The notes under the pieces are model-generated. The model worked only from the letters and a program-made list of their open reading frames with translations, ran no database searches and had not been told where the DNA came from. From Thermoplasmatota archaeon (GTDB lineage: Archaea > Thermoplasmatota > E2 > DHVEG-1 > B18-G2): a DNA stretch of 64,000 nt. The DNA is taken from contig JAPDJO010000002.1 of assembly GCA_029259115.1 (NCBI GenBank), forward strand, positions 18,737 to 82,736, read 5' to 3'. Both the position numbers and the translations under genes were made by a program. Each line of letters opens with the position of its first letter. The stretch's first letter is position 1. Of this stretch, positions 1 through 64,000 are shown piece after piece.

Positions 1-2088
1 AGATAGGATCCATATCGCATTTCCATCCTTGTCTATAAAGTCACAATCTCTACCATCCGCTACGAATATCTTATCGCCATATATCTCTACATATGCTGGA
101 TAGTCTCCAGCATCCAATTCTTCTATAAGATTCCCTGCAGAATCAAAGATGTATATTTCGCCATCATAACATCCAACAGCGATTAGATCTTTGCTCATAT
201 CAACTGAAGATACCCTCTTGTTATCTACTAGATCTACCAATTTCTTACCCTCGCTATCAAGAATCAAACTTCCATTCTCGTATCCAACTATTACCTTCCC
301 GTCCAGATAATCCAGATCCTCAGCTTCTCTGAACTCCTTTCTCCATTCGATTAACCCTATATCTTTATCCAAAGCTAGCAACTCATTTCTTGTTAAAGCG
401 TATATGTACTTGTCTCCATTGACAATCTTCGGAGAAACATCGTTTCTCTCATCCTTATCCACAACCATACTCCACGCAACTCTCGGAGAAAGCATCTTTT
501 CTTCTAATCTCATAGATCTTGGTAATCTTTCTATCATATCTTTTTCAGACAACCCAAATATCCTGACCCATCCGGCTGGCTCAACGTTTGGCGGCGCCTC
601 AAGATAATTATCTATACGTAGCTCAGTTGCATTCCAAGTTTTCCCTTCAGTATTTCCCCAGAATGCCCATAACCCATTTTCCTTAACCAGATAAGAGTCT
701 GTAACCTTACAATCAGATGCATAATCTCCAATTGGAGGCGTTGACATTATCCTTTTTACAACCTCGACATCTATCTTTCCGTAGTATTTTTTGCCAAGTT
801 CCTCAAACTTGAGATCTCTGTCGCATGGGTAATACTTTCTAGTATAGTATTGATATCCCTCTGTTTTGAATATTATATGGAAAAGCTGGAATAATCTGCC
901 TTGATATATTGCCGCTAGTCTTAACTGCTCTGCCCTAACCTTTTCGTCCATCAGATTGTTTGCAGACCAGTAAAATCCATCCCGAGTTCTCCAGACCTTA
1001 TATCTGTAAAGTCCGAGATCCAGTCTAGCTATCTCTCCTGTTTTGGTATCTCCAATTAGCCATACTGCTGGCCATACTCCGTTGCTGTTATGTCTAAGAG
1101 TATAGATAACGTCATCAATGCTGTTGCTATATTGTATAGCCTTTCTAGTTCTAACAGCTAGAGAGAGACCACTCTTGAACCATGGTCCCTGAGATGCGTA
1201 TGTGGTATCGATAAATACTATACCATTCTCATTCTGGTAGAAGTTTTCATCACTCCAAATGTATCCCGGAGCGGTACTCATCTGGAATCTGTAACCACTA
1301 CTCGGATTTACGTCCAGTATAACATTCCATCTCTGCGCTATGTAATATGGGAACCACCAGCTTACGGCACCAAAGAAGGTTGACTGAGCAATAACAATCT
1401 GACCATTTGTTGTTGCATTTCCTGTTGCTATAAAACCACTACATAAATCTACTGGAGGTTGAGAGAGCATTTCTTTGACAAATTCCATCTCATACTTTTC
1501 ATTTAACTTTGGCACCACTCTTCTTAACGATTCAAACAGAGTTTTTAGAGGATGTATCCCTTTTTGGGGATTTGTTAATTGTTGCATGGTTTCGTACATC
1601 TCGTTGAGATTCAAGATATCCTCATAGGTTACATCTCTCCCAAATATCTTTACTCCTCTCGCTTTGACACCATCAGCTATTCCTCTTATCTCTTCCTTGT
1701 ACTCAGGAGGAAAATCGGGCCAGAATACCTTCATTGCCCTTCTCTTGCAGAAGTTCCACCAAAGCTCGGAGGTTTTGTTGTATAGGCTTGTGCTTGGCTG
1801 ACCCGTAAACATCCCTACTATCGGCATTTTGTGAACAATGTTACTCCATCTGGTTATCATATCGGCTATCTCATGAGCCAAAAGATATCCATGCTGAAAA
1901 CCCCTCTCATAGGGATCTCCTTCTATGTATACATAGATCCACCCTCCGACGTTGTATCTATAGCCTCTGTTTATTGAGAGAGCACTTTCTGTAAAGGAAA
2001 TTTTTGCATCTGTTTCTTCGTGTCCCAAGGAGATAGTTATTGGGGAGAGAATGAAAGCAGACAAGATTATAACAACTGCCTTATACAT
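1..2088 (-). CDS. Secreted C45/phospholipase-B-like Ntn-hydrolase with a C-terminal PQQ-like beta-propeller (3' end runs off the window)
   Basis: Missing from the ORF track; translated by hand from ATG 2088. Signal peptide MYKAVVIILSAFILSP, GDPYERGFQHGYLLA, EEIRGIADG, candidate autoproteolytic nucleophile DL/CSGFIATGNAT, then repeats such as LLALDKDIGLIEW and AVGCYDGEIYIFD. Open to position 1. Confidence 0.75.
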   Translation of the reverse strand, partial: MYKAVVIILSAFILSPITISLGHEETDAKISFTESALSINRGYRYNVGGWIYVYIEGDPYERGFQHGYLLAHEIADMITRWSNIVHKMPIVGMFTGQPSTSLYNKTSELWWNFCKRRAMKVFWPDFPPEYKEEIRGIADGVKARGVKIFGRDVTYEDILNLNEMYETMQQLTNPQKGIHPLKTLFESLRRVVPKLNEKYEMEFVKEMLSQPPVDLCSGFIATGNATTNGQIVIAQSTFFGAVSWWFPYYIAQRWNVILDVNPSSGYRFQMSTAPGYIWSDENFYQNENGIVFIDTTYASQGPWFKSGLSLAVRTRKAIQYSNSIDDVIYTLRHNSNGVWPAVWLIGDTKTGEIARLDLGLYRYKVWRTRDGFYWSANNLMDEKVRAEQLRLAAIYQGRLFQLFHIIFKTEGYQYYTRKYYPCDRDLKFEELGKKYYGKIDVEVVKRIMSTPPIGDYASDCKVTDSYLVKENGLWAFWGNTEGKTWNATELRIDNYLEAPPNVEPAGWVRIFGLSEKDMIERLPRSMRLEEKMLSPRVAWSMVVDKDERNDVSPKIVNGDKYIYALTRNELLALDKDIGLIEWRKEFREAEDLDYLDGKVIVGYENGSLILDSEGKKLVDLVDNKRVSSVDMSKDLIAVGCYDGEIYIFDSAGNLIEELDAGDYPAYVEIYGDKIFVADGRDCDFIDKDGNAIWILS

Positions 2089-2171
2089 CCTATACCACCG
2101 ATCCTCCCAATTTATAAATGCATACTGTTCTTTTCTATCAACTAGCTTATATATTAAATTTTCCTTAAAAA

Positions 2172-2555
2172 TTAGTGCCTCTTGAAATAAAAAACATACT
2201 TTGTTGGTATCCTTCTCTTAATCCCTGACCTATATCCACATTTCCTACATATAAATTCTGTTTTTGTAATCTCTCCCCAAATGTCCTTCCTACCTATTAC
2301 CTCTATCCTATTGTCGCAAACAGGACATCTATCCAGATTGAATATATCCCTACTTTCCCTCGTAAGTATTTTTAGATTTACAATCCCGCTATCTATTGCA
2401 ATCTTTCTCAATCTTCTCTCACCTACCGATTTTCCTCTCAAAAGCTTGGATAACAATTCCTTTAATCTCCTCTGGGACGATATCACTTTATGTTCCTTTG
2501 ATATACTAGATAATGCTTCGACTATCTCTTGCTGAGAAGCAAAATTTCTTTTCAT
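2172..2555 (-). CDS. Basic hypothetical protein with C-terminal Zn ribbon
   Basis: CPVC...CRKC pair, Arg/Lys-rich; co-oriented with the CBS genes. Confidence 0.6.
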   Translation of the reverse strand: MKRNFASQQEIVEALSSISKEHKVISSQRRLKELLSKLLRGKSVGERRLRKIAIDSGIVNLKILTRESRDIFNLDRCPVCDNRIEVIGRKDIWGEITKTEFICRKCGYRSGIKRRIPTKYVFYFKRH

Positions 2556-2578
2556 TCAAATTACTAAAGTTTAATTAC

Positions 2579-3361
2579 CTACTTCAAGGTTTTGATAAGA
2601 TCTGTTCTTGTTACGATTCCATGTAGTTTTTCCTCGACTATGGGTAAACAGCCTATATTTTTCTCGAGCATACGCTTTGCAGCATCCTTAATTTTAATAT
2701 CTGGCTTCGCAGTTATGGCTGGTGAGTTCATTGCATTCTCTACACTAAGTTCCTCTATCTGATGTTTTTGATGCCTATAAGGAATACTTCTCTTCAAATT
2801 AGCGAAAGCTCTTGCTATATCCATTTCTGCTATTATCCCTAAGACCTTACTCTCTCGCACAACAGGCAATCTTGCTATGTTGTTTTCAATCAATAACCTC
2901 CTAGCGTGTATAACCCTATCACTTGGCTCGACCGTTATCACATTCCTGGTCATTATTTCCTTTACTAACCCCTCACTTTTGACAAGAGGTAGCAGATCCG
3001 CTTTTGTGACAACGCCTACAAGTTTATCATTTTCCAAGACAGGAAGCATGGTCAAGCCGGGAAGACCAACAGTTCTTATTATCTCTTTAACCGGCGTATC
3101 AGGACTAACGGTATCAAAATCTCTAACCATCACAGAAGAAGCATGTAGATGGGCAGGGTTTACGTCTCTTTTTCTAAGAGAACCCAACTTATAGGCTATT
3201 TCCCCATCTGTGACAATCCCCACAAGTTTTCCATCTTCTAGTACAGGGATTTTTGTTATATCATGCTTTTCCATTAGATATAATATGTGCTCCAAATCCG
3301 CGTTTTTATCTACATATATCACATCCTCTGTCATTATATCTCTAACTTCCAACTCCTCCAT
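2579..3361 (-). CDS. CBS domain protein (4 CBS motifs)
   Basis: Repeated VxDIMT...xPVV..GKLVGIVTxxD motifs. Confidence 0.9.
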   Translation of the reverse strand: MEELEVRDIMTEDVIYVDKNADLEHILYLMEKHDITKIPVLEDGKLVGIVTDGEIAYKLGSLRKRDVNPAHLHASSVMVRDFDTVSPDTPVKEIIRTVGLPGLTMLPVLENDKLVGVVTKADLLPLVKSEGLVKEIMTRNVITVEPSDRVIHARRLLIENNIARLPVVRESKVLGIIAEMDIARAFANLKRSIPYRHQKHQIEELSVENAMNSPAITAKPDIKIKDAAKRMLEKNIGCLPIVEEKLHGIVTRTDLIKTLK

Positions 3362-3374
3362 CTAAAAACCTCCT

Positions 3375-3917
3375 CTATCCCTCCCTACAATCCTCACACA
3401 AAAACTTACCATCTATCTCAACTAGGTCTGCCGATAATTTTCCACACCCCTCGCATTTCCCGAATATCGATATCTGAGAGGAGACAGTAGGTAAAGCCCC
3501 CTCGATTAAGCTCCACTCCTTGCTTATCTCCAGAAGCGCTGGAGAAATCCTAAAAAGGTCTTTCTCAGTCACGATGCCTGTAAGCTTACCCTTCTCAACA
3601 ACAGGCAATCTTCTTATGTTATGTTTACTCATTATTTTCATCGCATCTTCTATTGTTACATAGGGATCTATGGTTATCAAAGGTGTACTCATAACTTCTT
3701 CTACCTTGACCTTATTGGCATCCCTTCCCTCAGCAACTACTTTTCCAAGTATGTCGCTCTCAGTTATTATTCCTATGGGCTTCCTTTTACTTATGACGAT
3801 ACTGCTTCCCACCTTATTTTTCCTCATGGATTTGGCTACTTTTTTCACAGTATCTGATGGAGAGCATGTTAAAATCTTTGTCCTCATTGCTTCCTTCACT
3901 AGCAAATCTCTTTTCAT
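3375..3917 (-). CDS. CBS pair protein with C-terminal Zn ribbon
   Basis: Two CBS motifs plus CEGC...CEDC. Confidence 0.9.
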   Translation of the reverse strand: MKRDLLVKEAMRTKILTCSPSDTVKKVAKSMRKNKVGSSIVISKRKPIGIITESDILGKVVAEGRDANKVKVEEVMSTPLITIDPYVTIEDAMKIMSKHNIRRLPVVEKGKLTGIVTEKDLFRISPALLEISKEWSLIEGALPTVSSQISIFGKCEGCGKLSADLVEIDGKFLCEDCREG

Positions 3918-3971
3918 CTTATCTCAATATCTGGAAAACCATTAAAATACTTTTTTTATTAAGTAAAATAG

Positions 3972-4484
3972 ATGTCTGCTAGCAATTATGAGAGAGAATT
4001 GAGATCGATACTCAGGGGCGATAAAGAAACTATAGAGATTGTAACAAAAACATGTTCTGAAGACGAGAGGAAGAAATATTCCAAGATACTAGAAAGACCC
4101 TTCGCTACAGTAAGGGCGGCAGGCTCTTATGGAGTGGATTTAGTTGCAGTGAGGGGCGATATCTCCATGTTAATAGAGATTAAATCAAGCATATCTGACA
4201 AGATACATTTCAGTAGTGTGAAAGGAAAACTTCAAAAGCAAGCCCAGAAAATGAGAGAAGAATGTGAGAGGGCCAAAGTTTTGCCAGTATATGCGTTTAG
4301 ATTGAAGAAACAGAGAGGAGATGCATGGAGATTGTTCACTCTTGATATGGAGGGTCTTGAGGGTAAGGCGAAAGAAATACATGATAAATTACCAAAACTC
4401 AAACTCACAAAAGATCGAAATCTCATTATGAAATGGAGTGAAGGTTTACCTCTCTCAGAATTTATAGACATGCTAGCAAAATAA
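3972..4484 (+). CDS. hjc: Archaeal Holliday junction resolvase (Hjc family, Thermoplasmata-type)
   Basis: YERELR, RAAGSxGVDLVA, IEIKS PD-(D/E)xK nuclease motifs. Confidence 0.8.
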   Translation: MSASNYERELRSILRGDKETIEIVTKTCSEDERKKYSKILERPFATVRAAGSYGVDLVAVRGDISMLIEIKSSISDKIHFSSVKGKLQKQAQKMREECERAKVLPVYAFRLKKQRGDAWRLFTLDMEGLEGKAKEIHDKLPKLKLTKDRNLIMKWSEGLPLSEFIDMLAK

Positions 4485-4519
4485 CAAAGTATTTAGATTC
4501 CTATTCTATTTCTCTGAAC

Positions 4520-4957
4520 ATGAAAATATTGATAGCGTATGATGGCTCAGATTCTTCAAAGAAGGCCGTAGAGCTTGTCGGGAAGATAGCAAAGGAAGAT
4601 GATGAAGTCATTCTACTAACCGTCATACCTGCAGAGCTATTGTCATCGACATTCACAAAGATGCTTCTGCCAACCATAGATTTAAGTTCCGTAGCAAAGG
4701 ATAGCTCTTTCAAGGAAAGGGCAGAGGAAACGCTAAGAGAGGCTGCCAAAAAGATAGAGAATAAGGTTGCAAAAATTGAAACAATAGTTGAGACGGGAGA
4801 TCCTGCTGACGAGATACTGGTTACAGCCAAGAGCAAGGCATGCGATCTCATAGTAGTTGGTTATAAAGGCTATGGAAGAGAAGGAAGATTTCTCATCGGA
4901 AGTGTAACAGATAAAGTAGTCAGGCATGCATACTGTTCTGTAATGGTAGTGAGATAG
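4520..4957 (+). CDS. Universal stress protein (UspA family)
   Basis: KILIAYDGS, GDPADEI, DLIVVG, IGSVTDKVVRHA. Confidence 0.92.
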   Translation: MKILIAYDGSDSSKKAVELVGKIAKEDDEVILLTVIPAELLSSTFTKMLLPTIDLSSVAKDSSFKERAEETLREAAKKIENKVAKIETIVETGDPADEILVTAKSKACDLIVVGYKGYGREGRFLIGSVTDKVVRHAYCSVMVVR

Positions 4958-4961
4958 AGAT

Positions 4962-6134
4962 ATGCACCCGTCTGAAGAAATAAAATTCGAGAAGAGTACA
5001 AGCCTCAAGAACAAAAGAATTTGCCTCTGTTTAACTGGTAGTGTAGCCTGTGTAGAATCCTTCTATCTTTGTAGAGATCTGATAAGGCACGGTGCAGAGG
5101 TAAATGTTTTCATGACAGAATCTACAACAAGGCTGATACATCCAGATCTTATGGAGTTCGCATCTGGTAAAAAACCAATTTTAGAATTGACAGGAAGGAC
5201 AGAGCATATCACTTTATGTAGCGATTGTGATCTGGTGATTGTTTCTCCATGCACAGCGAATACAATATCAAAGATTGCCCTCGGAATAGCGGATAATCCT
5301 GTTACTACATGCGTAACTACGGCTCTCGGTTATGGAATACCCGTAATTATAGTACCTGCTATGCATCTCTCTCTGATGAAAAACAAAGCTGTGGAAAGAA
5401 ATATTAAGAAACTCGAGAGGTTAGGCTGTAAGGTCTTGAAACCTAGAATTGAGAAAGAAAGAGCAAAAATAGCAGATAGAGAAATGATAATCGCGAATGC
5501 TATAAGATTGGTTGGCAAGAGAGATCTAGAGGATAAAAATATTCTTATTATAGGCGGAGCAAGTGCGGAAAGGATAGACGATATAAGAGTCATAACAAAC
5601 AGAAGCTCTGGAAAATTTTCTATAGAGCTTGCGAGAGAGGCATTCGAGAGAGGAGCAAACGTTGAGCTATGGTATGGCTGGATGAAAGAAAAGATACCAT
5701 CCTACATTAGAACGAAAGAGTTCGAGAGCGTTAAAGATCTTTCAGATATGGTAAAATACACCAAAAAATTTGATTTTATAATAGTCTGTGCAGCCCTCTC
5801 TAATTACATTCCTAGAGCTTTGGATGGGAAGATACCATCAGGAATAAAAGGTTTAACACTGGATTTGGAAACAGCCCCTACGATTATAGACGAGATCAGA
5901 AAGATCTGCAAGAAGGGAAAAATTATAGTATTTAAAGCTGAAGAAAGAGAGGATAAGTTGATAGAAAAATGCAAAGATCTCTCTAATAACTTCTATATGG
6001 TGGTGGGAAATCTAATCACATCCTTTGGTAAGGAAGATACGACTATTTGGATATTCAAGAAAGGAAAGATGAAAAAGGTAAGCGGAAATAAAAAGGACTT
6101 GGCGAGGCATATAATAGATATCATGGTGAGTTAG
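4962..6134 (+). CDS. coaBC: Bifunctional phosphopantothenoylcysteine decarboxylase/phosphopantothenate-cysteine ligase
   Basis: TGSVA, PCTANTISKIALGIADN, PAMH, IDDIRVITNRSSGK. Confidence 0.93.
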   Translation: MHPSEEIKFEKSTSLKNKRICLCLTGSVACVESFYLCRDLIRHGAEVNVFMTESTTRLIHPDLMEFASGKKPILELTGRTEHITLCSDCDLVIVSPCTANTISKIALGIADNPVTTCVTTALGYGIPVIIVPAMHLSLMKNKAVERNIKKLERLGCKVLKPRIEKERAKIADREMIIANAIRLVGKRDLEDKNILIIGGASAERIDDIRVITNRSSGKFSIELAREAFERGANVELWYGWMKEKIPSYIRTKEFESVKDLSDMVKYTKKFDFIIVCAALSNYIPRALDGKIPSGIKGLTLDLETAPTIIDEIRKICKKGKIIVFKAEEREDKLIEKCKDLSNNFYMVVGNLITSFGKEDTTIWIFKKGKMKKVSGNKKDLARHIIDIMVS

Positions 6135-6136
6135 AT

Positions 6137-7006
6137 ATGGAAGAAAGTCCAACCGTTTTCGTACCAGCTCACATAACAGCATTCTTTGAACCCCACTATG
6201 ATAAAAATCCTCTCAAATCTGGATCAAGAGGTGCTGGTTTTTGCATAAATTTAGGATCAAGAGTCAAAGCATATGTATCAAGATCAAGATTTCAAAGCAT
6301 AGAGATTTTTATAAATGGGAAAAAGAGCGATGCTATCACAACGTTAACCGCTGTTAAAAACATTATAGGAAAAGAACCTTTCAAAGTCAAGATAGACATA
6401 AAGCAAGACCTTCCCACCTCACAAGGATTCGGAATGAGCGGCGCTGGCGCCTTAGGCGCAAGTTTAGCCTTATCTAGCATTTTTGGTATAGATAGGATAA
6501 CTGCTATTAAGGTAGCTCATATAGCCGAAGTCATGTGCAGAACTGGCTTGGGAGATGTTATAGCTCAGGCATTTGGTGGAATAGAAGTGAGGAAAAGTCC
6601 AGGCCTTCCTCCTTGGGGAATGGTTGAGCATATACCTGGGGATTTTGAAATAGTCTTATGCGTGATTGGCAGCAGATTGAAGACAGCTGATATACTGAGG
6701 AGAGAGGATATTTTAAAGAAAATAATCATGAAAGGAAAGTATTGTGTGAATTCTCTTCTAGAGAATCCATCTATAGAGAATCTTCTATCTTTGTCTCAGG
6801 AATTTATGAAATCTACAGGCATAGCAACCGAAAGAATCGAGAAAGCTGTTGATATAGCTAGCAATTATGGCAGAGCATCTATGTGTATGATAGGCAATTC
6901 TGTATTTGCGGTTGGAGAGACACAAATGCTAGAGAATATACTCTCAAACTTTGGTAAAATTTACAAAGCCAGGATAGATCCTTATGGGGCTAGAATTATA
7001 GACTAA
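6137..7006 (+). CDS. Pantoate kinase (GHMP family)
   Basis: FVPAHITAFF, GSRGAG, PTSQGFGMSGA, AEVxxxTGLGDV; directly after coaBC. Confidence 0.88.
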   Translation: MEESPTVFVPAHITAFFEPHYDKNPLKSGSRGAGFCINLGSRVKAYVSRSRFQSIEIFINGKKSDAITTLTAVKNIIGKEPFKVKIDIKQDLPTSQGFGMSGAGALGASLALSSIFGIDRITAIKVAHIAEVMCRTGLGDVIAQAFGGIEVRKSPGLPPWGMVEHIPGDFEIVLCVIGSRLKTADILRREDILKKIIMKGKYCVNSLLENPSIENLLSLSQEFMKSTGIATERIEKAVDIASNYGRASMCMIGNSVFAVGETQMLENILSNFGKIYKARIDPYGARIID

Positions 7007-7590
7007 ATCTCTCTTTTCTTGCCAGAAGCTATTTCGAGAAGTTCTTTTTCTCCATCGGCCGGACCTTTAGCGAAGAGAATATCTCCAGCCAGTATCTTTG
7101 TATCACCATTAGGCCCATATTTCCATTTGTTTCCTCTCCTTATTGCTATCACTGTCATGCCAGTTTCGCTTGCCAATCTTATTTCCCCCAATGTTTTGTT
7201 GCATAGTATGGAATTTTCGGATACCTCAACTCTGGTAAAAACGGTATCAGATTCCTTTATGCTCTCTTTTATGATGGGATGAAGCTCAACATCTCTCAGT
7301 TCAACATCAGCTATCTCTTGAGCAGCATCAGCTATCTGTTCTCCAGAATCTACTAGTCTTAGTAGAACAAGAGATTCGTCCACATCTATCTCTCCTTCCT
7401 TTAATTTATTGAGTATTATCCTGTAAATAGTTTGATGTAGAGAATCGACATAATCTTCGAGATCATATACCTCCTGGGCTATCCTTCTATTATCATAGAG
7501 TAGAGAGGAGTAAGCCAAATCTATCATTAATTCCGATTTATCCTTCACTTCCAGTATCAGATCCTCAAGGTCTACCTCTTTCTCTTTCAA
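7003..7590 (-). CDS. PhoU + TrkA-C (RCK-C) domain protein
   Basis: KDKSELMIDLAYSSLL, EQIADAA, TGMTVIAIRRG. Confidence 0.85.
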   Translation of the reverse strand: MKEKEVDLEDLILEVKDKSELMIDLAYSSLLYDNRRIAQEVYDLEDYVDSLHQTIYRIILNKLKEGEIDVDESLVLLRLVDSGEQIADAAQEIADVELRDVELHPIIKESIKESDTVFTRVEVSENSILCNKTLGEIRLASETGMTVIAIRRGNKWKYGPNGDTKILAGDILFAKGPADGEKELLEIASGKKREI

Positions 7591-8246
7591 TCCAGATCCC
7601 TCCTCTTACCCTTTATGAAATCTCTTAAATTCTTGTACCCATCTTCATCTCCTCTGAGTATCAGAGTATCACCCTCTTTTAATACAGTGTGACTACCTGG
7701 ATCGTAGATCCAATAATCCTTCCTTCTTATAGCTATGATCTTGATTCCGGTTTCAGTCTCTACTTTCAAATCTCCTATACTCCTATTTTTAGCTGGAGAA
7801 TCTTTCGGTATCTTTATTTTGAATATCTTCTCTTCAGCCTCTTTTAGTATCTTAGACAAAAACTTTATCTTATCCTTACCAAGAGAAAGAATCTTGACTA
7901 TATCCCCAGCAGCATTTGATAAAGATTCAGCAGCTTCGGCAACCTGTAATATTCCTGATAGTTTCTCGGCGTCTTCTTTGGTCCTTGCAGCCATCATCGC
8001 TATTAACCTTATCTCATAGTTAAGATGATCCATCCTAGCCTCTAGATACTTTACTTCTTCAGCAATCTCTTCATCCTGAAAAATGAGAGAAGAATATGCT
8101 AGATCTATTATCAATTCGGAAATATTCTTCATCTCTGTAAGAATATCCTTTATTGAAAGGGCTTTGTATTCAACTTCCTCGAACTCGACCTGTCTCCATT
8201 TTGGGGTTTTTTGCAGTCTTCCTAATATACCTAGACGCTTTTTCAT
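7587..8246 (-). CDS. PhoU + TrkA-C (RCK-C) domain protein, paralog
   Basis: MKNISELIIDLAYSSL, ETGIKIIAIRR; ATGA overlap with the downstream paralog. Confidence 0.85.
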   Translation of the reverse strand: MKKRLGILGRLQKTPKWRQVEFEEVEYKALSIKDILTEMKNISELIIDLAYSSLIFQDEEIAEEVKYLEARMDHLNYEIRLIAMMAARTKEDAEKLSGILQVAEAAESLSNAAGDIVKILSLGKDKIKFLSKILKEAEEKIFKIKIPKDSPAKNRSIGDLKVETETGIKIIAIRRKDYWIYDPGSHTVLKEGDTLILRGDEDGYKNLRDFIKGKRRDLD

Positions 8247-8286
8247 CTCAGTACCTCTCTAATAACCTAATATCTTTTCTACTTTT

Positions 8287-9528
8287 TTATATCATCTTCA
8301 GCATTACAAGAACGCTAACGAGACATACAGATCCCACGAGATCTATTACGCTTGTTATTATAGGAATTGTAACGTTATCGGGATCTATCCCTTTCTTGAA
8401 TGAAAGTATAGCTGTATAGTATGTGACGAAATTTACAATGATTGTTAGAATTTCTCCAGCTAGGATAGATACAATCAAAATGTCTGCAAAGGGAAGAGTC
8501 TGAATATCTAGAAGATGAGCTGATAAGTATCCAAATACCGCCACCATAGAGAATACAAATATTGATAGAGTATGAGAAAGCAGAAACAACCTCAGAACAC
8601 CTCTTGAAAATAGTTTCTCGTATTCAAGCGTACCCAAATGCAATGCAGATGATAATCTAGAAGCGAGAATACCTCCTATTGCGCCGCCATCCTCGAGAAA
8701 TGGAGGTATCAAAATCAAAAGACCAGGTATTGCAATGAAACCTTCTATTCTAGATGTAAGAGCAGATCCTGAGAACACACCCAATACTCCACATATCAAA
8801 AGTATTGGTAAACTTTCCTTGACTATCCTCGAATAAATCTCCCTGCTCTTATCGAACTTGATGTAAGGTAAAACGAAAATCAAAATGATTAGTATAATGA
8901 CTAAGATATCTTTTACAGTCTCATCCATACTCATCACAGGTAGCATTGATAGAAACATGAATGGAAGGGTGACCATATCACCTATAAGCGTTATTATAGG
9001 GGCAGTGGTATTGTCTGGATCCCAACCTTTTTTGAAAGAGAGAAAGGCTATCAAAAAAGTCAGAAAGAGCATTATGAATGCTGATAATACGCCTGCTATT
9101 ACGGATATTAAGATCAAATCTTGGAAGGTTGCGGATATTCCCATGATATTGGCGACTATTGCAGAGAGGAAACCAAGGAAAATGCTAGTGAATCCTGTGA
9201 GAGCGAGAGATGAGCTTACATTTTGAGATAGAACGGGATTCATCTTGAAGCTGGGCTCTATCTCTCCAGTATGCAGATATGTACCCAATCTAGATCCTAG
9301 AGATGCGAATATATTTCCTCTCATTCCTATGGTTGGAGGAATGAGTATCAATAAAGCAGGAAGCATCTTCAAGTGGCCTGTAAAAGTACCTATCACAATC
9401 CCAGTAATCAGATCTCCAACGGTGCATAAAAATAATGAGAATAAACTTTCAAAAAAATCTCTACCAAATATACTTCGGGCTATGGAGATGGCTGGAATAG
9501 AGATCGAAATCTTCTTTACCATCTCCAT
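8287..9528 (-). CDS. MgtE/SLC41-family divalent cation transporter (two membrane repeats)
   Basis: GMRGNIFASLGSRL, two xDPDN..PIIT motifs, about 10 TM segments. Confidence 0.88.
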   Translation of the reverse strand: MEMVKKISISIPAISIARSIFGRDFFESLFSLFLCTVGDLITGIVIGTFTGHLKMLPALLILIPPTIGMRGNIFASLGSRLGTYLHTGEIEPSFKMNPVLSQNVSSSLALTGFTSIFLGFLSAIVANIMGISATFQDLILISVIAGVLSAFIMLFLTFLIAFLSFKKGWDPDNTTAPIITLIGDMVTLPFMFLSMLPVMSMDETVKDILVIILIILIFVLPYIKFDKSREIYSRIVKESLPILLICGVLGVFSGSALTSRIEGFIAIPGLLILIPPFLEDGGAIGGILASRLSSALHLGTLEYEKLFSRGVLRLFLLSHTLSIFVFSMVAVFGYLSAHLLDIQTLPFADILIVSILAGEILTIIVNFVTYYTAILSFKKGIDPDNVTIPIITSVIDLVGSVCLVSVLVMLKMI

Positions 9529-9655
9529 AGCATCCCTGCCTTGGATTATCTGCGATTAGCATTCTATTAGGCGGTCTATCACTATCTCCTTTCATAGGCC
9601 TTTAACCGCTCCTTTTTAAAAGTAAGAAATAAAGCCTTTATATAGGTTTTTAAAT

Positions 9656-10561
9656 TTAAGAGAACTCTTTCCTAAACTTCTCCCACATCTCATCTACATG
9701 CCTTTGAAACTTCTTTATCCTCTCTTCATCTTTTTTCGGTTTGAAAAGATGAGCAAATCTCCCCTGAAGTTTGAGCCATTCTTCTACGGGTTTCCTCTTA
9801 AATTTCCCCTCAAATATTGCCTTGCTTATGCCATTAAATGTCATTTTTCCATTTTCATATTCGTATAGAGGCCATACTCCGGTCTCTACTGCTAATCTTC
9901 CCATCTCTATTGTTCTATCCATGCTAAATCTCCATCCAGGAGGACAAGGAGCTAGAATCTCTATGTATTTAGATCCTCTGATCTCTTTTGCCTTACTCAC
10001 TTTTCTATAAAGATCTTCAGGGTAGCTAATACACGCTGTTGCTACATAGGGGATATTATGAGCCCTGACTATCGCTCCCATATCCTTTTGAAATTCTCTT
10101 TTCCCTCCGACTGTTGTTGTTGTCCATGCACCATAAGGAGTGGCCCCACTTCTCTGTATGCCTGTATTTGAGTATATCTGGTTGTTGTAGCATATGTATA
10201 TAAAGTCTGTTTCTCTTTCAAAAGCACCAGACATTGCCTGTATACCTATGTCATAAGTTCCTCCATCTCCAGCCCAGACAACAACATTAATATTTTTCTT
10301 GCCTTGTTTTTTCAAAGCAGAGGTTATACCACTGGCTGCGGCAGCAGAAGCTGCGAATGCTATGTTTAGGAGAGGCACATTAAAAGAACTACTTGGATAC
10401 CAGCTTTCTATGACTGCTGTACAGCATGCAGGAACAACAAGTATCGTATCTTTCCCGAGAGCCTTTAAAACTATTCTTAATCCAATGGTAGCGGGACATC
10501 CGGGACATGCTGCACTACCTGGTAAAACATACTCCTCTTTTGGTAAATCCTTTAAAGCCAT
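9656..10561 (-). CDS. porB: Pyruvate/2-oxoacid:ferredoxin oxidoreductase beta subunit
   Basis: ACPGC, TPP-binding GDGG..DIG...YNN, PCPPGW. Confidence 0.9.
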   Translation of the reverse strand: MALKDLPKEEYVLPGSAACPGCPATIGLRIVLKALGKDTILVVPACCTAVIESWYPSSSFNVPLLNIAFAASAAAASGITSALKKQGKKNINVVVWAGDGGTYDIGIQAMSGAFERETDFIYICYNNQIYSNTGIQRSGATPYGAWTTTTVGGKREFQKDMGAIVRAHNIPYVATACISYPEDLYRKVSKAKEIRGSKYIEILAPCPPGWRFSMDRTIEMGRLAVETGVWPLYEYENGKMTFNGISKAIFEGKFKRKPVEEWLKLQGRFAHLFKPKKDEERIKKFQRHVDEMWEKFRKEFS

Positions 10562-10562
10562 A

Positions 10563-11717
10563 TTATCCCTCTATTCCATACCATTCATACCCTTCATATC
10601 TATCCTCAACAACCTTCTTACACATCTTTTCTATATCTTTGAAAGTTACATCCTTTCCCCCAAGACCTGCTATAAATCCATAAACTTTTGCATCGCTAAT
10701 CCGATATAGACTAGCTTTAACCTCTGTAAAAACAGGTCCTTCCATTCCAAGAGATATGCTCCTGTCTATTACTATAAGATCACTTTCCTTTGCAAGAGAG
10801 GCAATATCTTCTACAGGGAAAGGTCTAAAAGATCTCAGTCTGGCTAATCCAATTTTTATTCCTTCCTTTCTCATCTTATCTATAGCAACCTTACTTTCAG
10901 CTCCTAGGGCTGCATAGGATATCAAGATATAATCTGCATCTTCACATCTGTATTTTTCTATTAAACCTCCATGATAGGTTCCAAATCTTTCCTTCCATTC
11001 CTCTGCTATCTTTGGTATGAGCTCTTTTGCTTTTTCTTGAGCCTCCTGCATAGCTTTTCTTATTTTTGGATAGTCTTTGGGCATTATGATATTTCCATGG
11101 GTAACCGGATTATCAACATCTAACAACCATTGTGGTTCTCTCTTTGGGAGGAATTCATCAATATCCTTCTCATCTGGAACCTTTACTGGCATAGAGGTGT
11201 GAGATAGAATAAAACCATCATAGCAAACCATGACAGGTAATTGAACATCTTTATGTTCAGCTAACTTGAATGCTTGTATTGTGGTATCAAAAATCTCTTG
11301 GTTGCTGGAGCAGAATATCTGTATCCAACCGGTATCTCTCTGAGCTATGGAATCATTTTGATCGCTCCATATGTTCCAGCCTGGACCTACGGCTCTATTT
11401 ACGTTCACCATAACTATTGGTAATCTAGCAAGAGCAGCCCAATGTAACATTTCATGCATGAGTAAAAGACCATGGGATGAGGTAGCTGTGAATGTTCTTG
11501 CTCCTGCCGCGCTTGCTCCTATGCATGCACTCATTGCTGAGTGTTCACTTTCTACGCATATGTAATCTCCATAAAACTCTCCCTTCTCCACGTACTCTGC
11601 AATCTTCTCCACAACTGTCGTTTGAGGTGTTATTGGATATGCTGCGACTACATCAGGTTTTGCTAACTTTGCAGCTAATGCAGCGATATGGTTACCAGTA
11701 TCTATTACAACCTTCAC
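10563..11717 (-). CDS. porA: Pyruvate/2-oxoacid:ferredoxin oxidoreductase alpha subunit
   Basis: YPITPQT, ESEHSA, TATSSHGL, FRPFP, GLGGKD. Confidence 0.92.
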   Translation of the reverse strand: MKVVIDTGNHIAALAAKLAKPDVVAAYPITPQTTVVEKIAEYVEKGEFYGDYICVESEHSAMSACIGASAAGARTFTATSSHGLLLMHEMLHWAALARLPIVMVNVNRAVGPGWNIWSDQNDSIAQRDTGWIQIFCSSNQEIFDTTIQAFKLAEHKDVQLPVMVCYDGFILSHTSMPVKVPDEKDIDEFLPKREPQWLLDVDNPVTHGNIIMPKDYPKIRKAMQEAQEKAKELIPKIAEEWKERFGTYHGGLIEKYRCEDADYILISYAALGAESKVAIDKMRKEGIKIGLARLRSFRPFPVEDIASLAKESDLIVIDRSISLGMEGPVFTEVKASLYRISDAKVYGFIAGLGGKDVTFKDIEKMCKKVVEDRYEGYEWYGIEG

Positions 11718-11983
11718 CTTCGCCCCTCCCTTTCCATAGTTATTGCATTAACCTTACACTCTCTAGCACATATCCCACAACCTTTACAGTAATCATAGTC
11801 TATTTCTATGGAATCGTCATCTAATCTTACTACAGCCCCCTCTGGACAAAATATCCAACACCTTAGACATTTAACACATCTATCTTTATCTAATACAGGT
11901 CTGAAAACTCTCCAACTTCCTGTCTTTCCCATTGCTCCTTTCTTTGGATAGGATAAAGTGGTAATCACTTCATACTTTTTCAT
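11714..11983 (-). CDS. porD: 2-oxoacid:ferredoxin oxidoreductase delta subunit (2x4Fe-4S)
   Basis: KTGSWR, CVKCLRCWIFCP, CKGCGICARECK. Confidence 0.92.
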   Translation of the reverse strand: MKKYEVITTLSYPKKGAMGKTGSWRVFRPVLDKDRCVKCLRCWIFCPEGAVVRLDDDSIEIDYDYCKGCGICARECKVNAITMEREGRR

Positions 11984-12558
11984 TCACTCACCTCTGTCCT
12001 TTTGAACGCCTCCTCAGTAGCTTTTGCATTCCTCTCTCCCAAATCACCGCTCCATCTTTCCTTTATCGCCTGCTTTATAGAATCTAGAGTAACTCTATCT
12101 AAAACTCTTGGTATGGAACCCAGTATAGGTGTATTAACCACCGGTATACCTCCAACGAGAAGGTCATTTTCTATTGCTATAGCAGTGGCATCAACAGTAG
12201 CAACCTTAAACCTCTTTGAAAAATCAAAATCATCCGGTCTTTTTGTCGTGTTTATAACTATAGCTCCATTTTCTTTCAAACCGCCAATAACATCTACCAG
12301 CCCTATTATGCTCTCATCCAGAACAACAACTATGTCTGGATTGTATATTTCGCTACGAAGGTTTATCTCTCTGTCAGAAATCCTCGCAAAAGCTCTTACT
12401 GGTGCCCCCCTCCTTTCGGCTCCGAAGAAAGGAAAAGCTTGTACACCAATATTACCATCTTTAAGGGCAGCAGAAGCAAGGATGTTTGCAGCAGTTACAG
12501 CTCCTTGTCCTCCTCTACCATGAAAACAGATTTCAATCAAAGATGGTTCCTCTCCCAT
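11980..12558 (-). CDS. porG: 2-oxoacid:ferredoxin oxidoreductase gamma subunit
   Basis: HGRGGQGAVTA, FGAERRGAPV. Confidence 0.92.
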   Translation of the reverse strand: MGEEPSLIEICFHGRGGQGAVTAANILASAALKDGNIGVQAFPFFGAERRGAPVRAFARISDREINLRSEIYNPDIVVVLDESIIGLVDVIGGLKENGAIVINTTKRPDDFDFSKRFKVATVDATAIAIENDLLVGGIPVVNTPILGSIPRVLDRVTLDSIKQAIKERWSGDLGERNAKATEEAFKRTEVSE

Positions 12559-12605
12559 AATAACTACCGCCGTGAGAGGTATAGTAAAGAGGATTATAAC
12601 TGTTT

Positions 12606-12896
12606 TTATTTCTCGATGCTTTCAACCTTTGATCTCATGGTAGCATCTTTGTCTCTCCTGTCATCTATTTTTATCTCGGTGATAACCCTCTTTGCACCTT
12701 TACTCAAAACAGCGTTATGAGCTTTCTTGATAACATCAAATAGTTCATCCAAACTTTTTGTCTCTACCACGGTAGCCATCGCATTAAGTTCATAATTTAG
12801 TCCACTTCTTTTGATCTCATCTAAGGCAGCTTTGACATAATCATGCACACTCACTCCAACACCTATCGGAGTGATTGAAATCTGAGCTATAATCAT
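12606..12896 (-). CDS. MTH1187/YkoF-family thiamine-binding protein
   Basis: SITPIG, NAMATVVE, RVITEIKIDDRRDK; upstream of a TPP-dependent operon. Confidence 0.88.
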   Translation of the reverse strand: MIIAQISITPIGVGVSVHDYVKAALDEIKRSGLNYELNAMATVVETKSLDELFDVIKKAHNAVLSKGAKRVITEIKIDDRRDKDATMRSKVESIEK

Positions 12897-12897
12897 T

Positions 12898-13950
12898 TTA
12901 TCCCTTCAAAACAAAAGAGTTTACGGGGTTATTTGATTTTCCCTCAATTATATCTTTTTCTTTCTTAGTAACGACAACATCTAAAAATAGTGCTCTCTCT
13001 AAACCTTCTACAGAATCTAAATTTTTCAAGCCAGTGAGATCCGTTCTGCAGAAGAAAGCCCCTTTTATTCTGGCGTTTTTAAAATTAACGCCTTTGAGAT
13101 CTGCATCAGTAAAATCTACAAATTCAAGTTCACAATCTGTAAAATCAGATTTGCTCAAATTTGCATTCTCGAAAGATATATGTTTGAGGTAAGCTTCCCT
13201 GAAGGAAGACTTTTCAATATCTGCATCTGTAAAATCAATCTTATAGAGAGAGGACTTGTCAAACCTTGCACCTTTCACACTACATCTTCCAAATATCGAA
13301 TGTGTAAATTCTACTTCCTCTAAAATTGATCCATCGAGTATTGCTTCCGAGAAGTCACTGTCTCCACACGAACATGCTAGATTGGCTTCGCTGAGATCAG
13401 CCCCTCGGAAGTCTGTTTTGAAAAATTCAACTCCCTTAAGATTTGCTTTATGAAGATTAGAATTTGCGAAGATCGTTCCGCAAAGAAAAGATTCGCTTAA
13501 ATCTGCTTCTTCCAGATCTGCTCCGCTAAAATCAGCGTTTTCCAAATTTGCTTTTATGATTTTAGCCTTGTTCAGAACAGTTTTTACAAATTTAGTTTCT
13601 TCCAAATTTGCTCTATTTAGATTTGAAAACGAGAGATCAGATTTACTAAAATCAGCACCTTTAAGATTAGCTCTGCAAAAATTTGAATTTTTCAAAGAAC
13701 AATCTAAAAAATACAGGATCTTTTCACTTTCCCATATAGAGTTGAGAGATTCAAGGTAGATATCATCTGCTTTGATTCTTTGAAATTTGCAACCATCTAT
13801 TATTAGTGGATTCGCATCTTTGACAGAACTTCTTAACACTCTATTTATTCTAGCTACATAAGGGTTTAGATCTGAATCGTCTGGAAATTCTAGGTCTAGA
13901 AAATATCGTTCTCCATCCTCCAGCCTTTTAACAAATTCGTCGATATCCAT
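12898..13950 (-). CDS. Pentapeptide-repeat protein
   Basis: Long tandem A(N/D)Lxx/ADFxx repeats. Confidence 0.9.
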   Translation of the reverse strand: MDIDEFVKRLEDGERYFLDLEFPDDSDLNPYVARINRVLRSSVKDANPLIIDGCKFQRIKADDIYLESLNSIWESEKILYFLDCSLKNSNFCRANLKGADFSKSDLSFSNLNRANLEETKFVKTVLNKAKIIKANLENADFSGADLEEADLSESFLCGTIFANSNLHKANLKGVEFFKTDFRGADLSEANLACSCGDSDFSEAILDGSILEEVEFTHSIFGRCSVKGARFDKSSLYKIDFTDADIEKSSFREAYLKHISFENANLSKSDFTDCELEFVDFTDADLKGVNFKNARIKGAFFCRTDLTGLKNLDSVEGLERALFLDVVVTKKEKDIIEGKSNNPVNSFVLKG

Positions 13951-14046
13951 CTCTATCAGAAAACCCAGAGCAATCTAAAAAACTTTCCAGTCCAGACCGA
14001 TCAATTTATTAATTTTTACTTTATTTCCCTATAGGAGGTGGATGGG

Positions 14047-14376
14047 GTGGAGAGTGAAACACTTTCGATTCTAGAAAAAAGACCTCTAGTCGTTCATTCC
14101 TTCAGGAGGAGTAGTTTGAGAAGAAGAATCGCCGAATACCTCTACGAGATAAGTCCAAGTCCGAGTTATCCTTCTGAAATAGCTTATCATGTTAAATCTA
14201 ATCCTACCAATGTTATAGGCGCCTTGCGAGGCATGGAACCCAGGTATAGGACAGAAGAGTCTCTACTTCATTTAAACATTGTTGAGATTTGCAAAAATGA
14301 TGGTAATCTCACTTTGTACAGGCTAACAGATTTTGGGAAGAAGATAGTGTCAACTCTTAAGGAAAAGAAGATTTAG
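14047..14376 (+). CDS. earA: Euryarchaeal archaellum transcriptional activator EarA (wHTH)
   Basis: SFRRSSLRRRI..YLY.I.P..SY.SEIA..V.SNPTNVIGALRG...RY....SL..L..VE pattern; next to archaellins. GTG start chosen from RBS AGGAGGTG. Confidence 0.82.
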   Translation: MESETLSILEKRPLVVHSFRRSSLRRRIAEYLYEISPSPSYPSEIAYHVKSNPTNVIGALRGMEPRYRTEESLLHLNIVEICKNDGNLTLYRLTDFGKKIVSTLKEKKI

Positions 14377-14810
14377 GTAGTTATCTCTTTGACTTTTATC
14401 ACGACATGATCTATCTTTTCAACATCTTCTCCTGTGTATATTACAATATTTGCCATAGGTCTATCTATATCCTCTTCAGCTAAGGGTATATCTGTGTGGC
14501 CTGCCGGATACTGGAAATATCTGTAAGTCTTGTATATCGAGACGTTATTCTCATCAAAGAATTCTACACTCACATTTGCGTTTACAGTTCTGTTTACCAC
14601 GTTTTTGAACCACATCGACACTCGTGCTTTAACAATCTTCCCTTTGTTTTCAATAAGATCTAATTTTCCCTTGACAAGCTGAAAAACACCACCTCCATCA
14701 AAGATAACATTGCCTGATGTGATTTTCACCTCTTCCTTTTCTTGACAGCCTGCTATTAGGGTAAGCACTAACAAAGCGCCACATGTCGTGATGATAAATT
14801 CTCTCCTCAT
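14373..14810 (-). CDS. Putative lipoprotein (beta-sandwich, FxLYD-like)
   Basis: MRR + hydrophobic stretch + IAGC lipobox; NANVSVEFFDENN. Confidence 0.6.
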   Translation of the reverse strand: MRREFIITTCGALLVLTLIAGCQEKEEVKITSGNVIFDGGGVFQLVKGKLDLIENKGKIVKARVSMWFKNVVNRTVNANVSVEFFDENNVSIYKTYRYFQYPAGHTDIPLAEEDIDRPMANIVIYTGEDVEKIDHVVIKVKEITT

Positions 14811-14864
14811 CCAGTTTTGGAATGTAGAGATTCATATAAGTAGTTTATCAAATATCCTAACCAA

Positions 14865-14915
14865 CTCACATGCATATGCAGATGCATATTCATCTACAGA
14901 AAAACTATTTAAAAA
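14865..14915 (+). promoter_or_regulatory. Archaellin promoter: tandem TACATA-like hexamers, then BRE and TATA
   Basis: CTCACA TGCATA TGCAGA TGCATA TTCATC TACAGA (14865-14900), then AAAAC and TATTTAAA (14906-14913). Confidence 0.65.
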
Positions 14916-14963
14916 GACACTTTCTAATAACCTTGCACTCAAACTAGGAGGGATGAGTGAGAG

Positions 14964-15605
14964 ATGGTAGGGAAAAGGAAGAGATATGGAGCAATAGGTA
15001 TCGGCGCAATGATTGTCTTCATTGCAATGGTCCTAGTTGCAGGAATAGCTGCAAGCGTATTGATACAAACCAGCTCCAGATTAGAGAGCCAGGCCATGGC
15101 AACTGGGCAACAAACTACTGCAGAGGTCGCTACTGGTATATCTGTAGCAGGAATCCAAGGACATGTAAATGGAGATATCGACTATCTAGTAATAGAAGTT
15201 AGACCAAGAGCAGGTTCCAAATCCATAGATCTCTCGCAGGCTTTCATAGAGCTCTCCGATTCTAGCAAGAAACTTATACTAAAGTATGACAGCACAGAAT
15301 ATCATGCAAAGAGTGAGATAAATGGAGACGTTTTCCAGGCTGGTTTCTTCGATGGCCTCGGTGCTGAGGAATTTGGAATAATAGTTATGGAAGACGCAGA
15401 CGGCTCATGTACGGCATCAACACCAGTGATAAACAGAGGAGACAGAGTATTCTTAACAGTGAATGTTGGCAATTCTACGGGATTCAACAAATTGGGAGAG
15501 AGAACAGATGTTTGGGGAATGGTTGTACCTGAAGAAGGAGCACCAGGAGTGATCTCATTCAGAACACCAGCGGCTTACACTGAGACAGTGTATGAGTTAC
15601 AATAA
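14964..15605 (+). CDS. arlB: Archaellin (major candidate 1)
   Basis: Class III signal [31 protein letters not shown]; RPRAGS..IDL, PEEGAPG. Confidence 0.95.
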
Positions 15606-15619
15606 GGAGGTGAGAAAGA

Positions 15620-16255
15620 ATGAAGATAATGAATAGAAAAAATGTTGGAGCAATAGGTATCGGCGCAATGATTGTCTTCATTGCAATGGTCTTGGTTGCA
15701 GGAATAGCTGCAAGCGTATTGATACAAACCAGCTCCAGATTAGAGAGCCAAGCCATGGCAACTGGAGAACAAACCACCGCAGAAGTAGCTACCGGTATCG
15801 CGGTAGCTAATGTAGAGGGTCATGTTTCTAGTGGAAGCATAGACAAATTAGCAATATCTGTCAGACCAAGAGCAGGCTCAAAGGATATCGATCTCAGTAC
15901 AGTTGTATTAGAACTCTCGAATTCAACAACAAAATGTGTTCTCACCTATGATAGCACCCAATTCGCGAGCACGCCTGCTGCTGCAGGCTTATTCTCGACA
16001 AGTGCATTTGGATTGACGGCTGGTGAGTTTGGAATAATAGTTCTAGAAGATGCCGATAACTCTTGTACATCATCTACACCAGTAATAAACAGAGGAGATA
16101 AAGTAGTACTAACCGTCAATGCCACCTCTACATTCAGCGGTATAGGTGTAAGAACGGATATATGGGGAAGGGTTGTACCTGAAGAAGGAGCACCTGGAAT
16201 AATATCATTCAGAACACCACCATCACTAACAGATACAGTCTACATGCTGCAATAA
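15620..16255 (+). CDS. arlB: Archaellin (major candidate 2)
   Basis: [26 protein letters not shown]; RBS AGGAGGTG. Confidence 0.95.
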   Translation: MKIMNRKNVGAIGIGAMIVFIAMVLVAGIAASVLIQTSSRLESQAMATGEQTTAEVATGIAVANVEGHVSSGSIDKLAISVRPRAGSKDIDLSTVVLELSNSTTKCVLTYDSTQFASTPAAAGLFSTSAFGLTAGEFGIIVLEDADNSCTSSTPVINRGDKVVLTVNATSTFSGIGVRTDIWGRVVPEEGAPGIISFRTPPSLTDTVYMLQ

Positions 16256-16267
16256 TCTAGATAAACC

Positions 16268-16317
16268 CTTTCTTTCCAATATTTTTTTATTCTTTTTATC
16301 TTTTTACTAATTGGAAA
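16268..16317 (+). terminator. Oligo-T terminator/attenuator between archaellins 2 and 3
   Basis: T7, T5 and T5 runs bracketed by TTTCCAAT (16273-16280) and ATTGGAAA (16310-16317). Confidence 0.55.
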
Positions 16318-16339
16318 ACGGAGGTGGAAGAGGAACTAA

Positions 16340-16981
16340 ATGTTTAGACTAGATTCCAGAGCTAATTCGGGTGCGATAGGTATAGGTGCTTTGATTATTT
16401 TTATAGCTATGATACTCGTGGCAGGAATAGCTGCTAGTGTTATTATACAAACAATGAATAATCTTCAGAACAGGGCTATGAGCACAGGGAGGGAAACTAT
16501 AAGAGATATTTCTGCTGGAATAGAAGTACGACAAGTTTCGGGGTATGTTGTAAATTCAAAGGTAGATCAATTAGCTATCTTTGTATCTCCAATTGTTGCC
16601 TCAGAGGATATCGATCTCTCACACACTTTTATATCTCTCTCAGATACTAACAAGAAAATCATACTATCCTATGATAGTAATATGTTCAGCAGTTCAGTAA
16701 ATAATGGAGTTTTTCAGGCACTAAACTCTAGTAACTTAACATCCTCAACTTATGGAATTGTTGTCATAAGAGATCTAGATGGTTCTTGCACAGCAACATC
16801 ACCCGTGATTAATGAAAATGATATTGTCGCTCTCATTGTAAACACAACAAAGTGCTTTTCCGGTATATCTCCAAGAACAGAAGTATCTGGAAATGTTGTT
16901 CCAGAGTATGGAGTCAGTGGAGTGATAAGTTTTGTTACCCCGCCTGCACTAATAGACAAGATCGTTGATCTTCAACCTTAG
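16340..16981 (+). CDS. arlB: Archaellin (minor candidate 3)
   Basis: [28 protein letters not shown]; YGIVVIRDLDGS. Confidence 0.93.
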   Translation: MFRLDSRANSGAIGIGALIIFIAMILVAGIAASVIIQTMNNLQNRAMSTGRETIRDISAGIEVRQVSGYVVNSKVDQLAIFVSPIVASEDIDLSHTFISLSDTNKKIILSYDSNMFSSSVNNGVFQALNSSNLTSSTYGIVVIRDLDGSCTATSPVINENDIVALIVNTTKCFSGISPRTEVSGNVVPEYGVSGVISFVTPPALIDKIVDLQP

Positions 16982-18753
16982 ATGTAACTACCAAGGAATG
17001 TCGTCACAACAAAGCTTGTTATGCTGACTATCCAGACCATTGGAACAAAGTATAGAAGCGTTATTAATAGGTGACTCCCCCTCAGTTCTTTAATTGTTAA
17101 GGACAAAATCAAACAATGGATAACCAAGACGAGAAACACGACATAGAATATATTAGAAAATATCTGTGGAGGAACCGTAGTTAAGATCGCCCCTATATTT
17201 ATCTGCTGTAGATTTTTAAAGGGCTCTCCTGCCTCAAGCCATATCTCGTTGAGATGCTGCGCAATAACTAGAGATACGTATATAGAGAAAGCAATCCCAA
17301 AGGTTATTCCTAGGAAAAGGGAGACAGTAGTTTTTATTATTGATAACTTTTTCAATCTTAAATCCCTTATCTTTCTTATATTCTCTGTTATCATCCTAGC
17401 CACATCTCTTGGATTAGCGGCGGCATAGGTTGCTTCTCTGAACATCTCACTACCCCTTTGTATGTAATTGCTACACGTATCTACGCCAAACCATTCCCAT
17501 GCTGCATCATCATCTATTCTTGTGCTCAATCTTTTGTAAAGATTTCTTATGTGCGGAGTTAATATTCCATAATCCTTTTCGCTCAGATATTTCACGGATT
17601 CGTTTATCTTTCCTCCCTTCATTGCAGAGATAGAACCGAGTGCGGGTAAGAATCCAAGGAAGTTTCTCTCCCTTCTGAATATATTCTGTTCTTCGATGAA
17701 TGTTTTTATCCCAGGTATAATCAACGGAGTCAAAGCTATTGAAACAAGTATCTCATTTGGTATCAAGCTGAAAATTTGATAACCAGAAAATTTCAGATAA
17801 AATAGAAAAATGCCCAAGACTACAGATACCATGATAGATAAGAAAAATAGTCTGTAAAGATTCTTTTCAGTTTCACTTTTCTCTCCGGTCTGGGGCCATA
17901 TCTCATCAGCGGGCATCATGGATTTGAGCAAATAAAGAAGCAATCCTTCGGTTGCTATTAATGCAAACGCTGAACCATAAACAAAAGTGTTCATGTCTGC
18001 TGTACCCATTATCATTGGTAGAACCAATCCGAAAGACATTACGAAAACAATAGATATTAATAGACTAACATAGACCTCATTCAGTATAGTTAGATTTTCA
18101 TTTGCAGACTCATACATGGTCTTGTATTCTTCCATGACTGCGCCCTGCTCCTGCTCTATAAATTCTCTGTGACTAACTCCACTAACTAAACTTTGAGAAA
18201 ACCTATCTAGAAAATCCCTGAGCATTTTGCTAGGCGTTCTCTCTGATATGAATCTAAAGGCTCTAGCTAGGGGAACCTTCCACTGGGTAGAGAGGATACT
18301 TATCTTTCTTATCTCATCCCCTAGACTCTTGTAAACCTTTCTTTTTTCACCGATTGTATTGATGATATCCTTCAGGGATAGATCAGATATAGCAAGAACC
18401 CTTAGATGGGTTATAAAGAAATGCATCTTTCCGTTAATCTCGTTTTCTCTGTTCTTCCAGCTAATGTAGGGATATAGTATACTCAAGACAATGATTATAA
18501 GCCCGACACTTGGAAAGGCAATAGGATTTAGAGTTATTGAGAGGTATTTGTTTAGAGTAAACGGAAATATAATTAAAAATATCCCAAAGGCTAAGGAGGG
18601 TAGAAGATTCTTTTTGATAAATCCTTCAAAATCTTCTAAATTTCTATAGGCTATCCTTAGATCTTTGATAAAGCCACTCTTTTCTCCTCCTTCCTCTAAC
18701 TTTTTTTCCTTTTTGATTAGTAGTTTTCTCCTCTTATTTCCCTCCTCAACCAT
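16978..18753 (-). CDS. arlJ: Archaellum platform membrane protein ArlJ (FlaJ)
   Basis: Multi-TM T2SSF-like protein with TPSKMLRDFLDRF; follows the ATPases. Confidence 0.9.
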   Translation of the reverse strand: MVEEGNKRRKLLIKKEKKLEEGGEKSGFIKDLRIAYRNLEDFEGFIKKNLLPSLAFGIFLIIFPFTLNKYLSITLNPIAFPSVGLIIIVLSILYPYISWKNRENEINGKMHFFITHLRVLAISDLSLKDIINTIGEKRKVYKSLGDEIRKISILSTQWKVPLARAFRFISERTPSKMLRDFLDRFSQSLVSGVSHREFIEQEQGAVMEEYKTMYESANENLTILNEVYVSLLISIVFVMSFGLVLPMIMGTADMNTFVYGSAFALIATEGLLLYLLKSMMPADEIWPQTGEKSETEKNLYRLFFLSIMVSVVLGIFLFYLKFSGYQIFSLIPNEILVSIALTPLIIPGIKTFIEEQNIFRRERNFLGFLPALGSISAMKGGKINESVKYLSEKDYGILTPHIRNLYKRLSTRIDDDAAWEWFGVDTCSNYIQRGSEMFREATYAAANPRDVARMITENIRKIRDLRLKKLSIIKTTVSLFLGITFGIAFSIYVSLVIAQHLNEIWLEAGEPFKNLQQINIGAILTTVPPQIFSNIFYVVFLVLVIHCLILSLTIKELRGSHLLITLLYFVPMVWIVSITSFVVTTFLGSYI

Positions 18754-18762
18754 ATTTCAAAC

Positions 18763-20418
18763 CTATACATCTATTGGAAGACCATCTACACCTTCCCTGT
18801 AATATGTCCATATAACCTTGACAACTTCGTAATAATCTAAGATATCTTCCTCGACCATCCTTTCTAATATTTTTTGCCTAAGATCAAATTCTTCGTATAT
18901 TTCTGTTGGATCTGCATATCCTGCGTTCCTCGCTATCTTTTCTTCTAAAATGTAACTATTCTTGTAAGCCACAAATCTATGGACATCCTCTAAAGGATCC
19001 CATTCGAAAGCCTTTCTAGCCATAATTCCGTCTGCTTCTCTGTTATATCCCTCTATCTCATCTACAGATATGCATCTTCTAACTTTCTTTCCTTTCCTCT
19101 CAACGGCAGACTGTATGAGAACAACATCCAGATTATCCATAAATGTCTTCGGAACGTTTATGGGATCGCTCGTAAACCTCTGTATAACCTTCGTTACACT
19201 GCCAGCATGAAATGTAGTCATAACAGGATGTCCAGTCTGCATCGCTTGGAATACTATGTTGCCTTCTGCACCTCTAACTTCACCAGGTATTATATAGTCA
19301 GGTCTTGATCTTAAAGCAGCTACTAATAGATCAAATAAATCTACTCTACTTTCTTCTGGCCCTGTTGTTTTTGTTAGTAGCCTTTGCCACACCTCATGAG
19401 GAACTTTCAGCTCTGGGGTTGTCTCTGCTGTGTATATCTTTTTCTCTGGCGGTATAAAAGGAATAAAAGCATTCATGGTAGTGGTTTTTCCGCATGCTGT
19501 CTCTCCGCATAGAAAGATATTTCTACCATACTGTAGGCATATCCAGAAATAGGCAGCTATTCCTGCGGATATCGTCTTCCATTTAATAAGCTGGGTTACG
19601 CTTATTGGTACTTCCGTGAACTTTCTTATGCTCATGCTTGGTCCTTTTATGCTCACAGCTGAGCTATATATTATATTAGCCCTGCTACCATCTGGAAGGA
19701 TACCATCGGATATGGGTTTAGCTTCGCTGACAGGATTACCCATTTTTTCACTTAAAGCTCTCGAAAATTTTGGAGCTTCATCTTTGGGTATCAGAATATT
19801 TGTTTTGATCATCCCAAATACTTTGTGAATAAGATGAACATATTCTCCAGTTATGACGTGTATATCTTCTATATACGGATCCCTCATAAAAGGTTCAAGA
19901 GGCCCTCCTCCAACTAAGGTCTTGTATATATCATATTCTATCTTTTCTTTCTCCAGTGGTGTAAGATATACTTTGCTCTCGTTTTTTCCGAACAGCTTAA
20001 GAAGACTTTTCTGGGATTTCAGTTTTATATTGCTCTCTGTTGTTACAACAATCTCATCTAACAATTCTTTCAATATCTTTTTCAGATCCTCATCATTATC
20101 TGCTGCATTCTTCCTTACGACCTCCTTTAACATAAGCTTCATTATCTTTTCTTTCTTTTCTTTCTCCTCATCATTCAAAGAAGGCTCTATCGCATGATAC
20201 TCTATCTCTTCCATCCCAGGCAGTCTATAGATGTGAACAAAAACATTTCCTTTGGTTGGGTATATTATGTTTGGATACTTCTCTTCGCTTAGTTCCATTG
20301 GAGGAGCTTTAAGAAATTTTGGTGTATCCATTTTTTCCTTTATCTTGTCGAGATATTCCTTCAAGTGGGGATTCTGTTGGATTATCTTTTCGATTTCCTC
20401 CCTCTCCATTTCATACAT
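18763..20418 (-). CDS. arlI: Archaellum motor ATPase ArlI (FlaI), copy 2
   Basis: RDPYIEDI, Walker A GETACGKTT, RSRPDYIIPGEVRG, TGHPVMTTFHA. Confidence 0.92.
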   Translation of the reverse strand: MYEMEREEIEKIIQQNPHLKEYLDKIKEKMDTPKFLKAPPMELSEEKYPNIIYPTKGNVFVHIYRLPGMEEIEYHAIEPSLNDEEKEKKEKIMKLMLKEVVRKNAADNDEDLKKILKELLDEIVVTTESNIKLKSQKSLLKLFGKNESKVYLTPLEKEKIEYDIYKTLVGGGPLEPFMRDPYIEDIHVITGEYVHLIHKVFGMIKTNILIPKDEAPKFSRALSEKMGNPVSEAKPISDGILPDGSRANIIYSSAVSIKGPSMSIRKFTEVPISVTQLIKWKTISAGIAAYFWICLQYGRNIFLCGETACGKTTTMNAFIPFIPPEKKIYTAETTPELKVPHEVWQRLLTKTTGPEESRVDLFDLLVAALRSRPDYIIPGEVRGAEGNIVFQAMQTGHPVMTTFHAGSVTKVIQRFTSDPINVPKTFMDNLDVVLIQSAVERKGKKVRRCISVDEIEGYNREADGIMARKAFEWDPLEDVHRFVAYKNSYILEEKIARNAGYADPTEIYEEFDLRQKILERMVEEDILDYYEVVKVIWTYYREGVDGLPIDV

Positions 20419-20433
20419 GTTTCTTTCACTTTC

Positions 20434-22080
20434 TCATATCGAGAAAGGTAGACCATCTATCCCCTCTCTATAATAACTCCAGACTATCTTCACAACCTCA
20501 TAGTAATCCATTATCCCCTCTTCCACCATTCTTTCAAGTATTTTCTTCCTTAGATCAAACTCTTCGTAGATCTGCATCCTGTCTTCGAAGCCCGCATTCT
20601 TTGCGATTTTTTCCTCTAGGATATAGCTATTTCTGTTAGCCCTAAATAGATGAGTATCATCTACGGGATTCCACTCAAATGCTCTTCTTGACATGATCGC
20701 ATCTACTTCCTTGTTATATCCCTCTATCTCTTCTACAGATAATACTCTTCTTATCCTTTTCCCTTTCCTGTCTACCGCCATCTGTATCAGTATAACATCC
20801 AGATTATCCATGAAAGGCTTCGGTATATTTATTGGATGTCCGGTAAACCTCTGTATAACCTTCGTTACACTGCCAGCGTGAAATGTTGTTATAACAGGAT
20901 GTCCAGTCTGCATCGCTTGGAAGACAACCCTTGCTTCTATACCTCTCACCTCACCAGGTATTATATAGTCAGGTCTCGATCTGAGGGCTGCATCCAGAAG
21001 ATCTATAAGCTCAACATGACTCTCCTTTGGGCCTGTTGACCTAGTCAAAAGCTGTTGCCAGACTGGATGAGGAACATGAACTTCTGGTGTGTTTTCTGCT
21101 GTATAGATCTTCTTCTCTGGAGGTATAAATGGAATTATTGCATTGGTAGTGGTAGTCTTTCCAGAAGCTGTTTCGCCGCATACAAAAACACTCCTACCAT
21201 ATTGTAAGCACAGCCACAAGTATGCAGCTATTCCTGCACTCATCGTTCCCCATTTAATAAGTTGGGTTACACTTATTGGTGTCTCGCTGAACTTTCTTAT
21301 GGTCATTGTTGGACCTTTTAGGCTTACATCTTTGCTGTGAATTATATTAACTCTACTGCCATCTGGTAATGTACCATCTGCTATGGGTTGTCCTTCGCTG
21401 ACCGGACTACCTATCTTTTCACTAAACTCTTGGGAAAAGGTAGGTGCCCACTCCTCATCTATGAATATATTTGTCTTTACCATCTCAAACACTTTATGTA
21501 CAAGATGAACATGTTGTCCAGTTATGACATGAACATCTTCTATATATGGATCTCTCATAAAAGGTTCAAGAGGCCCTCCCCCTATGATACTCTTAACTAT
21601 ATCATATTCTATCTTTTCTCTTTCAATAGGTGTAAGAACGATCTTTTCTCCTTTGAACTTGCCAAATAATCCTTTCTTTTCCTCTATATCTCCTTTCTTT
21701 TCAGAAACTACAACTATCTTATCCATCATCTTTTTTATGAGTTCTCTTATTTCCTCATTCGTCCTCATTTCTTTCTTTTTTATCGCTTCTTCATAAAGCC
21801 TTTCCATAATCATATCTCTTTTCTTCTTCTCCTCATCATTCAAAGAAGGTTCTATCGCATGATACTCTATCTCTTCCATCCCAGGTAGTCTATAGATATG
21901 GATAAAGACCGTGCCTTTGGTTGGATATATCAAGTTAGGGTACTTTTCATCTCTCAGTTCTCTAGGAACCTGACTGTAGAATCTTGGAAAATCCATCTTG
22001 TCCTTTATGCTTTCTAGATATTCTTTTAAATGAGGATTCTGCTGAATCAATTTCTTAACCTCTTCTTCGTTCATTATCAT
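20434..22080 (-). CDS. arlI: Archaellum motor ATPase ArlI (FlaI), copy 1
   Basis: Walker A GETASGKTT, RSRPDYIIPGEVRG, TGHPVITTFHA. Confidence 0.93.
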   Translation of the reverse strand: MIMNEEEVKKLIQQNPHLKEYLESIKDKMDFPRFYSQVPRELRDEKYPNLIYPTKGTVFIHIYRLPGMEEIEYHAIEPSLNDEEKKKRDMIMERLYEEAIKKKEMRTNEEIRELIKKMMDKIVVVSEKKGDIEEKKGLFGKFKGEKIVLTPIEREKIEYDIVKSIIGGGPLEPFMRDPYIEDVHVITGQHVHLVHKVFEMVKTNIFIDEEWAPTFSQEFSEKIGSPVSEGQPIADGTLPDGSRVNIIHSKDVSLKGPTMTIRKFSETPISVTQLIKWGTMSAGIAAYLWLCLQYGRSVFVCGETASGKTTTTNAIIPFIPPEKKIYTAENTPEVHVPHPVWQQLLTRSTGPKESHVELIDLLDAALRSRPDYIIPGEVRGIEARVVFQAMQTGHPVITTFHAGSVTKVIQRFTGHPINIPKPFMDNLDVILIQMAVDRKGKRIRRVLSVEEIEGYNKEVDAIMSRRAFEWNPVDDTHLFRANRNSYILEEKIAKNAGFEDRMQIYEEFDLRKKILERMVEEGIMDYYEVVKIVWSYYREGIDGLPFSI

Positions 22081-22089
22081 TTTATCACC

Positions 22090-22803
22090 TCAGAATGCAA
22101 CCGCTGAAGTTTCTATTGTTAAACCTATACCTGGTCTTACTGAGAAGGTTGTTACTGGCTCATACCTATGCCTTGCACCATTGAACTTTTTGAGATAGAT
22201 ATTATGCACAATTCCCAAACCTGGCTTAGTTTCTCTAGTTACTAAGAAGTGAAGATCTGATATCATCCTAAACTCGTGATTTATCTCTTCATCCCACTCC
22301 TTCGGATTCATAGTAATAAATATGATCTTTCCAGATCCCGTTAATCTGTTAAAGAAGCTGATCAACTCTACAAGATTCTCTTTGTTTAAACTCTCCTTGA
22401 GCAGGGTAGATAGTGAATCTATGAAAATTATCTCTGGCTCAAAGAGTTTTTTAGCTGTTATAAGAGATTTAAAAAAGGTATTTCTTGGTAAAGTTTCAGC
22501 TAGCATAACCTCCGTTGAAATGAAAAACAGCTTGCCGGACATCAGATATTCTTTCATATCATATCCAACAGAAGCGACCTGGCGAAGAAAACCCTTAACA
22601 GTATATTGCGTTGATACATAGGAGCAAGTATGTCCATTTTTAAGAAAACTGTAACAGAATCTCTGGCAAAATATGCTTTTTCCTGTGCCTTCTTCACCCT
22701 CTATCAAAACTAAAGAACCATCTGGTATAGCCTGACCAAATCTCTGCTCAAATCCATCCTTCTCTCCTCCTCTTTCGAGTACTATGGATTTATAGGTCGG
22801 CAT
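22090..22803 (-). CDS. arlH: ArlH (FlaH), KaiC/RecA-fold ATP-binding protein
   Basis: GEEGTGKS, FIDSLS, F.VRPGIGL.IE. Confidence 0.9.
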   Translation of the reverse strand: MPTYKSIVLERGGEKDGFEQRFGQAIPDGSLVLIEGEEGTGKSIFCQRFCYSFLKNGHTCSYVSTQYTVKGFLRQVASVGYDMKEYLMSGKLFFISTEVMLAETLPRNTFFKSLITAKKLFEPEIIFIDSLSTLLKESLNKENLVELISFFNRLTGSGKIIFITMNPKEWDEEINHEFRMISDLHFLVTRETKPGLGIVHNIYLKKFNGARHRYEPVTTFSVRPGIGLTIETSAVAF

Positions 22804-22812
22804 CCCATCACC

Positions 22813-23256
22813 TCATATCTCAAAGTTAAACTCATCATAGACCCCTCTTGGACCAACAAGCTTTAGTTTATGGTTTCCAGAAGTTATTTCCGTGGATGAT
22901 ATGTATAGAGTTACCACATCTGACTGTAAAACATAGTTAGAAGAGAAGTAATAGTTGCTTTTTCCAATGATATTTCCATCTACGAAGACCTGAAATGTAT
23001 CATTTGTTGTTTCTATCTTCTTATCACCTATATTTTTAACATAGAAAAGATAATATCCAGCTGATATCGGTATATTTTCTGGATCATTTATGATCTCAAA
23101 GTCTGTGTCTAGCTTATCTTTGAGCCTATCACATTTCTCTGTCAGACTTTTACTTATGTCCATGGTTACAGCGGTGAATATTCCAGATACTGCTCCAGCT
23201 ACGATTACAGCTGCGATGAAGAAAACTATGTGAGTTCCCGTCAAACTGAAACCCAT
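22813..23256 (-). CDS. arlG: ArlG (FlaG) stator component
   Basis: MGFS..THIVFFIAAVIVAG, FEIINDP, YVKNIG. ATG start chosen from RBS. Confidence 0.88.
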   Translation of the reverse strand: MGFSLTGTHIVFFIAAVIVAGAVSGIFTAVTMDISKSLTEKCDRLKDKLDTDFEIINDPENIPISAGYYLFYVKNIGDKKIETTNDTFQVFVDGNIIGKSNYYFSSNYVLQSDVVTLYISSTEITSGNHKLKLVGPRGVYDEFNFEI

Positions 23257-23265
23257 CCTAATCAC

Positions 23266-23688
23266 CTATGCACTATACGTCTCATAATCGCTAATCCCAT
23301 TTCCAGTGACAACTTTTACTCTTACTAAACCAGTATAGGTAAGATTTGTTATGTTGAGAATAACTGTATTTTCAGGATAGAGATAGGGAAGGTTATAATC
23401 GAAGTCCTCGATAGTTCCATTTACTATAACCGTGAAATCCTTAACCTCCAAGCTTACACTACCTGTATTTTCCACTTTTATAGAAATATTATAAGGTTTG
23501 CCCGGGCTTTTAGTTACATTTGTTATCTCTATATCCGTATTTGCTCTCTCTACGATTCTATCTTCCAATTTTTTGTAAGATCTTTCCAACTCAGATGCAG
23601 CCGGAAGAACACTACTCGAGAATATATCTATACATACAACTAGGCATACACCTAGTATTGCGAATGCCGCTGATGTTGAGAATCCCAT
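23266..23688 (-). CDS. arlF: ArlF (FlaF) stator component
   Basis: MGFSTSAAFAIL, NTGSVSL, YLYPEN, KVVTGNG. Confidence 0.88.
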   Translation of the reverse strand: MGFSTSAAFAILGVCLVVCIDIFSSSVLPAASELERSYKKLEDRIVERANTDIEITNVTKSPGKPYNISIKVENTGSVSLEVKDFTVIVNGTIEDFDYNLPYLYPENTVILNITNLTYTGLVRVKVVTGNGISDYETYSA

Positions 23689-23717
23689 CCGTACCCCCCA
23701 AAGTTTGAGGCTTTTAT

Positions 23718-24485
23718 CTATTGAAAGGAAAGATTCTCAAGATTCTTGCTAAGTTTACTCAAATCTCTCTCTATTTTTCCTATGAAGTGCTCATCTATCT
23801 CGTTACCTTTCAACTTCTGTATGTAAAGGAATGATTGAATGTGATCCTTTGCTACAAGATTTCTTCTCTCGCTGGTTTCTTCTGTTATCCCTTCACAGTA
23901 CTCAAGTAACTTTACCTTTACATCATCTGTTATCCATCCAATATCGACGTAGTAATCTAAAACCTTGGAAATGTTATCTTTTCCTACTCTATCCACGAGG
24001 TATTGTAGCCACTTCATTACTATTACAACACCTTCTGGATCATTTGGTAGGGAATCCAAAGTAGATGCTCTGAACTCTATCTTTTCTTCTCCAGGAATCC
24101 TTATATCTTCTGGCTTGCTTTCCTTGATTTTTACATCCACATTTTTCATCCACTCGTCCTGCATCCTTTCTAGTCTCTCCACTCTTTGATGAAGATTCTC
24201 TAAAGTCTGAAGGAATTTGTTCATCTCTTCAGCAGGCTGAAATGATGTTGTGCTTGGAGGAGTTGATGGCTGAGATGTAGATGAAGTTTGTGTGGACTTC
24301 TCTCTCAGATATGAATTTATCTTATCAACTAATTTATAAAGTTGATCCTTGGTTAAAGTTAAATTTTTCTCTTTCACCTTCTCTTTTATCTTTTCAGCTA
24401 TTGATGGCGTTATTCTACCCTGAGCAACGAGGGCAGAGAGTTCTGCGCCTAGCTCAAATTTTTCAACCAAATCCTTATCACTCAT
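23718..24485 (-). CDS. arlD: ArlD/E (FlaD/E)
   Basis: VMKWLQYLV, LDYYVDIGWI, DHIQSFLYIQKL. Confidence 0.88.
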   Translation of the reverse strand: MSDKDLVEKFELGAELSALVAQGRITPSIAEKIKEKVKEKNLTLTKDQLYKLVDKINSYLREKSTQTSSTSQPSTPPSTTSFQPAEEMNKFLQTLENLHQRVERLERMQDEWMKNVDVKIKESKPEDIRIPGEEKIEFRASTLDSLPNDPEGVVIVMKWLQYLVDRVGKDNISKVLDYYVDIGWITDDVKVKLLEYCEGITEETSERRNLVAKDHIQSFLYIQKLKGNEIDEHFIGKIERDLSKLSKNLENLSFQ

Positions 24486-25224
24486 TTTTTACCTCCTCCA
24501 AAAACCTATCAATCACATCATCTATACTATCTTCCAACATTAACGTTGATATTGCTTTTTCTACAACATCATCGAGTTTCATAGAACTACCCGATAATGT
24601 AGGAGTAACCTCTGTAGCCATCCCTGTAGTCTCAGTAGATCTATCTGTCGGTATTTTACCAACAAGTATTTCCAAATCTTCTAGCCTGCTTTTTATCTTC
24701 TCAAACTCTTCTGTGAATTTCTCTAGAGCTTCTAGCCTCTGCTTTGTTACTTTTGATAAACCAACAAATGGATTCATTTGTTCAGAGACTATTTCGTATA
24801 GGCTTACCAAATCATCTAAATCCTTGTTGAGATTCTCTATTCGATTCTCGAGATCCTTTATCATGTCCCTATTTTTTGATATTTCGACTTCCAACTTAGA
24901 CAATTGTTTATCTAAGTTTGGTAAGATGTTGGTAGCTGGTACTTGTGGTTGCGATTGTTTATCTTCCTCCTTGACTGGGGCAGGAGTTATCTCCTTTTCC
25001 TTGGTTTCTAAGGTTACATCTTGTTGCTCTTCCTGCTCCTTCCTGCTCTCGGTTTCTTCTGAAGAACTTTCCTTCTTCTCGAATTTCAACATTTTCCTAG
25101 TTCCGTCTCCAAGATCAACCTCTTTTACCATAACTTCTTCCTTGTTTTCTTTTATCTCCCCCTCCTCTTTCCCTTTCCTAAACTTTAACTTTATACTAAC
25201 CCCTCCACCTCCGTTTTTAAACAA
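24478..25224 (-). CDS. arlC: ArlC (FlaC); start codon uncertain
   Basis: Coiled coil followed by LVSLYEIVSEQMNPFVG signature. Confidence 0.85.
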   Translation of the reverse strand: MFKNGGGGVSIKLKFRKGKEEGEIKENKEEVMVKEVDLGDGTRKMLKFEKKESSSEETESRKEQEEQQDVTLETKEKEITPAPVKEEDKQSQPQVPATNILPNLDKQLSKLEVEISKNRDMIKDLENRIENLNKDLDDLVSLYEIVSEQMNPFVGLSKVTKQRLEALEKFTEEFEKIKSRLEDLEILVGKIPTDRSTETTGMATEVTPTLSGSSMKLDDVVEKAISTLMLEDSIDDVIDRFLEEVKNE

Positions 25225-25347
25225 TTAGGTAATATCTATATCAGATATTTATATTTTTACCTCATCTCTCTGTTTGCAGGAAAAATCTTTTAAAATCTAA
25301 TAGCCTAACTGAATTGGAGGAGGAGTTTAACACGGAGGTTAAAATAG

Positions 25348-27183
25348 ATGTCACAAGATAGTAGATCCAATAATTATATGGATTTTTTTATACTTGGTAT
25401 AGATAGCAATGCTAGACTTATTGCATTCAACAGAAAGTGCGAAGAGTTAACTGGTTACAGGAGGGATGAGATTCTCCATAGAAAGATATGGGGCACCATT
25501 TTTCCTAAAGAATATAGAAGGAATTGGAATAGTATATTTTTGGATAGGGTAGAAAGAATCGAGTTACCTCTCCTAGATAAAAATAGAAAGAGGCTAGATC
25601 TAGTCTGGAGTCCTATGGAAGTAGGTATCAAAGATAAAGAAATTTGGCTCATTGGAGTAGAGAGATCGGAAGAAAATAAACTCTGGGATTTTTTAGAAAT
25701 AGAAAAAGTTGGAAACCCTGTTGATAAGAAAAATAATAACGAGAATCTGAAGAAAAAGATCGATGAATTGTTAAAAGTCAAGAATTCAATAGAAATTGCA
25801 ACAAATCTTATAGAAAGACAATGGAAGAAGATAAGTGATTATGCAAAACAACTAAGCAATATGGAAAAGATTTTGGAGAAAGAAAAAAGAAAACTTGAGA
25901 AAGAGAAGAAAGAGATGGAGAAACATAGGGAAAGAGTGGAAAACCTAATGGAGAGAAAACTTTTCTATTTTGAGAGAAAACTCAGGGAAAAAACAAATAA
26001 AATTTCCAAACTAAGTGAGAGAGGATCTGTTTTAAAGAATTTGAATGAAAGATTGAGAGAGATAGAGTATATGAGCAGGGAACTAGAAGTAATGTTGAAT
26101 GGAGTGATGGAAAAAGAGGCAGAGATCAAAGATCTAGAAAAGAGAATTAACCTAGAGAAGGAAAACTTGGAGAAAGACAAAAGAGAAATCAGAATGAAGC
26201 TGAAAACCATTGAGACCAAGGAAAAGGAACTGGTAAGAAAAGAGAACGAGCTGAGAAAAAGAATCAGAGAGGTAGAGAATAAGGAGAGAGATATACAAAA
26301 TATGAAAATCAAACTGGAAAATGAAAGGAGAATATTGGAAGAAAGGATGAAAGATATTGAAAAGAGACTGGAATTAGAGAAAAATATATTCATGGAGCAA
26401 CTAGAGAGTAAATATAAAGCTGTATTTGAAAGAAAAATAAATGATCTCAAAAGAAAACTCGAAGATTATAAAACAAGAGAAAAAGAACTTAAATTAGATA
26501 TAACTCTCCTTAAAAAAAGAGAGAAGGAATTGGAGAAGGAGATAGAGAAATACAGATCTAAGGAAAAGGAGCTACTTGAGCTAGAGGAGAAGATAAATAA
26601 AGAAAGAGAAGAAATCGCTAAACTCGAAGAAGAAATCAATGCAAGGAGTAAACTGCTAGAAGAGATGGAAAACAGGGAAAGAGAAATCATATACAGGGAA
26701 AACGAACTCAGGAAGAAGGAGAAACAACTCAGGGAGAAAGAGAGAGAGCTGATAGATAGAGAGAGAGAACTCCGAGACATGCTTATAAGATCATCATTAC
26801 AAGAAACGACATTGCCTATAGTGAAAGAAACCAAAAAATTGGAACAAGAGACCGAAGAATCAAAAGATCTCTCTGAGATGGAGATCCCTGCCGCACTTGT
26901 AAGGAAAGGAATGATCCTCAAAGCAAATGAACAGTTCCTTTCTCTCACAGGACTTAGTGAAAGAGATATTACCAACAAAAGCTTCTTTTCGTTGATAGCT
27001 CCAGAAGAACTCCCAAACCTGCAGAGATATTACTTATCTAGATTAAAAGGAGCAGATATAGATTCAATCGATACTATTATAGTGAACAGCAAAAATGAAA
27101 AAATACCAGTGAAAATAAAATTAAATCAAATAAAATTAAGAGACGGTATCTTTGATTTAGCGCTTATAGAGTCGTTAGACTAG
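25348..27183 (+). CDS. PAS - long coiled coil - PAS protein with no recognisable output domain
   Basis: N-terminal FNRKCEELTGYRRDEIL and C-terminal ANEQFLSLTGLSERDI PAS signatures around a roughly 350-aa E/K/R heptad region. Confidence 0.8.
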   Translation: MSQDSRSNNYMDFFILGIDSNARLIAFNRKCEELTGYRRDEILHRKIWGTIFPKEYRRNWNSIFLDRVERIELPLLDKNRKRLDLVWSPMEVGIKDKEIWLIGVERSEENKLWDFLEIEKVGNPVDKKNNNENLKKKIDELLKVKNSIEIATNLIERQWKKISDYAKQLSNMEKILEKEKRKLEKEKKEMEKHRERVENLMERKLFYFERKLREKTNKISKLSERGSVLKNLNERLREIEYMSRELEVMLNGVMEKEAEIKDLEKRINLEKENLEKDKREIRMKLKTIETKEKELVRKENELRKRIREVENKERDIQNMKIKLENERRILEERMKDIEKRLELEKNIFMEQLESKYKAVFERKINDLKRKLEDYKTREKELKLDITLLKKREKELEKEIEKYRSKEKELLELEEKINKEREEIAKLEEEINARSKLLEEMENREREIIYRENELRKKEKQLREKERELIDRERELRDMLIRSSLQETTLPIVKETKKLEQETEESKDLSEMEIPAALVRKGMILKANEQFLSLTGLSERDITNKSFFSLIAPEELPNLQRYYLSRLKGADIDSIDTIIVNSKNEKIPVKIKLNQIKLRDGIFDLALIESLD

Positions 27184-28032
27184 CTCTACTATTCTGTTTG
27201 TGAACACACATGGTGCAGCAGCATCAAATGTACCAGGCGCTCCTACCTCCGGAACGAAGCTGCCAGATATTGATGCTCTTGGTGGTAATCCGGTTGAGTT
27301 GAATGCAGCAGAGAGATTGACTATTATTATTGCTTTGTCTCCGACATTCATACCATAGTTCCTGTATATTGAACCATCTGCATCGTGTAAGGCTATTATT
27401 CCAAAGGTTGTTGCATTCAGAGATACGCTCAGCGTATGGAAAACTCCATCTGGACTAACCTTGGATGCAACATATCCGTCTTGGTCAGAGTATGTTAATG
27501 TAATTAGCCTATCATATTTCAGATATAATATAGTATTCTTGAGATCTATATCTTGAGAACCAGATCTTGGTCTCACAGTCAGAGCCAGATGGGTTATGTA
27601 TGTCTTATTCTCGTTTGTATAACCTACTACATCTATAACAGCTAAGCCACTCGAAATCTCTCTAGTTGTCTGCAAACCAACCTTGTTCGCTCTTTGTTGC
27701 AGAGTTTCTCCAGTTTTTATAAGAACGCTTGCTGCGACCGCAGATACCAGAATCATAGCTATAAACACTATCAGTGTACCTATACCAACGAAAGCCATTT
27801 GATCTCCTTTAAAACTCTTTTTGATTTTCCTCATTGATCTAGGCTTTATTGCCACTATTGACTTCAGATTCAAACAACCTAGCCCTTGATCAGAATCTAC
27901 GATCACAAAACCTGCATCATAATCTATTTCTTCCAAAATCCCAGAGATGACACTAGCTCTTTCCTTACCCGGCTCCTTTAATACTATCTTACAGTATCTT
28001 CCCACCAGCCTATCCATATACCTCTTCTCCAC
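27175..28032 (-). CDS. arlB: Archaellin with an N-terminal Sm/Hfq-like extension
   Basis: From about residue 80: A/FVGIGTLIVFIAMILVSAVAASVLI, RPRSGSQDIDL, PEVGAPG. Residues 1-65 follow an Sm-fold pattern. GTG start after AGGAGGTGG. Confidence 0.85.
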   Translation of the reverse strand: MEKRYMDRLVGRYCKIVLKEPGKERASVISGILEEIDYDAGFVIVDSDQGLGCLNLKSIVAIKPRSMRKIKKSFKGDQMAFVGIGTLIVFIAMILVSAVAASVLIKTGETLQQRANKVGLQTTREISSGLAVIDVVGYTNENKTYITHLALTVRPRSGSQDIDLKNTILYLKYDRLITLTYSDQDGYVASKVSPDGVFHTLSVSLNATTFGIIALHDADGSIYRNYGMNVGDKAIIIVNLSAAFNSTGLPPRASISGSFVPEVGAPGTFDAAAPCVFTNRIVELV

Positions 28033-28055
28033 TTCTCACCACCTCCTTTACGTTC

Positions 28056-28197
28056 CATTTCCCATGCCACTTGATTGCATGGGAAATGTTGTCATGTATT
28101 ATGTCTTCAAGTAACAATATTTAAACCTTACTTGGAAAATTATCAAATTGATAATTTGTCACATGTTCTCATGCTTCATAATATCTCGACAACATTT
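28056..28197. promoter_or_regulatory. Divergent promoter region with several inverted repeats
   Basis: 12-bp stem 28056-28088; 7-bp IR 28108-28134 around a TATA box; palindrome AAATTATCAA-A-TTGATAATTT 28137-28157; 10-bp IR 28084-28093/28188-28197. Confidence 0.6.
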
Positions 28198-28237
28198 GTA
28201 CAATAACTCGTTTATAAGCAAAGTTCCAAAGTTTTAA

Positions 28238-28822
28238 ATGATGAGAGAAGCAGGGAGTACAGGAATTGCATCGGCTATCCTTCTGATAGCGATACTACTC
28301 ATGGGCAGTAGTGCAATCTATACAACAATAAGTCAGGATAGCATATCTTCAGGTGATTTCGAAAATAAGGTAAATGAAATACTAGATGACATAACCTCAT
28401 ATTTCCTAGTAAAAGAAGGCTATGCCAAAACAGACGGGAACGAAATCAAAATACTCTTACTGGTTAAACCTATCTTTGATGATCCCATCTCAATATCAAA
28501 TCTCACTCTTCAGGTAATTGATGATGATTCTATTCATGTGTTGAAACTTCACGACATATATGAAACAGGGAAAGATTTGTTTGATAGCGACCTCTGGAGC
28601 GAGATTAATCAGAGCTTTTGTATAATCCCTGTTGTTGATAGAGATGAATCCATTTCCAAAGAAAAGACGGTGAATGGAGATTTGTTTTATGTGGCCTTGT
28701 GCCTAAGAGGGATAGAAATAGGCGAAGATATTGAGATTTCTATTCTATCGGAGACAGGGTCAATTTCTGTATTAACCATCGATATACCCTTCTCCACGTC
28801 TGATGTTTTCAAGATATACTAA
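28238..28822 (+). CDS. Highly divergent archaellin-like/type IV pilin-like protein
   Basis: REAG/STGIASAILLIAILL class-III-like N-terminus; FCIIPVVDRDES parallels FGIIVLEDADNS of the archaellins. Confidence 0.65.
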   Translation: MMREAGSTGIASAILLIAILLMGSSAIYTTISQDSISSGDFENKVNEILDDITSYFLVKEGYAKTDGNEIKILLLVKPIFDDPISISNLTLQVIDDDSIHVLKLHDIYETGKDLFDSDLWSEINQSFCIIPVVDRDESISKEKTVNGDLFYVALCLRGIEIGEDIEISILSETGSISVLTIDIPFSTSDVFKIY

Positions 28823-30357
28823 TGCCTAAAATATCTCTGTCCAGTAAATACCATTATTAGCCCATGCTCATCCGCCGCCTTTATAACTTCTTCATCCCTT
28901 ATTGATCCTCCTGGCTGAACTATGGCTTTTACTCCAGCCTCCGCAGCAAGATCGACAGCATCTCTAAATGGAAAGAACGCATCACTCGCCATTATAGAAC
29001 CTTTTATCCTGTCTTTCCCTTTATGGGTAGCGATAAATGTTGCATCAACTCTAGCTGTTTGTCCTCCTCCTATAGCTACCGTATGAGTATCTTTTACAAA
29101 GACTACAGCATTTGATTTCACATGTTTTACACATTTCACTGCAAATACCATGGATCTTATATCCTCAGCCGAAGGCTTCCTCTTTGTAACGACTTTCCAA
29201 TCCTTTGGATCTATTTCTTTAACGTCTCTATCCTGAATCAACATACCTCCAGTCACACTCCTAAAACAGATATCTTCGGACTTATCATCGATATCTGGTA
29301 CTTCTAAGAGACGAAGCCTTTTCTTTTTACCGAGAATCTGAAGAGCCCTTTCTGTAAACTTAGGGGCAACTATAACTTCTAAGAAGTATTTGGATAGATC
29401 TTCTGCTAGCTTAGAATCAACTTCTCTATTAAATGCTACAACTCCGCCAAATGGAGAGTATGTATCTGTTTCATAGGCTTTTATCCAAGCATCAAAAATG
29501 TTATCTGATGAGGCTATCCCGCAAGGAGTAGCATGTTTGATAATAACGGCTGTTGGTTCATCAAACTCTTTTACACATTCTAGAGCAGCATCAGCATCTA
29601 GTATGTTGTTGTAGGATAGCTCCTTTCCCTGAAGTTTTCTAGCATTTGCTATACATCCTTCTGCTCTCTCTGGTAGGATTTTGTAGAATGCACCTTCCTG
29701 ATGCGGATTCTCTCCGTATCTAGTCTTTTGTATCAATTCAAATGTTAGAGTTAAATTCTTTGGAAATTTCTCGTTAAGCAACCTTTTTCTTAGATAATTT
29801 GATATTATCGCATCATATCTTGCAACATGTTCAAAAGCCTCGACAGCTAGCTTTTTTCTGAACTCTTCATCTATCCCTATCTTAAGCTTTTCTATTAGCT
29901 CATCGTATCTGGATGGATTTACAACAATAAGTACATCCTCAAAATTCTTTGCTGCAGATCTTATGAGCGTAGGTCCACCGATATCTATGTTCTCTATAAC
30001 TTCATGCAAATCCACATTTTCCTTCTTTATGATCTCTTCAAAAGGATAGAGATTACATACCACTAGATCTATGGGTTTCATTGATAAATTCCTTAGAATG
30101 TTCAGATGTTCTTCTTTCTCTCTCTTTGCAAGGATGCCTGCATGAATCTTGGGGTGCAAAGTTTTTACCCTTCCATCTAATATCTCTGGAAAGCCGGTAA
30201 AATCTGATAATTCTGTGACATCTATTCCCTTTTCTTTCAAGAATCTATACGTTCCTCCGGTAGATATTATGTCAAAGTTGAGTTTCTGAAGCTCCTTGGC
30301 TAAAAAATCTACCCCTCTTTTATCATAGACACTTATCAGTGCTAATCTCTTTCCCAT
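28819..30357 (-). CDS. purH: Bifunctional AICAR formyltransferase/IMP cyclohydrolase
   Basis: ALISVYDK, GRVKTLHP, IDIGGP, RYGENPHQ, SDAFFPF, QPGGS. Confidence 0.96.
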   Translation of the reverse strand: MGKRLALISVYDKRGVDFLAKELQKLNFDIISTGGTYRFLKEKGIDVTELSDFTGFPEILDGRVKTLHPKIHAGILAKREKEEHLNILRNLSMKPIDLVVCNLYPFEEIIKKENVDLHEVIENIDIGGPTLIRSAAKNFEDVLIVVNPSRYDELIEKLKIGIDEEFRKKLAVEAFEHVARYDAIISNYLRKRLLNEKFPKNLTLTFELIQKTRYGENPHQEGAFYKILPERAEGCIANARKLQGKELSYNNILDADAALECVKEFDEPTAVIIKHATPCGIASSDNIFDAWIKAYETDTYSPFGGVVAFNREVDSKLAEDLSKYFLEVIVAPKFTERALQILGKKKRLRLLEVPDIDDKSEDICFRSVTGGMLIQDRDVKEIDPKDWKVVTKRKPSAEDIRSMVFAVKCVKHVKSNAVVFVKDTHTVAIGGGQTARVDATFIATHKGKDRIKGSIMASDAFFPFRDAVDLAAEAGVKAIVQPGGSIRDEEVIKAADEHGLIMVFTGQRYFRH

Positions 30358-30404
30358 GAATCTTACCCAAAGGCAATAAGAAAAGGGGAAATAAATCTTT
30401 GGAT

Positions 30405-31169
30405 TTAATTAGAAGACTTGCTGAATTTGATAGCCTCTTCCATTTCGATTTCTCCTTTGAGAACTTTAAGTGCTAATTCTCTGGATATAGTTATTCTACC
30501 ACCGCTTAGGATCCTACTTTTTCTCTGCACTTCCTTTATTTCTCCATCGGTAAATCTTCTGTCTCCATTTCCTCTTACCGATCTACCTCTTGATTTTGCT
30601 ATCCTTATAGCAGCTACCTCGTTTCTTTCCATTCTTGAGTATCCAGTTCTCTGACTCGTTTTTGTTTCATCTACTATTTCAATTCTGATATCAACATCTC
30701 TTAAACCGTCTATGATTCTATCCCTGTAAATTCTGGCATCATGGCCTATCCTTACTATCCTCTCCTTGTCTGAAAAGTCACTCAGAATTTTTCTTACTAT
30801 TCCTAAAGCCTCATCTGTGGATGATGCACACCAGGTTCTTAGAACAGTTTCACCAGAGAGGAGGGCTATACCAGGGTACTCCCCTGGATCTATTCCTATC
30901 ACGATCTCGTCACTATTTCCATGTAAAATTTGCATAGCCCTATCCAATGCAGAATCTATGTCTCTAAAACAGTCAGCATATACGACCTTCCTTCCGCCTA
31001 TATCTTTACCCTCAGCTGAAGATGTTATAATGACACCAACCTTATGCGGTATTCTATCTATGGAGTGTAAATGAATATAATCTATGCCTCTTTCATTCAT
31101 CTTATTCATTATGTCATGTGCTAGCGAGAAATCCTTTGTGTATATCCCCACTATCTTCATCTTTCCCAC
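30405..31169 (-). CDS. Conserved archaeal protein with an RNase H-like (YqgF/RuvC-like) fold
   Basis: VIGIDPG..PGIAL and IVDETKTS motifs. Confidence 0.6.
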   Translation of the reverse strand: MGKMKIVGIYTKDFSLAHDIMNKMNERGIDYIHLHSIDRIPHKVGVIITSSAEGKDIGGRKVVYADCFRDIDSALDRAMQILHGNSDEIVIGIDPGEYPGIALLSGETVLRTWCASSTDEALGIVRKILSDFSDKERIVRIGHDARIYRDRIIDGLRDVDIRIEIVDETKTSQRTGYSRMERNEVAAIRIAKSRGRSVRGNGDRRFTDGEIKEVQRKSRILSGGRITISRELALKVLKGEIEMEEAIKFSKSSN

Positions 31170-33244
31170 GGCATCTTGTTTTCTATATACTCTGTCCAGA
31201 ATAATTTCAAATCATCCCTTAATAAATCTTTCGATGTAAGGATGCTAAATTTACCATCTTTTACAACTTCCTCTATATCTTTTCCGAGGCTTAATTTTCT
31301 CAGATTTTTAGCGAGAAAATCATCCAATCTATTATATTTCCTTTTTACCTCTACATACCACCTTCCATCTTTGAGATAAGGTCCTTTAACTACTTCTTTG
31401 CTGTTTCTCCATTTTTCCAAGAAAGCTTCAACATGCCTTTTTTCTTTTTCTGGAGGTCCCCTATGTATGTATGTTTCTGGTAGTTCTATCTCTTTTGGCT
31501 TGAGAAGAATGTATATCTTGTCTTCAGTGACCACAAACCTTCCATCCTCTATCTCGAAATCATTTTCTTCACACGATTTAACTATCCTTCTCAAAGTCTT
31601 CTTTGCCTGTGGGTACAGATTATCTGGAATTATATCCGGCTTTTCTATTTCTACCCCGATAAAACCATCTAGATGTTTTTTTATTTCCTCATCAGGTAGA
31701 GGTTTTATGGTTTGAGGGAAAAAGAATCTCTCGCTCGGCTTTTCCAGATATTCTTTGCATGCTCTTTTGAATATCTCTAGTTTCTCCTCGGATACGGCTG
31801 ATGCAACATTTCTGTTTGGATCTACCGGATCTATAAAAACTAAAGGATCATTAAAAGCTGGCGAAGGAACTTCCTTGAGTTTTATCACCTCCCCCTTTTT
31901 CCAGTCTTTTGCATTCCTAAGAACATTTTCAAAGGATCCATATTTTAGTATCAGGAGTTCACATAGATAACCCGAAAAACCTTCTACCTCTGCCTCTGCA
32001 CCATAACAACCTATACCTTTTAGAAATCTTTTTAACAATCTTACATCCTTTCTTTTTCTGAAAGGTAGATTTTCTCTTATGAAATCTGTATGAAAGGGAG
32101 TTCTATCAACCGCAGATATCTTTTCAGATGCTTTTTTCACTCTATAGCAAGGAACAATCTCGACATCATATCCCTTGTACTTTCCCCTTATATAGGGATG
32201 CTCCGCATATCTTTCTTCATGCTTTTCCAGTATTTTTCTGCCTATCAAAAGTCCCTTTCTTTCCATTTCCTTTCTCGGTGTGTTTGGAGGGAACAGTAAA
32301 AATATGTCTATATCTACGGAATCTCTAAGATAAGTATCTTTAGCAACTGATCCAACCAATTTTGGTACAGCTTTTATGTTCTCTTTCTTGATTTCCTTTT
32401 CTATTTTGTCTAAGAGCTCTAAAACTATCCTGTTCAGTTTCCTTCTCTCAGCAAAACTCGGTGTAATCTTTCTCAAAACCTCTTTTTCTATGCTGTTCTC
32501 GTAATTCACTACTCCGCAAGCTATCAAAAATATAGATATCCCTCCAATAACATCTGTTATCCAGTGTATGGATAGATATAGCACTGAGAATATCACACCT
32601 AGAGCAGATATCAAAGTGATGTAGAAATATCTTCTATCTCTCATAAAACTCGATGACTTTACTAGGAGAAGTGCCATTGCAACATGTAAGGATGGAAAAC
32701 AGTTATTTTTCGTTGTTACTGCATAAAAGAACTTCTCAATCCCTGGTATGATCTTACCCAAATGGAAATCTATGCCTAAATATGTGTACACATTTGTTAC
32801 AGGTAGAAATAGATAAAAGGGCAGGGCGCAGAGATAGATTATAACCAAACCATATGATAAACTCCTCATGGCTTTTTCCTCGTTGCCAATCAAGAATAGG
32901 AGTGGAGAAAACCATAGGGTAAATGGGTAGAGGATCATATAGAAGAATACTGAGATAATGGAGATCAAGTTAGAAGTATTTTGAGATAGATATTCGAAAA
33001 AACCTTTCTCATAAGAATAGAAGACCGGAGCAAAATCTTTCCCTATTAGATTGGTGGTAAATCTATCTATGAAGTTCACTTCAAACAAGTGGAAAAGTAC
33101 AACCAGAATTAATATAATCAGATGTAATCTGAGATTGAAAAATCCTTCCATGTAATTTTTCTTATCTCTCGGAAAGAAGATTGTAAGGAATATGAGAAAA
33201 AGGACAAGATTTGCTGTACCCATGTAGAGAATCCAAGATTCCAT
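31157..33244 (-). CDS. cca: PAP2-type (PAP2_3/Aur1-like) membrane domain fused to the class I CCA-adding enzyme
   Basis: About 250 N-terminal residues with several TMs, NCFPSLHVA and YLSIHWITDVIGG; then LVGSVAKDTYL...DIDIF, YAEHPY, SAVDRTPFH, GFSGYLCELL, IDPVDPNRNVA. Confidence 0.9.
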   Translation of the reverse strand: MESWILYMGTANLVLFLIFLTIFFPRDKKNYMEGFFNLRLHLIILILVVLFHLFEVNFIDRFTTNLIGKDFAPVFYSYEKGFFEYLSQNTSNLISIISVFFYMILYPFTLWFSPLLFLIGNEEKAMRSLSYGLVIIYLCALPFYLFLPVTNVYTYLGIDFHLGKIIPGIEKFFYAVTTKNNCFPSLHVAMALLLVKSSSFMRDRRYFYITLISALGVIFSVLYLSIHWITDVIGGISIFLIACGVVNYENSIEKEVLRKITPSFAERRKLNRIVLELLDKIEKEIKKENIKAVPKLVGSVAKDTYLRDSVDIDIFLLFPPNTPRKEMERKGLLIGRKILEKHEERYAEHPYIRGKYKGYDVEIVPCYRVKKASEKISAVDRTPFHTDFIRENLPFRKRKDVRLLKRFLKGIGCYGAEAEVEGFSGYLCELLILKYGSFENVLRNAKDWKKGEVIKLKEVPSPAFNDPLVFIDPVDPNRNVASAVSEEKLEIFKRACKEYLEKPSERFFFPQTIKPLPDEEIKKHLDGFIGVEIEKPDIIPDNLYPQAKKTLRRIVKSCEENDFEIEDGRFVVTEDKIYILLKPKEIELPETYIHRGPPEKEKRHVEAFLEKWRNSKEVVKGPYLKDGRWYVEVKRKYNRLDDFLAKNLRKLSLGKDIEEVVKDGKFSILTSKDLLRDDLKLFWTEYIENKMPWER

Positions 33245-33804
33245 TATTTCTCCTCCAATTTTACCTCCCTGATAGTGGAATATATGGGTCCTTTTTCAGT
33301 AAGAACACTCTTTTTCAATTTTATCGATTCAACAATCTGCTCTCCAAAATACTCTGTTGAGTACTCTCCTAGGAGGGATGTAAGTTTGTTCTTGTCTCCC
33401 ACACTTTTTACTCTTGCTATCGTGAGATGGGGAGAGAAATCTCTTTTTTCTTTACTATAACCTAATTTTTCTAGTCCCTCCTCTAGTCTTCTAAATATCA
33501 CTTCCATTTCTCTTCCTTCGGTTCCTATCCATATCACATTTATCCTCCTCAGATTAGGAAAGGCGCCGACGCCCTGTAGCTTTATTTTGAAAGGCTTTAC
33601 ATCTTTTACTGCATCTCGCATGTATCTCTCTATCTCATCTATGATTTCTTCTTCAGTTTCTCCTAGAAACTTCAAGGTTACATGAAGATTTTCAAGCTCA
33701 ACCATTTTTAGCTTAGCATTTATTTTCTTCAAATTCTCCGAGAACTCCTTTATCCTCTCTGTAGGATCTATATCTATAGCTATGAATCCCCTGAAGGTTG
33801 GCAT
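33244..33804 (-). CDS. thpR: RNA 2',3'-cyclic phosphodiesterase (2H family)
   Basis: RGFIAID, HVTLKFLG, PHLTIAR. Confidence 0.93.
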   Translation of the reverse strand: MPTFRGFIAIDIDPTERIKEFSENLKKINAKLKMVELENLHVTLKFLGETEEEIIDEIERYMRDAVKDVKPFKIKLQGVGAFPNLRRINVIWIGTEGREMEVIFRRLEEGLEKLGYSKEKRDFSPHLTIARVKSVGDKNKLTSLLGEYSTEYFGEQIVESIKLKKSVLTEKGPIYSTIREVKLEEK

Positions 33805-33919
33805 TCGGATTTAGAAATAAGTAGAGATTTATATTATTTGGCAACAATCAGGCAAGAAGAGAAAATTTTATATAATCCATAATCTATATACTTCCCACAA
33901 AATTCCCACCCGTAATGGT

Positions 33920-34342
33920 ATGGACACGATAGTACAGGTTGACGCAAAGGGAAGGATTCTAATACCAAGTGAATTCAGAGAAGTTCTCGATATAAAAGGA
34001 GGAGATGAGATCTTGCTCACGCTCGACGCTAAAACAAAAACGCTGATCGTGAGCCCTATTTACAGCAAAGAAGGCAGATTCGTGAAAATTGAAATAGAAT
34101 TTGATGATACAATCGGAGCTCTAGCAAAAATAGCGGATTATATTGCCAGAAAAAGGATAGATCTTGTCATGACGGAATCAAAAAGTTTTCAGAGATGGAA
34201 AAGAGCCAGATGGATTATCATAGCTGATATCTCCAGAAGTAATTCTAACATTAAGGAGTTACAGGAGGGTCTTCTTGGTATGGATTTTGTGAAAAATGTC
34301 AGTATAGAAGAGATAGAGAGGGATTTAGTTCATCGTGGCTAG
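33920..34342 (+). CDS. AbrB/MazE-family DNA-binding domain + ACT domain regulator
   Basis: VDAKGRILIPSEFRE; DDTIGALAKIA..IA...IDL ACT pattern. Confidence 0.85.
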   Translation: MDTIVQVDAKGRILIPSEFREVLDIKGGDEILLTLDAKTKTLIVSPIYSKEGRFVKIEIEFDDTIGALAKIADYIARKRIDLVMTESKSFQRWKRARWIIIADISRSNSNIKELQEGLLGMDFVKNVSIEEIERDLVHRG

Positions 34343-34402
34343 ATCTATTTCAATCTCCTCTAAATTTTTCCCAAGAAAATTAGGCTTAGAGGAGGTGATA
34401 GA

Positions 34403-35176
34403 ATGAGGAAGATATCTGCAGTTTTGGTTGTTGGTATGTTGGGGCTAGTGACAGTTTCAGGGATTGTAGCCTGTGCCAAAGAAAACATACCTAAGGAAAA
34501 TGAGGCCCAACCCAGAGATATCAAACCACCTATACTCGAGATCTGTATGAGAAAATACTACAACATCAATTCCCCAGCTATATTGACTAGGATCGTGCTG
34601 AGAAATCCAAATCCATTCACTATATGGGTCAGCCAGATGGATCCTAGGAAAAACTCTCTTGATATCAGAATAACTTTACCAAATGGAACCGTAATATACT
34701 GTTTGGCAGAAAGTACGCACATGATTCCAATACCAGTACCTATTCTACCATACTCAACATACTTCCTAGTCATAAACCTTAAGGCTCCAGTATTCGGATG
34801 GTGGGTTGATCAGCCTGGTGGAAAGGAATGGATTTATGACTGGTCACTCAAGGGAAAATACACTATTTGGGTGTGGTATCGGTCCTTTGGCACCTCTGAA
34901 TTCGAAACAGGCTGGAGAGGAGAACTGGAAGCAGAAAGAGAATTCTTCATCTGGGGAAACAAAACAGAGAAGGAGGAATCTTTCCAAGAAAAAGAAGGAA
35001 AGACGAACAAGATAGAGAAATCTCCTGAAACAACCAAACAGTCTTTGTCTACCTTCACCAAGGTTCTCCAGAAACTTTTCCGGTCTACAAATAGGAACAG
35101 GTTTGCTTTCCCACCTACAGCGAAGTTATTTTCAAGAATCCTTGGATATCAACTAAAGAAACTCCTCTATTCCTAG
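34403..35176 (+). CDS. Secreted/lipoprotein hypothetical protein
   Basis: RBS GGAGGTG, signal peptide ending IVAC, beta-rich body, amphipathic basic C-terminal tail. Confidence 0.6.
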   Translation: MRKISAVLVVGMLGLVTVSGIVACAKENIPKENEAQPRDIKPPILEICMRKYYNINSPAILTRIVLRNPNPFTIWVSQMDPRKNSLDIRITLPNGTVIYCLAESTHMIPIPVPILPYSTYFLVINLKAPVFGWWVDQPGGKEWIYDWSLKGKYTIWVWYRSFGTSEFETGWRGELEAEREFFIWGNKTEKEESFQEKEGKTNKIEKSPETTKQSLSTFTKVLQKLFRSTNRNRFAFPPTAKLFSRILGYQLKKLLYS

Positions 35177-36985
35177 AGCTTCGAGCTTCTCTCTTGGGAT
35201 CTCTCCTTCCTTGGTCCATCCCCTAGCTTTAAAGTAATCATCCAGCATCTCTTTTTCTTCTTCCTCAGATATATAGCTACCTTTTGATGCTCCTTCTGGT
35301 ATTGGTATTCTTATCTTGGGAGGAAGTTTAACTTGCTCTCTCTTCCAACCGCATTTCAAGTTGAAGAGATGTTTAAGGTTGCATATCCTTTCCCCTATTT
35401 CTAGGAATTTCTCTTCATTATAATCCAATCCAGCAGTAGCTTTGAGAATCTCTCTAAATCCTTCCAAGAGGAAGAAACCTCTCGAGAACTTGCAAACTCC
35501 CAAAGCATCGTATATAGCCATAAAGTTCTCCATGTCAGCGATCTCTCTACCCTTGTTCTTTGCACTCAGTCTATCTACACCTTCGTATTTCCAGAATTTG
35601 CCCAAGAGCTCCAATGCATATGCTCCAGATCTAAGATGGCATGCCCCTCTTGGGGATGTTAGAAATGCTAAACCCATTCCTTTTATTCCTCTCACATCAT
35701 AGGCTGGTGGCTCCATACCGCGGACATGTACAGCATATTTATCTGCGCCTTTTCCTATCTTCTCTGCAGCTCTTTTTACTCCTTCAGCGAGAATATTTCC
35801 GAGACCTTCTCTTTTTGCAATCTTTTCAACCATATCTACAACAGCCTCAGAGTTACCGAATCTAAGGTCAATACCCTCAGTGTCATCTTTGGTGAGAATC
35901 CCATTTTCATACAGGTCCATCGCAAAACCTATGCATCCTCCCGCAGAGATAGTATCGATACCGTAGAGATCGCACAGTTCATTTGCCTTCGCTACAGATT
36001 CTATATCTGGATTTCCACAGTTCCCTCCCAAGGAAAAGAGGGTTTCGTACTCGACTCCATCGAGTTTTGTTCCCTTATACTTCCCCTCCTTAATCACGAA
36101 CATTTTACCACATGGCTTCACGCACTGAATGCATGCTTTGTTCTTTATAGAATATCTGGGCGCCCAGTAATATGGGTCTATCTTCTGTCTCTGGTCAAAG
36201 ACTCCCTCTCTCCAGTTCCTCGTTGGAAATGTTCCCCTTTCTTTATTCATCCATTCTAAAAACTCTCCAGATCCATAGAGACCATCATCTTTGAATGCTT
36301 GACTATTTACCATCTTCTCATACCATTCAAAAGTTAATTCCAGAACCTTACTCGGATCCTTCAAATTTACATCTTTACTTCCTCTCACAGCTATGGCCTT
36401 GAGTTTTTTTGATCCCATCACAGCTCCAAGACCACCTCTACCTGCCTGTCTGTCATCTGAGGATATTATTGCGTATCTAACAAGATTCTCTCCTCCAATC
36501 CCTATACATGCAACAGAACAATTTTTTTCTTCTTTCTTTATCTCTTCTTCAGTCTCTCTCGTTGTTTTTCCCCATAGATGCTGTGCATCCCTTATCTCAA
36601 CGTTATCATCATCTATGAAAAGATAGCATGGTTTCTCACTTTTGCCCTTAATGATTAAGACATCATAACCAGCTTGTTTTAGAGCTAATCCTATACTCCC
36701 GCCGCATGCGCCTTCGCCCCATCCATCTGTTAAAGGGGATTTTGCAAAGAACTCCGATTTGCCTGCGGTTGGTATGGGGGTACCAACAAGTAACCCAGGA
36801 GCAAGGATGAGGGCATTATCTCCGCTAAGTGGATCAGTATCTCCGCTTACAAACTTATTCATATAGTAGGAACCAAAGCCATCTCCACCGAGATATTTCT
36901 TGTAGAGATCTTCTTTAATTTCTTCTTTTTTGATTTCACCTTTTGAAAGATCCACATAAAGCAATCTTCCAGACCAGCACACCAT
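35153..36985 (-). CDS. aor: Tungsten-containing aldehyde:ferredoxin oxidoreductase family enzyme
   Basis: YLGG, KSPLT, GRGGLGAVMGSKKLKAI, CxxCxxxC, EYET, DLYGIDTIS, RGACH, DALGVC. Confidence 0.92.
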   Translation of the reverse strand: MVCWSGRLLYVDLSKGEIKKEEIKEDLYKKYLGGDGFGSYYMNKFVSGDTDPLSGDNALILAPGLLVGTPIPTAGKSEFFAKSPLTDGWGEGACGGSIGLALKQAGYDVLIIKGKSEKPCYLFIDDDNVEIRDAQHLWGKTTRETEEEIKKEEKNCSVACIGIGGENLVRYAIISSDDRQAGRGGLGAVMGSKKLKAIAVRGSKDVNLKDPSKVLELTFEWYEKMVNSQAFKDDGLYGSGEFLEWMNKERGTFPTRNWREGVFDQRQKIDPYYWAPRYSIKNKACIQCVKPCGKMFVIKEGKYKGTKLDGVEYETLFSLGGNCGNPDIESVAKANELCDLYGIDTISAGGCIGFAMDLYENGILTKDDTEGIDLRFGNSEAVVDMVEKIAKREGLGNILAEGVKRAAEKIGKGADKYAVHVRGMEPPAYDVRGIKGMGLAFLTSPRGACHLRSGAYALELLGKFWKYEGVDRLSAKNKGREIADMENFMAIYDALGVCKFSRGFFLLEGFREILKATAGLDYNEEKFLEIGERICNLKHLFNLKCGWKREQVKLPPKIRIPIPEGASKGSYISEEEEKEMLDDYFKARGWTKEGEIPREKLEALGIEEFL

Positions 36986-36986
36986 G

Positions 36987-37382
36987 TTATGCACCCCCTA
37001 TCTCGAGAGCTCCTTGGGAGCATACTTTAACACATCTAGGCTCTCCTTGACAGAGATCACATTTGTAGGCTTTTTTCTCAAAGATCCAGACAGCATTAAT
37101 TGGACAAGCTCTTTCGCATGCTCCACATCCAACACACTTATCATAGTCAACATAGACTATGCCATCTTTCTTCTTCATTGCATCGAACTTACAGGCATCT
37201 ATGCACTCGAAATTACAATCTTTGCCATGGGTGCATACATGAGGAATATCATCTGTCAATCCCTTTTTCTCTATCCTTATCCCACTCCTGTTTGGGTTTG
37301 AGACATTGAAATGATACGTTGAGCAAACAAATTCACACTCTCTACAACCAGAACATTTATCCGCATTAACCTTCACATACAT
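36987..37382 (-). CDS. 4Fe-4S multicluster ferredoxin subunit
   Basis: CSGCRECEFVC, CVGCGACERACP, KCDLC..EPRCV. ATG start chosen from RBS. Confidence 0.9.
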   Translation of the reverse strand: MYVKVNADKCSGCRECEFVCSTYHFNVSNPNRSGIRIEKKGLTDDIPHVCTHGKDCNFECIDACKFDAMKKKDGIVYVDYDKCVGCGACERACPINAVWIFEKKAYKCDLCQGEPRCVKVCSQGALEIGGA

Positions 37383-37386
37383 TGGA

Positions 37387-38028
37387 TCACCCCACCAGTA
37401 AGGAGTTTGCAATTGTTAGTATCCAGCATACTACAGCTAGGCTTATGGTTACAGGGTAATAAAATCTTGATTTCAGTTTACTTATGTCATAGCTTCTCAC
37501 GCGATCTATGGCTAGAATCGAAAATATCCCTAGTATTCCTGCAGGCAATCCTCTTGCCAATATTTGTGGAAGGAAGGCAACTAGATCGTTGGGATTGAAA
37601 GCTACCGAGGATACGATAGGAGTCAACACCTGTGTTACAATAAATCCACCGACATAGCACAGATACGAGGTTATCATTCCCATACTAGCTATTGTTGCAG
37701 GTCTTCTAAACTCTTTCAAATCAAATAGCTTGTACCATATAGCTTCAAATATTATACCTTCAGATACTATCGATATAGCTGAGCATATCAAACAACCTGT
37801 GAAAGGATTGGTCAATCTCAAGAGTCCAGCAATCATGGCCATACCAAGTTGCATACCCCTTTTTCTGAAGATAATCCGTGTATAGCTCATCATGGCTACT
37901 GCAACCAATCCGGTCATTATGGCGCCTGCCGGAAGGTTTTGATCCCTAAGAAAATCTCCAAGTATACACTCTAGCATCCCCCACAGAGAACCAAATAACA
38001 AAATTCCAGCCAACTCTCTTCTGTTCAT
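37387..38028 (-). CDS. Membrane protein of about 6 TMs, ECF S-component-like
   Basis: Size and hydrophobicity; LFGSLWGMLE..LG motif. Family assignment is an inference. Confidence 0.5.
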   Translation of the reverse strand: MNRRELAGILLFGSLWGMLECILGDFLRDQNLPAGAIMTGLVAVAMMSYTRIIFRKRGMQLGMAMIAGLLRLTNPFTGCLICSAISIVSEGIIFEAIWYKLFDLKEFRRPATIASMGMITSYLCYVGGFIVTQVLTPIVSSVAFNPNDLVAFLPQILARGLPAGILGIFSILAIDRVRSYDISKLKSRFYYPVTISLAVVCWILTIANSLLVG

Positions 38029-38465
38029 TTAACCACCTCTATCTTCACAACATTCCTAACCATATACGCCTTAGGAAGATTCTCAAAAACAACTCTCAGA
38101 TTTTTTGTCAAGATTCCGCTCTTCATATCTTCCCACTTTACAGTTTTTCTGTATCCATCTGAGCCAATAATAGTGTATGAATACGTTTCAGGATTTTTGA
38201 TCCCTGCAAGCTTTATGATATCCTCAAGAGATATACCAGTGTAGTTTTCTTTTGTTATAACATTCTGTATTGTTTTGGACTCGTATGCACTAAATATCTC
38301 ATTTACAGACAACTTCTTCCCATCTATCTCTATGAAGTCACTCGATGCTACGCTTTTTGTAGCGTGCACGTAGATGTTTGAGATGATGCCAATCAGAAGT
38401 AAAAGCATAGCAATTGAGATTATGGTATTTTCCTTCCCCCATTTCATCATCTTTACGAAATTCAT
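38025..38465 (-). CDS. Membrane-anchored molybdopterin-binding-fold (SUOX/YedY-like) protein without Cys
   Basis: N-terminal TM, YTGISLEDII, GSDGY, LRVV, VRNVVKIEV. Confidence 0.65.
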   Translation of the reverse strand: MNFVKMMKWGKENTIISIAMLLLLIGIISNIYVHATKSVASSDFIEIDGKKLSVNEIFSAYESKTIQNVITKENYTGISLEDIIKLAGIKNPETYSYTIIGSDGYRKTVKWEDMKSGILTKNLRVVFENLPKAYMVRNVVKIEVVK

Positions 38466-38474
38466 GAACTGTAT

Positions 38475-39155
38475 TTAAACTACACTGTTTATCATACCGT
38501 ACTCTTGTAGTTTTATTAGACCTATCTTTCTCAAATTCCTATCATTCCTCCTCTCTGAGAACCTTATCAAAGCACGATAGATTTCCCTGTTGAGATAATT
38601 CAAGTTCAGATTAGCTCTTGATTCGTAGCTTTCAAGGAGGAACTTGCATAGACGAAATTTTTCATCTGTGAACTTTTCATCAGTTGTTAGTATCGATATA
38701 CACATCTCAGCAAGATCTTCTTCAACTCTTCCGATCCTACTCTCCTCAAAATCTAAACCATACAGTTTTTCTTTATCCACGATAAAATTTCTAAGTATAG
38801 AGTCCCCTCTTATTATGTGCTTATCTTTGAAGAATGAATGAAAATCTGAAAGCCAGTCAGCTAATCTATCCATAACTCTAATCTTTTCTCTGTTTTTGAG
38901 GTTTACAAAGTCACATAGATTTTCTCCAGGTAAAAATTCCATAATGATAAACCTATCTTTTCTGTTGATCTCATATATACTCGGAACACTTAAATTATCT
39001 TGCAGTAACCTTAAAACACTATACTCTCTATCCAATCTTCTCATAGATGAAAATATCTTCAGTACTCTATCCTCTCCGTCTACTTCTATCCTAAAGACCC
39101 TATTCTTCTTACTTTTGAACCTCTCTTTTATTCTGAATTTCTTGATACTATTCAT
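38475..39155 (-). CDS. Atypical kinase (Bud32/RIO/APH-like fold)
   Basis: VLKIF, REY..L, IIMEFLPG, RGDSILRNF, LDFEE. ATG 39155 overlaps the upstream TGA. Confidence 0.75.
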   Translation of the reverse strand: MNSIKKFRIKERFKSKKNRVFRIEVDGEDRVLKIFSSMRRLDREYSVLRLLQDNLSVPSIYEINRKDRFIIMEFLPGENLCDFVNLKNREKIRVMDRLADWLSDFHSFFKDKHIIRGDSILRNFIVDKEKLYGLDFEESRIGRVEEDLAEMCISILTTDEKFTDEKFRLCKFLLESYESRANLNLNYLNREIYRALIRFSERRNDRNLRKIGLIKLQEYGMINSVV

Positions 39156-39739
39156 TTTTCTACTATCTCTATAGAAACTACATTTCTGACCCACAGATTT
39201 GATGGAGTTAGATATCCCTCTTCGCTCACAAATGCAACTCTGAGAGGTCCTTCATCCTCGCCAAGAGTACTTCCATCTTTTTCATATGCCAATATCATAG
39301 TCAAGTTTCCCACTCCAATAGGATTTCCACTCTCGTTGTAGATGTCTACTTTGCCTTTTATCATGTCCATGGAATAGTCTTTCTCGTAACCATCGCTGGC
39401 AATAACAGTTATAGAGTAATTCTCTGGAAGAGAAAACTCTTGGAGAATGTATTCAAATGAGACACCCTTGTAGAGATTTGGCCCAACAGTTACGTTATTC
39501 TTTTTAACATATCCTCCATATCCTGATATGCTAGGCATAGATTTTAAGTCATCTAGAGTGTAATTCTTGACCTCGTCTCCATATCTTGCTGTCAAAACAT
39601 AGCTTATTCCTTGCTCTTCCTCTTGAGTTATCTCCTTCTCAGATTTTGGTAAGCTTACATAGATGTATGCACCTATGGCTGCGATTAGAATAATTATGAA
39701 AGTTACTGTCACAATCTTGTCGTTCTTCTCCCCCACCAT
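39152..39739 (-). CDS. Membrane-anchored molybdopterin-binding-fold protein without Cys
   Basis: N-terminal TM, TLDDLKSMP, YKGVSF..IL, ASDGY, ILAYEKDG, GPLRV, WVRNVVSIEI. Confidence 0.7.
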   Translation of the reverse strand: MVGEKNDKIVTVTFIIILIAAIGAYIYVSLPKSEKEITQEEEQGISYVLTARYGDEVKNYTLDDLKSMPSISGYGGYVKKNNVTVGPNLYKGVSFEYILQEFSLPENYSITVIASDGYEKDYSMDMIKGKVDIYNESGNPIGVGNLTMILAYEKDGSTLGEDEGPLRVAFVSEEGYLTPSNLWVRNVVSIEIVEK

Positions 39740-39784
39740 GTTACACCAAAAAGAAAATTAACTTTTAAGCTTTGTTAATTTTGG

Positions 39785-40534
39785 ATGATCAAAATTGGAT
39801 GTTGTGGATTCGCTAAAGGGAAAAAAGAGTATTTTAAACATTTCAAACTCGTTGAGATCCAGCAGACGTTTTACAAGATAATTCCAGAAGATACCCTGGA
39901 GAGATGGCGTCGCGATGCTCCAAACGATTTCGAATTCACTGTTAAGGCATTTCAAGGTATTACCCATCCTATAAATAGCCCAACTTGGAGAAGAAGTGGA
40001 ATTAACTTGAAGGGAAATGAGAGATATGGTAATCTTCAATCTAGCGAAGAGGTGTTCGAATCCTGGGAAATTACCAAAAGGGCATGCGAGATATTAAATG
40101 CAAAGATATGCCTCATACAACTTCCAAAGAGATTCAAAGATAGCAGGGAGAACATAGAAAATGCAAGAAATTTCTTTTCTAGCATAGATAGAGATAGTAT
40201 AGATATAGCTGTCGAGCTGAGAGGCTGGTCAGATGAAAATATAGAGAAACTATGCAGAGATTACAATCTGATAGATTGTAGAGATCCATTCGCATCTAAG
40301 CCAGCTTATCTGAATGAAATAGCATATCTTAGACTGCACGGCTCTCCGCCTGGTGACAAGATGTACAGGTATCAATATACAGAGGAAGACTTACACAAAT
40401 TGGAAGACTATATCAAGAATCTGGATGTTGGAGAGATATATGTACTTTTCAACAATATCTACATGTTTGAAGATGCCAAAAGATTTCAAGAGATTTTGAA
40501 AAAGGAGGAAGGCGGGGAGGGATGGGACAGGTGA
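39785..40534 (+). CDS. DUF72 family protein
   Basis: IGCCGF, VEIQQTFY, FTVKAFQGITH, YLRLHG, YVLFNN. Confidence 0.9.
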   Translation: MIKIGCCGFAKGKKEYFKHFKLVEIQQTFYKIIPEDTLERWRRDAPNDFEFTVKAFQGITHPINSPTWRRSGINLKGNERYGNLQSSEEVFESWEITKRACEILNAKICLIQLPKRFKDSRENIENARNFFSSIDRDSIDIAVELRGWSDENIEKLCRDYNLIDCRDPFASKPAYLNEIAYLRLHGSPPGDKMYRYQYTEEDLHKLEDYIKNLDVGEIYVLFNNIYMFEDAKRFQEILKKEEGGEGWDR

Positions 40535-40606
40535 GGAGAGAGACCGCCTGCATGTGCCCGTCTTAGGGCCCTTTACTATACATGCAGGCTTTTTGATCCT
40601 CAATCT
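40495..40606. ncRNA. Candidate structured small RNA or DNA hairpin element (strand uncertain; minus favoured)
   Basis: Nested stems TGAGGA/TCCTCA, GCCTGCATGT/ACATGCAGGC and GCCC/GGGC. On the minus strand, TTTATAAA (40630-40637) lies upstream and a pyrimidine/T tract downstream. Confidence 0.35.
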
Positions 40607-40711
40607 CTAGACCTAAAACACGTACAGGGTTTATAAATGAGAGGAGGGGGTAAAAAGTGTTTAAAAACTTTTCGATTCAATATAATACATGGAGCCATTT
40701 TTCATATTGAT

Positions 40712-41740
40712 ATGCCTATCCTCAGAAGTAGACAGAAACTAGACATATCTTATATACCTTCTAAGGTGCTATGCAGAGATAGGGAGATACAGATTTTGAA
40801 AACACTCGTAGAGAGTGGCGGAAAAGCTCTCATATCAGGAGAAATAGGAACAGGTAAAACCTTGCTCGCCAGGTATCTCTTTAAAGAATCAATCTACATA
40901 AATTGTTTTGTAAACAGATCAGAGCATGCAATATTAGAGAGTATCCTATCAAAAGTCAGACCAAGTTTCAATCCTGCCGGTTTACCTACGAGGAAATTAT
41001 GGGAGCAAATACCTGATAACACTGTGATTATACTGGATGAAATCGAGGGCATCTCCTTGGATGACTTGAACCATTTTCTGTATACACTATCGAGAAGATC
41101 CGAATGTGGTAGGAGGTTGAAGTATATCGCTATAACTAGAGATGCAAATATTTTGAGACAAATGATAGGAGATGATGCAACTTGGAGTACATTTGCAGAA
41201 AAAGCAGTGATCCAGCTTCAACCTTATAACCACAATCAAATGGTCGAAATACTTAATTATAGGGCGCAAGAAGCTCTGTATGAGGGAACCTTCGATGAGG
41301 ATATACTCTCGCTTATAGCGGATATAGCTATGGAAAGCAGAGGTCATATGAGGACAGCGATCGATATATTGAGAAACTCAGCCATACTAGCTGAGCAGAA
41401 AGGCAAGACAAAAATTGAGCCGGAAGATGTAAGAGAGACCAATCTTGATACCTGGATCGGAAACCTAGACTCGCTTGATAAGAATCATCTTTTGGTGTTG
41501 CTCTCTATAGCTAAAGCGTGCTCAAATAAGGCTTATACAACTTTAGAGGATTTAAAGGAGCACTACTTCATAGAATGCGAAAATCATAACATAGAGCCTA
41601 CAGACATAGAACATCTAATCCCGAGACTGGAAGCAGAGGGGTTTATTAGTAGAAGAGAGAGCGATGGTAAATGTGCTTTACTGATACCTTCTAAGATAAT
41701 AACAAAAGAAATCGAGGAGAACCTCGAGAAAATCTTATAA
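40712..41740 (+). CDS. cdc6: Orc1/Cdc6-family AAA+ replication initiator (short, divergent)
   Basis: L..SYIP..V..RDREI, GEIGTGKT, YINC, ILDEIE, PYN..Q..EIL..RA, GHMRTAIDILR. Confidence 0.85.
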   Translation: MPILRSRQKLDISYIPSKVLCRDREIQILKTLVESGGKALISGEIGTGKTLLARYLFKESIYINCFVNRSEHAILESILSKVRPSFNPAGLPTRKLWEQIPDNTVIILDEIEGISLDDLNHFLYTLSRRSECGRRLKYIAITRDANILRQMIGDDATWSTFAEKAVIQLQPYNHNQMVEILNYRAQEALYEGTFDEDILSLIADIAMESRGHMRTAIDILRNSAILAEQKGKTKIEPEDVRETNLDTWIGNLDSLDKNHLLVLLSIAKACSNKAYTTLEDLKEHYFIECENHNIEPTDIEHLIPRLEAEGFISRRESDGKCALLIPSKIITKEIEENLEKIL

Positions 41741-42298
41741 CTTCTTTAATCCCTGCCACCATTCATTGCAAGTAGTCTTTGTAAGAGCATCCATCAACTG
41801 TTTTGCAGACCTCGTTTTCAACCTCTGAGAGATTCTTACAATCCAATCCTTTGCAGATTCAAATCCAATCTCAATGTATTCCTTAGCAGTAAATGCCATT
41901 TCCAAAAGATCTGCATCTTTAGCAATAATCCCAGCTCTTCCTTTGAGACTTTCAAATTCTCTCCATATTTTAAATATACCCTCCCCGATCTCTCCGAGGG
42001 ATTTGCTTTGTTCCTCTATAATTTTTTCTTCATTTGCATCAACATATCTTTTAGCAACTTTGTGCAGATCCCCGATTCTACATTCCGCTATATCATGAAA
42101 TACTAGCATCGTGCAGACTTCTTCAGGCTTTTCATACTCCTCCATTTTAGCCAATATATATCCAATCTGTGCCGCTCTCAGTGAATGCTCAGCTACACTT
42201 TCTGGATCTTTAACTCCACACAATTTCCAACCCTCATGCTTAATTTTTCTTAACTGTCCTAGTTCACATATGAATTTGCAGATCCCAATCTCTTCCAT
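41735..42298 (-). CDS. HD-domain hydrolase (YfbR/HDDC2-like)
   Basis: GW...ESVAEHS, HDIAECRIGD, DADLLE. Confidence 0.88.
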   Translation of the reverse strand: MEEIGICKFICELGQLRKIKHEGWKLCGVKDPESVAEHSLRAAQIGYILAKMEEYEKPEEVCTMLVFHDIAECRIGDLHKVAKRYVDANEEKIIEEQSKSLGEIGEGIFKIWREFESLKGRAGIIAKDADLLEMAFTAKEYIEIGFESAKDWIVRISQRLKTRSAKQLMDALTKTTCNEWWQGLKKL

Positions 42299-42354
42299 GG
42301 TTTAGAAAACAAAATTTATCTTATAAATCTTGAATACAGTCTTGTTCGAAAAAA

Positions 42355-42427
42355 TGGGCCCGCTGGGATTCGAACCCAAGTCTATGGCTCCCGAAGCCAC
42401 AAGGATACCAAGCTACCCCACGGGCCC
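42355..42427 (-). tRNA. tRNA-Pro (CGG), intronless, CCA not encoded
   Basis: GGGCCCG/CGGGCCC-A acceptor stem, anticodon arm GTGGC-TTCGGGA-GCCAT, T arm TTGGG-TTCGAAT-CCCAG. Confidence 0.93.
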
Positions 42428-42462
42428 CCGAAAAGAAGAAATCCCATATAAATTAAAATAAC

Positions 42463-43257
42463 TTACTTGATGAGTTTTGCAAACTCCTTGTATTTCTCCT
42501 CTAAGATCCTGGAAGCCTCTATCAGTATAGTTTTTGCATCCAGAGATCCATCTGTTTCGAACTTGAATATGTATTTACTCTCATCACCCTTTACCTCCAT
42601 CGCTCCATCTTCTGTAACTTCCATGCAAGATTTGCAAAGAGAGCATTCCTCGACATTTTTGACAACTAGCTTTCCATCTTTTTCTTCCAAGATTTTCTTT
42701 GGGCAAGCCTCTATAGCTCTCTTTCTAGATTCTTCATCAAGTTTATCCTGATTTATCTTGATTATCGGGTAATATTTGTATCCCGGAGCTACAACAGCCT
42801 GCCATTTTGCATGGTCTTTACCTCTTCCAAGCACGGCTTCGGCTTCCAAAATTAGTCTTTGCCCTTCAAACAATTCAACTATAGGTATGTTTGGATCTAC
42901 GACCTTCCACTTCTCATTTTCAGGTTGCAAGTCTCCAGAATATATTACTCCGGGTTCTTCTCTACTTAAAGTATATCTAACTGTACAGTTTGGGCAACCT
43001 TCACCTTTACATGAGCATTTATCTCGTGGAACTAGAAGTTTAAGATCGGTTGGAAGAGGAATCATACCCAATCTGTGAGCAATGATCTCATCAAACAGAG
43101 GCGAGGTATTGTCATAGAAGATTACATCTTCTATAGCTAATTTTGGAACTTCCCTTAACATAGCTCTCCTTAAAGCATTCACAAAGTAATGTGATGTATC
43201 TGATACTACTAACTTTGCATATCTCTCCTTTAATTCAACAACCTCAACCTTTACCAA
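42463..43257 (-). CDS. rpoD: DNA-directed RNA polymerase subunit D (Rpo3) with Fe-S domain
   Basis: NALRR, DEIIAHRLGMIP, GKDHAKW, CSLCKSC. Confidence 0.95.
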   Translation of the reverse strand: MVKVEVVELKERYAKLVVSDTSHYFVNALRRAMLREVPKLAIEDVIFYDNTSPLFDEIIAHRLGMIPLPTDLKLLVPRDKCSCKGEGCPNCTVRYTLSREEPGVIYSGDLQPENEKWKVVDPNIPIVELFEGQRLILEAEAVLGRGKDHAKWQAVVAPGYKYYPIIKINQDKLDEESRKRAIEACPKKILEEKDGKLVVKNVEECSLCKSCMEVTEDGAMEVKGDESKYIFKFETDGSLDAKTILIEASRILEEKYKEFAKLIK

Positions 43258-43268
43258 ATCAGATCACC

Positions 43269-43652
43269 CTAAACTCTTCTTCCTCTCTTTCCACCTTTCT
43301 TTCTGCCACCATCATGAGGTATAGGCGTTACATCTTCTATCCTTCCAACCTTCAGTCCTGCTCTAACTAAAGCTCTTATTGCAGCTTGAGCTCCTGGACC
43401 TGGGACTTTACTTTTTGTCCCTCCCGGTCCTCTTACCTTTATGTGTATCTTGTCTATCCCTTTCTCCTTCGCCATCTCTGCAACTCTCTGAGCTACAAGC
43501 ATCGCTGAATAGGGAGAACCTTCATCCTTTGCAGATTTTGTTACCATCCCACCAGAGCATCTTGCTATTGTTTCAGCTCCTGTTAAGTCTGTTATTGTGA
43601 TTATGACATTATTGAAGGAAGCGTATATGTGGGCAACTCCCCATCTTCCCAT
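43269..43652 (-). CDS. rps11: 30S ribosomal protein uS11
   Basis: [31 protein letters not shown]. Confidence 0.97.
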
Positions 43653-43653
43653 C

Positions 43654-44220
43654 CTATTCCTCCTTTACCTCAACCATTTTAGGTTTAGGAATAGTGTCAA
43701 CAGAAGGCCTAGCCGGATGAGATGGATCATATAAAGGAGAGTCGGGTGCATAATCTATATCTTTTTCCTCATCTGCTCTGACCATATAGCTTGGTACAGT
43801 TACTCTTCTTCCTCTTATGGCTATATGACCATGCACTACGAGTTGCCTTGCCTGCTTTGGAGTGGCTGCAAGACCTTTGAGATAAACCAACGTCTGTAAC
43901 CTTCTTTTAAGTATATCTTCAACAGTCAAAGCTAGACAATCATCAAGCGTTGCATCAGGTTTTACTAAATTCATTCTTATAAGGTGATTCATCAGCTGTT
44001 CGACTTGTCTTTTGTAAACAGGATCTTCGGATCCTACCTTAGCTAGTAGTTTTCTTGCTTGTGTTCTATATTTTCTCAAAATGGTTTCTGCCTTCCATAT
44101 CTCTCTCTTATTCTTTAACCCATACTTTTTCATCAGTTCGTTTTCTCTCTTTATCCTCTCCTCTTCCCATGGATGCGAAGGAGTTTCATATTTTTTCCTC
44201 AATCTCCTAGGATCCCCCAT
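43654..44220 (-). CDS. rps4: 30S ribosomal protein uS4
   Basis: MGDP...[31 protein letters not shown]. Confidence 0.97.
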
Positions 44221-44230
44221 AAAAATCCCT

Positions 44231-44698
44231 TTACTTTCTCTTTCTAGATACTCCCAATGCGAGACCTTTTCTTCCGTTTGATCTTGTCCTCTGCCCTCTA
44301 ACCGGTAAGCCTAGCTCATGTCTTATTCCTCTGTAAGCCCTTATCTTCTTTAATCTGTTGATATCTTCTCTCTTCGTTAGATCAATATCTGCACCTATAA
44401 GATGAAGATCTTTACCTGTGTAGTAGTCTTTTCTTCTGTTCATTAACCAACCCGGAGCGAACTTGTTGAGGTTTGATATGATCTCTTGGATTTTTTCTAT
44501 CTTCTCGTCAGGCAGGTTTCCTATCTTTTCAAATCTATTGACCCCTGCAGCATCAGCTATTATCGTGCTGAGATGAAAACCTATACCTTTTATCCTTGTT
44601 AGAGCGTGAACTACGCTTTTTTCTCCATTGAGATCAGTATCTGCAATTCTAACTATGTACTTGAAGTCCTGATTTTCTTGCATTTCCTGCTCAGCCAG
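44231..44698 (-). CDS. rps13: 30S ribosomal protein uS13 (start is CTG 44698 or ATG 44683)
   Basis: [30 protein letters not shown]; RBS GAGGTGA just upstream of 44698. Confidence 0.95.
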
Positions 44699-44859
44699 TT
44701 CTATCACCTCTTTCAGTATAACAGAGAGTAAGCCTAATAATAATAAAACTGGTATATAAGGATTTAGGAAAGAGAGATTTTTTGTATCACTTACCAAGTT
44801 GACATTGCTAAATCGCAAGATTTAAAAGATAAAATATTATATAAATACATGGGAGAAAA

Positions 44860-46396
44860 GTGACCGGGTGGAAGAGTAAACTATTCGTTCTGGCAATTTC
44901 TATCCTAATTATATCCGCTATACTCTCTCTGGCTATTACTTTCACTTTTACCGAGATAAAAGAAAGCACGGAGGAATTGTTAATTAAAATCGATACAGAT
45001 AGGGCACCCATAGGGATTGAACCCCTCGCTCTTAATCTTTCTGCAAGGATACTTAACGCTAAAGGAAAAGTTACCTACGAGTGGGATCTTGGGAATGGAG
45101 AAAAATCAAATAAAGAAAAAGTCACGATAACCTATGACGAGCCCGGTACATATAATTGCACTCTTACAGTTACCGATGAAATCGGCAGAAAAGCAGTAGA
45201 TAGTATAAAATAATCGTGGAAAGGAATAGACCACCTATAGTTACACTCAACATAAATAAAAAGACTATCGAGAGAAAATTCACATGGTTGAACTTTTTAG
45301 CCCTTTTACCAATACCTTTCAATCCTTATGCTTGGGCAGGAAACCAGCAGTTAACCCTAGATCGAATAGAGAAGAAAAAGGGACATTGGGCATGGGGAGA
45401 TAGTGGAATAGTCATAACCGCACAGATCAACGATCCAGAAGGAGACGAGATTGTATCATATGAATGGAGAGAGCAAACGGCAGATAAACTGGTAACAATA
45501 ACTGGAAAAACTTTGCTCCCGGTGCACAATCTCTCAGGAAATGAAAGCGTAAAGATCCCTGCTCTATATGCATGGATGATAGGCAGGCATATAGTTACAC
45601 TCACCGTTAGGGATTCGGCAGGAAATGTAGCTACTGCAGTCACAGACTATATAGTTTCTGAGAGTCAGAGAGAGACAACCATAAACATGTTAAGGATAAT
45701 GGTCCTGTTTATTCCGAGTATAATGAGCATCGTCAGAGGAACAGGAGGTTCACTTTGGAATGCTATGCCAAAGATATGAGAGAAAACATTTCTAATCATG
45801 TAGATGAGCTGTACGAAGAGGTGAGAACAAATCCGTTGCTGAACAACTTTCCGCTGATCAAGACGATCCTCTTATCGATGATAGAGAAGATTCCAAACAC
45901 TGTCGGTGTCCCCTACGAGCATCCACTTGATAAAGCTGAGCTTGTAGTATCGGAGATCCAACCGTTTAACTTTTCAACCTATGTGAACGAAAGTGGTGTA
46001 GTCGATAGAAACATAACACTAGCTAGATCATTCAACATAACAAATGTTGATACCAACTTGACGGCATTTGATATCTATTTAACACTAAGTAAGCCGTTTT
46101 CAGAAGAGAAAGGACTTCCAGAGCAACTCGAGAAGGACGGGGTAACTGTCAAAATAAAAGTTAACTCTCTTACTAAAAAACTGTCCCATCAGAGAAATTA
46201 CACAGAATGGAAGAGAAGCATGAAGATAGATGAACTACACCCTGGAGATAGGATAGAGTGTACACTTTATCTGACATTGGAAAAGGGAGTAGTCGTAGAG
46301 AAAGGTATGTACGATTGCCATCTCTATGTCTATCAAGGCAAAACTCTGCACCGCGAAGAGCTTGTAGATATTGTAACATTTAAAGTGATATTATAA
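44860..46396 (+). pseudogene. Membrane-anchored PKD-domain protein split by two -1 frameshifts
   Basis: ORFs 44860-45213, 45216-45779 and 45755-46396 join when one base is added at about 45210 (DSIK-IIVERNRPP) and at about 45772 (MPK-DMRENIS). PKD motif YEWDLGNG...TYDEPGTY. Confidence 0.7.
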
Positions 46397-46475
46397 AAAC
46401 ACGGATGATAACGAGGGCTAACATACTTCCAAAAATCAATATCAATTATATTGGAAGGTCAATCGGTTATTTCCT

Positions 46476-47870
46476 TCAAGTCGATTTGGATCTTCCAAGA
46501 ATTAAGAAGAAGGCGCTGATGTTATCGCTTTCTTCTCTACCATACACATCCTCCGCTACAACTTTTATGTCATGCCTTCCTATAAGTCTATCCCTACATA
46601 CCCATATATATGGTTCCTTTTCAGCCACATACTTGAGGTTGTTGTCTATATAGAACTTTACTGTTTTAATGTCGACTGTTCCATGAATTCTCGCGACGAC
46701 ATTTATCCTTCCCACTATGACGGTAGTCTTTAATTTTAATCTTATATACCTGCCTAATATGTAAAGCCCATTTACTGGTCTAACGATACTCACGGAAAAT
46801 GGTGGGTTCGGATTTCCTACGGTTATATTTTTGGCTATGGAACTGGTGAAACCATCATTATCTCTTACATATAACCTGACTTCATATGTTCCATTTTGTG
46901 CATACGGATGTGTTACATTTTCTCCATATGCTATGTCTCCATCACCGAAATACCATGTCCAGTTAACGATGTATCCGTCTATATCGTATGACGTACTGTA
47001 GAAGTACACTGTATACCCTGCAGAAGGATTGAGAGGCTCATAGTAAAAATCTGCGGTTGGATAAAATGGGATAATCTCAAATTCATGCGCATCTGACATA
47101 TTTCCATTTCCAGAGGTGTCGATTGCCCATATGAAGAAGTGATAGGTTCCAATTTCAGGATAGCTTAGATTTACGTAGTATATATCATAACCTTTCCTGC
47201 TGGCAGAGACATTCATTGTAGATCCATTTGGAAGTGATATATTGATATACACACCATCGACAGCCACATTATCAGTCACTCTACAGGAGATGTTAACATT
47301 TTGTCCTACATATTGAATACTCGGTATGATAACGATATTCGATATTTCTGGTTTTATATGATCTGTGATGTTACCAGATACATTAACTGTACAGTTATGA
47401 ATGATCGCTGGCACACTATACCCCTCACAAGCCAACTCAGCAGAGAGGTTTAAGTAAGCAATTCCTGCTCTTTTTGCTTTAAAACTGATGGTACAAAGTG
47501 TACCGGAAATCTTACTTTTTTCTCCATGTAGAGTGAAACAAAACATTCCGGTTAGTTCGCCTTTAGAATTATCAACAGATCCCTCAACAAAGGTGACATC
47601 ACTATACTCGCTAAAGACGTATCCTTCAGTTATATTTACAATTTCTAAGATATGTGGAGGAAAAGAAAGTTTTTCAATCTCCCATCCACTGATGTTTTCT
47701 TTAAGATCAGCGTACACTTCTACCGAGAAAATCTCGCCTATCTCAACATTTTCATATTCTGGTAGTAGAGAGATCGATGATATCTCTGTTCCATCTGCCA
47801 GAGAGTATGATGGATAGAAGGATAGAAGAATTAGCACCACAACTGTAGAAAGTACGCTTACACTTCTCAT
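46476..47870 (-). CDS. Secreted cohesin + Ig-like + PKD + C-terminal Ig-like protein (scaffoldin-like)
   Basis: Signal peptide; cohesin pattern GEIFSVEV..SGWEI..LSFPP.IL....TEG...DN.KG...GTLCTISFKA; WTWYFGDG; VKFYID...EPYIW. Confidence 0.75.
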   Translation of the reverse strand: MRSVSVLSTVVVLILLSFYPSYSLADGTEISSISLLPEYENVEIGEIFSVEVYADLKENISGWEIEKLSFPPHILEIVNITEGYVFSEYSDVTFVEGSVDNSKGELTGMFCFTLHGEKSKISGTLCTISFKAKRAGIAYLNLSAELACEGYSVPAIIHNCTVNVSGNITDHIKPEISNIVIIPSIQYVGQNVNISCRVTDNVAVDGVYINISLPNGSTMNVSASRKGYDIYYVNLSYPEIGTYHFFIWAIDTSGNGNMSDAHEFEIIPFYPTADFYYEPLNPSAGYTVYFYSTSYDIDGYIVNWTWYFGDGDIAYGENVTHPYAQNGTYEVRLYVRDNDGFTSSIAKNITVGNPNPPFSVSIVRPVNGLYILGRYIRLKLKTTVIVGRINVVARIHGTVDIKTVKFYIDNNLKYVAEKEPYIWVCRDRLIGRHDIKVVAEDVYGREESDNISAFFLILGRSKST

Positions 47871-49162
47871 TCTATCACCAAATCTGGGTATGTTTCTCCA
47901 TAGTGTGAGGTTACTAAAGTTATATCCTTGATATCTATCTCACCGTCAGGATATGGCAGATTCATATCCTGCGGTATCCATCTAGGAGGACCGGTCTCTC
48001 CATAATGCCCGGTGACATTTGTTATATCCTTGATATCTATCTCACCACTCATATCCAAGTCGTACCTTGGATATATGTAGAAAGTTAAGTGCGAACTTTC
48101 GATGGAGTTATGGGATGTATCTTCGACTATGATCTTGAAGGTGTAAACACCTATATCTCCATAACTTGTATTGAGATAATATAACCCATTTGTGTAATAT
48201 TCCATGGATACATTCCAGATGATGGAATTAGGCCCATGTATTTCGATGGTAACATTTTCTACCCCTATATTGTCAGAAACAGAAACAGATATGTTAAAAG
48301 GATCACCACTATATTGCCTCAAACGCTCCAGTTGTATATTATGTATGATTGGCAAATCGTTATCCTTTATAGAAATTGTCATTGTATCGCTCCTATTCCA
48401 TTTACCATACTCATCTACAGCAGATATGAAGTAATAAAGTGGTAGCAAAGAGTTTGGTAGTTCATCTATCGTGTACGTCCATGTTCCATTTTGAAGTTGT
48501 TCCATCGATTCGTTAAGATGATTATGGGATGATCCAAACCAATATTCAACCCAAACACCAGATACACTGTCCATATCTGTTACATTTGCATAGAAAGTGA
48601 AACTATCTCCTGTGAAGCCGATTTCAGGCGAGAGGTCGACTATCTTTGGTCCGTTGTTTATCATGACAGTTACATTCCCATAGAATGACTCGCAGGGTAC
48701 AGTCTCACCGTTATATGCTAATTCGACGTGAAGGCCTATCATGCTAACTCCGATATCGAGGGCTGTGAAATTTAGAATACAAAGCGTTCCTTCTCCAATC
48801 GCTCCTTCCCCTTGTATCGTGTAACAGAAACAACCAGTTAAGGTACCCTCCTCATTATCTATGTTTCCAGGATTAAATGATGTTGTACCCACACTGGAGA
48901 GTAGGTCACCCTCTGTGACAGAATTCAATCTTAACACACGAGGAGAAAAATTAAGGAATTCGATTTCCCAACCACTTACTTGATTTACCAGATTTGCTTC
49001 AATCGATATAGTGATATATTCTCCTTTGTAGCAAGTTATATTACAGGGACTAACTTCAACAGTAGAGATGCTATCCTCGGATAGTGCAACTGTGATTAAA
49101 CCAGCTAAAGATGAAAGAAGCAACAATATCCCAACCACTTCTACACCAAGTCCTTCCCTCAT
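47867..49162 (-). CDS. Secreted cohesin + Ig-like + dockerin protein (adaptor scaffoldin-like)
   Basis: Cohesin pattern SGWEI..LNFSP..L..VTEG...IDNEEG...GTLCILNFTA; C-terminal duplicated DxxxxGEIDIKDIT.V..HYGE; RBS before 49162. Confidence 0.78.
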   Translation of the reverse strand: MREGLGVEVVGILLLLSSLAGLITVALSEDSISTVEVSPCNITCYKGEYITISIEANLVNQVSGWEIEFLNFSPRVLRLNSVTEGDLLSSVGTTSFNPGNIDNEEGTLTGCFCYTIQGEGAIGEGTLCILNFTALDIGVSMIGLHVELAYNGETVPCESFYGNVTVMINNGPKIVDLSPEIGFTGDSFTFYANVTDMDSVSGVWVEYWFGSSHNHLNESMEQLQNGTWTYTIDELPNSLLPLYYFISAVDEYGKWNRSDTMTISIKDNDLPIIHNIQLERLRQYSGDPFNISVSVSDNIGVENVTIEIHGPNSIIWNVSMEYYTNGLYYLNTSYGDIGVYTFKIIVEDTSHNSIESSHLTFYIYPRYDLDMSGEIDIKDITNVTGHYGETGPPRWIPQDMNLPYPDGEIDIKDITLVTSHYGETYPDLVIE

Positions 49163-49220
49163 TTTTTCACCCTCTAATTTTTTCATATTCTATTTTTAAT
49201 ATTTTTTGTACAAATCTTTT

Positions 49221-52200
49221 CTAACCATAGTTTTCACCATAATGTGCAGTGACCGCAGTAATATCTTTTATATCAATTTCACCATCTTTGTTTATGTCCT
49301 CTCTAATCCAACCAGGATCTCCAGTCTCACCATAATGTGCAGTGACCGCAGTAATATCTTTTATATCAATTTCATTATCCGTGTTGATATCCCAATCAGC
49401 TGGTTTTGTTCTGAAACACAATGTTCTATTCACCCAGTTCTTACCATCTGTAATATTCACAGACCACCAATACCATGTTAGCCAGTTATTCATAAGATCA
49501 CAGTTGGTGGTATATGTTCCGTTACTTCCAGAGAATGTTTTTATAGTCTGCCATCTACCTGTTGCATTTGTTCTAAATATGACCGTAAGTTGATCTCCTT
49601 CTGGATCAGAAACAGTGACGTTAAGGATTGGATAGATGCCGTTCCTAGGATCGATTGTTACGTTTACTTTACCATTTTCAGGATGAGTATGATCAATAGA
49701 GGGTTTTTCGTTTGTGGAGATGGTAAAGTCCCTCTCTGCTGGAGTAGGATCTATATTTCCGTCCTTGTCTTTCGTTCTTACTTTGAAAACATAGCTCCCA
49801 TCTGGAAGATCATAATATGATGTGGTAGTTTCCTTACTCCAAACTGACCAAGTTGTGTCGTACCCTTCCAATTTATAGGAGAATAGCAATTGATCCACTG
49901 GGGTGTTATCATCTGACCCACTCCATGAGAAAGTTACATCGTTGTAATCTATGACGCCAGAGGGTCCTTCCATTATGATGGTCTCCGGTGGTTCACTTTC
50001 GCCTGTGATTGTTATGGATTTCGACACACTATCTTCTAAACCATATTCATCTATAATTCTCAGTGTGATGGTATAGGTTCCTGGAGAAGAGAATTTATGT
50101 TCAGCATAGCAGTCCCATTTACCATCGATGATTTCTCCATCATTTCCTCCTATCTCGTCATGAGTAACACTACCAAATCCTTCTTCAAAATCCCACCATG
50201 CTATTAATCCATCTGTTACGACATTCCCTTCCAGATTTTGTTGGATTTCATCTTCGGTAAGAATTCTGTTGTAAATCCTGATAAAATCTATCTTCCCAGG
50301 AAAAGCATGATAACCCCAACCCATATAGATGTTTTTATCTGTTATTTTGATTTTTTTGCCATTACCTGGTTTGCTACCTACGAGATTACCATTTAGGTAG
50401 ATTCTTATCCCGTCAGTGGAACTGTATTCTCCCACGACATGTATCCACTTCCTAAAGAGTGCATTGCTTGGATTTGGATAATAGTTAATGTGTGTGTGAC
50501 TACCGTCTGGATGCCAAACTAAGAACTGAAGATACCAGGGATAATAAAGTCTCCAAGAATCCCATTTGTATATTGGTGAGCGATGATCTCTTGCAAAGTG
50601 TATCCTATCTATATATACTGGTACTTGACCATAGTAGTATATCTTCACTCTGTAATTATGATTCAATTGAGAGAAGAAAGTTGGATGATGGTGTATTTGC
50701 CATCCATACCAATATTGACTTATGTTTTTCTCATCAAAATCGGAAGTCTTATAAATGTCCTCCAGTACCTTCTTTCCTGTATTTAAATCCCATACCTCAA
50801 TCTTGATGATATTTACAGGATCTTGAGGCTTATACCCTATTCTTAATCTTACAAATAGACCTGTTTTACCATAGTGCAGATCCGGATCTCCAGAGAAGTC
50901 ATATATTGATATGTATCCCGTTCCATTTTGTGGAACTGCTCCTCTGACCAGTTTGTTTATGCTACTATCATAATAATTGAAACCTATGTTCTTATCAGTA
51001 TCTTCTGCCTCTACGTAGGTGCTCCTTCCACCATCGTACCATATCTTTGCCTCTACCGTTATGTTGTCATTTATGTTGAATGCAGGTGAGTTACTTACTT
51101 TTACTCTATCGTCATTACCATCAAATTCGAGGAATTTTCTACCGTAACTTGTGGTTCCATCTCCAAAGTCCCATGTCCAGTTTGTTATTTTCGAGTCATT
51201 GTCTATGCTAGTATCGATGAATACGATCTTCTGCGAAACGTTTGCAATTGAGGGATCGAAAGAAAAGTTTGCTATAGGTGGATCGTTGATAACAAAGGTG
51301 ATCTCGGCTGGGCTTATCTCGATGTTTCCTGCTGAATCCTTTGCTCTAACTTTAAAAGTATAGATCCCAGATGGAAGATCCTCATAGGTTACAGAGGTTG
51401 AACTTGTCCAAGATGACCAATATATATCATGTCCATAGAGAATGTAGGAATACTTCAAGTTAGAAGCTGAGGAGATATCATCTTCACCGATCCAACTGAA
51501 GTGCACAGTATGCTGAGTGGTTACATTTTCTGGCGACTCTATTATTTCGGTATTAGGTGGGGTAATATCCACATATACGTATGCGGATAGATTCTCTATC
51601 TCCCTAGCGATCTTCCTTCTCGCTTCATATATTTTTAGAGGATCTTTGCACCAACTTCTTTTGCCGGAATATATCATGCTAACTGTATCATTTAACACTT
51701 GCCAAGCGTGTTGCTTCATTGATGCAGGCGCATCAGATATGTCTATGTAATGTTGAAGAGTCCATAGATATTCATAGTCATCGATACCCTCTCTCACCAT
51801 TTCCCATCTCACTGAAGAAATTCCTCCTTCATAGCATGGTTTAGGTGATATTCCTTCCTTGAAAGGTGGATACAACAAGAACCCTTCACCTGCACATCCC
51901 GGACAATATTTTTCCCAATAGGAATGTCGCGGATCAGTCCATGGATTTTGAGTCCATGAGGTTGTTGAGTAGTAGAGGTTTCCTTCCAATCCATACTTCC
52001 AAAGCAACCAACCAAATACTCTAGGTGCGGTGTATGGTTGTTTTATGTAGTAGTTTGGATGCCCACTCTGGGGAGGATTCCCTATGCAGACATAGGTCCA
52101 TCCCTCTGCATCAGAATCATTTTTTATATCTTGTAAAACCTTACTACTTACTACCCTCAGATCCGGAATCCAGATATCGACATAATCTTTCAAAATAGGA

Positions 52201-53942
52201 TAAACTTCGTTCTCCCATATGTAGTCGTTCACGCCAATAAGCGTTTGTGCTATTTTTATGTTAGGATTGGCAGATTTTAGTAGAATAGAAAAATTTCTTA
52301 TCTCGAGAATATTCTTGTAACCTTCATCGGGACCGTATAAGTAGGGTTCATCCTTGATAAAATAGTATGCCTTGTCTAACCAACCTCTCTCCTCCAGATG
52401 GTTAGATACATTCTGCCAAAATGCTATGATCGATCTGTTATAGCCTTCTGATCCTTTTGGAAATCCACAAAATGAGTCTGGAATTCCTTTGCCCATCATG
52501 AATGATGTAAAACCATAGTCGTCTAGGTACATGCTAGCAAGCTTATCTGCTTTTGTGTAGTTTATATTGAAATGAACATTTCCATCCTCGACAGTCCAAC
52601 TATACTTGATTGCGTTGTAATACCAAGGTTCTATAAAGCCAGGGGCGACCTTGTGAGATCTGTAGATCTTATAATACTCATCTCTGACTCTTTCGTATTG
52701 ATCTGATTTTATGTTATGGAATTTCAAGATCTTCCATTTATTTAGACCAAACGCGGTTCTACAGTGCGACTCTCTCGAGAGAGTAAAGCTCCATACAGTG
52801 AGATTCAGAGGAATCGTTAATGATCCATCACTATATTCTATAGTGACATTCCCGTGATAGAATCCCGCATCAATGTCATCTGGGACAAAGATAGTTACCC
52901 ATATACTTCTCGATATGTTTTTAGAAAGATTGAGAGGAGAAAATTCTGGTAGCGGATCTGGATACTGTTCGTAGTATGCAGGAGTGTATTCGACGGTACG
53001 TATAGATATCGTTCCATTGTCTATCCTGCACCCAGTAACAGCATTTATTAGATCACTCACCCTGATTTCCAAGTTTGATATATTTCTGTAGGGCCTTACC
53101 CCAATTTGGAAAGATTCGTATTCATTCTTTGCACATTCAATCCTAATAGATGAACTTACATTTACTGGAGGGATGCTGACTTTAAATATTTTCTCAGTGG
53201 AAGGAGAAAACCATACGACCAGATCAGGGTTTGTAGCCAGCTTATAACCAACTGATGTTGGAATTTCCATAGAGATATTTTGCCATATTCTAGATAAGGA
53301 TAGACTTTTTCTCATGATACTGTTGTTTGTTAGATATCCCTCTTTAGTGACAAATAGGTTATAGTGTTTCAGTCCCTGCTGAACATAATCACGGACAACG
53401 ATTTTGTAATAACCTGTAGAGTTAGTAGATGTAACTAACTCAATCTCGGCGGATGAATTATATAATACCGCGTAAACAGTAGCATTTTGTATAGGAGATC
53501 CGCTTGTTTTGTCTCTAACGTACCCGCATATTATTCCACCTTTTTCAAGAGAGAAGTTGAACCATTTTACTGTGAATGGATATGTTGGTATAAGTTCCCC
53601 TATAAACACGGTTTGAGAAACATAACCTTTTTTGGATGCTGTGAGTTTACAGTCCGATAAGGGATATGTTAGAGAAAACATATAGAAACCAGTAGAGTCT
53701 GTAGTACGTGTTAAGGTAGTGTAATTTCCATATTCATTATACCCACATAGTGTTATTTCAGCCCCTTCGATGACATAACCTGTTTCACTATCGTAAACAT
53801 AACCTTTAACATAGATCATAGAGGGAGGAGTCCAACCATCGACTGGTGCAAACTGATAATATGGAGATATCATTAGAAGAATTGCTGTAAAGAGACTGAC
53901 AAGACTTAATGTGATTCTCCTTTGATACATCTTATTCAACAT
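49221..53942 (-). CDS. Large secreted modular glycoside hydrolase (GH123-like/DUF4091) with CarboxypepD_reg-like, Y_Y_Y, PKD, LamG and dockerin modules
   Basis: Signal peptide, NEYESFQI, YPDPL, FIKDEP, GEGFLLYP, SSVRWEMVREGIDDYEYL; C-terminal tandem D.N.D.EIDIKDITAVTAHYGE. Confidence 0.8.
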   Translation of the reverse strand: MLNKMYQRRITLSLVSLFTAILLMISPYYQFAPVDGWTPPSMIYVKGYVYDSETGYVIEGAEITLCGYNEYGNYTTLTRTTDSTGFYMFSLTYPLSDCKLTASKKGYVSQTVFIGELIPTYPFTVKWFNFSLEKGGIICGYVRDKTSGSPIQNATVYAVLYNSSAEIELVTSTNSTGYYKIVVRDYVQQGLKHYNLFVTKEGYLTNNSIMRKSLSLSRIWQNISMEIPTSVGYKLATNPDLVVWFSPSTEKIFKVSIPPVNVSSSIRIECAKNEYESFQIGVRPYRNISNLEIRVSDLINAVTGCRIDNGTISIRTVEYTPAYYEQYPDPLPEFSPLNLSKNISRSIWVTIFVPDDIDAGFYHGNVTIEYSDGSLTIPLNLTVWSFTLSRESHCRTAFGLNKWKILKFHNIKSDQYERVRDEYYKIYRSHKVAPGFIEPWYYNAIKYSWTVEDGNVHFNINYTKADKLASMYLDDYGFTSFMMGKGIPDSFCGFPKGSEGYNRSIIAFWQNVSNHLEERGWLDKAYYFIKDEPYLYGPDEGYKNILEIRNFSILLKSANPNIKIAQTLIGVNDYIWENEVYPILKDYVDIWIPDLRVVSSKVLQDIKNDSDAEGWTYVCIGNPPQSGHPNYYIKQPYTAPRVFGWLLWKYGLEGNLYYSTTSWTQNPWTDPRHSYWEKYCPGCAGEGFLLYPPFKEGISPKPCYEGGISSVRWEMVREGIDDYEYLWTLQHYIDISDAPASMKQHAWQVLNDTVSMIYSGKRSWCKDPLKIYEARRKIAREIENLSAYVYVDITPPNTEIIESPENVTTQHTVHFSWIGEDDISSASNLKYSYILYGHDIYWSSWTSSTSVTYEDLPSGIYTFKVRAKDSAGNIEISPAEITFVINDPPIANFSFDPSIANVSQKIVFIDTSIDNDSKITNWTWDFGDGTTSYGRKFLEFDGNDDRVKVSNSPAFNINDNITVEAKIWYDGGRSTYVEAEDTDKNIGFNYYDSSINKLVRGAVPQNGTGYISIYDFSGDPDLHYGKTGLFVRLRIGYKPQDPVNIIKIEVWDLNTGKKVLEDIYKTSDFDEKNISQYWYGWQIHHHPTFFSQLNHNYRVKIYYYGQVPVYIDRIHFARDHRSPIYKWDSWRLYYPWYLQFLVWHPDGSHTHINYYPNPSNALFRKWIHVVGEYSSTDGIRIYLNGNLVGSKPGNGKKIKITDKNIYMGWGYHAFPGKIDFIRIYNRILTEDEIQQNLEGNVVTDGLIAWWDFEEGFGSVTHDEIGGNDGEIIDGKWDCYAEHKFSSPGTYTITLRIIDEYGLEDSVSKSITITGESEPPETIIMEGPSGVIDYNDVTFSWSGSDDNTPVDQLLFSYKLEGYDTTWSVWSKETTTSYYDLPDGSYVFKVRTKDKDGNIDPTPAERDFTISTNEKPSIDHTHPENGKVNVTIDPRNGIYPILNVTVSDPEGDQLTVIFRTNATGRWQTIKTFSGSNGTYTTNCDLMNNWLTWYWWSVNITDGKNWVNRTLCFRTKPADWDINTDNEIDIKDITAVTAHYGETGDPGWIREDINKDGEIDIKDITAVTAHYGENYG
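49234..49374. repeat. Perfect 48-bp direct repeat encoding the two dockerin halves
   Basis: 49234-49281 is identical to 49327-49374. Confidence 0.95.
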
Positions 53943-54101
53943 CTCCCCCTTGATAGTTTATAAATTTTTTATGACAGACATATCCACCCTTATTTCAATA
54001 AGGAATATAATATTCTAAAGCTTATATATTTAACGTACGATGTCTCCTCTCCTCAGACCACAATCAATATAATCCTAAAATCTATCTCAACTTTGATATC
54101 G

Positions 54102-55403
54102 ATGCAAGGACAATCGTGGACAAAGATAAAAGAGATTTTGGAAGGAAATAAGACAGGGGAAGAAGTCAACATCCGAGGATGGATATACAGGAAGAGAAGT
54201 AGCGGAGGAATAATCTTCATACTTGTAAGAGATTCAACAGGCGTAATTCAGGCAACTATCAAAAAAGGAGACATTCCGGAAGAGGAATTCGAAAAAGCAG
54301 AAAGAGCTTTGATAGAGTCTTCCATAAAGATAAAGGGGATAGTCAAAGAAGACAAGCGTGCGCCAGGCGGCTACGAGATAAAGGTGAATAAATTCGAAGT
54401 TGTTAATTTTGCTGAGCCTTTCCCTATAACAGAGGACCACAGTGAAGAGTTTCTCCTAGATGTGAGACATCTATGGCTTCGCTCAAGGAAGCTCACAGAA
54501 GTAATGAAACTGAAGGCAAAGGTTCTTCGTCTCATTAGGGAGTGGTTTGATGAGAATGACTTTTATGAGGTCACACCAAGTGTTATAACTCTAAATGCAG
54601 CGGAAGGCGGCGCAACTGTATTCTCATTTGATTATTTCGGTCAGAAAGCGTTTTTGAGCCAAACTGCTCAGATGTATCTCGAAGCCCTCATCTTTTCCCT
54701 AGAAAGGGTCTGGAGTTTAACACCTTCATTCAGAGCAGAGAAATCGAGAACAAGGAAGCATCTCACAGAGTACTGGCATCTTGAGGCAGAGGAAGCGTGG
54801 GTGGATAATGAAGGCAATATGAAGATCCAAGAAGAGCTTGTGAGCTATGTTTGTCAAAATATTGCAAAGGTGGCAAAGGATGAGCTTGAATATCTGGGAA
54901 GGGATGTAGAAGATCTAAAGGTTATCGAACCCCCTTTCAAAAGAATAAAATACAAGGATGCAATCAAAAAACTGCAAGACAAAGGTTTTGATATAGAATG
55001 GGGCGATGATTTTGGTGCTCCTCACGAGAGAGCGCTTGTCGAGGGAGAAGATAAGCCAATATTCGTCACTCATTTTCCAGTAGAATCTAAAGCATTTTAC
55101 ATGAAGATATCTCCAGATGGAAAGACGGTTGAATGCGCTGATATGCTCGCTCCGGAAGGATATGGAGAGTTAATAGGAGGATCAGAAAGATCTGAGGATA
55201 TAGACTCGATGATTGCTCGTTTAAAGGCGGATGGAGCAAAGATAGAAAACTATGAATGGTATTTTGATCTTCGAAGATATGGAAGTGTACCTCATTCAGG
55301 TTTTGGTTTGGGATTGGAGAGATTGGTTATGTGGATTGCAAAGTTAGATCATATAAGAGATGCCATTCCATTTCCCAGAACGGTAACCAGAGTATATCCT
55401 TAG
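54102..55403 (+). CDS. asnS: Asparaginyl-tRNA synthetase
   Basis: RHLWLRS, FRAEKSRTRKHLTEYW, GELIGGSER, WYFDLRRYGSVPHSGFGLGLER. Confidence 0.93.
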   Translation: MQGQSWTKIKEILEGNKTGEEVNIRGWIYRKRSSGGIIFILVRDSTGVIQATIKKGDIPEEEFEKAERALIESSIKIKGIVKEDKRAPGGYEIKVNKFEVVNFAEPFPITEDHSEEFLLDVRHLWLRSRKLTEVMKLKAKVLRLIREWFDENDFYEVTPSVITLNAAEGGATVFSFDYFGQKAFLSQTAQMYLEALIFSLERVWSLTPSFRAEKSRTRKHLTEYWHLEAEEAWVDNEGNMKIQEELVSYVCQNIAKVAKDELEYLGRDVEDLKVIEPPFKRIKYKDAIKKLQDKGFDIEWGDDFGAPHERALVEGEDKPIFVTHFPVESKAFYMKISPDGKTVECADMLAPEGYGELIGGSERSEDIDSMIARLKADGAKIENYEWYFDLRRYGSVPHSGFGLGLERLVMWIAKLDHIRDAIPFPRTVTRVYP

Positions 55404-55412
55404 GTGATAAAG

Positions 55413-55688
55413 ATGAGGGTAGAGGCTCACGTCCTGATATCTGGAAAGGTGCAGGGGGTATGGTTTAGAGCTAATACTAAAGAGAAGGCCAGACAGCTGA
55501 ATATAAAAGGATGGGTTAGGAATCTTCCTGACGGTAGAGTAGAGGCTGTATTCCAGGGAGAGAAAGAGATGGTCGAGGAGATGATAAAGTGGTGTTACAA
55601 AGGTCCTCCTCTTGCTGAAGTTGAGAATGTTGAGGTGGAATGGAAGGAGCCAGAAGAAGAGTTTGAAGATTTCTCAATCTTATACTGA
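55413..55688 (+). CDS. acyP: Acylphosphatase
   Basis: GKVQGVWFR, GWVRNLPDGRVEA, GPPLA. Confidence 0.95.
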   Translation: MRVEAHVLISGKVQGVWFRANTKEKARQLNIKGWVRNLPDGRVEAVFQGEKEMVEEMIKWCYKGPPLAEVENVEVEWKEPEEEFEDFSILY

Positions 55689-56171
55689 TCTCTCCCAGGC
55701 ATTTACCATCTTATCGTTTATATCTACAAGGATAATCTCATCAAAGAAGTCCAAATACTCTTTTACCACCTCTATCATGGCTCTTGCTGCATCATCTTCT
55801 TTAACTCCTCCAACTCCTGTTCCCATACCAGGAATGGCTATTCTTTTAATTTTCATATCTTTAGCAAGCTCTAGGGCAGCTCTGGTAGCTTTCCTCACGT
55901 TATCTACACTTATCCTCATTGCAGGTCTTTCCATCGTTGGTGCATGGATAACGTGCCTGCATTTCAATCTGCCAGAATTGGTAGCTATTGCTTTTCCAAC
56001 AGGTATTGGAGCTTTTTCTACGGCTTCCTTTTCAATTTCTTCTCCTCCTTTTCTCTTGATGGCTCCTGCTACGCCTCCTCCCATGTAGCCTAGAGAATTG
56101 GCTGGATTGACTATCGCATCAACATCCGTTTCTGTTAGATCACCTTTGAGAATTTTTATCTTGCCTGTCAT
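55680..56171 (-). CDS. Macro domain (ADP-ribose-binding/hydrolase) protein
   Basis: GDLT, DAIVNPANS, GGGVAGAI, VIHAPT, GTGVGG. Confidence 0.93.
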   Translation of the reverse strand: MTGKIKILKGDLTETDVDAIVNPANSLGYMGGGVAGAIKRKGGEEIEKEAVEKAPIPVGKAIATNSGRLKCRHVIHAPTMERPAMRISVDNVRKATRAALELAKDMKIKRIAIPGMGTGVGGVKEDDAARAMIEVVKEYLDFFDEIILVDINDKMVNAWERSV

Positions 56172-56407
56172 TCTTCTTTGCCTTCCTCCTTCCTCTTTTC
56201 TCTCGCTATTCCTCCTCTCAGTATCCTTATCCTTGCATTTAACCCGTGAATCCTATCTTCATACTTCCTTTTCTTTTTCAGGAATTCTGCCTTTGTCATT
56301 TTCTTCTCTTCGTATTTCCTCTTCAACTCTTCAATCTTTTGTTTGTTCTTCTCTATCTTTCTCTCCAGCTTTTCTATATTCTTCTCAAGTCTTTCCAATA
56401 GACCCAT
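56168..56407 (-). CDS. Small basic coiled-coil protein
   Basis: Overlaps both neighbours; K/E-rich helix. Confidence 0.65.
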   Translation of the reverse strand: MGLLERLEKNIEKLERKIEKNKQKIEELKRKYEEKKMTKAEFLKKKRKYEDRIHGLNARIRILRGGIAREKRKEEGKEE

Positions 56408-57255
56408 TATTTATCCCTCTCCCACAGCTCCTTTCTATGGGCTTCCAACATTATGTTTTCCTTACCGAGATATTCAGCAAAAGTCTTTATTCTTTTCCCT
56501 CCCACTCTATAGGGCTCGGCAAATAACTCTCTATATTTCAAATCTCTCAAAAGATGATGATCCAAGATAACCTCACATTTTGTATTTTCTAGAATTTCGA
56601 CCATGTTCCTAGATGCATCTTCGAGATTTTTCTTACTAAACTTCCATCCAAGAAAAAGAGTTGGTGGTCCATCCATTATAAGTATATCTGGATCTTGATC
56701 TATGATGTAATCTTTTGCTTCCTCTGTGACAGGACCTTGAACATCAGATGCATGCAGCAATCTCTTATCTCCATCATCAACCGTTGTCATTATCACATAT
56801 CCTAATCTAACATTTGCAGGTCCATGAAAGAACGGGGGAGAGAATCTCAACTCCGTAGATCCTATCTTATGTACTGAGTCATCACAGTAGATTATCTCAC
56901 TCTTTTCTTCAAACCTCTCCTTGAATTCCTTTCCTCTACCTCTTTGCGAGGCATTGATATCCTTCTCGATATCCTTGGCAAATATCTTTCTTCCTTCAAA
57001 GAAACTGGCATCAGGATCATAGTGATCATAATGGTAATGGGATATGACAAAAAGGTCACAATCTTTTGCTATGTTTTCTATCTCTTTTTTCGTCTTCTCT
57101 AAAGCTTCAATTTCCAACGGGTGAGGAGGTAACCCGTATCTGCTCGGACCTAGAGCAGCAGACGGATCAATAATCATCTTCAGATCTCTGGTTTCAACAT
57201 AAACTGAGAGAGATCTAACACCAAGGGAATCTGATGATATGGGCAAGAATTTCAT
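56407..57255 (-). CDS. UPF0282 MBL-fold metallo-hydrolase
   Basis: SLGVRS, IDPSAALGPSRYGLPP, SHYHYDH, HASDVQGP, DHHLLRD. Confidence 0.88.
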   Translation of the reverse strand: MKFLPISSDSLGVRSLSVYVETRDLKMIIDPSAALGPSRYGLPPHPLEIEALEKTKKEIENIAKDCDLFVISHYHYDHYDPDASFFEGRKIFAKDIEKDINASQRGRGKEFKERFEEKSEIIYCDDSVHKIGSTELRFSPPFFHGPANVRLGYVIMTTVDDGDKRLLHASDVQGPVTEEAKDYIIDQDPDILIMDGPPTLFLGWKFSKKNLEDASRNMVEILENTKCEVILDHHLLRDLKYRELFAEPYRVGGKRIKTFAEYLGKENIMLEAHRKELWERDK

Positions 57256-57286
57256 GATTCAGTAAAATGCGAATATGTTCATAAGT

Positions 57287-57448
57287 CTAATGTCTCTTGC
57301 TCCAACTGTAGCTTCTGAGCTTTTCCTTTCTACCATATCCACAGGCGGCGCATCTCTTCTTTCTTACATGGTATGCATGTCTTCCGCATCTTCTACATCT
57401 TATGTGCGTCTTCCCTCCGCCAGATTTAGATGGAGTTCCTTTTCCCAT
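57287..57448 (-). CDS. rpl37e: 50S ribosomal protein eL37
   Basis: Below the ORF-track cut-off; translated by hand as [39 protein letters not shown]...YSWSKRH. Confidence 0.95.
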
Positions 57449-57458
57449 GCTTCACCCC

Positions 57459-57680
57459 CTAAGGTGGAGAGATATATATAATGTTATCTCCTCTCACTAT
57501 TACTTTATCCCTTTTCGCTACGACGTTTCCATCAACTATTTCCTCCGCATTTTTCAATACAAGATTCATGTGAGGTATATCATAGCCATCAAGAATACCT
57601 CTGTACCCTCTATTTCCTCTCAACTCTACGATAACTCTGCTGTTTAAGCTTCTGTGCAGAACTTCCAAAGGTTTTGCCAT
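57459..57680 (-). CDS. Sm-like archaeal protein SmAP1 (LSm)
   Basis: MAKPLEVL..SLN..VIVEL...YRGILDGYD.HMNLVL...VRGDNIIYISP; conserved position upstream of rpl37e. Confidence 0.93.
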   Translation of the reverse strand: MAKPLEVLHRSLNSRVIVELRGNRGYRGILDGYDIPHMNLVLKNAEEIVDGNVVAKRDKVIVRGDNIIYISPP

Positions 57681-57725
57681 GGTAGAAACCCTAAACAACA
57701 AGATACTTATAACTGTTTTCTTGAT

Positions 57726-58220
57726 ATGGCCAGTATGCTCAAAAATAGACATGCCTTGAGAAAGAAGGAAATAAAAAATTTAAAATCGCAAATAGAAGAG
57801 ATATATAGTTGTAAACTGTCGGATGATATAAAGATGGAGGTAGCTAAGCTTTTTGATCTTGAGGTGATCCTGGTTGATAACGCTGTAGACTTTATCTTTC
57901 TTGACGGTAAACCACTTTTTACCTTGACCTCTATAGAGAAATACCAACCTAAAAGAAAATTTGTCACCGTAGATAAAGGGGCTGTAAGATTTGTAACCAA
58001 TGGTGCAGATGTAATGGTACCTGGGATAGTGGATGCAGACAGAGATATCAAGGAGAAAGATCCAGTTTGGATAAGGGAAGAGACTTATGGCAAAGCCATA
58101 GCTGTTGGAATATCGATGATGAATGGAGATGATCTGGTAGAACTTGAAAAGGGAAAGGGTATAAAGAATATACACTGGATTGGTGATAGAATCTGGAAGT
58201 TCATCTCCAAAAGTTTATAA
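57726..58220 (+). CDS. PUA-domain RNA-binding protein (MCT-1/Tma20-like)
   Basis: VTVDKGAVRFVTNGADVMVPGI, GKGIKNIHWIGD. Confidence 0.88.
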   Translation: MASMLKNRHALRKKEIKNLKSQIEEIYSCKLSDDIKMEVAKLFDLEVILVDNAVDFIFLDGKPLFTLTSIEKYQPKRKFVTVDKGAVRFVTNGADVMVPGIVDADRDIKEKDPVWIREETYGKAIAVGISMMNGDDLVELEKGKGIKNIHWIGDRIWKFISKSL

Positions 58221-58266
58221 GTGGAAATATAATTTAGATAATAGAGAAATTAGAGGTGACTGCTGG

Positions 58267-58647
58267 ATGGGTATACTCGGAAAGATTTTAGGAGAAAAAA
58301 GAGTAACTGATGAGGATTACATTGATCTTGAAAAATATGTAGAGAAATCCATAGATACATCGCAGGCAGACCTCCAAAGAGCAAAGATGTGTGTCAGAGT
58401 GGGAGAGATACAGAGGTATGAAGACCTCAAAACATTTTTAGATTATGTTTATGGGGGTAATGTTCTGATACTTGATTTCTCACCTCTAGCTGAGGAAGAG
58501 GTTATACTTAAAAGAATAACGAGTGAGATAAAGAAAGCTGTTCAAGATATGGACGGAGATGTGGCTGGTATTGGCGGAAACTTGATGGTAATAACACCAA
58601 GCGGAGTAAAGATTGACAGGAAAAAACTGAGAGGAGGTTACGCTTAG
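58267..58647 (+). CDS. sepF: Cell division protein SepF
   Basis: MGILGKIL amphipathic helix, DYIDL, GNVLILD, GDVAG, VITPSGVKIDR. Confidence 0.85.
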   Translation: MGILGKILGEKRVTDEDYIDLEKYVEKSIDTSQADLQRAKMCVRVGEIQRYEDLKTFLDYVYGGNVLILDFSPLAEEEVILKRITSEIKKAVQDMDGDVAGIGGNLMVITPSGVKIDRKKLRGGYA

Positions 58648-59495
58648 GTTGTTTTTATAGTTCCTAAAACAGGTTCGTAAATTAAACCCTTATCTAGAAG
58701 AGAGGATATTGCTTCTTCCACTACATCTCTATCTATACCCATCTGACTGCATTTTTCTATTATGTTGTCCCACTGCGCACCTTTATCCCCTTCTATCTCT
58801 TTTATCACTTCTAGAACAGTATTTTCTATTTCATCCATCTCTCTTTCATCCTTTTCTTCTACCTCCTTAGGAACCTCTTTTTCTTCGGGTATCAAATAAC
58901 TCAAAGCTTCTTCTAGGATGTCTAGATACTTGTTTAGATCTATATTTTTATAGAATTCCACAGCTTTTATGACACCTTCAGCTAGATCTCTACTATAGCC
59001 TAGCTTTGTTAGATCATAAACAGATGCTTTAGATAGACTTAGAGCCTCTCTCATGGCATTAATCCTCTCCCAAGTATTCCTACATGTTTCCAGTATCCAC
59101 CTATCTCTAGCTGAGGAGTTTACCTCGTACACGGATTCAGGTCTTACTGATAGATACAATACGCCCTCCTCTGGCTCAAATATCCTTACTTTTCCCACAA
59201 ATGCTATAAAAGAAGGAGTGTCAACGTTTAACAAAGTAGCTGTTACCTCTGGTTGAAACTGTCCAGAGTATAGCGTATACACTCCAGTTGGATCAGATAC
59301 ATGAGCTCTTATGAGCTCATTCTCTCCAGCCAACGATTCAACGTCTGTTAATACTCCTACCACAAATAACCTATTTACCTTCGCTCCGAGAGGAGTGATG
59401 ACATAAGAAGGTGATCTCTCTCCAGAACCTCTTATTACAGCCGATGAACTATTGTACTCGTTTGCAAAAACTCTCCAAGCAGGCTCTCTCCTCAT
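58644..59495 (-). CDS. RPA-associated OB-fold protein (Rpa2-like) with C-terminal wH
   Basis: RREPAWRVFA.E, TPLGAKVNRLFVVGVLT, DPTG, GLIYEP. Confidence 0.85.
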   Translation of the reverse strand: MRREPAWRVFANEYNSSSAVIRGSGERSPSYVITPLGAKVNRLFVVGVLTDVESLAGENELIRAHVSDPTGVYTLYSGQFQPEVTATLLNVDTPSFIAFVGKVRIFEPEEGVLYLSVRPESVYEVNSSARDRWILETCRNTWERINAMREALSLSKASVYDLTKLGYSRDLAEGVIKAVEFYKNIDLNKYLDILEEALSYLIPEEKEVPKEVEEKDEREMDEIENTVLEVIKEIEGDKGAQWDNIIEKCSQMGIDRDVVEEAISSLLDKGLIYEPVLGTIKTT

Positions 59496-60766
59496 CTTTC
59501 ACCCTCCAACAGTTGTAAAAGCTCTTCCGCTCCTTTTTTGATATCCTCTTCTATTATTTCAGCATCCTTTGCTATAAGTGTTGTCCCAAACTCATCTCCG
59601 AGTGCATTTCCCCTCAATCTTAACTTCTTTGTTAATAGAGTTTCCTTTATCTCTTCCAGAAGTTTCTCCTCACCCTCGTTTTCAACAATCTTTTTGCATT
59701 CCTCCAAGGTTTTCCCAATCAATTTTTCGGTTATCTCTCTGTTAGCTATTACTCCTATGCCAGCAGATCCATCATCGACAACCATTTTTAATCTCAGATC
59801 AGCTACACCTTTAACCTTACCGTGAATTCTACACTCACCATTTCTCATCAATCTGTTACATTCAGGGCATCTCTCTATGTATCCAGATCTATCTTTTATC
59901 TCTATTACAGTCCCTTCAGTTGTTACATCTATCCCTCCCCTCATATCAACAAGCCTGTGCAATGGTAGTACTGGAGAACCTACTTCCAAATCTTCCGTCA
60001 GTTTCTCTAGCGTAGCCCTTTCATCGAATACAATCTGAGGTATGCCCTTCCAGAACTTGGCGTAGCAGCCAGATACTCTTATAACATCCTCTTCTTTTAG
60101 ATCAAAATCGTGCCAAGCCGTGAACTGCGCCTTTCCTGTTTCGTCTGCGAGAATTCCAGAAAACACCTTTCTTTTCACTCTGTCAATTTCAATTTCCTTT
60201 TCCGATATACTCAGAATCTTTGCTTTTATTTCTATGGGACCAAATGTGTTGTAAATATCTATTATCTTGCATTTCCTTGGCTCTTGAGAAATATCAGGTA
60301 ATTTATCCTCTTCCAATTTTTTTATTCCTGTTCTTTCACCTATATTTATCTGTACATTTCCCTGCCATTCCCGAGAATAGGCATTCCTTATCTCTACAAC
60401 ATCTCCTTTTTCAGCAGGAAAACTAGACTTCCAAGATGTAAATGGTAAAATACCACTTTCATCTGCGATAAGACCATAGTATATAACCCTATTCTCTCCT
60501 CTTATGTTAACCTCCTTAACGTTTTTTGTTATGATTTTACAGATGAGATTAAGATTCCTCTCATTCGGAACAATATCCTTTAGCAGTTTTCTATTCAATT
60601 TATCCTTTCCAAACTTTTTGACTATACTTTTCTTGGCCTGATCGGGAGGGACTCCATATTCTAAAAATCTTCTAAACTCCTTTTCTATATCCTCTCTACT
60701 GAGTTCTAAATCATCTCCTAGCGCAGATATTATCTCGTCTATGTATGAAGAAATATCATCTTCCAT
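59492..60766 (-). CDS. rpa: Replication protein A (multi-OB, Zn finger)
   Basis: ADESG, ADETG and DDGS OB-fold motifs; CPECNR...CRIHG. Confidence 0.88.
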   Translation of the reverse strand: MEDDISSYIDEIISALGDDLELSREDIEKEFRRFLEYGVPPDQAKKSIVKKFGKDKLNRKLLKDIVPNERNLNLICKIITKNVKEVNIRGENRVIYYGLIADESGILPFTSWKSSFPAEKGDVVEIRNAYSREWQGNVQINIGERTGIKKLEEDKLPDISQEPRKCKIIDIYNTFGPIEIKAKILSISEKEIEIDRVKRKVFSGILADETGKAQFTAWHDFDLKEEDVIRVSGCYAKFWKGIPQIVFDERATLEKLTEDLEVGSPVLPLHRLVDMRGGIDVTTEGTVIEIKDRSGYIERCPECNRLMRNGECRIHGKVKGVADLRLKMVVDDGSAGIGVIANREITEKLIGKTLEECKKIVENEGEEKLLEEIKETLLTKKLRLRGNALGDEFGTTLIAKDAEIIEEDIKKGAEELLQLLEGER

Positions 60767-60850
60767 GATCCTCCCAATCCTCAATGTGAAAAGAAATATA
60801 TGAATGTATGGATTAACGAGAGATTAAAAAATAAAGGGAAAATAGAGGGT

Positions 60851-63800
60851 TTACTTTCTTCTGGTCTTTCTCCCGCTTTTCCTCATTGAATAACCAACAC
60901 CAGCTATCACTATGATAGCTATGATTATGATTGCAATCACTATCAATACAGACATATCTAAAAGCTTTCTAGCATGTGGGTACACGCTTGCTCCATATAG
61001 CATGTGTCCATCCACGTAGAGATCTTCACTTCCATCCCATTTCAATGGCTGCACATCCTCTCTCTCCCAATGATTAGCATCGCTATATTCTGTGCTTGGG
61101 ACCCATACTCTTAGATCTGGGTCACCAAAAAGTTCAACATTTTCAAATTTGTCCCACCACCATCGATGAACAAGAACTTCTGGACCTGTAGCTCTAATAC
61201 CTCTTTCATAAGCCTGTCCCACAGTATCGCCCATTGCTATTCGTTTTACAAACATCTGTATCCATACCGCACACCAGTCTGTCGTTGTCCACGGATCTAC
61301 AATCTGAAATACTGATCCATGTCTCATCCAAGACATGTGCAGTAAAGTACCGGCAGGTAAGCAGGATGTAGCAGGAATTCCACAAGAGTGTAGATTCTTT
61401 AGATTATCATCGAATTTATAACCTGTATTTGTCCAGCTATCTACAGTTGGTGTTCCGCTGATGCTCGATAGAAGGATTTTACCATCGTGGTAGGTTATTA
61501 TAGGCAAACCCTGAGACAGAGATTTAAAAGGATGTAATAGTCTATCTCTGTGAATCATAAAACCGTTTATTGCCCAAACCTCAAATACCATTGATACACC
61601 AGGTATAGATCCGATAATTCTTGAAGCAAGAGTTCTCTGAAAATTAGATACAGAGGCATCCGGATTCTCTGTGCATCCCTTTTCTGGAAACGGATTGAAT
61701 TTAATCAAGGGTTTTGTGAATTTGAGTAGGTTTTCATTGTTTAATCCTGTTCCCACATAGAATGCTATCCAACGAGGATATAGCCTTATATGTCCAGGTC
61801 TAAACATTACTACTTCATATTCTCTCCATGGATTTGGCTCTTTGACATAGGGGCTACGAGGATCCCACATAGCGAGTATTCCACTGTTTCCTTGATATCC
61901 ATGATTGTTGACTATCCATAGAATAACACCTCTATTCAAATTCTCTACTACTGCTGAGAAATTCGTTGAAAATGCACATCCATATCCAGCTCTTTTTGCA
62001 TAAATCGGTATAACTTCAGATTCACTAAGATCTGGATAATATGCACCTTTCTTCCCATGACATATATCCTGATCTATGGGATCAGGAGATGGTGTAAAAT
62101 ACGGAACTATACCATCTGCTCTGGTATATCTGAAATTCCAATGTTTCCATGCTACTTCATTGAATCTGTACATATATGTGCCAAGAGAGTTCATGATTGG
62201 ATAGACGAATGTTTCTTCCTGAGAGGGTTTGACTATAGTTAAGGTTGATCCGTAAGGCTCTTTTAGTCTTCCTCCTATAAGCTTATTGACACTCTTGCTG
62301 CCATTTATGAGTTTGATTCCATTTGGATTGAGGGCAGGATTTTCAAATATGAGGGCTGGGTAGAAGACATTTCTACAAATTGCATAGGCAGTATCAACTG
62401 GTGAACCCCAAAATCTCCCCGGATATGCAGCTCCAGTGAAAGATCTATCCCAAGGCATCCCTATATCATATTGATCTGCGACCGTAATTATGGTCTCCCT
62501 CAGTTGATCTTTCCCTTCCTCAAGCCTTCCTAGATCACATTTTTCAAGAAATCTATAGACTTCTTTCCCAGATGTATACATACTTCCAGACGATGGATGA
62601 ACCTCTATCCTCTGTGAAGAAAATTTCTTCCAGAACTCAGTATGGTATACAACAGCCTGTGACAGTTCAGGATGTTCATCTACTATTAGCACAGGAGATG
62701 CATGATGGGCAGCTATATAACTTGCAGGTCCAACAAATAATGCTCCCTTAAATTCGCCGGCAGGCCTTAATTCCTCTGCGTACCAATAGCTCCATGGATC
62801 AATTGTTGTAAATACTACAGTATTTTCTCCACCGGAAAGATTCCTTATATCCCTGTAAAGATTTTTGGCATCTCTATACTCCTTTGATATGCTTGGAAGT
62901 TGGTCCTTTACTTTACCTTTTAGATGACCTCCAATATTCAACAGATATATTTCTTTTACTCCGAGTTTTCTCAAGACTTCTTTAGTACACGAGGGTATGT
63001 GGTCAGGAGAGATATATAGCAGAGGTATATTTAACATACTTGAAAGAACAGCTCCATTTGCAGCAGATGTGAAACTATCTCCTTCCTCTTTGGATATATT
63101 CTGATGCCAACTGTATTCGAATACCACCTGCAATGGCTGAGAAATATTATCTAACGAATAAACACATATTGTATAATTTTCTCCTTCGTTGCATTCCCCA
63201 AGCTGATCTAGATGAATGCTTTCTTCCTGCTTCTTTTCTATTTCGCCACTTATAATTTCTTCCATAGGAATACTTGAGCATATTTCGGTGCCGGCCGGGT
63301 CAACTACTGTGAATCCTAATCTGACATTCGGATTATTCCACTTTAGTGTGAAGTTTACATCTCTACATCCAAAAGGTGTAGCTGGAAGTTTGAATGTTAC
63401 ACCTGGATAAAGATAGATATCAACATCTCCCTCATTTTTAATCGCTTTTGCCATCTCCTTGATGCTCAATGGCATAAACTGTTCTTCCTTTTCATCAAGA
63501 TTTGGAGGGTAAAAACCCTTCCTTGCAACAGCTGTAACACTTACCTGCCATTTTCCGTAATTATGAATAAAAGATGCTAATACTTCTTTATAGCCAATCC
63601 GCTCGGCGTGATCTCTATAATCATGTATGGTACAATCGAGCATTCCTATATTCAAATCATAAAGTTGTAAATCATAGTCTATGTTTGTAGGCCAACTTAA
63701 TTTTGCTACAATGTATTTATAGATCTTGTCTTTTATGTCGAAGGTTTGGTATGTTGCTCCAGCACCAATAGAGGGGAGCTCTATTTTCATATGTTTATGT

Positions 63801-64000
63801 TTGATTGAGGCAGGAGAAAACGCTCTTATGATTTTACCTTTTTCTGCTTTGTTCGGATTCTCAAAATCATCTTTAATAACAGCCACAACAGCCTTATCAG
63901 AATAACTCCAGTCATTCAGAGCTAGCTTTGCAGCAATCTCATAAGAATTGTTTCCTCTAATCTCAACCACATCTCTAGCTGGCCATTGTTTAACCTTGCT
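60851..64000 (-). CDS. Large C-terminally membrane-anchored surface protein with a gingipain (C25)-like domain and CWB2-like repeats (5' end off window)
   Basis: Frame is open to 64000. NNHG, ATSCL and LFGDPDL motifs; GNNSYEIAAKLA and GAVLSSMLNIPLLYI..IP repeats; TM followed by a basic tail. Confidence 0.6.
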   Translation of the reverse strand, partial: SKVKQWPARDVVEIRGNNSYEIAAKLALNDWSYSDKAVVAVIKDDFENPNKAEKGKIIRAFSPASIKHKHMKIELPSIGAGATYQTFDIKDKIYKYIVAKLSWPTNIDYDLQLYDLNIGMLDCTIHDYRDHAERIGYKEVLASFIHNYGKWQVSVTAVARKGFYPPNLDEKEEQFMPLSIKEMAKAIKNEGDVDIYLYPGVTFKLPATPFGCRDVNFTLKWNNPNVRLGFTVVDPAGTEICSSIPMEEIISGEIEKKQEESIHLDQLGECNEGENYTICVYSLDNISQPLQVVFEYSWHQNISKEEGDSFTSAANGAVLSSMLNIPLLYISPDHIPSCTKEVLRKLGVKEIYLLNIGGHLKGKVKDQLPSISKEYRDAKNLYRDIRNLSGGENTVVFTTIDPWSYWYAEELRPAGEFKGALFVGPASYIAAHHASPVLIVDEHPELSQAVVYHTEFWKKFSSQRIEVHPSSGSMYTSGKEVYRFLEKCDLGRLEEGKDQLRETIITVADQYDIGMPWDRSFTGAAYPGRFWGSPVDTAYAICRNVFYPALIFENPALNPNGIKLINGSKSVNKLIGGRLKEPYGSTLTIVKPSQEETFVYPIMNSLGTYMYRFNEVAWKHWNFRYTRADGIVPYFTPSPDPIDQDICHGKKGAYYPDLSESEVIPIYAKRAGYGCAFSTNFSAVVENLNRGVILWIVNNHGYQGNSGILAMWDPRSPYVKEPNPWREYEVVMFRPGHIRLYPRWIAFYVGTGLNNENLLKFTKPLIKFNPFPEKGCTENPDASVSNFQRTLASRIIGSIPGVSMVFEVWAINGFMIHRDRLLHPFKSLSQGLPIITYHDGKILLSSISGTPTVDSWTNTGYKFDDNLKNLHSCGIPATSCLPAGTLLHMSWMRHGSVFQIVDPWTTTDWCAVWIQMFVKRIAMGDTVGQAYERGIRATGPEVLVHRWWWDKFENVELFGDPDLRVWVPSTEYSDANHWEREDVQPLKWDGSEDLYVDGHMLYGASVYPHARKLLDMSVLIVIAIIIIAIIVIAGVGYSMRKSGRKTRRK

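Follow-up and report, generated by a model that had tools for sequence, protein, structure and literature searches.

A predicted cohesin-dockerin tether for a GH123-family enzyme in a strain-variable island of a Thermoplasmata archaeon

Background

Cohesin and dockerin modules of archaea have been known since 1999, mostly as isolated modules with an unclear purpose. Here we asked what kind of assembly is encoded by three neighbouring cohesin and dockerin genes of a Thermoplasmata archaeon of marine sediment / hydrothermal vent. The genes lie within a window of 64,000 nucleotides, which is the whole stretch of DNA that was analyzed. A preliminary description of the locus had proposed a complete complex of enzyme, adaptor and scaffold. 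Our analysis makes it likely that the genes form a non-cellulosomal cohesin-dockerin tethering cassette, in which an exported GH123 enzyme as cargo, an adaptor and a terminal cohesin would be arranged as a short chain.

Results and discussion

Organization of the locus

The cassette consists of three genes in one orientation on the minus strand, encoding three proteins here referred to as P0001, P0002 and P0003 (Table 1). As described before, the genes are co-oriented and those of P0002 and P0003 are joined by an ATGA overlap; coordinates and overlap were read directly in the sequence. The placement of the cassette between the rps13 operon and asnS holds overall, except that a frameshifted PKD gene intervenes after the S13 operon. 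An N-terminal hydrophobic segment is present in each of the three proteins. For P0002 an alternative start was found at Met9, after GAGGGTGA, possibly giving a protein of 431 aa. In the divergent region upstream of P0001 an A/T-rich TTTATAA box is located about 25 nt before the GGGGGAG-ATG of the gene, and this region may provide the promoter and the ribosome-binding site of P0001.

Table 1 Features of the cassette locus, with positions counted in the window
Feature	Position	Strand	Size	Description
Frameshifted PKD gene	44860-46396	plus	517 aa	Separates the S13 operon from the cassette
Variable stretch	46391..54115	no strand	7725 bases	Present in the window, skipped in other strains
P0003 gene	46476-47870	minus	464 aa	ORF; signal-peptide-like N-terminus, cohesin (~27-165), Ig-like, PKD (284-346), Ig-like (Big_7-like)
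P0002 gene	47867-49186	minus	439 aa	ORF; N-terminal hydrophobic segment, cohesin (~38-175), two Ig-like, dockerin (~370-434)
P0001 gene	49221-53942	minus	1573 aa	ORF; N-terminal part: hydrophobic segment, two CarboxypepD_reg-like, GH123 N-terminal beta-sandwich (~262-369); middle: GH123 catalytic region (~493-726, D531-E532), Y_Y_Y, PKD, stretch without domain match; C-terminal part: Laminin_G_3/ConA-like (1140-1234), PKD, Y_Y_Y, Ig-like, dockerin (~1516-1573)
P0001 dockerin	49224..49415	minus		Two calcium-loop/helix repeats
Divergent intergenic region	53943..54092	minus		Upstream of P0001; sequence read directly

The cassette is an accessory, strain-variable island. It is missing at this site in one genome of the same genus, the strain that dominates one sample lacks it there as well, and it was found in none of the four same-genus genomes searched. 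Contigs of sample S4 carry 69 other letters in place of the variable stretch, and in the genome G004 the PKD gene and asnS are separated by a spacer of 55 bp. Several public metagenomes have contigs with the stretch, which supports that the genes are real.

The GH123-family enzyme P0001

The preliminary description of P0001 as a GH123-type enzyme with a dockerin agrees with our results. The Pfam model GH123_cat matched with 87.5 bits (cut-off 23.1; 90.6 bits in the genome search) and Glyco_hydro_123_N_2 with 32.1 bits (cut-off 27). Additional Pfam domains were CarboxypepD_reg, two Y_Y_Y, PKD and Laminin_G_3. In the translation, KDEP occupies residues 530-533 and SSVRWEMVREGIDDYEYL residues 709-726; KDEP aligns with ADEP of 8k2j and with DEP in six of seven homologs. 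The closest solved relatives were 8k2j (2.9e-20), followed by 8k2f and 8k2h, which are beta-N-acetylgalactosaminidases or hexosaminidases.

Nine residues are given as GH123-invariant in the available part of Sumida et al. 2024 (PMC11087588), namely NgaLy D95, W115, D327, E328, Y392, G427, W431, Y466 and R478. According to the sequence alignment with this set, P0001 keeps eight of them (D329, W348, D531, E532, Y617, G654, Y691 and R712), including the catalytic Asp-Glu of the DE motif. The ninth, NgaLy W431, is a family-invariant Trp that contacts the substrate. Its position is Tyr658 in P0001, and the Trp is retained in six of the seven aligned homologs. Activity or specificity may therefore differ.

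A partial copy of the protein from another assembly (P0010, 912 aa) shared 96% identity with P0001 and kept the dockerin. None of the seven distant homologs retrieved carried a dockerin of this type, and a match to GH123_cat was present in one of 197 genomes of the class.

Judged by sequence, the cargo is most like beta-N-acetylgalactosaminidases that release oligosaccharides or monosaccharides, and its substrate is probably amino-sugar glycans. Family membership at about 25-30% identity would point to beta-GalNAc glycans of glycoproteins or exopolymers. In the 98.7%-complete genome neither a NagB-type deaminase (PF01182) nor a NagA above the cut-off was found. Since canonical NagA/NagB of GalNAc/GlcNAc catabolism were not detected, we can only infer what the substrate is and how the cell benefits, and simple GalNAc scavenging is not favoured.

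Dockerins of P0001 and P0002

A dockerin (PF00404) we take to be two segments of about 22 residues, each with an EF-hand-like calcium loop (D/N at 1, 3, 5, 9 and 12) and a helix. This two-segment layout was found in both proteins. The repeats of P0001, DINTDNEIDIKD and DINKDGEIDIKD, are near-identical, and the underlying DNA repeats of 66 nt share 91% identity (repeat family D1). In P0002, DLDMSGEIDIKD is combined with a second calcium loop that has a 3-residue insertion.

In the Pfam search P0001 reached 19.1 bits for Dockerin_1 (cut-off 22.9) and P0002 gave no dockerin match. In a six-frame search of the genome the P0001 dockerin scored 22.2 bits, and 27.7 bits with its in-frame neighbours. 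An HMM built from six relatives, with the own sequences left out, detected both dockerins (P0001 5.5e-20, P0002 2.7e-13). Furthermore, a dockerin profile of nine relatives found solved dockerins first (2y3n_B with 4e-6, then 2b59_B) and EF-hand proteins more weakly.

Cohesins of P0002 and P0003

P0002 had been described as a cohesin and dockerin protein and P0003 as a protein with cohesin, PKD and Ig-like domains. Both assignments are borne out, as is the expectation that the N-terminal domains model as cohesins. The Pfam Cohesin model (PF00963) scored 21.3 bits in P0002 and 23.7 bits with the isolated domain (cut-off 24.1); in P0003 it gave no match at E<=0.01, and the PKD domain reached 62 bits. 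An HMM from the cohesin domains of five relatives, again without the own sequences, recognized both proteins among the ORFs of the genome (P0002 1.4e-15, P0003 4.4e-14). The two proteins share 31% identity over 240 aa (E 6e-31). All 18 matches of the cohesin profile in the PDB were cohesins, with type II cohesins of ScaB as the best by sequence, and 19 of the 20 members of the cohesin alignment A2 matched Pfam Cohesin.

The AlphaFold2 models of the cohesins are all-beta, with a pLDDT of 96.2 (P0002) and 94.5 (P0003). Foldseek placed 2xdh, the non-cellulosomal cohesin of Archaeoglobus fulgidus, first for both (E 3.7e-10 and 1.2e-9, TM 0.72/0.75), and the matches listed for the two models were all cohesins. 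These predicted structures confirm for both N-terminal domains the cohesin fold, a beta-sandwich (jelly-roll) of nine strands in solved cohesins.

In the Pfam check proposed earlier, GH123 was thus found above the cut-offs, and Cohesin and Dockerin_1 just under them. As these two models fall just short of their thresholds in this clade, such proteins are probably under-annotated in archaeal metagenome-assembled genomes.

Inventory of the genome

In total, four cohesins, three dockerins and one dockerin-tagged enzyme were counted in the whole genome. A second cohesin/dockerin locus on contigs C69 and C75 holds two of the cohesins and one dockerin protein. With these numbers the system is not a multi-enzyme machine, and the scan for further dockerin-tagged enzymes, suggested before, left the total at one. 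Neither a membrane anchor, an S-layer module nor a sortase-type signal was evident on P0003, which lacks a dockerin and a C-terminal membrane segment as well; the Pfam results for the cassette proteins included no cellulase or anchor module. The terms "scaffold" and "complete complex" were therefore overstated, because the cohesins are single, the genome has three dockerins with one tagged enzyme, and no anchor is evident.

Conservation in relatives

The order of dockerin cargo, cohesin-dockerin protein and cohesin protein was found again in other Thermoplasmata, as the earlier expectation of linkage in relatives had it. The genome G118, the one distant genome with an orthologous GH123 cargo, carries on one contig (C14) the dockerin-bearing C-terminus of the P0001 ortholog (67% identity), a cohesin-Ig-dockerin protein and a cohesin-cadherin-PKD-Ig protein, whose genes share an ATGA-type overlap. 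The N-terminal piece of this ortholog is located on another contig, C52 (GH123_N_2 47.5 bits). In G067 a dockerin protein with another cargo is followed by a cohesin-Ig-dockerin and a cohesin-PKD protein on a single strand. Additionally, the metagenome contig L046 joins the first two cassette genes, and its copy of P0002 matches in 432 of 433 residues. Across the order, a cohesin was located within 5 kb for 60 of 94 dockerin matches (31 of 44 genomes).

Proposed assembly and alternatives

All three proteins are predicted to be exported. As the probable arrangement we propose that P0001, a large multidomain GH123-family glycosidase that has lectin-like as well as Ig-like modules and ends in a calcium-type dockerin, would be the cargo. 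Its dockerin would plug into the cohesin of the adaptor P0002, which consists of cohesin, spacers and dockerin. The dockerin of P0002 would in turn plug into the terminal cohesin of P0003 on its PKD/Ig stalk, and through this short chain one enzyme would be tethered by way of an extended stalk, at the cell surface or close to it.

The order of this chain depends on the specificity of the dockerins. Those of P0001 and P0002 share 65% identity, with most helix positions the same, so they may have one specificity; in that case no ordered chain would form, and both would bind either cohesin or those of the second locus. We regard this as unlikely, even though the near-identical repeats of P0001 resemble those of dual-binding dockerins and the same dockerin type is also present on 51 of the 150 best cohesin representatives. 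The additional cohesins and dockerin protein on C69 and C75 would fit it as well. On C75 an N-terminal membrane/hydrophobic segment directly precedes the cohesin, which could then be the true cell anchor, and P0002 could self-associate head to tail. Such an unordered arrangement is countered by an RWIxQD linker and a loop insertion of 3-4 residues, which within the clade of the genome studied here and G118 were found in all five adaptor dockerins and in none of the four cargo dockerins. In the same two genomes the two cohesin types stay distinct: the cohesins share 47% and 41% identity with their orthologs, but 29-38% with paralogs. The conserved gene order also speaks for an ordered chain. 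The adaptor dockerin may represent a slightly different subtype, which together with the cohesin identities is a hint of hierarchy.

It is also conceivable, but in our opinion quite improbable, that the cassette mainly serves adhesion or surface organization, the GH123 region binding or remodelling glycans of the own envelope or of cell contacts and not feeding the cell. A surface or cell-contact role was proposed for cohesin/dockerin proteins of ANME archaea and, as a possibility, for archaeal ones in the part of Chadwick et al. 2022 (PMC9012536) available to us. The abundance of PKD, Ig, Y_Y_Y and lectin-like modules, the cadherin-like domain in the third protein of G118, the exchange of Trp for Tyr at the substrate-contacting position and the lack of detected canonical amino-sugar catabolism would all be in line with this. 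The retention of eight of nine invariant residues in P0001, with the catalytic Asp-Glu among them, argues against it, as does GHL15, a glycosidase-like dockerin cargo in the relative G113.

The tethering cassette may be part of a wider pattern. Rather tentatively, Thermoplasmata may use a portable, cargo-swappable cassette for surface display that moves as a strain-variable island and in which the first gene is exchanged and two dockerin specificities enforce an ordered three-tier chain. The cargo across lineages is GH123 here and in G118, an unassigned domain in G067 and GHL15 in G113. If true, it would parallel in archaea the adaptor-scaffoldin hierarchy of bacteria and serve to gain new extracellular activities one enzyme at a time. 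The case is compact and directly testable, with one identifiable enzyme, one adaptor, one terminal cohesin and natural presence and absence between strains. It opens the questions of ordered archaeal chains, of the role of GH123-type enzymes in anoxic marine sediments and vents, and of the spread of the cassette.

Comparison with known systems

In a cellulosome sensu stricto a multi-cohesin scaffoldin brings together many plant-cell-wall enzymes, accompanied by a cellulose-binding module as well as an anchor in the cell wall. The cassette, with its single cohesins and one tagged enzyme, does not belong to this class. From bacterial cellulosomes it differs by one cohesin per protein, one enzyme, a GH123 cargo and no CBM3, SLH/sortase anchor or cellulases. 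On the basis of its sequences we regard it as a real but modest archaeal enzyme tether by cohesin and dockerin with predicted binding, and as a small relative of bacterial cellulosomes in an archaeon. The predicted logic of enzyme, adaptor and next cohesin is the same as in Acetivibrio cellulolyticus ScaA/ScaB, Ruminococcus flavefaciens ScaC and minimal cellulosome-like systems, and the genes are clustered as in bacterial adaptor/anchor systems.

Assembly of glycosidases by cohesin and dockerin on non-cellulosic, partly amino-sugar glycans is represented by the Ruminococcus bromii amylosome, the predicted Limousia mucinolysome and GH84 of Clostridium perfringens. Among our structural and profile matches were a cohesin (2jh2, 2w1n) and a dockerin (2jnk/2ozn) of C. 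perfringens. Unlike the cassette, these systems are bacterial and multi-enzyme, and in the mucinolysome, as far as the available part of the source shows, GH123 is among the enzymes without dockerins (PMC12997984).

P0001 resembles the GH123 beta-N-acetylgalactosaminidases, among them those that Sumida et al. 2024 place in Groups 1-4 (NgaDssm 8k2j, NgaCa 8k2f, archaeal NgaBa), in its N-terminal beta-sandwich, the barrel with DUF4091 and the DE motif. It differs from them by the low identity (~25-30%), Tyr for Trp, additional modules amounting to about 1000 aa, and the dockerin.

The archaeal system of Archaeoglobus fulgidus (2xdh), for which cohesin/dockerin binding was verified by Bayer 1999 and Haimovitz 2008 as cited in the available part of Chadwick 2022 (PMC9012536), likewise has single cohesins and not multi-cohesin scaffoldins, with cohesin and dockerin in the same or adjacent proteins. 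In contrast, the cassette belongs to a mesophile-like, low-GC Thermoplasmata genome, its cohesins are 14-17% identical to 2xdh, and it comprises three genes with a large glycoside hydrolase as cargo and a separate adaptor.

Composition and genomic setting of the cassette

The analyzed locus was confirmed as a genuine cohesin-dockerin cassette with a cargo of the GH123 family, whose gene order is conserved across Thermoplasmata and whose presence varies between strains. It comprises three minus-strand ORFs that code for a GH123 enzyme with a dockerin (P0001), a cohesin/dockerin adaptor (P0002) and a cohesin-PKD-Ig protein (P0003). Their coordinates in the ORF list were exactly those of the preliminary description, and the ATGA overlap of the P0002 and P0003 genes was present as well. 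The genes of P0001 and P0002 are spaced by 34 bases.

The window covers positions 18737-82736 of contig C2 in the host genome (G000). This genome is 1.40 Mb in size on 94 contigs, 98.7% complete with 5.5% contamination, and has a G+C content of ~39%, to which that of the cassette (0.38-0.39) is equal. Its relatives are recorded as Thermoplasmatota, Thermoplasmata or Thermoplasmatales archaea. A methanogen as host was ruled out by a genome search, in which a match to MCR alpha was absent.

The PKD gene next to the cassette has an intact ortholog in a genome of the same genus (G004), where it encodes a PKD protein of 517 aa that is anchored in the membrane. Elsewhere in the window, a series of two ATPase genes of the T2SSE type and one gene for a T2SSF-type membrane protein resembles an assembly locus for a type IV pilus or an archaellum-like structure. 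Furthermore, an ORF combining a PAP2-superfamily phosphatase domain with a CCA-adding enzyme would be an unusual fusion, unless two genes were read together here.

Features of the window around the cohesin-dockerin cassette and elsewhere
Feature	Position	Strand	Remarks
P0001	49221-53942	-	1573-aa ORF
P0002	47867-49186	-	439-aa ORF
P0003	46476-47870	-	464-aa ORF
RpoD/Rpb3-S11-S4-S13 operon	42463-44818	-	one flank of the cassette
PKD gene	44860-46396	+	between S13 operon and cassette; reads in three frames (117 + 187 + 213 aa)
Class II Asn/Asp-type tRNA synthetase (asnS)	54093-55403	+	other flank of the cassette
tRNA-Pro	42355-42427		beyond the S13 operon
RNA-library matches with zero differences	46551-46838, 49047-49356, 50114-50318, 50246-50545
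T2SSE/T2SSF-type genes	16978-22080	-	two ATPase genes, one membrane protein gene
PAP2/CCA-adding ORF	31157-33244	-	695 aa; PAP2-superfamily membrane phosphatase domain (~92-243) and complete archaeal CCA-adding enzyme
ORF lacking a Pfam/NCBIfam match	60851-63970	-	1039 aa; open at the window end, possibly longer

Cohesin domains of P0002 and P0003

With the Pfam Cohesin model P0002 scored just below the cut-off and P0003 was missed. Four independent lines nevertheless identify the N-terminal domains of both proteins as cohesins, as the preliminary description had proposed: their mutual homology, a widely matching profile, a profile made from relatives only, and structure prediction. The two regions share 31% identity over 240 aa (E 6e-31). 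A profile (A1) made from nine of these domains matched 20,368 representatives (E<=0.001) from a library of 1.84 billion proteins, many of them with several repeats, and 19 of 20 sequences aligned with the domain of the window had a Pfam Cohesin match. Against the PDB sequences, all 18 matches of the cohesin profile were cohesins (best 3l8q, 5.6e-12). The use of a profile was necessary for P0002, since a single-sequence PDB search gave chance-level urease matches only.

A leave-out test on the cohesin alignment A2 was replaced by a test with five domains, as A2 consists of whole multidomain proteins and includes P0148, which is 99% identical to P0003. The resulting five-relative profile, with no member from G000, was run against the whole genome and found P0002 (1.4e-15), P0003 (4.4e-14) and ORFs on the contigs C69 (1.1e-10) and C75 (3.9e-6), and no further ORF of G000 at E<=10. 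AlphaFold2 models of the P0002 and P0003 cohesins were both all-beta, with pLDDT of 96.2 and 94.5 and pTM of 0.89 and 0.88. The top Foldseek match of both was 2xdh (E 3.7e-10 and 1.2e-9, TM 0.72/0.75), the non-cellulosomal cohesin of Archaeoglobus fulgidus; among the matches listed, all were cohesins. Additionally, 30 of 30 named matches in a language-model look-alike search with P0003 were cohesin clusters (score 0.92), which is taken as a lead only.

The Pfam Cohesin model had no match at E<=0.01 on P0004, P0005, P0007 and L024:529-1809, which are clear cohesin-Ig-dockerin proteins. This clade is likely unannotated in public records.

Dockerins and genome inventory

The C-terminus of P0001 carries two near-identical segments, DINTDNEIDIKDITAVTAHYGE and DINKDGEIDIKDITAVTAHYGE, encoded by DNA repeats of 66 nt each that are 91% identical. 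A related pair of segments was found at the C-terminus of P0002. The Pfam model Dockerin_1 gave 19.1 bits on P0001 as compared to a cut-off of 22.9, 22.2 bits in a six-frame genome search, and 27.7 with neighbours. A profile of nine relatives (A3) retrieved solved dockerins first from the PDB (2y3n_B at 4.2e-6, then 2b59_B, 3kcp_A and 4u3s_B); it also matched the dockerin of the Clostridium perfringens GH84 enzyme (2jnk/2ozn), with EF-hand proteins ranking lower. A profile of six relatives, all from outside G000, detected P0001 at 5.5e-20 and P0002 at 2.7e-13. The assignment of dockerins to both proteins was right.

In total, the profiles of the clade itself revealed four cohesins and three dockerins in G000. 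Scanning the genome for further dockerin-tagged enzymes left P0001 as the sole protein in which a dockerin goes with a recognisable enzyme domain. A second cohesin/dockerin locus is located on the short contigs C69 (L019) and C75 (L020), which overlap by a gene that differs between them at a single residue. It encodes a secreted protein of 381 aa whose N-terminal domain is unrecognised and whose C-terminus is a dockerin, a membrane protein that ends in a winged-helix-like tail, and two cohesin proteins, one truncated and the other, of 198 aa, made up of a hydrophobic segment that leads directly into a cohesin (48 bits on Pfam Cohesin). In the ESM Atlas, no usable match was obtained for the N-terminal part of the dockerin protein on C69.

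The GH123 enzyme

The GH123-type assignment of the dockerin-bearing enzyme held as well, since both parts of the fold in P0001 exceeded their Pfam cut-offs (GH123_cat 87.5 bits, cut-off 23.1; GH123 N-terminal sandwich 32.1 bits, cut-off 27). Around this core, Pfam recognised two CarboxypepD_reg-like and two Y_Y_Y modules, PKD domains and a Laminin_G_3/ConA-like module. The closest solved relatives by sequence were 8k2j (2.9e-20), 8k2f (8.6e-17) and 8k2h (3.1e-13), which are beta-N-acetylgalactosaminidases described by Sumida et al. 2024, according to whom GH123 was enlarged into subfamilies (PMC11087588). The classical GH123 entries 5l7r and 5l7v matched at 1.4e-4.

In GH123 a consecutive Asp-Glu pair is catalytic, and nine residues are described as invariant, in NgaLy numbering D95, W115, D327, E328, Y392, G427, W431, Y466 and R478 (PMC11087588). 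An alignment with 8k2j and seven distant homologs showed that P0001 has kept D329, W348, D531-E532, Y617, G654, Y691 and R712. The position of W431, mapped by sequence alignment alone, is occupied by Tyr658 (GNLYY); among the distant homologs it is Trp in six of seven and Arg in one. Since these invariant residues, including D531-E532, are retained, P0001 is very probably an active retaining glycosidase of the GH123 family. Apart from a near-identical copy, its nearest homologs share 21-29% identity, a Planctomycetia protein among them. GH123_cat was present in one of 197 genomes of the class, which is G000 itself.

Gene linkage in relatives

Loss of linkage in relatives had been named beforehand as a finding that would refute the proposed complex. 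The linkage holds, though not in the closest relatives. A dockerin of this type was found in none of seven genomes (four of the same genus and three of the same family, 70-96% complete) and a weak cohesin match in one of them. In G004, the S13 operon, the intact PKD gene and asnS follow in succession, with a spacer of 55 bp at the cassette site. The GH123 region, used as protein query, was found in 0 of 40 relatives.

In the sister family f2, dockerins were present in 44 and cohesins in 45 of 108 genomes. A cohesin was located within 5 kb on the same contig for 60 of the 94 dockerin matches (31 of 44 genomes). G067, a single contig, shows the three-gene order of the window on one strand, with proteins of 313 aa (dockerin), 622 aa (cohesin-Ig-dockerin) and 388 aa (cohesin-PKD). 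In G113, a dockerin-GHL15 protein comes after a pair of cohesin-dockerin proteins.

The most telling case of linkage is G118 ("uncultured Thermoplasmatales archaeon", 1.3 Mb), a genome outside the 118 of the order search, where the cassette comes with an orthologous cargo. Its asnS is 52% identical to that of the window. Contig C14 opens with the C-terminal 143 residues of a P0001 ortholog (67% identical, dockerin intact), followed by a cohesin-Ig-dockerin protein of 426 aa, which shares 47% identity with P0002, and a cohesin-cadherin-PKD-Ig protein of 576 aa, the start of which overlaps the stop of the previous gene. The cassette is followed by purA, in a neighbourhood unlike that of the window. 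The first 398 residues of the P0001 ortholog lie at the end of contig C52. They contain CarboxypepD_reg and Flg_new_2 together with the N-terminal domain of GH123, which exceeds its cut-offs with 47.5 and 42.3 bits; the catalytic middle is absent from the assembly.

Furthermore, a metagenome contig of 4158 bp (L046) encodes the last 912 residues of the enzyme with 96% identity (P0010) and then an adaptor matching 432 of 433 residues. For the protein P0006 no locus was found in the genome contigs. As a separate observation, giant open frames (5176 and 2057 aa) in which dockerin and cohesin matches alternate were seen on G053:C16 and G053:C47, from a relative in the order, so multi-cohesin scaffoldin-like proteins exist in this archaeal order.

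Strain variability and hints of expression

The cassette stretch was found in at least 20 public runs from 13 studies, mostly hydrothermal-vent and marine-sediment metagenomes, and contigs from four runs were compared against window 42400-55500. In sample S4, a DNA contig of depth 32 skips the 7725 bases between 46390 and 54116 and has 69 other letters in their place, and so do contigs of two RNA libraries. The same DNA run contained window-identical cassette contigs at a depth of ~3-5. As contigs of S4 both skip and carry the stretch, the cassette is present or absent between co-occurring strains. In run X1, which is perhaps the source of the window and so not independent, cassette and flanks had similar depth (~3-10). 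No flanking direct repeats were seen at the cassette and no tRNA adjoins it, the nearest being tRNA-Pro. A joint from 46928 to 51148 was dismissed as an artefact, one side being only 21 letters long and lying on a PKD-motif repeat (family D4).

The cassette-less contigs contain an additional base at each of two points, behind 45209 and behind 45769 or 45770, which are exactly the frame-change sites of the PKD gene in the window; hence the gene is intact in cassette-less strains. In the cassette-bearing strain it is either a pseudogene or the result of an assembly error.

In two metatranscriptome libraries of one sample, contigs matched parts of all three genes without differences. This is a weak hint of expression, as such libraries can hold DNA and contigs cannot show transcripts; uncovered stretches carry no information.

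Proposed assembly and function

Binding order, cell attachment, substrate and benefit we infer as follows. In the simplest reading, the proteins would form a chain, in which the dockerin of the enzyme binds the cohesin of the adaptor and the dockerin of the adaptor binds the cohesin of P0003. Two dockerin/cohesin specificities are modestly supported, because adaptor dockerins have features of their own and orthologous cohesins are the closer ones. In the clade of G000 and G118, an RWIxQD linker and an insertion of 3-4 residues in the second calcium loop were found in five of five adaptor dockerins and in none of four cargo dockerins; orthologous cohesins are 47% and 41% identical, as compared to 29-38% for paralogous ones. 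However, the dockerins of P0001 and P0002 are 65% identical, and those of G067 lack such differentiation, which both speak against two specificities. A predicted complex of the P0002 cohesin (A2) with the P0001 dockerin (A3) scored 0.11, with a mark of 0.32 and controls not folded, and speaks neither for nor against this pairing.

A hydrophobic N-terminal segment is present in all three proteins. It may be either a signal peptide or an anchor in P0001 and P0002, and looks like a cleavable signal peptide in P0003. A C-terminal membrane segment is absent from P0003, and the term scaffold in the preliminary description was too strong. Alternatively, the cohesin on C75, located directly behind a membrane segment, could provide the cell anchor.

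Judged from its family, the enzyme would act on glycoproteins, glycolipid-like glycans or exopolymers that contain beta-linked GalNAc. The product may not be catabolised by the textbook route, since neither a PF01182 deaminase nor NagA above cut-off was found in the 98.7% complete genome. An aldehyde:ferredoxin oxidoreductase encoded in the window fits a fermentative, peptide-using lifestyle. In such a setting, one may speculate that deglycosylation serves to expose proteins.

Comparison with known systems

The phrase "archaeal cellulosome" was absent from the 15 open-access papers listed for it, and open-access papers combining cohesin or dockerin with Thermoplasmata were, by title and abstract, gut/rumen or survey papers only. 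GH123 and dockerin are mentioned together in six open-access papers. In bacteria, the GH84 cohesin/dockerin system of Clostridium perfringens is one assembly not directed at cellulose, and PDB titles agree with this system. The amylosome and the predicted mucinolysome are described as others, in an account that counts GH123 among the enzymes without dockerins (PMC12997984).

For archaea, cohesin-dockerin pairs are reported to bind specifically, as summarised from Bayer 1999, Peer 2009 and Haimovitz 2008 by Chadwick et al. 2022 (PMC9012536). In the same account, the surveyed archaea lacked multi-cohesin scaffoldins, and ANME archaea had many cohesin/dockerin proteins, the dockerin cargo often being substrate-binding proteins. 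The locus described here does not qualify as a cellulosome sensu stricto; its interest lies in a cohesin-dockerin system that is small, conserved and directly testable.
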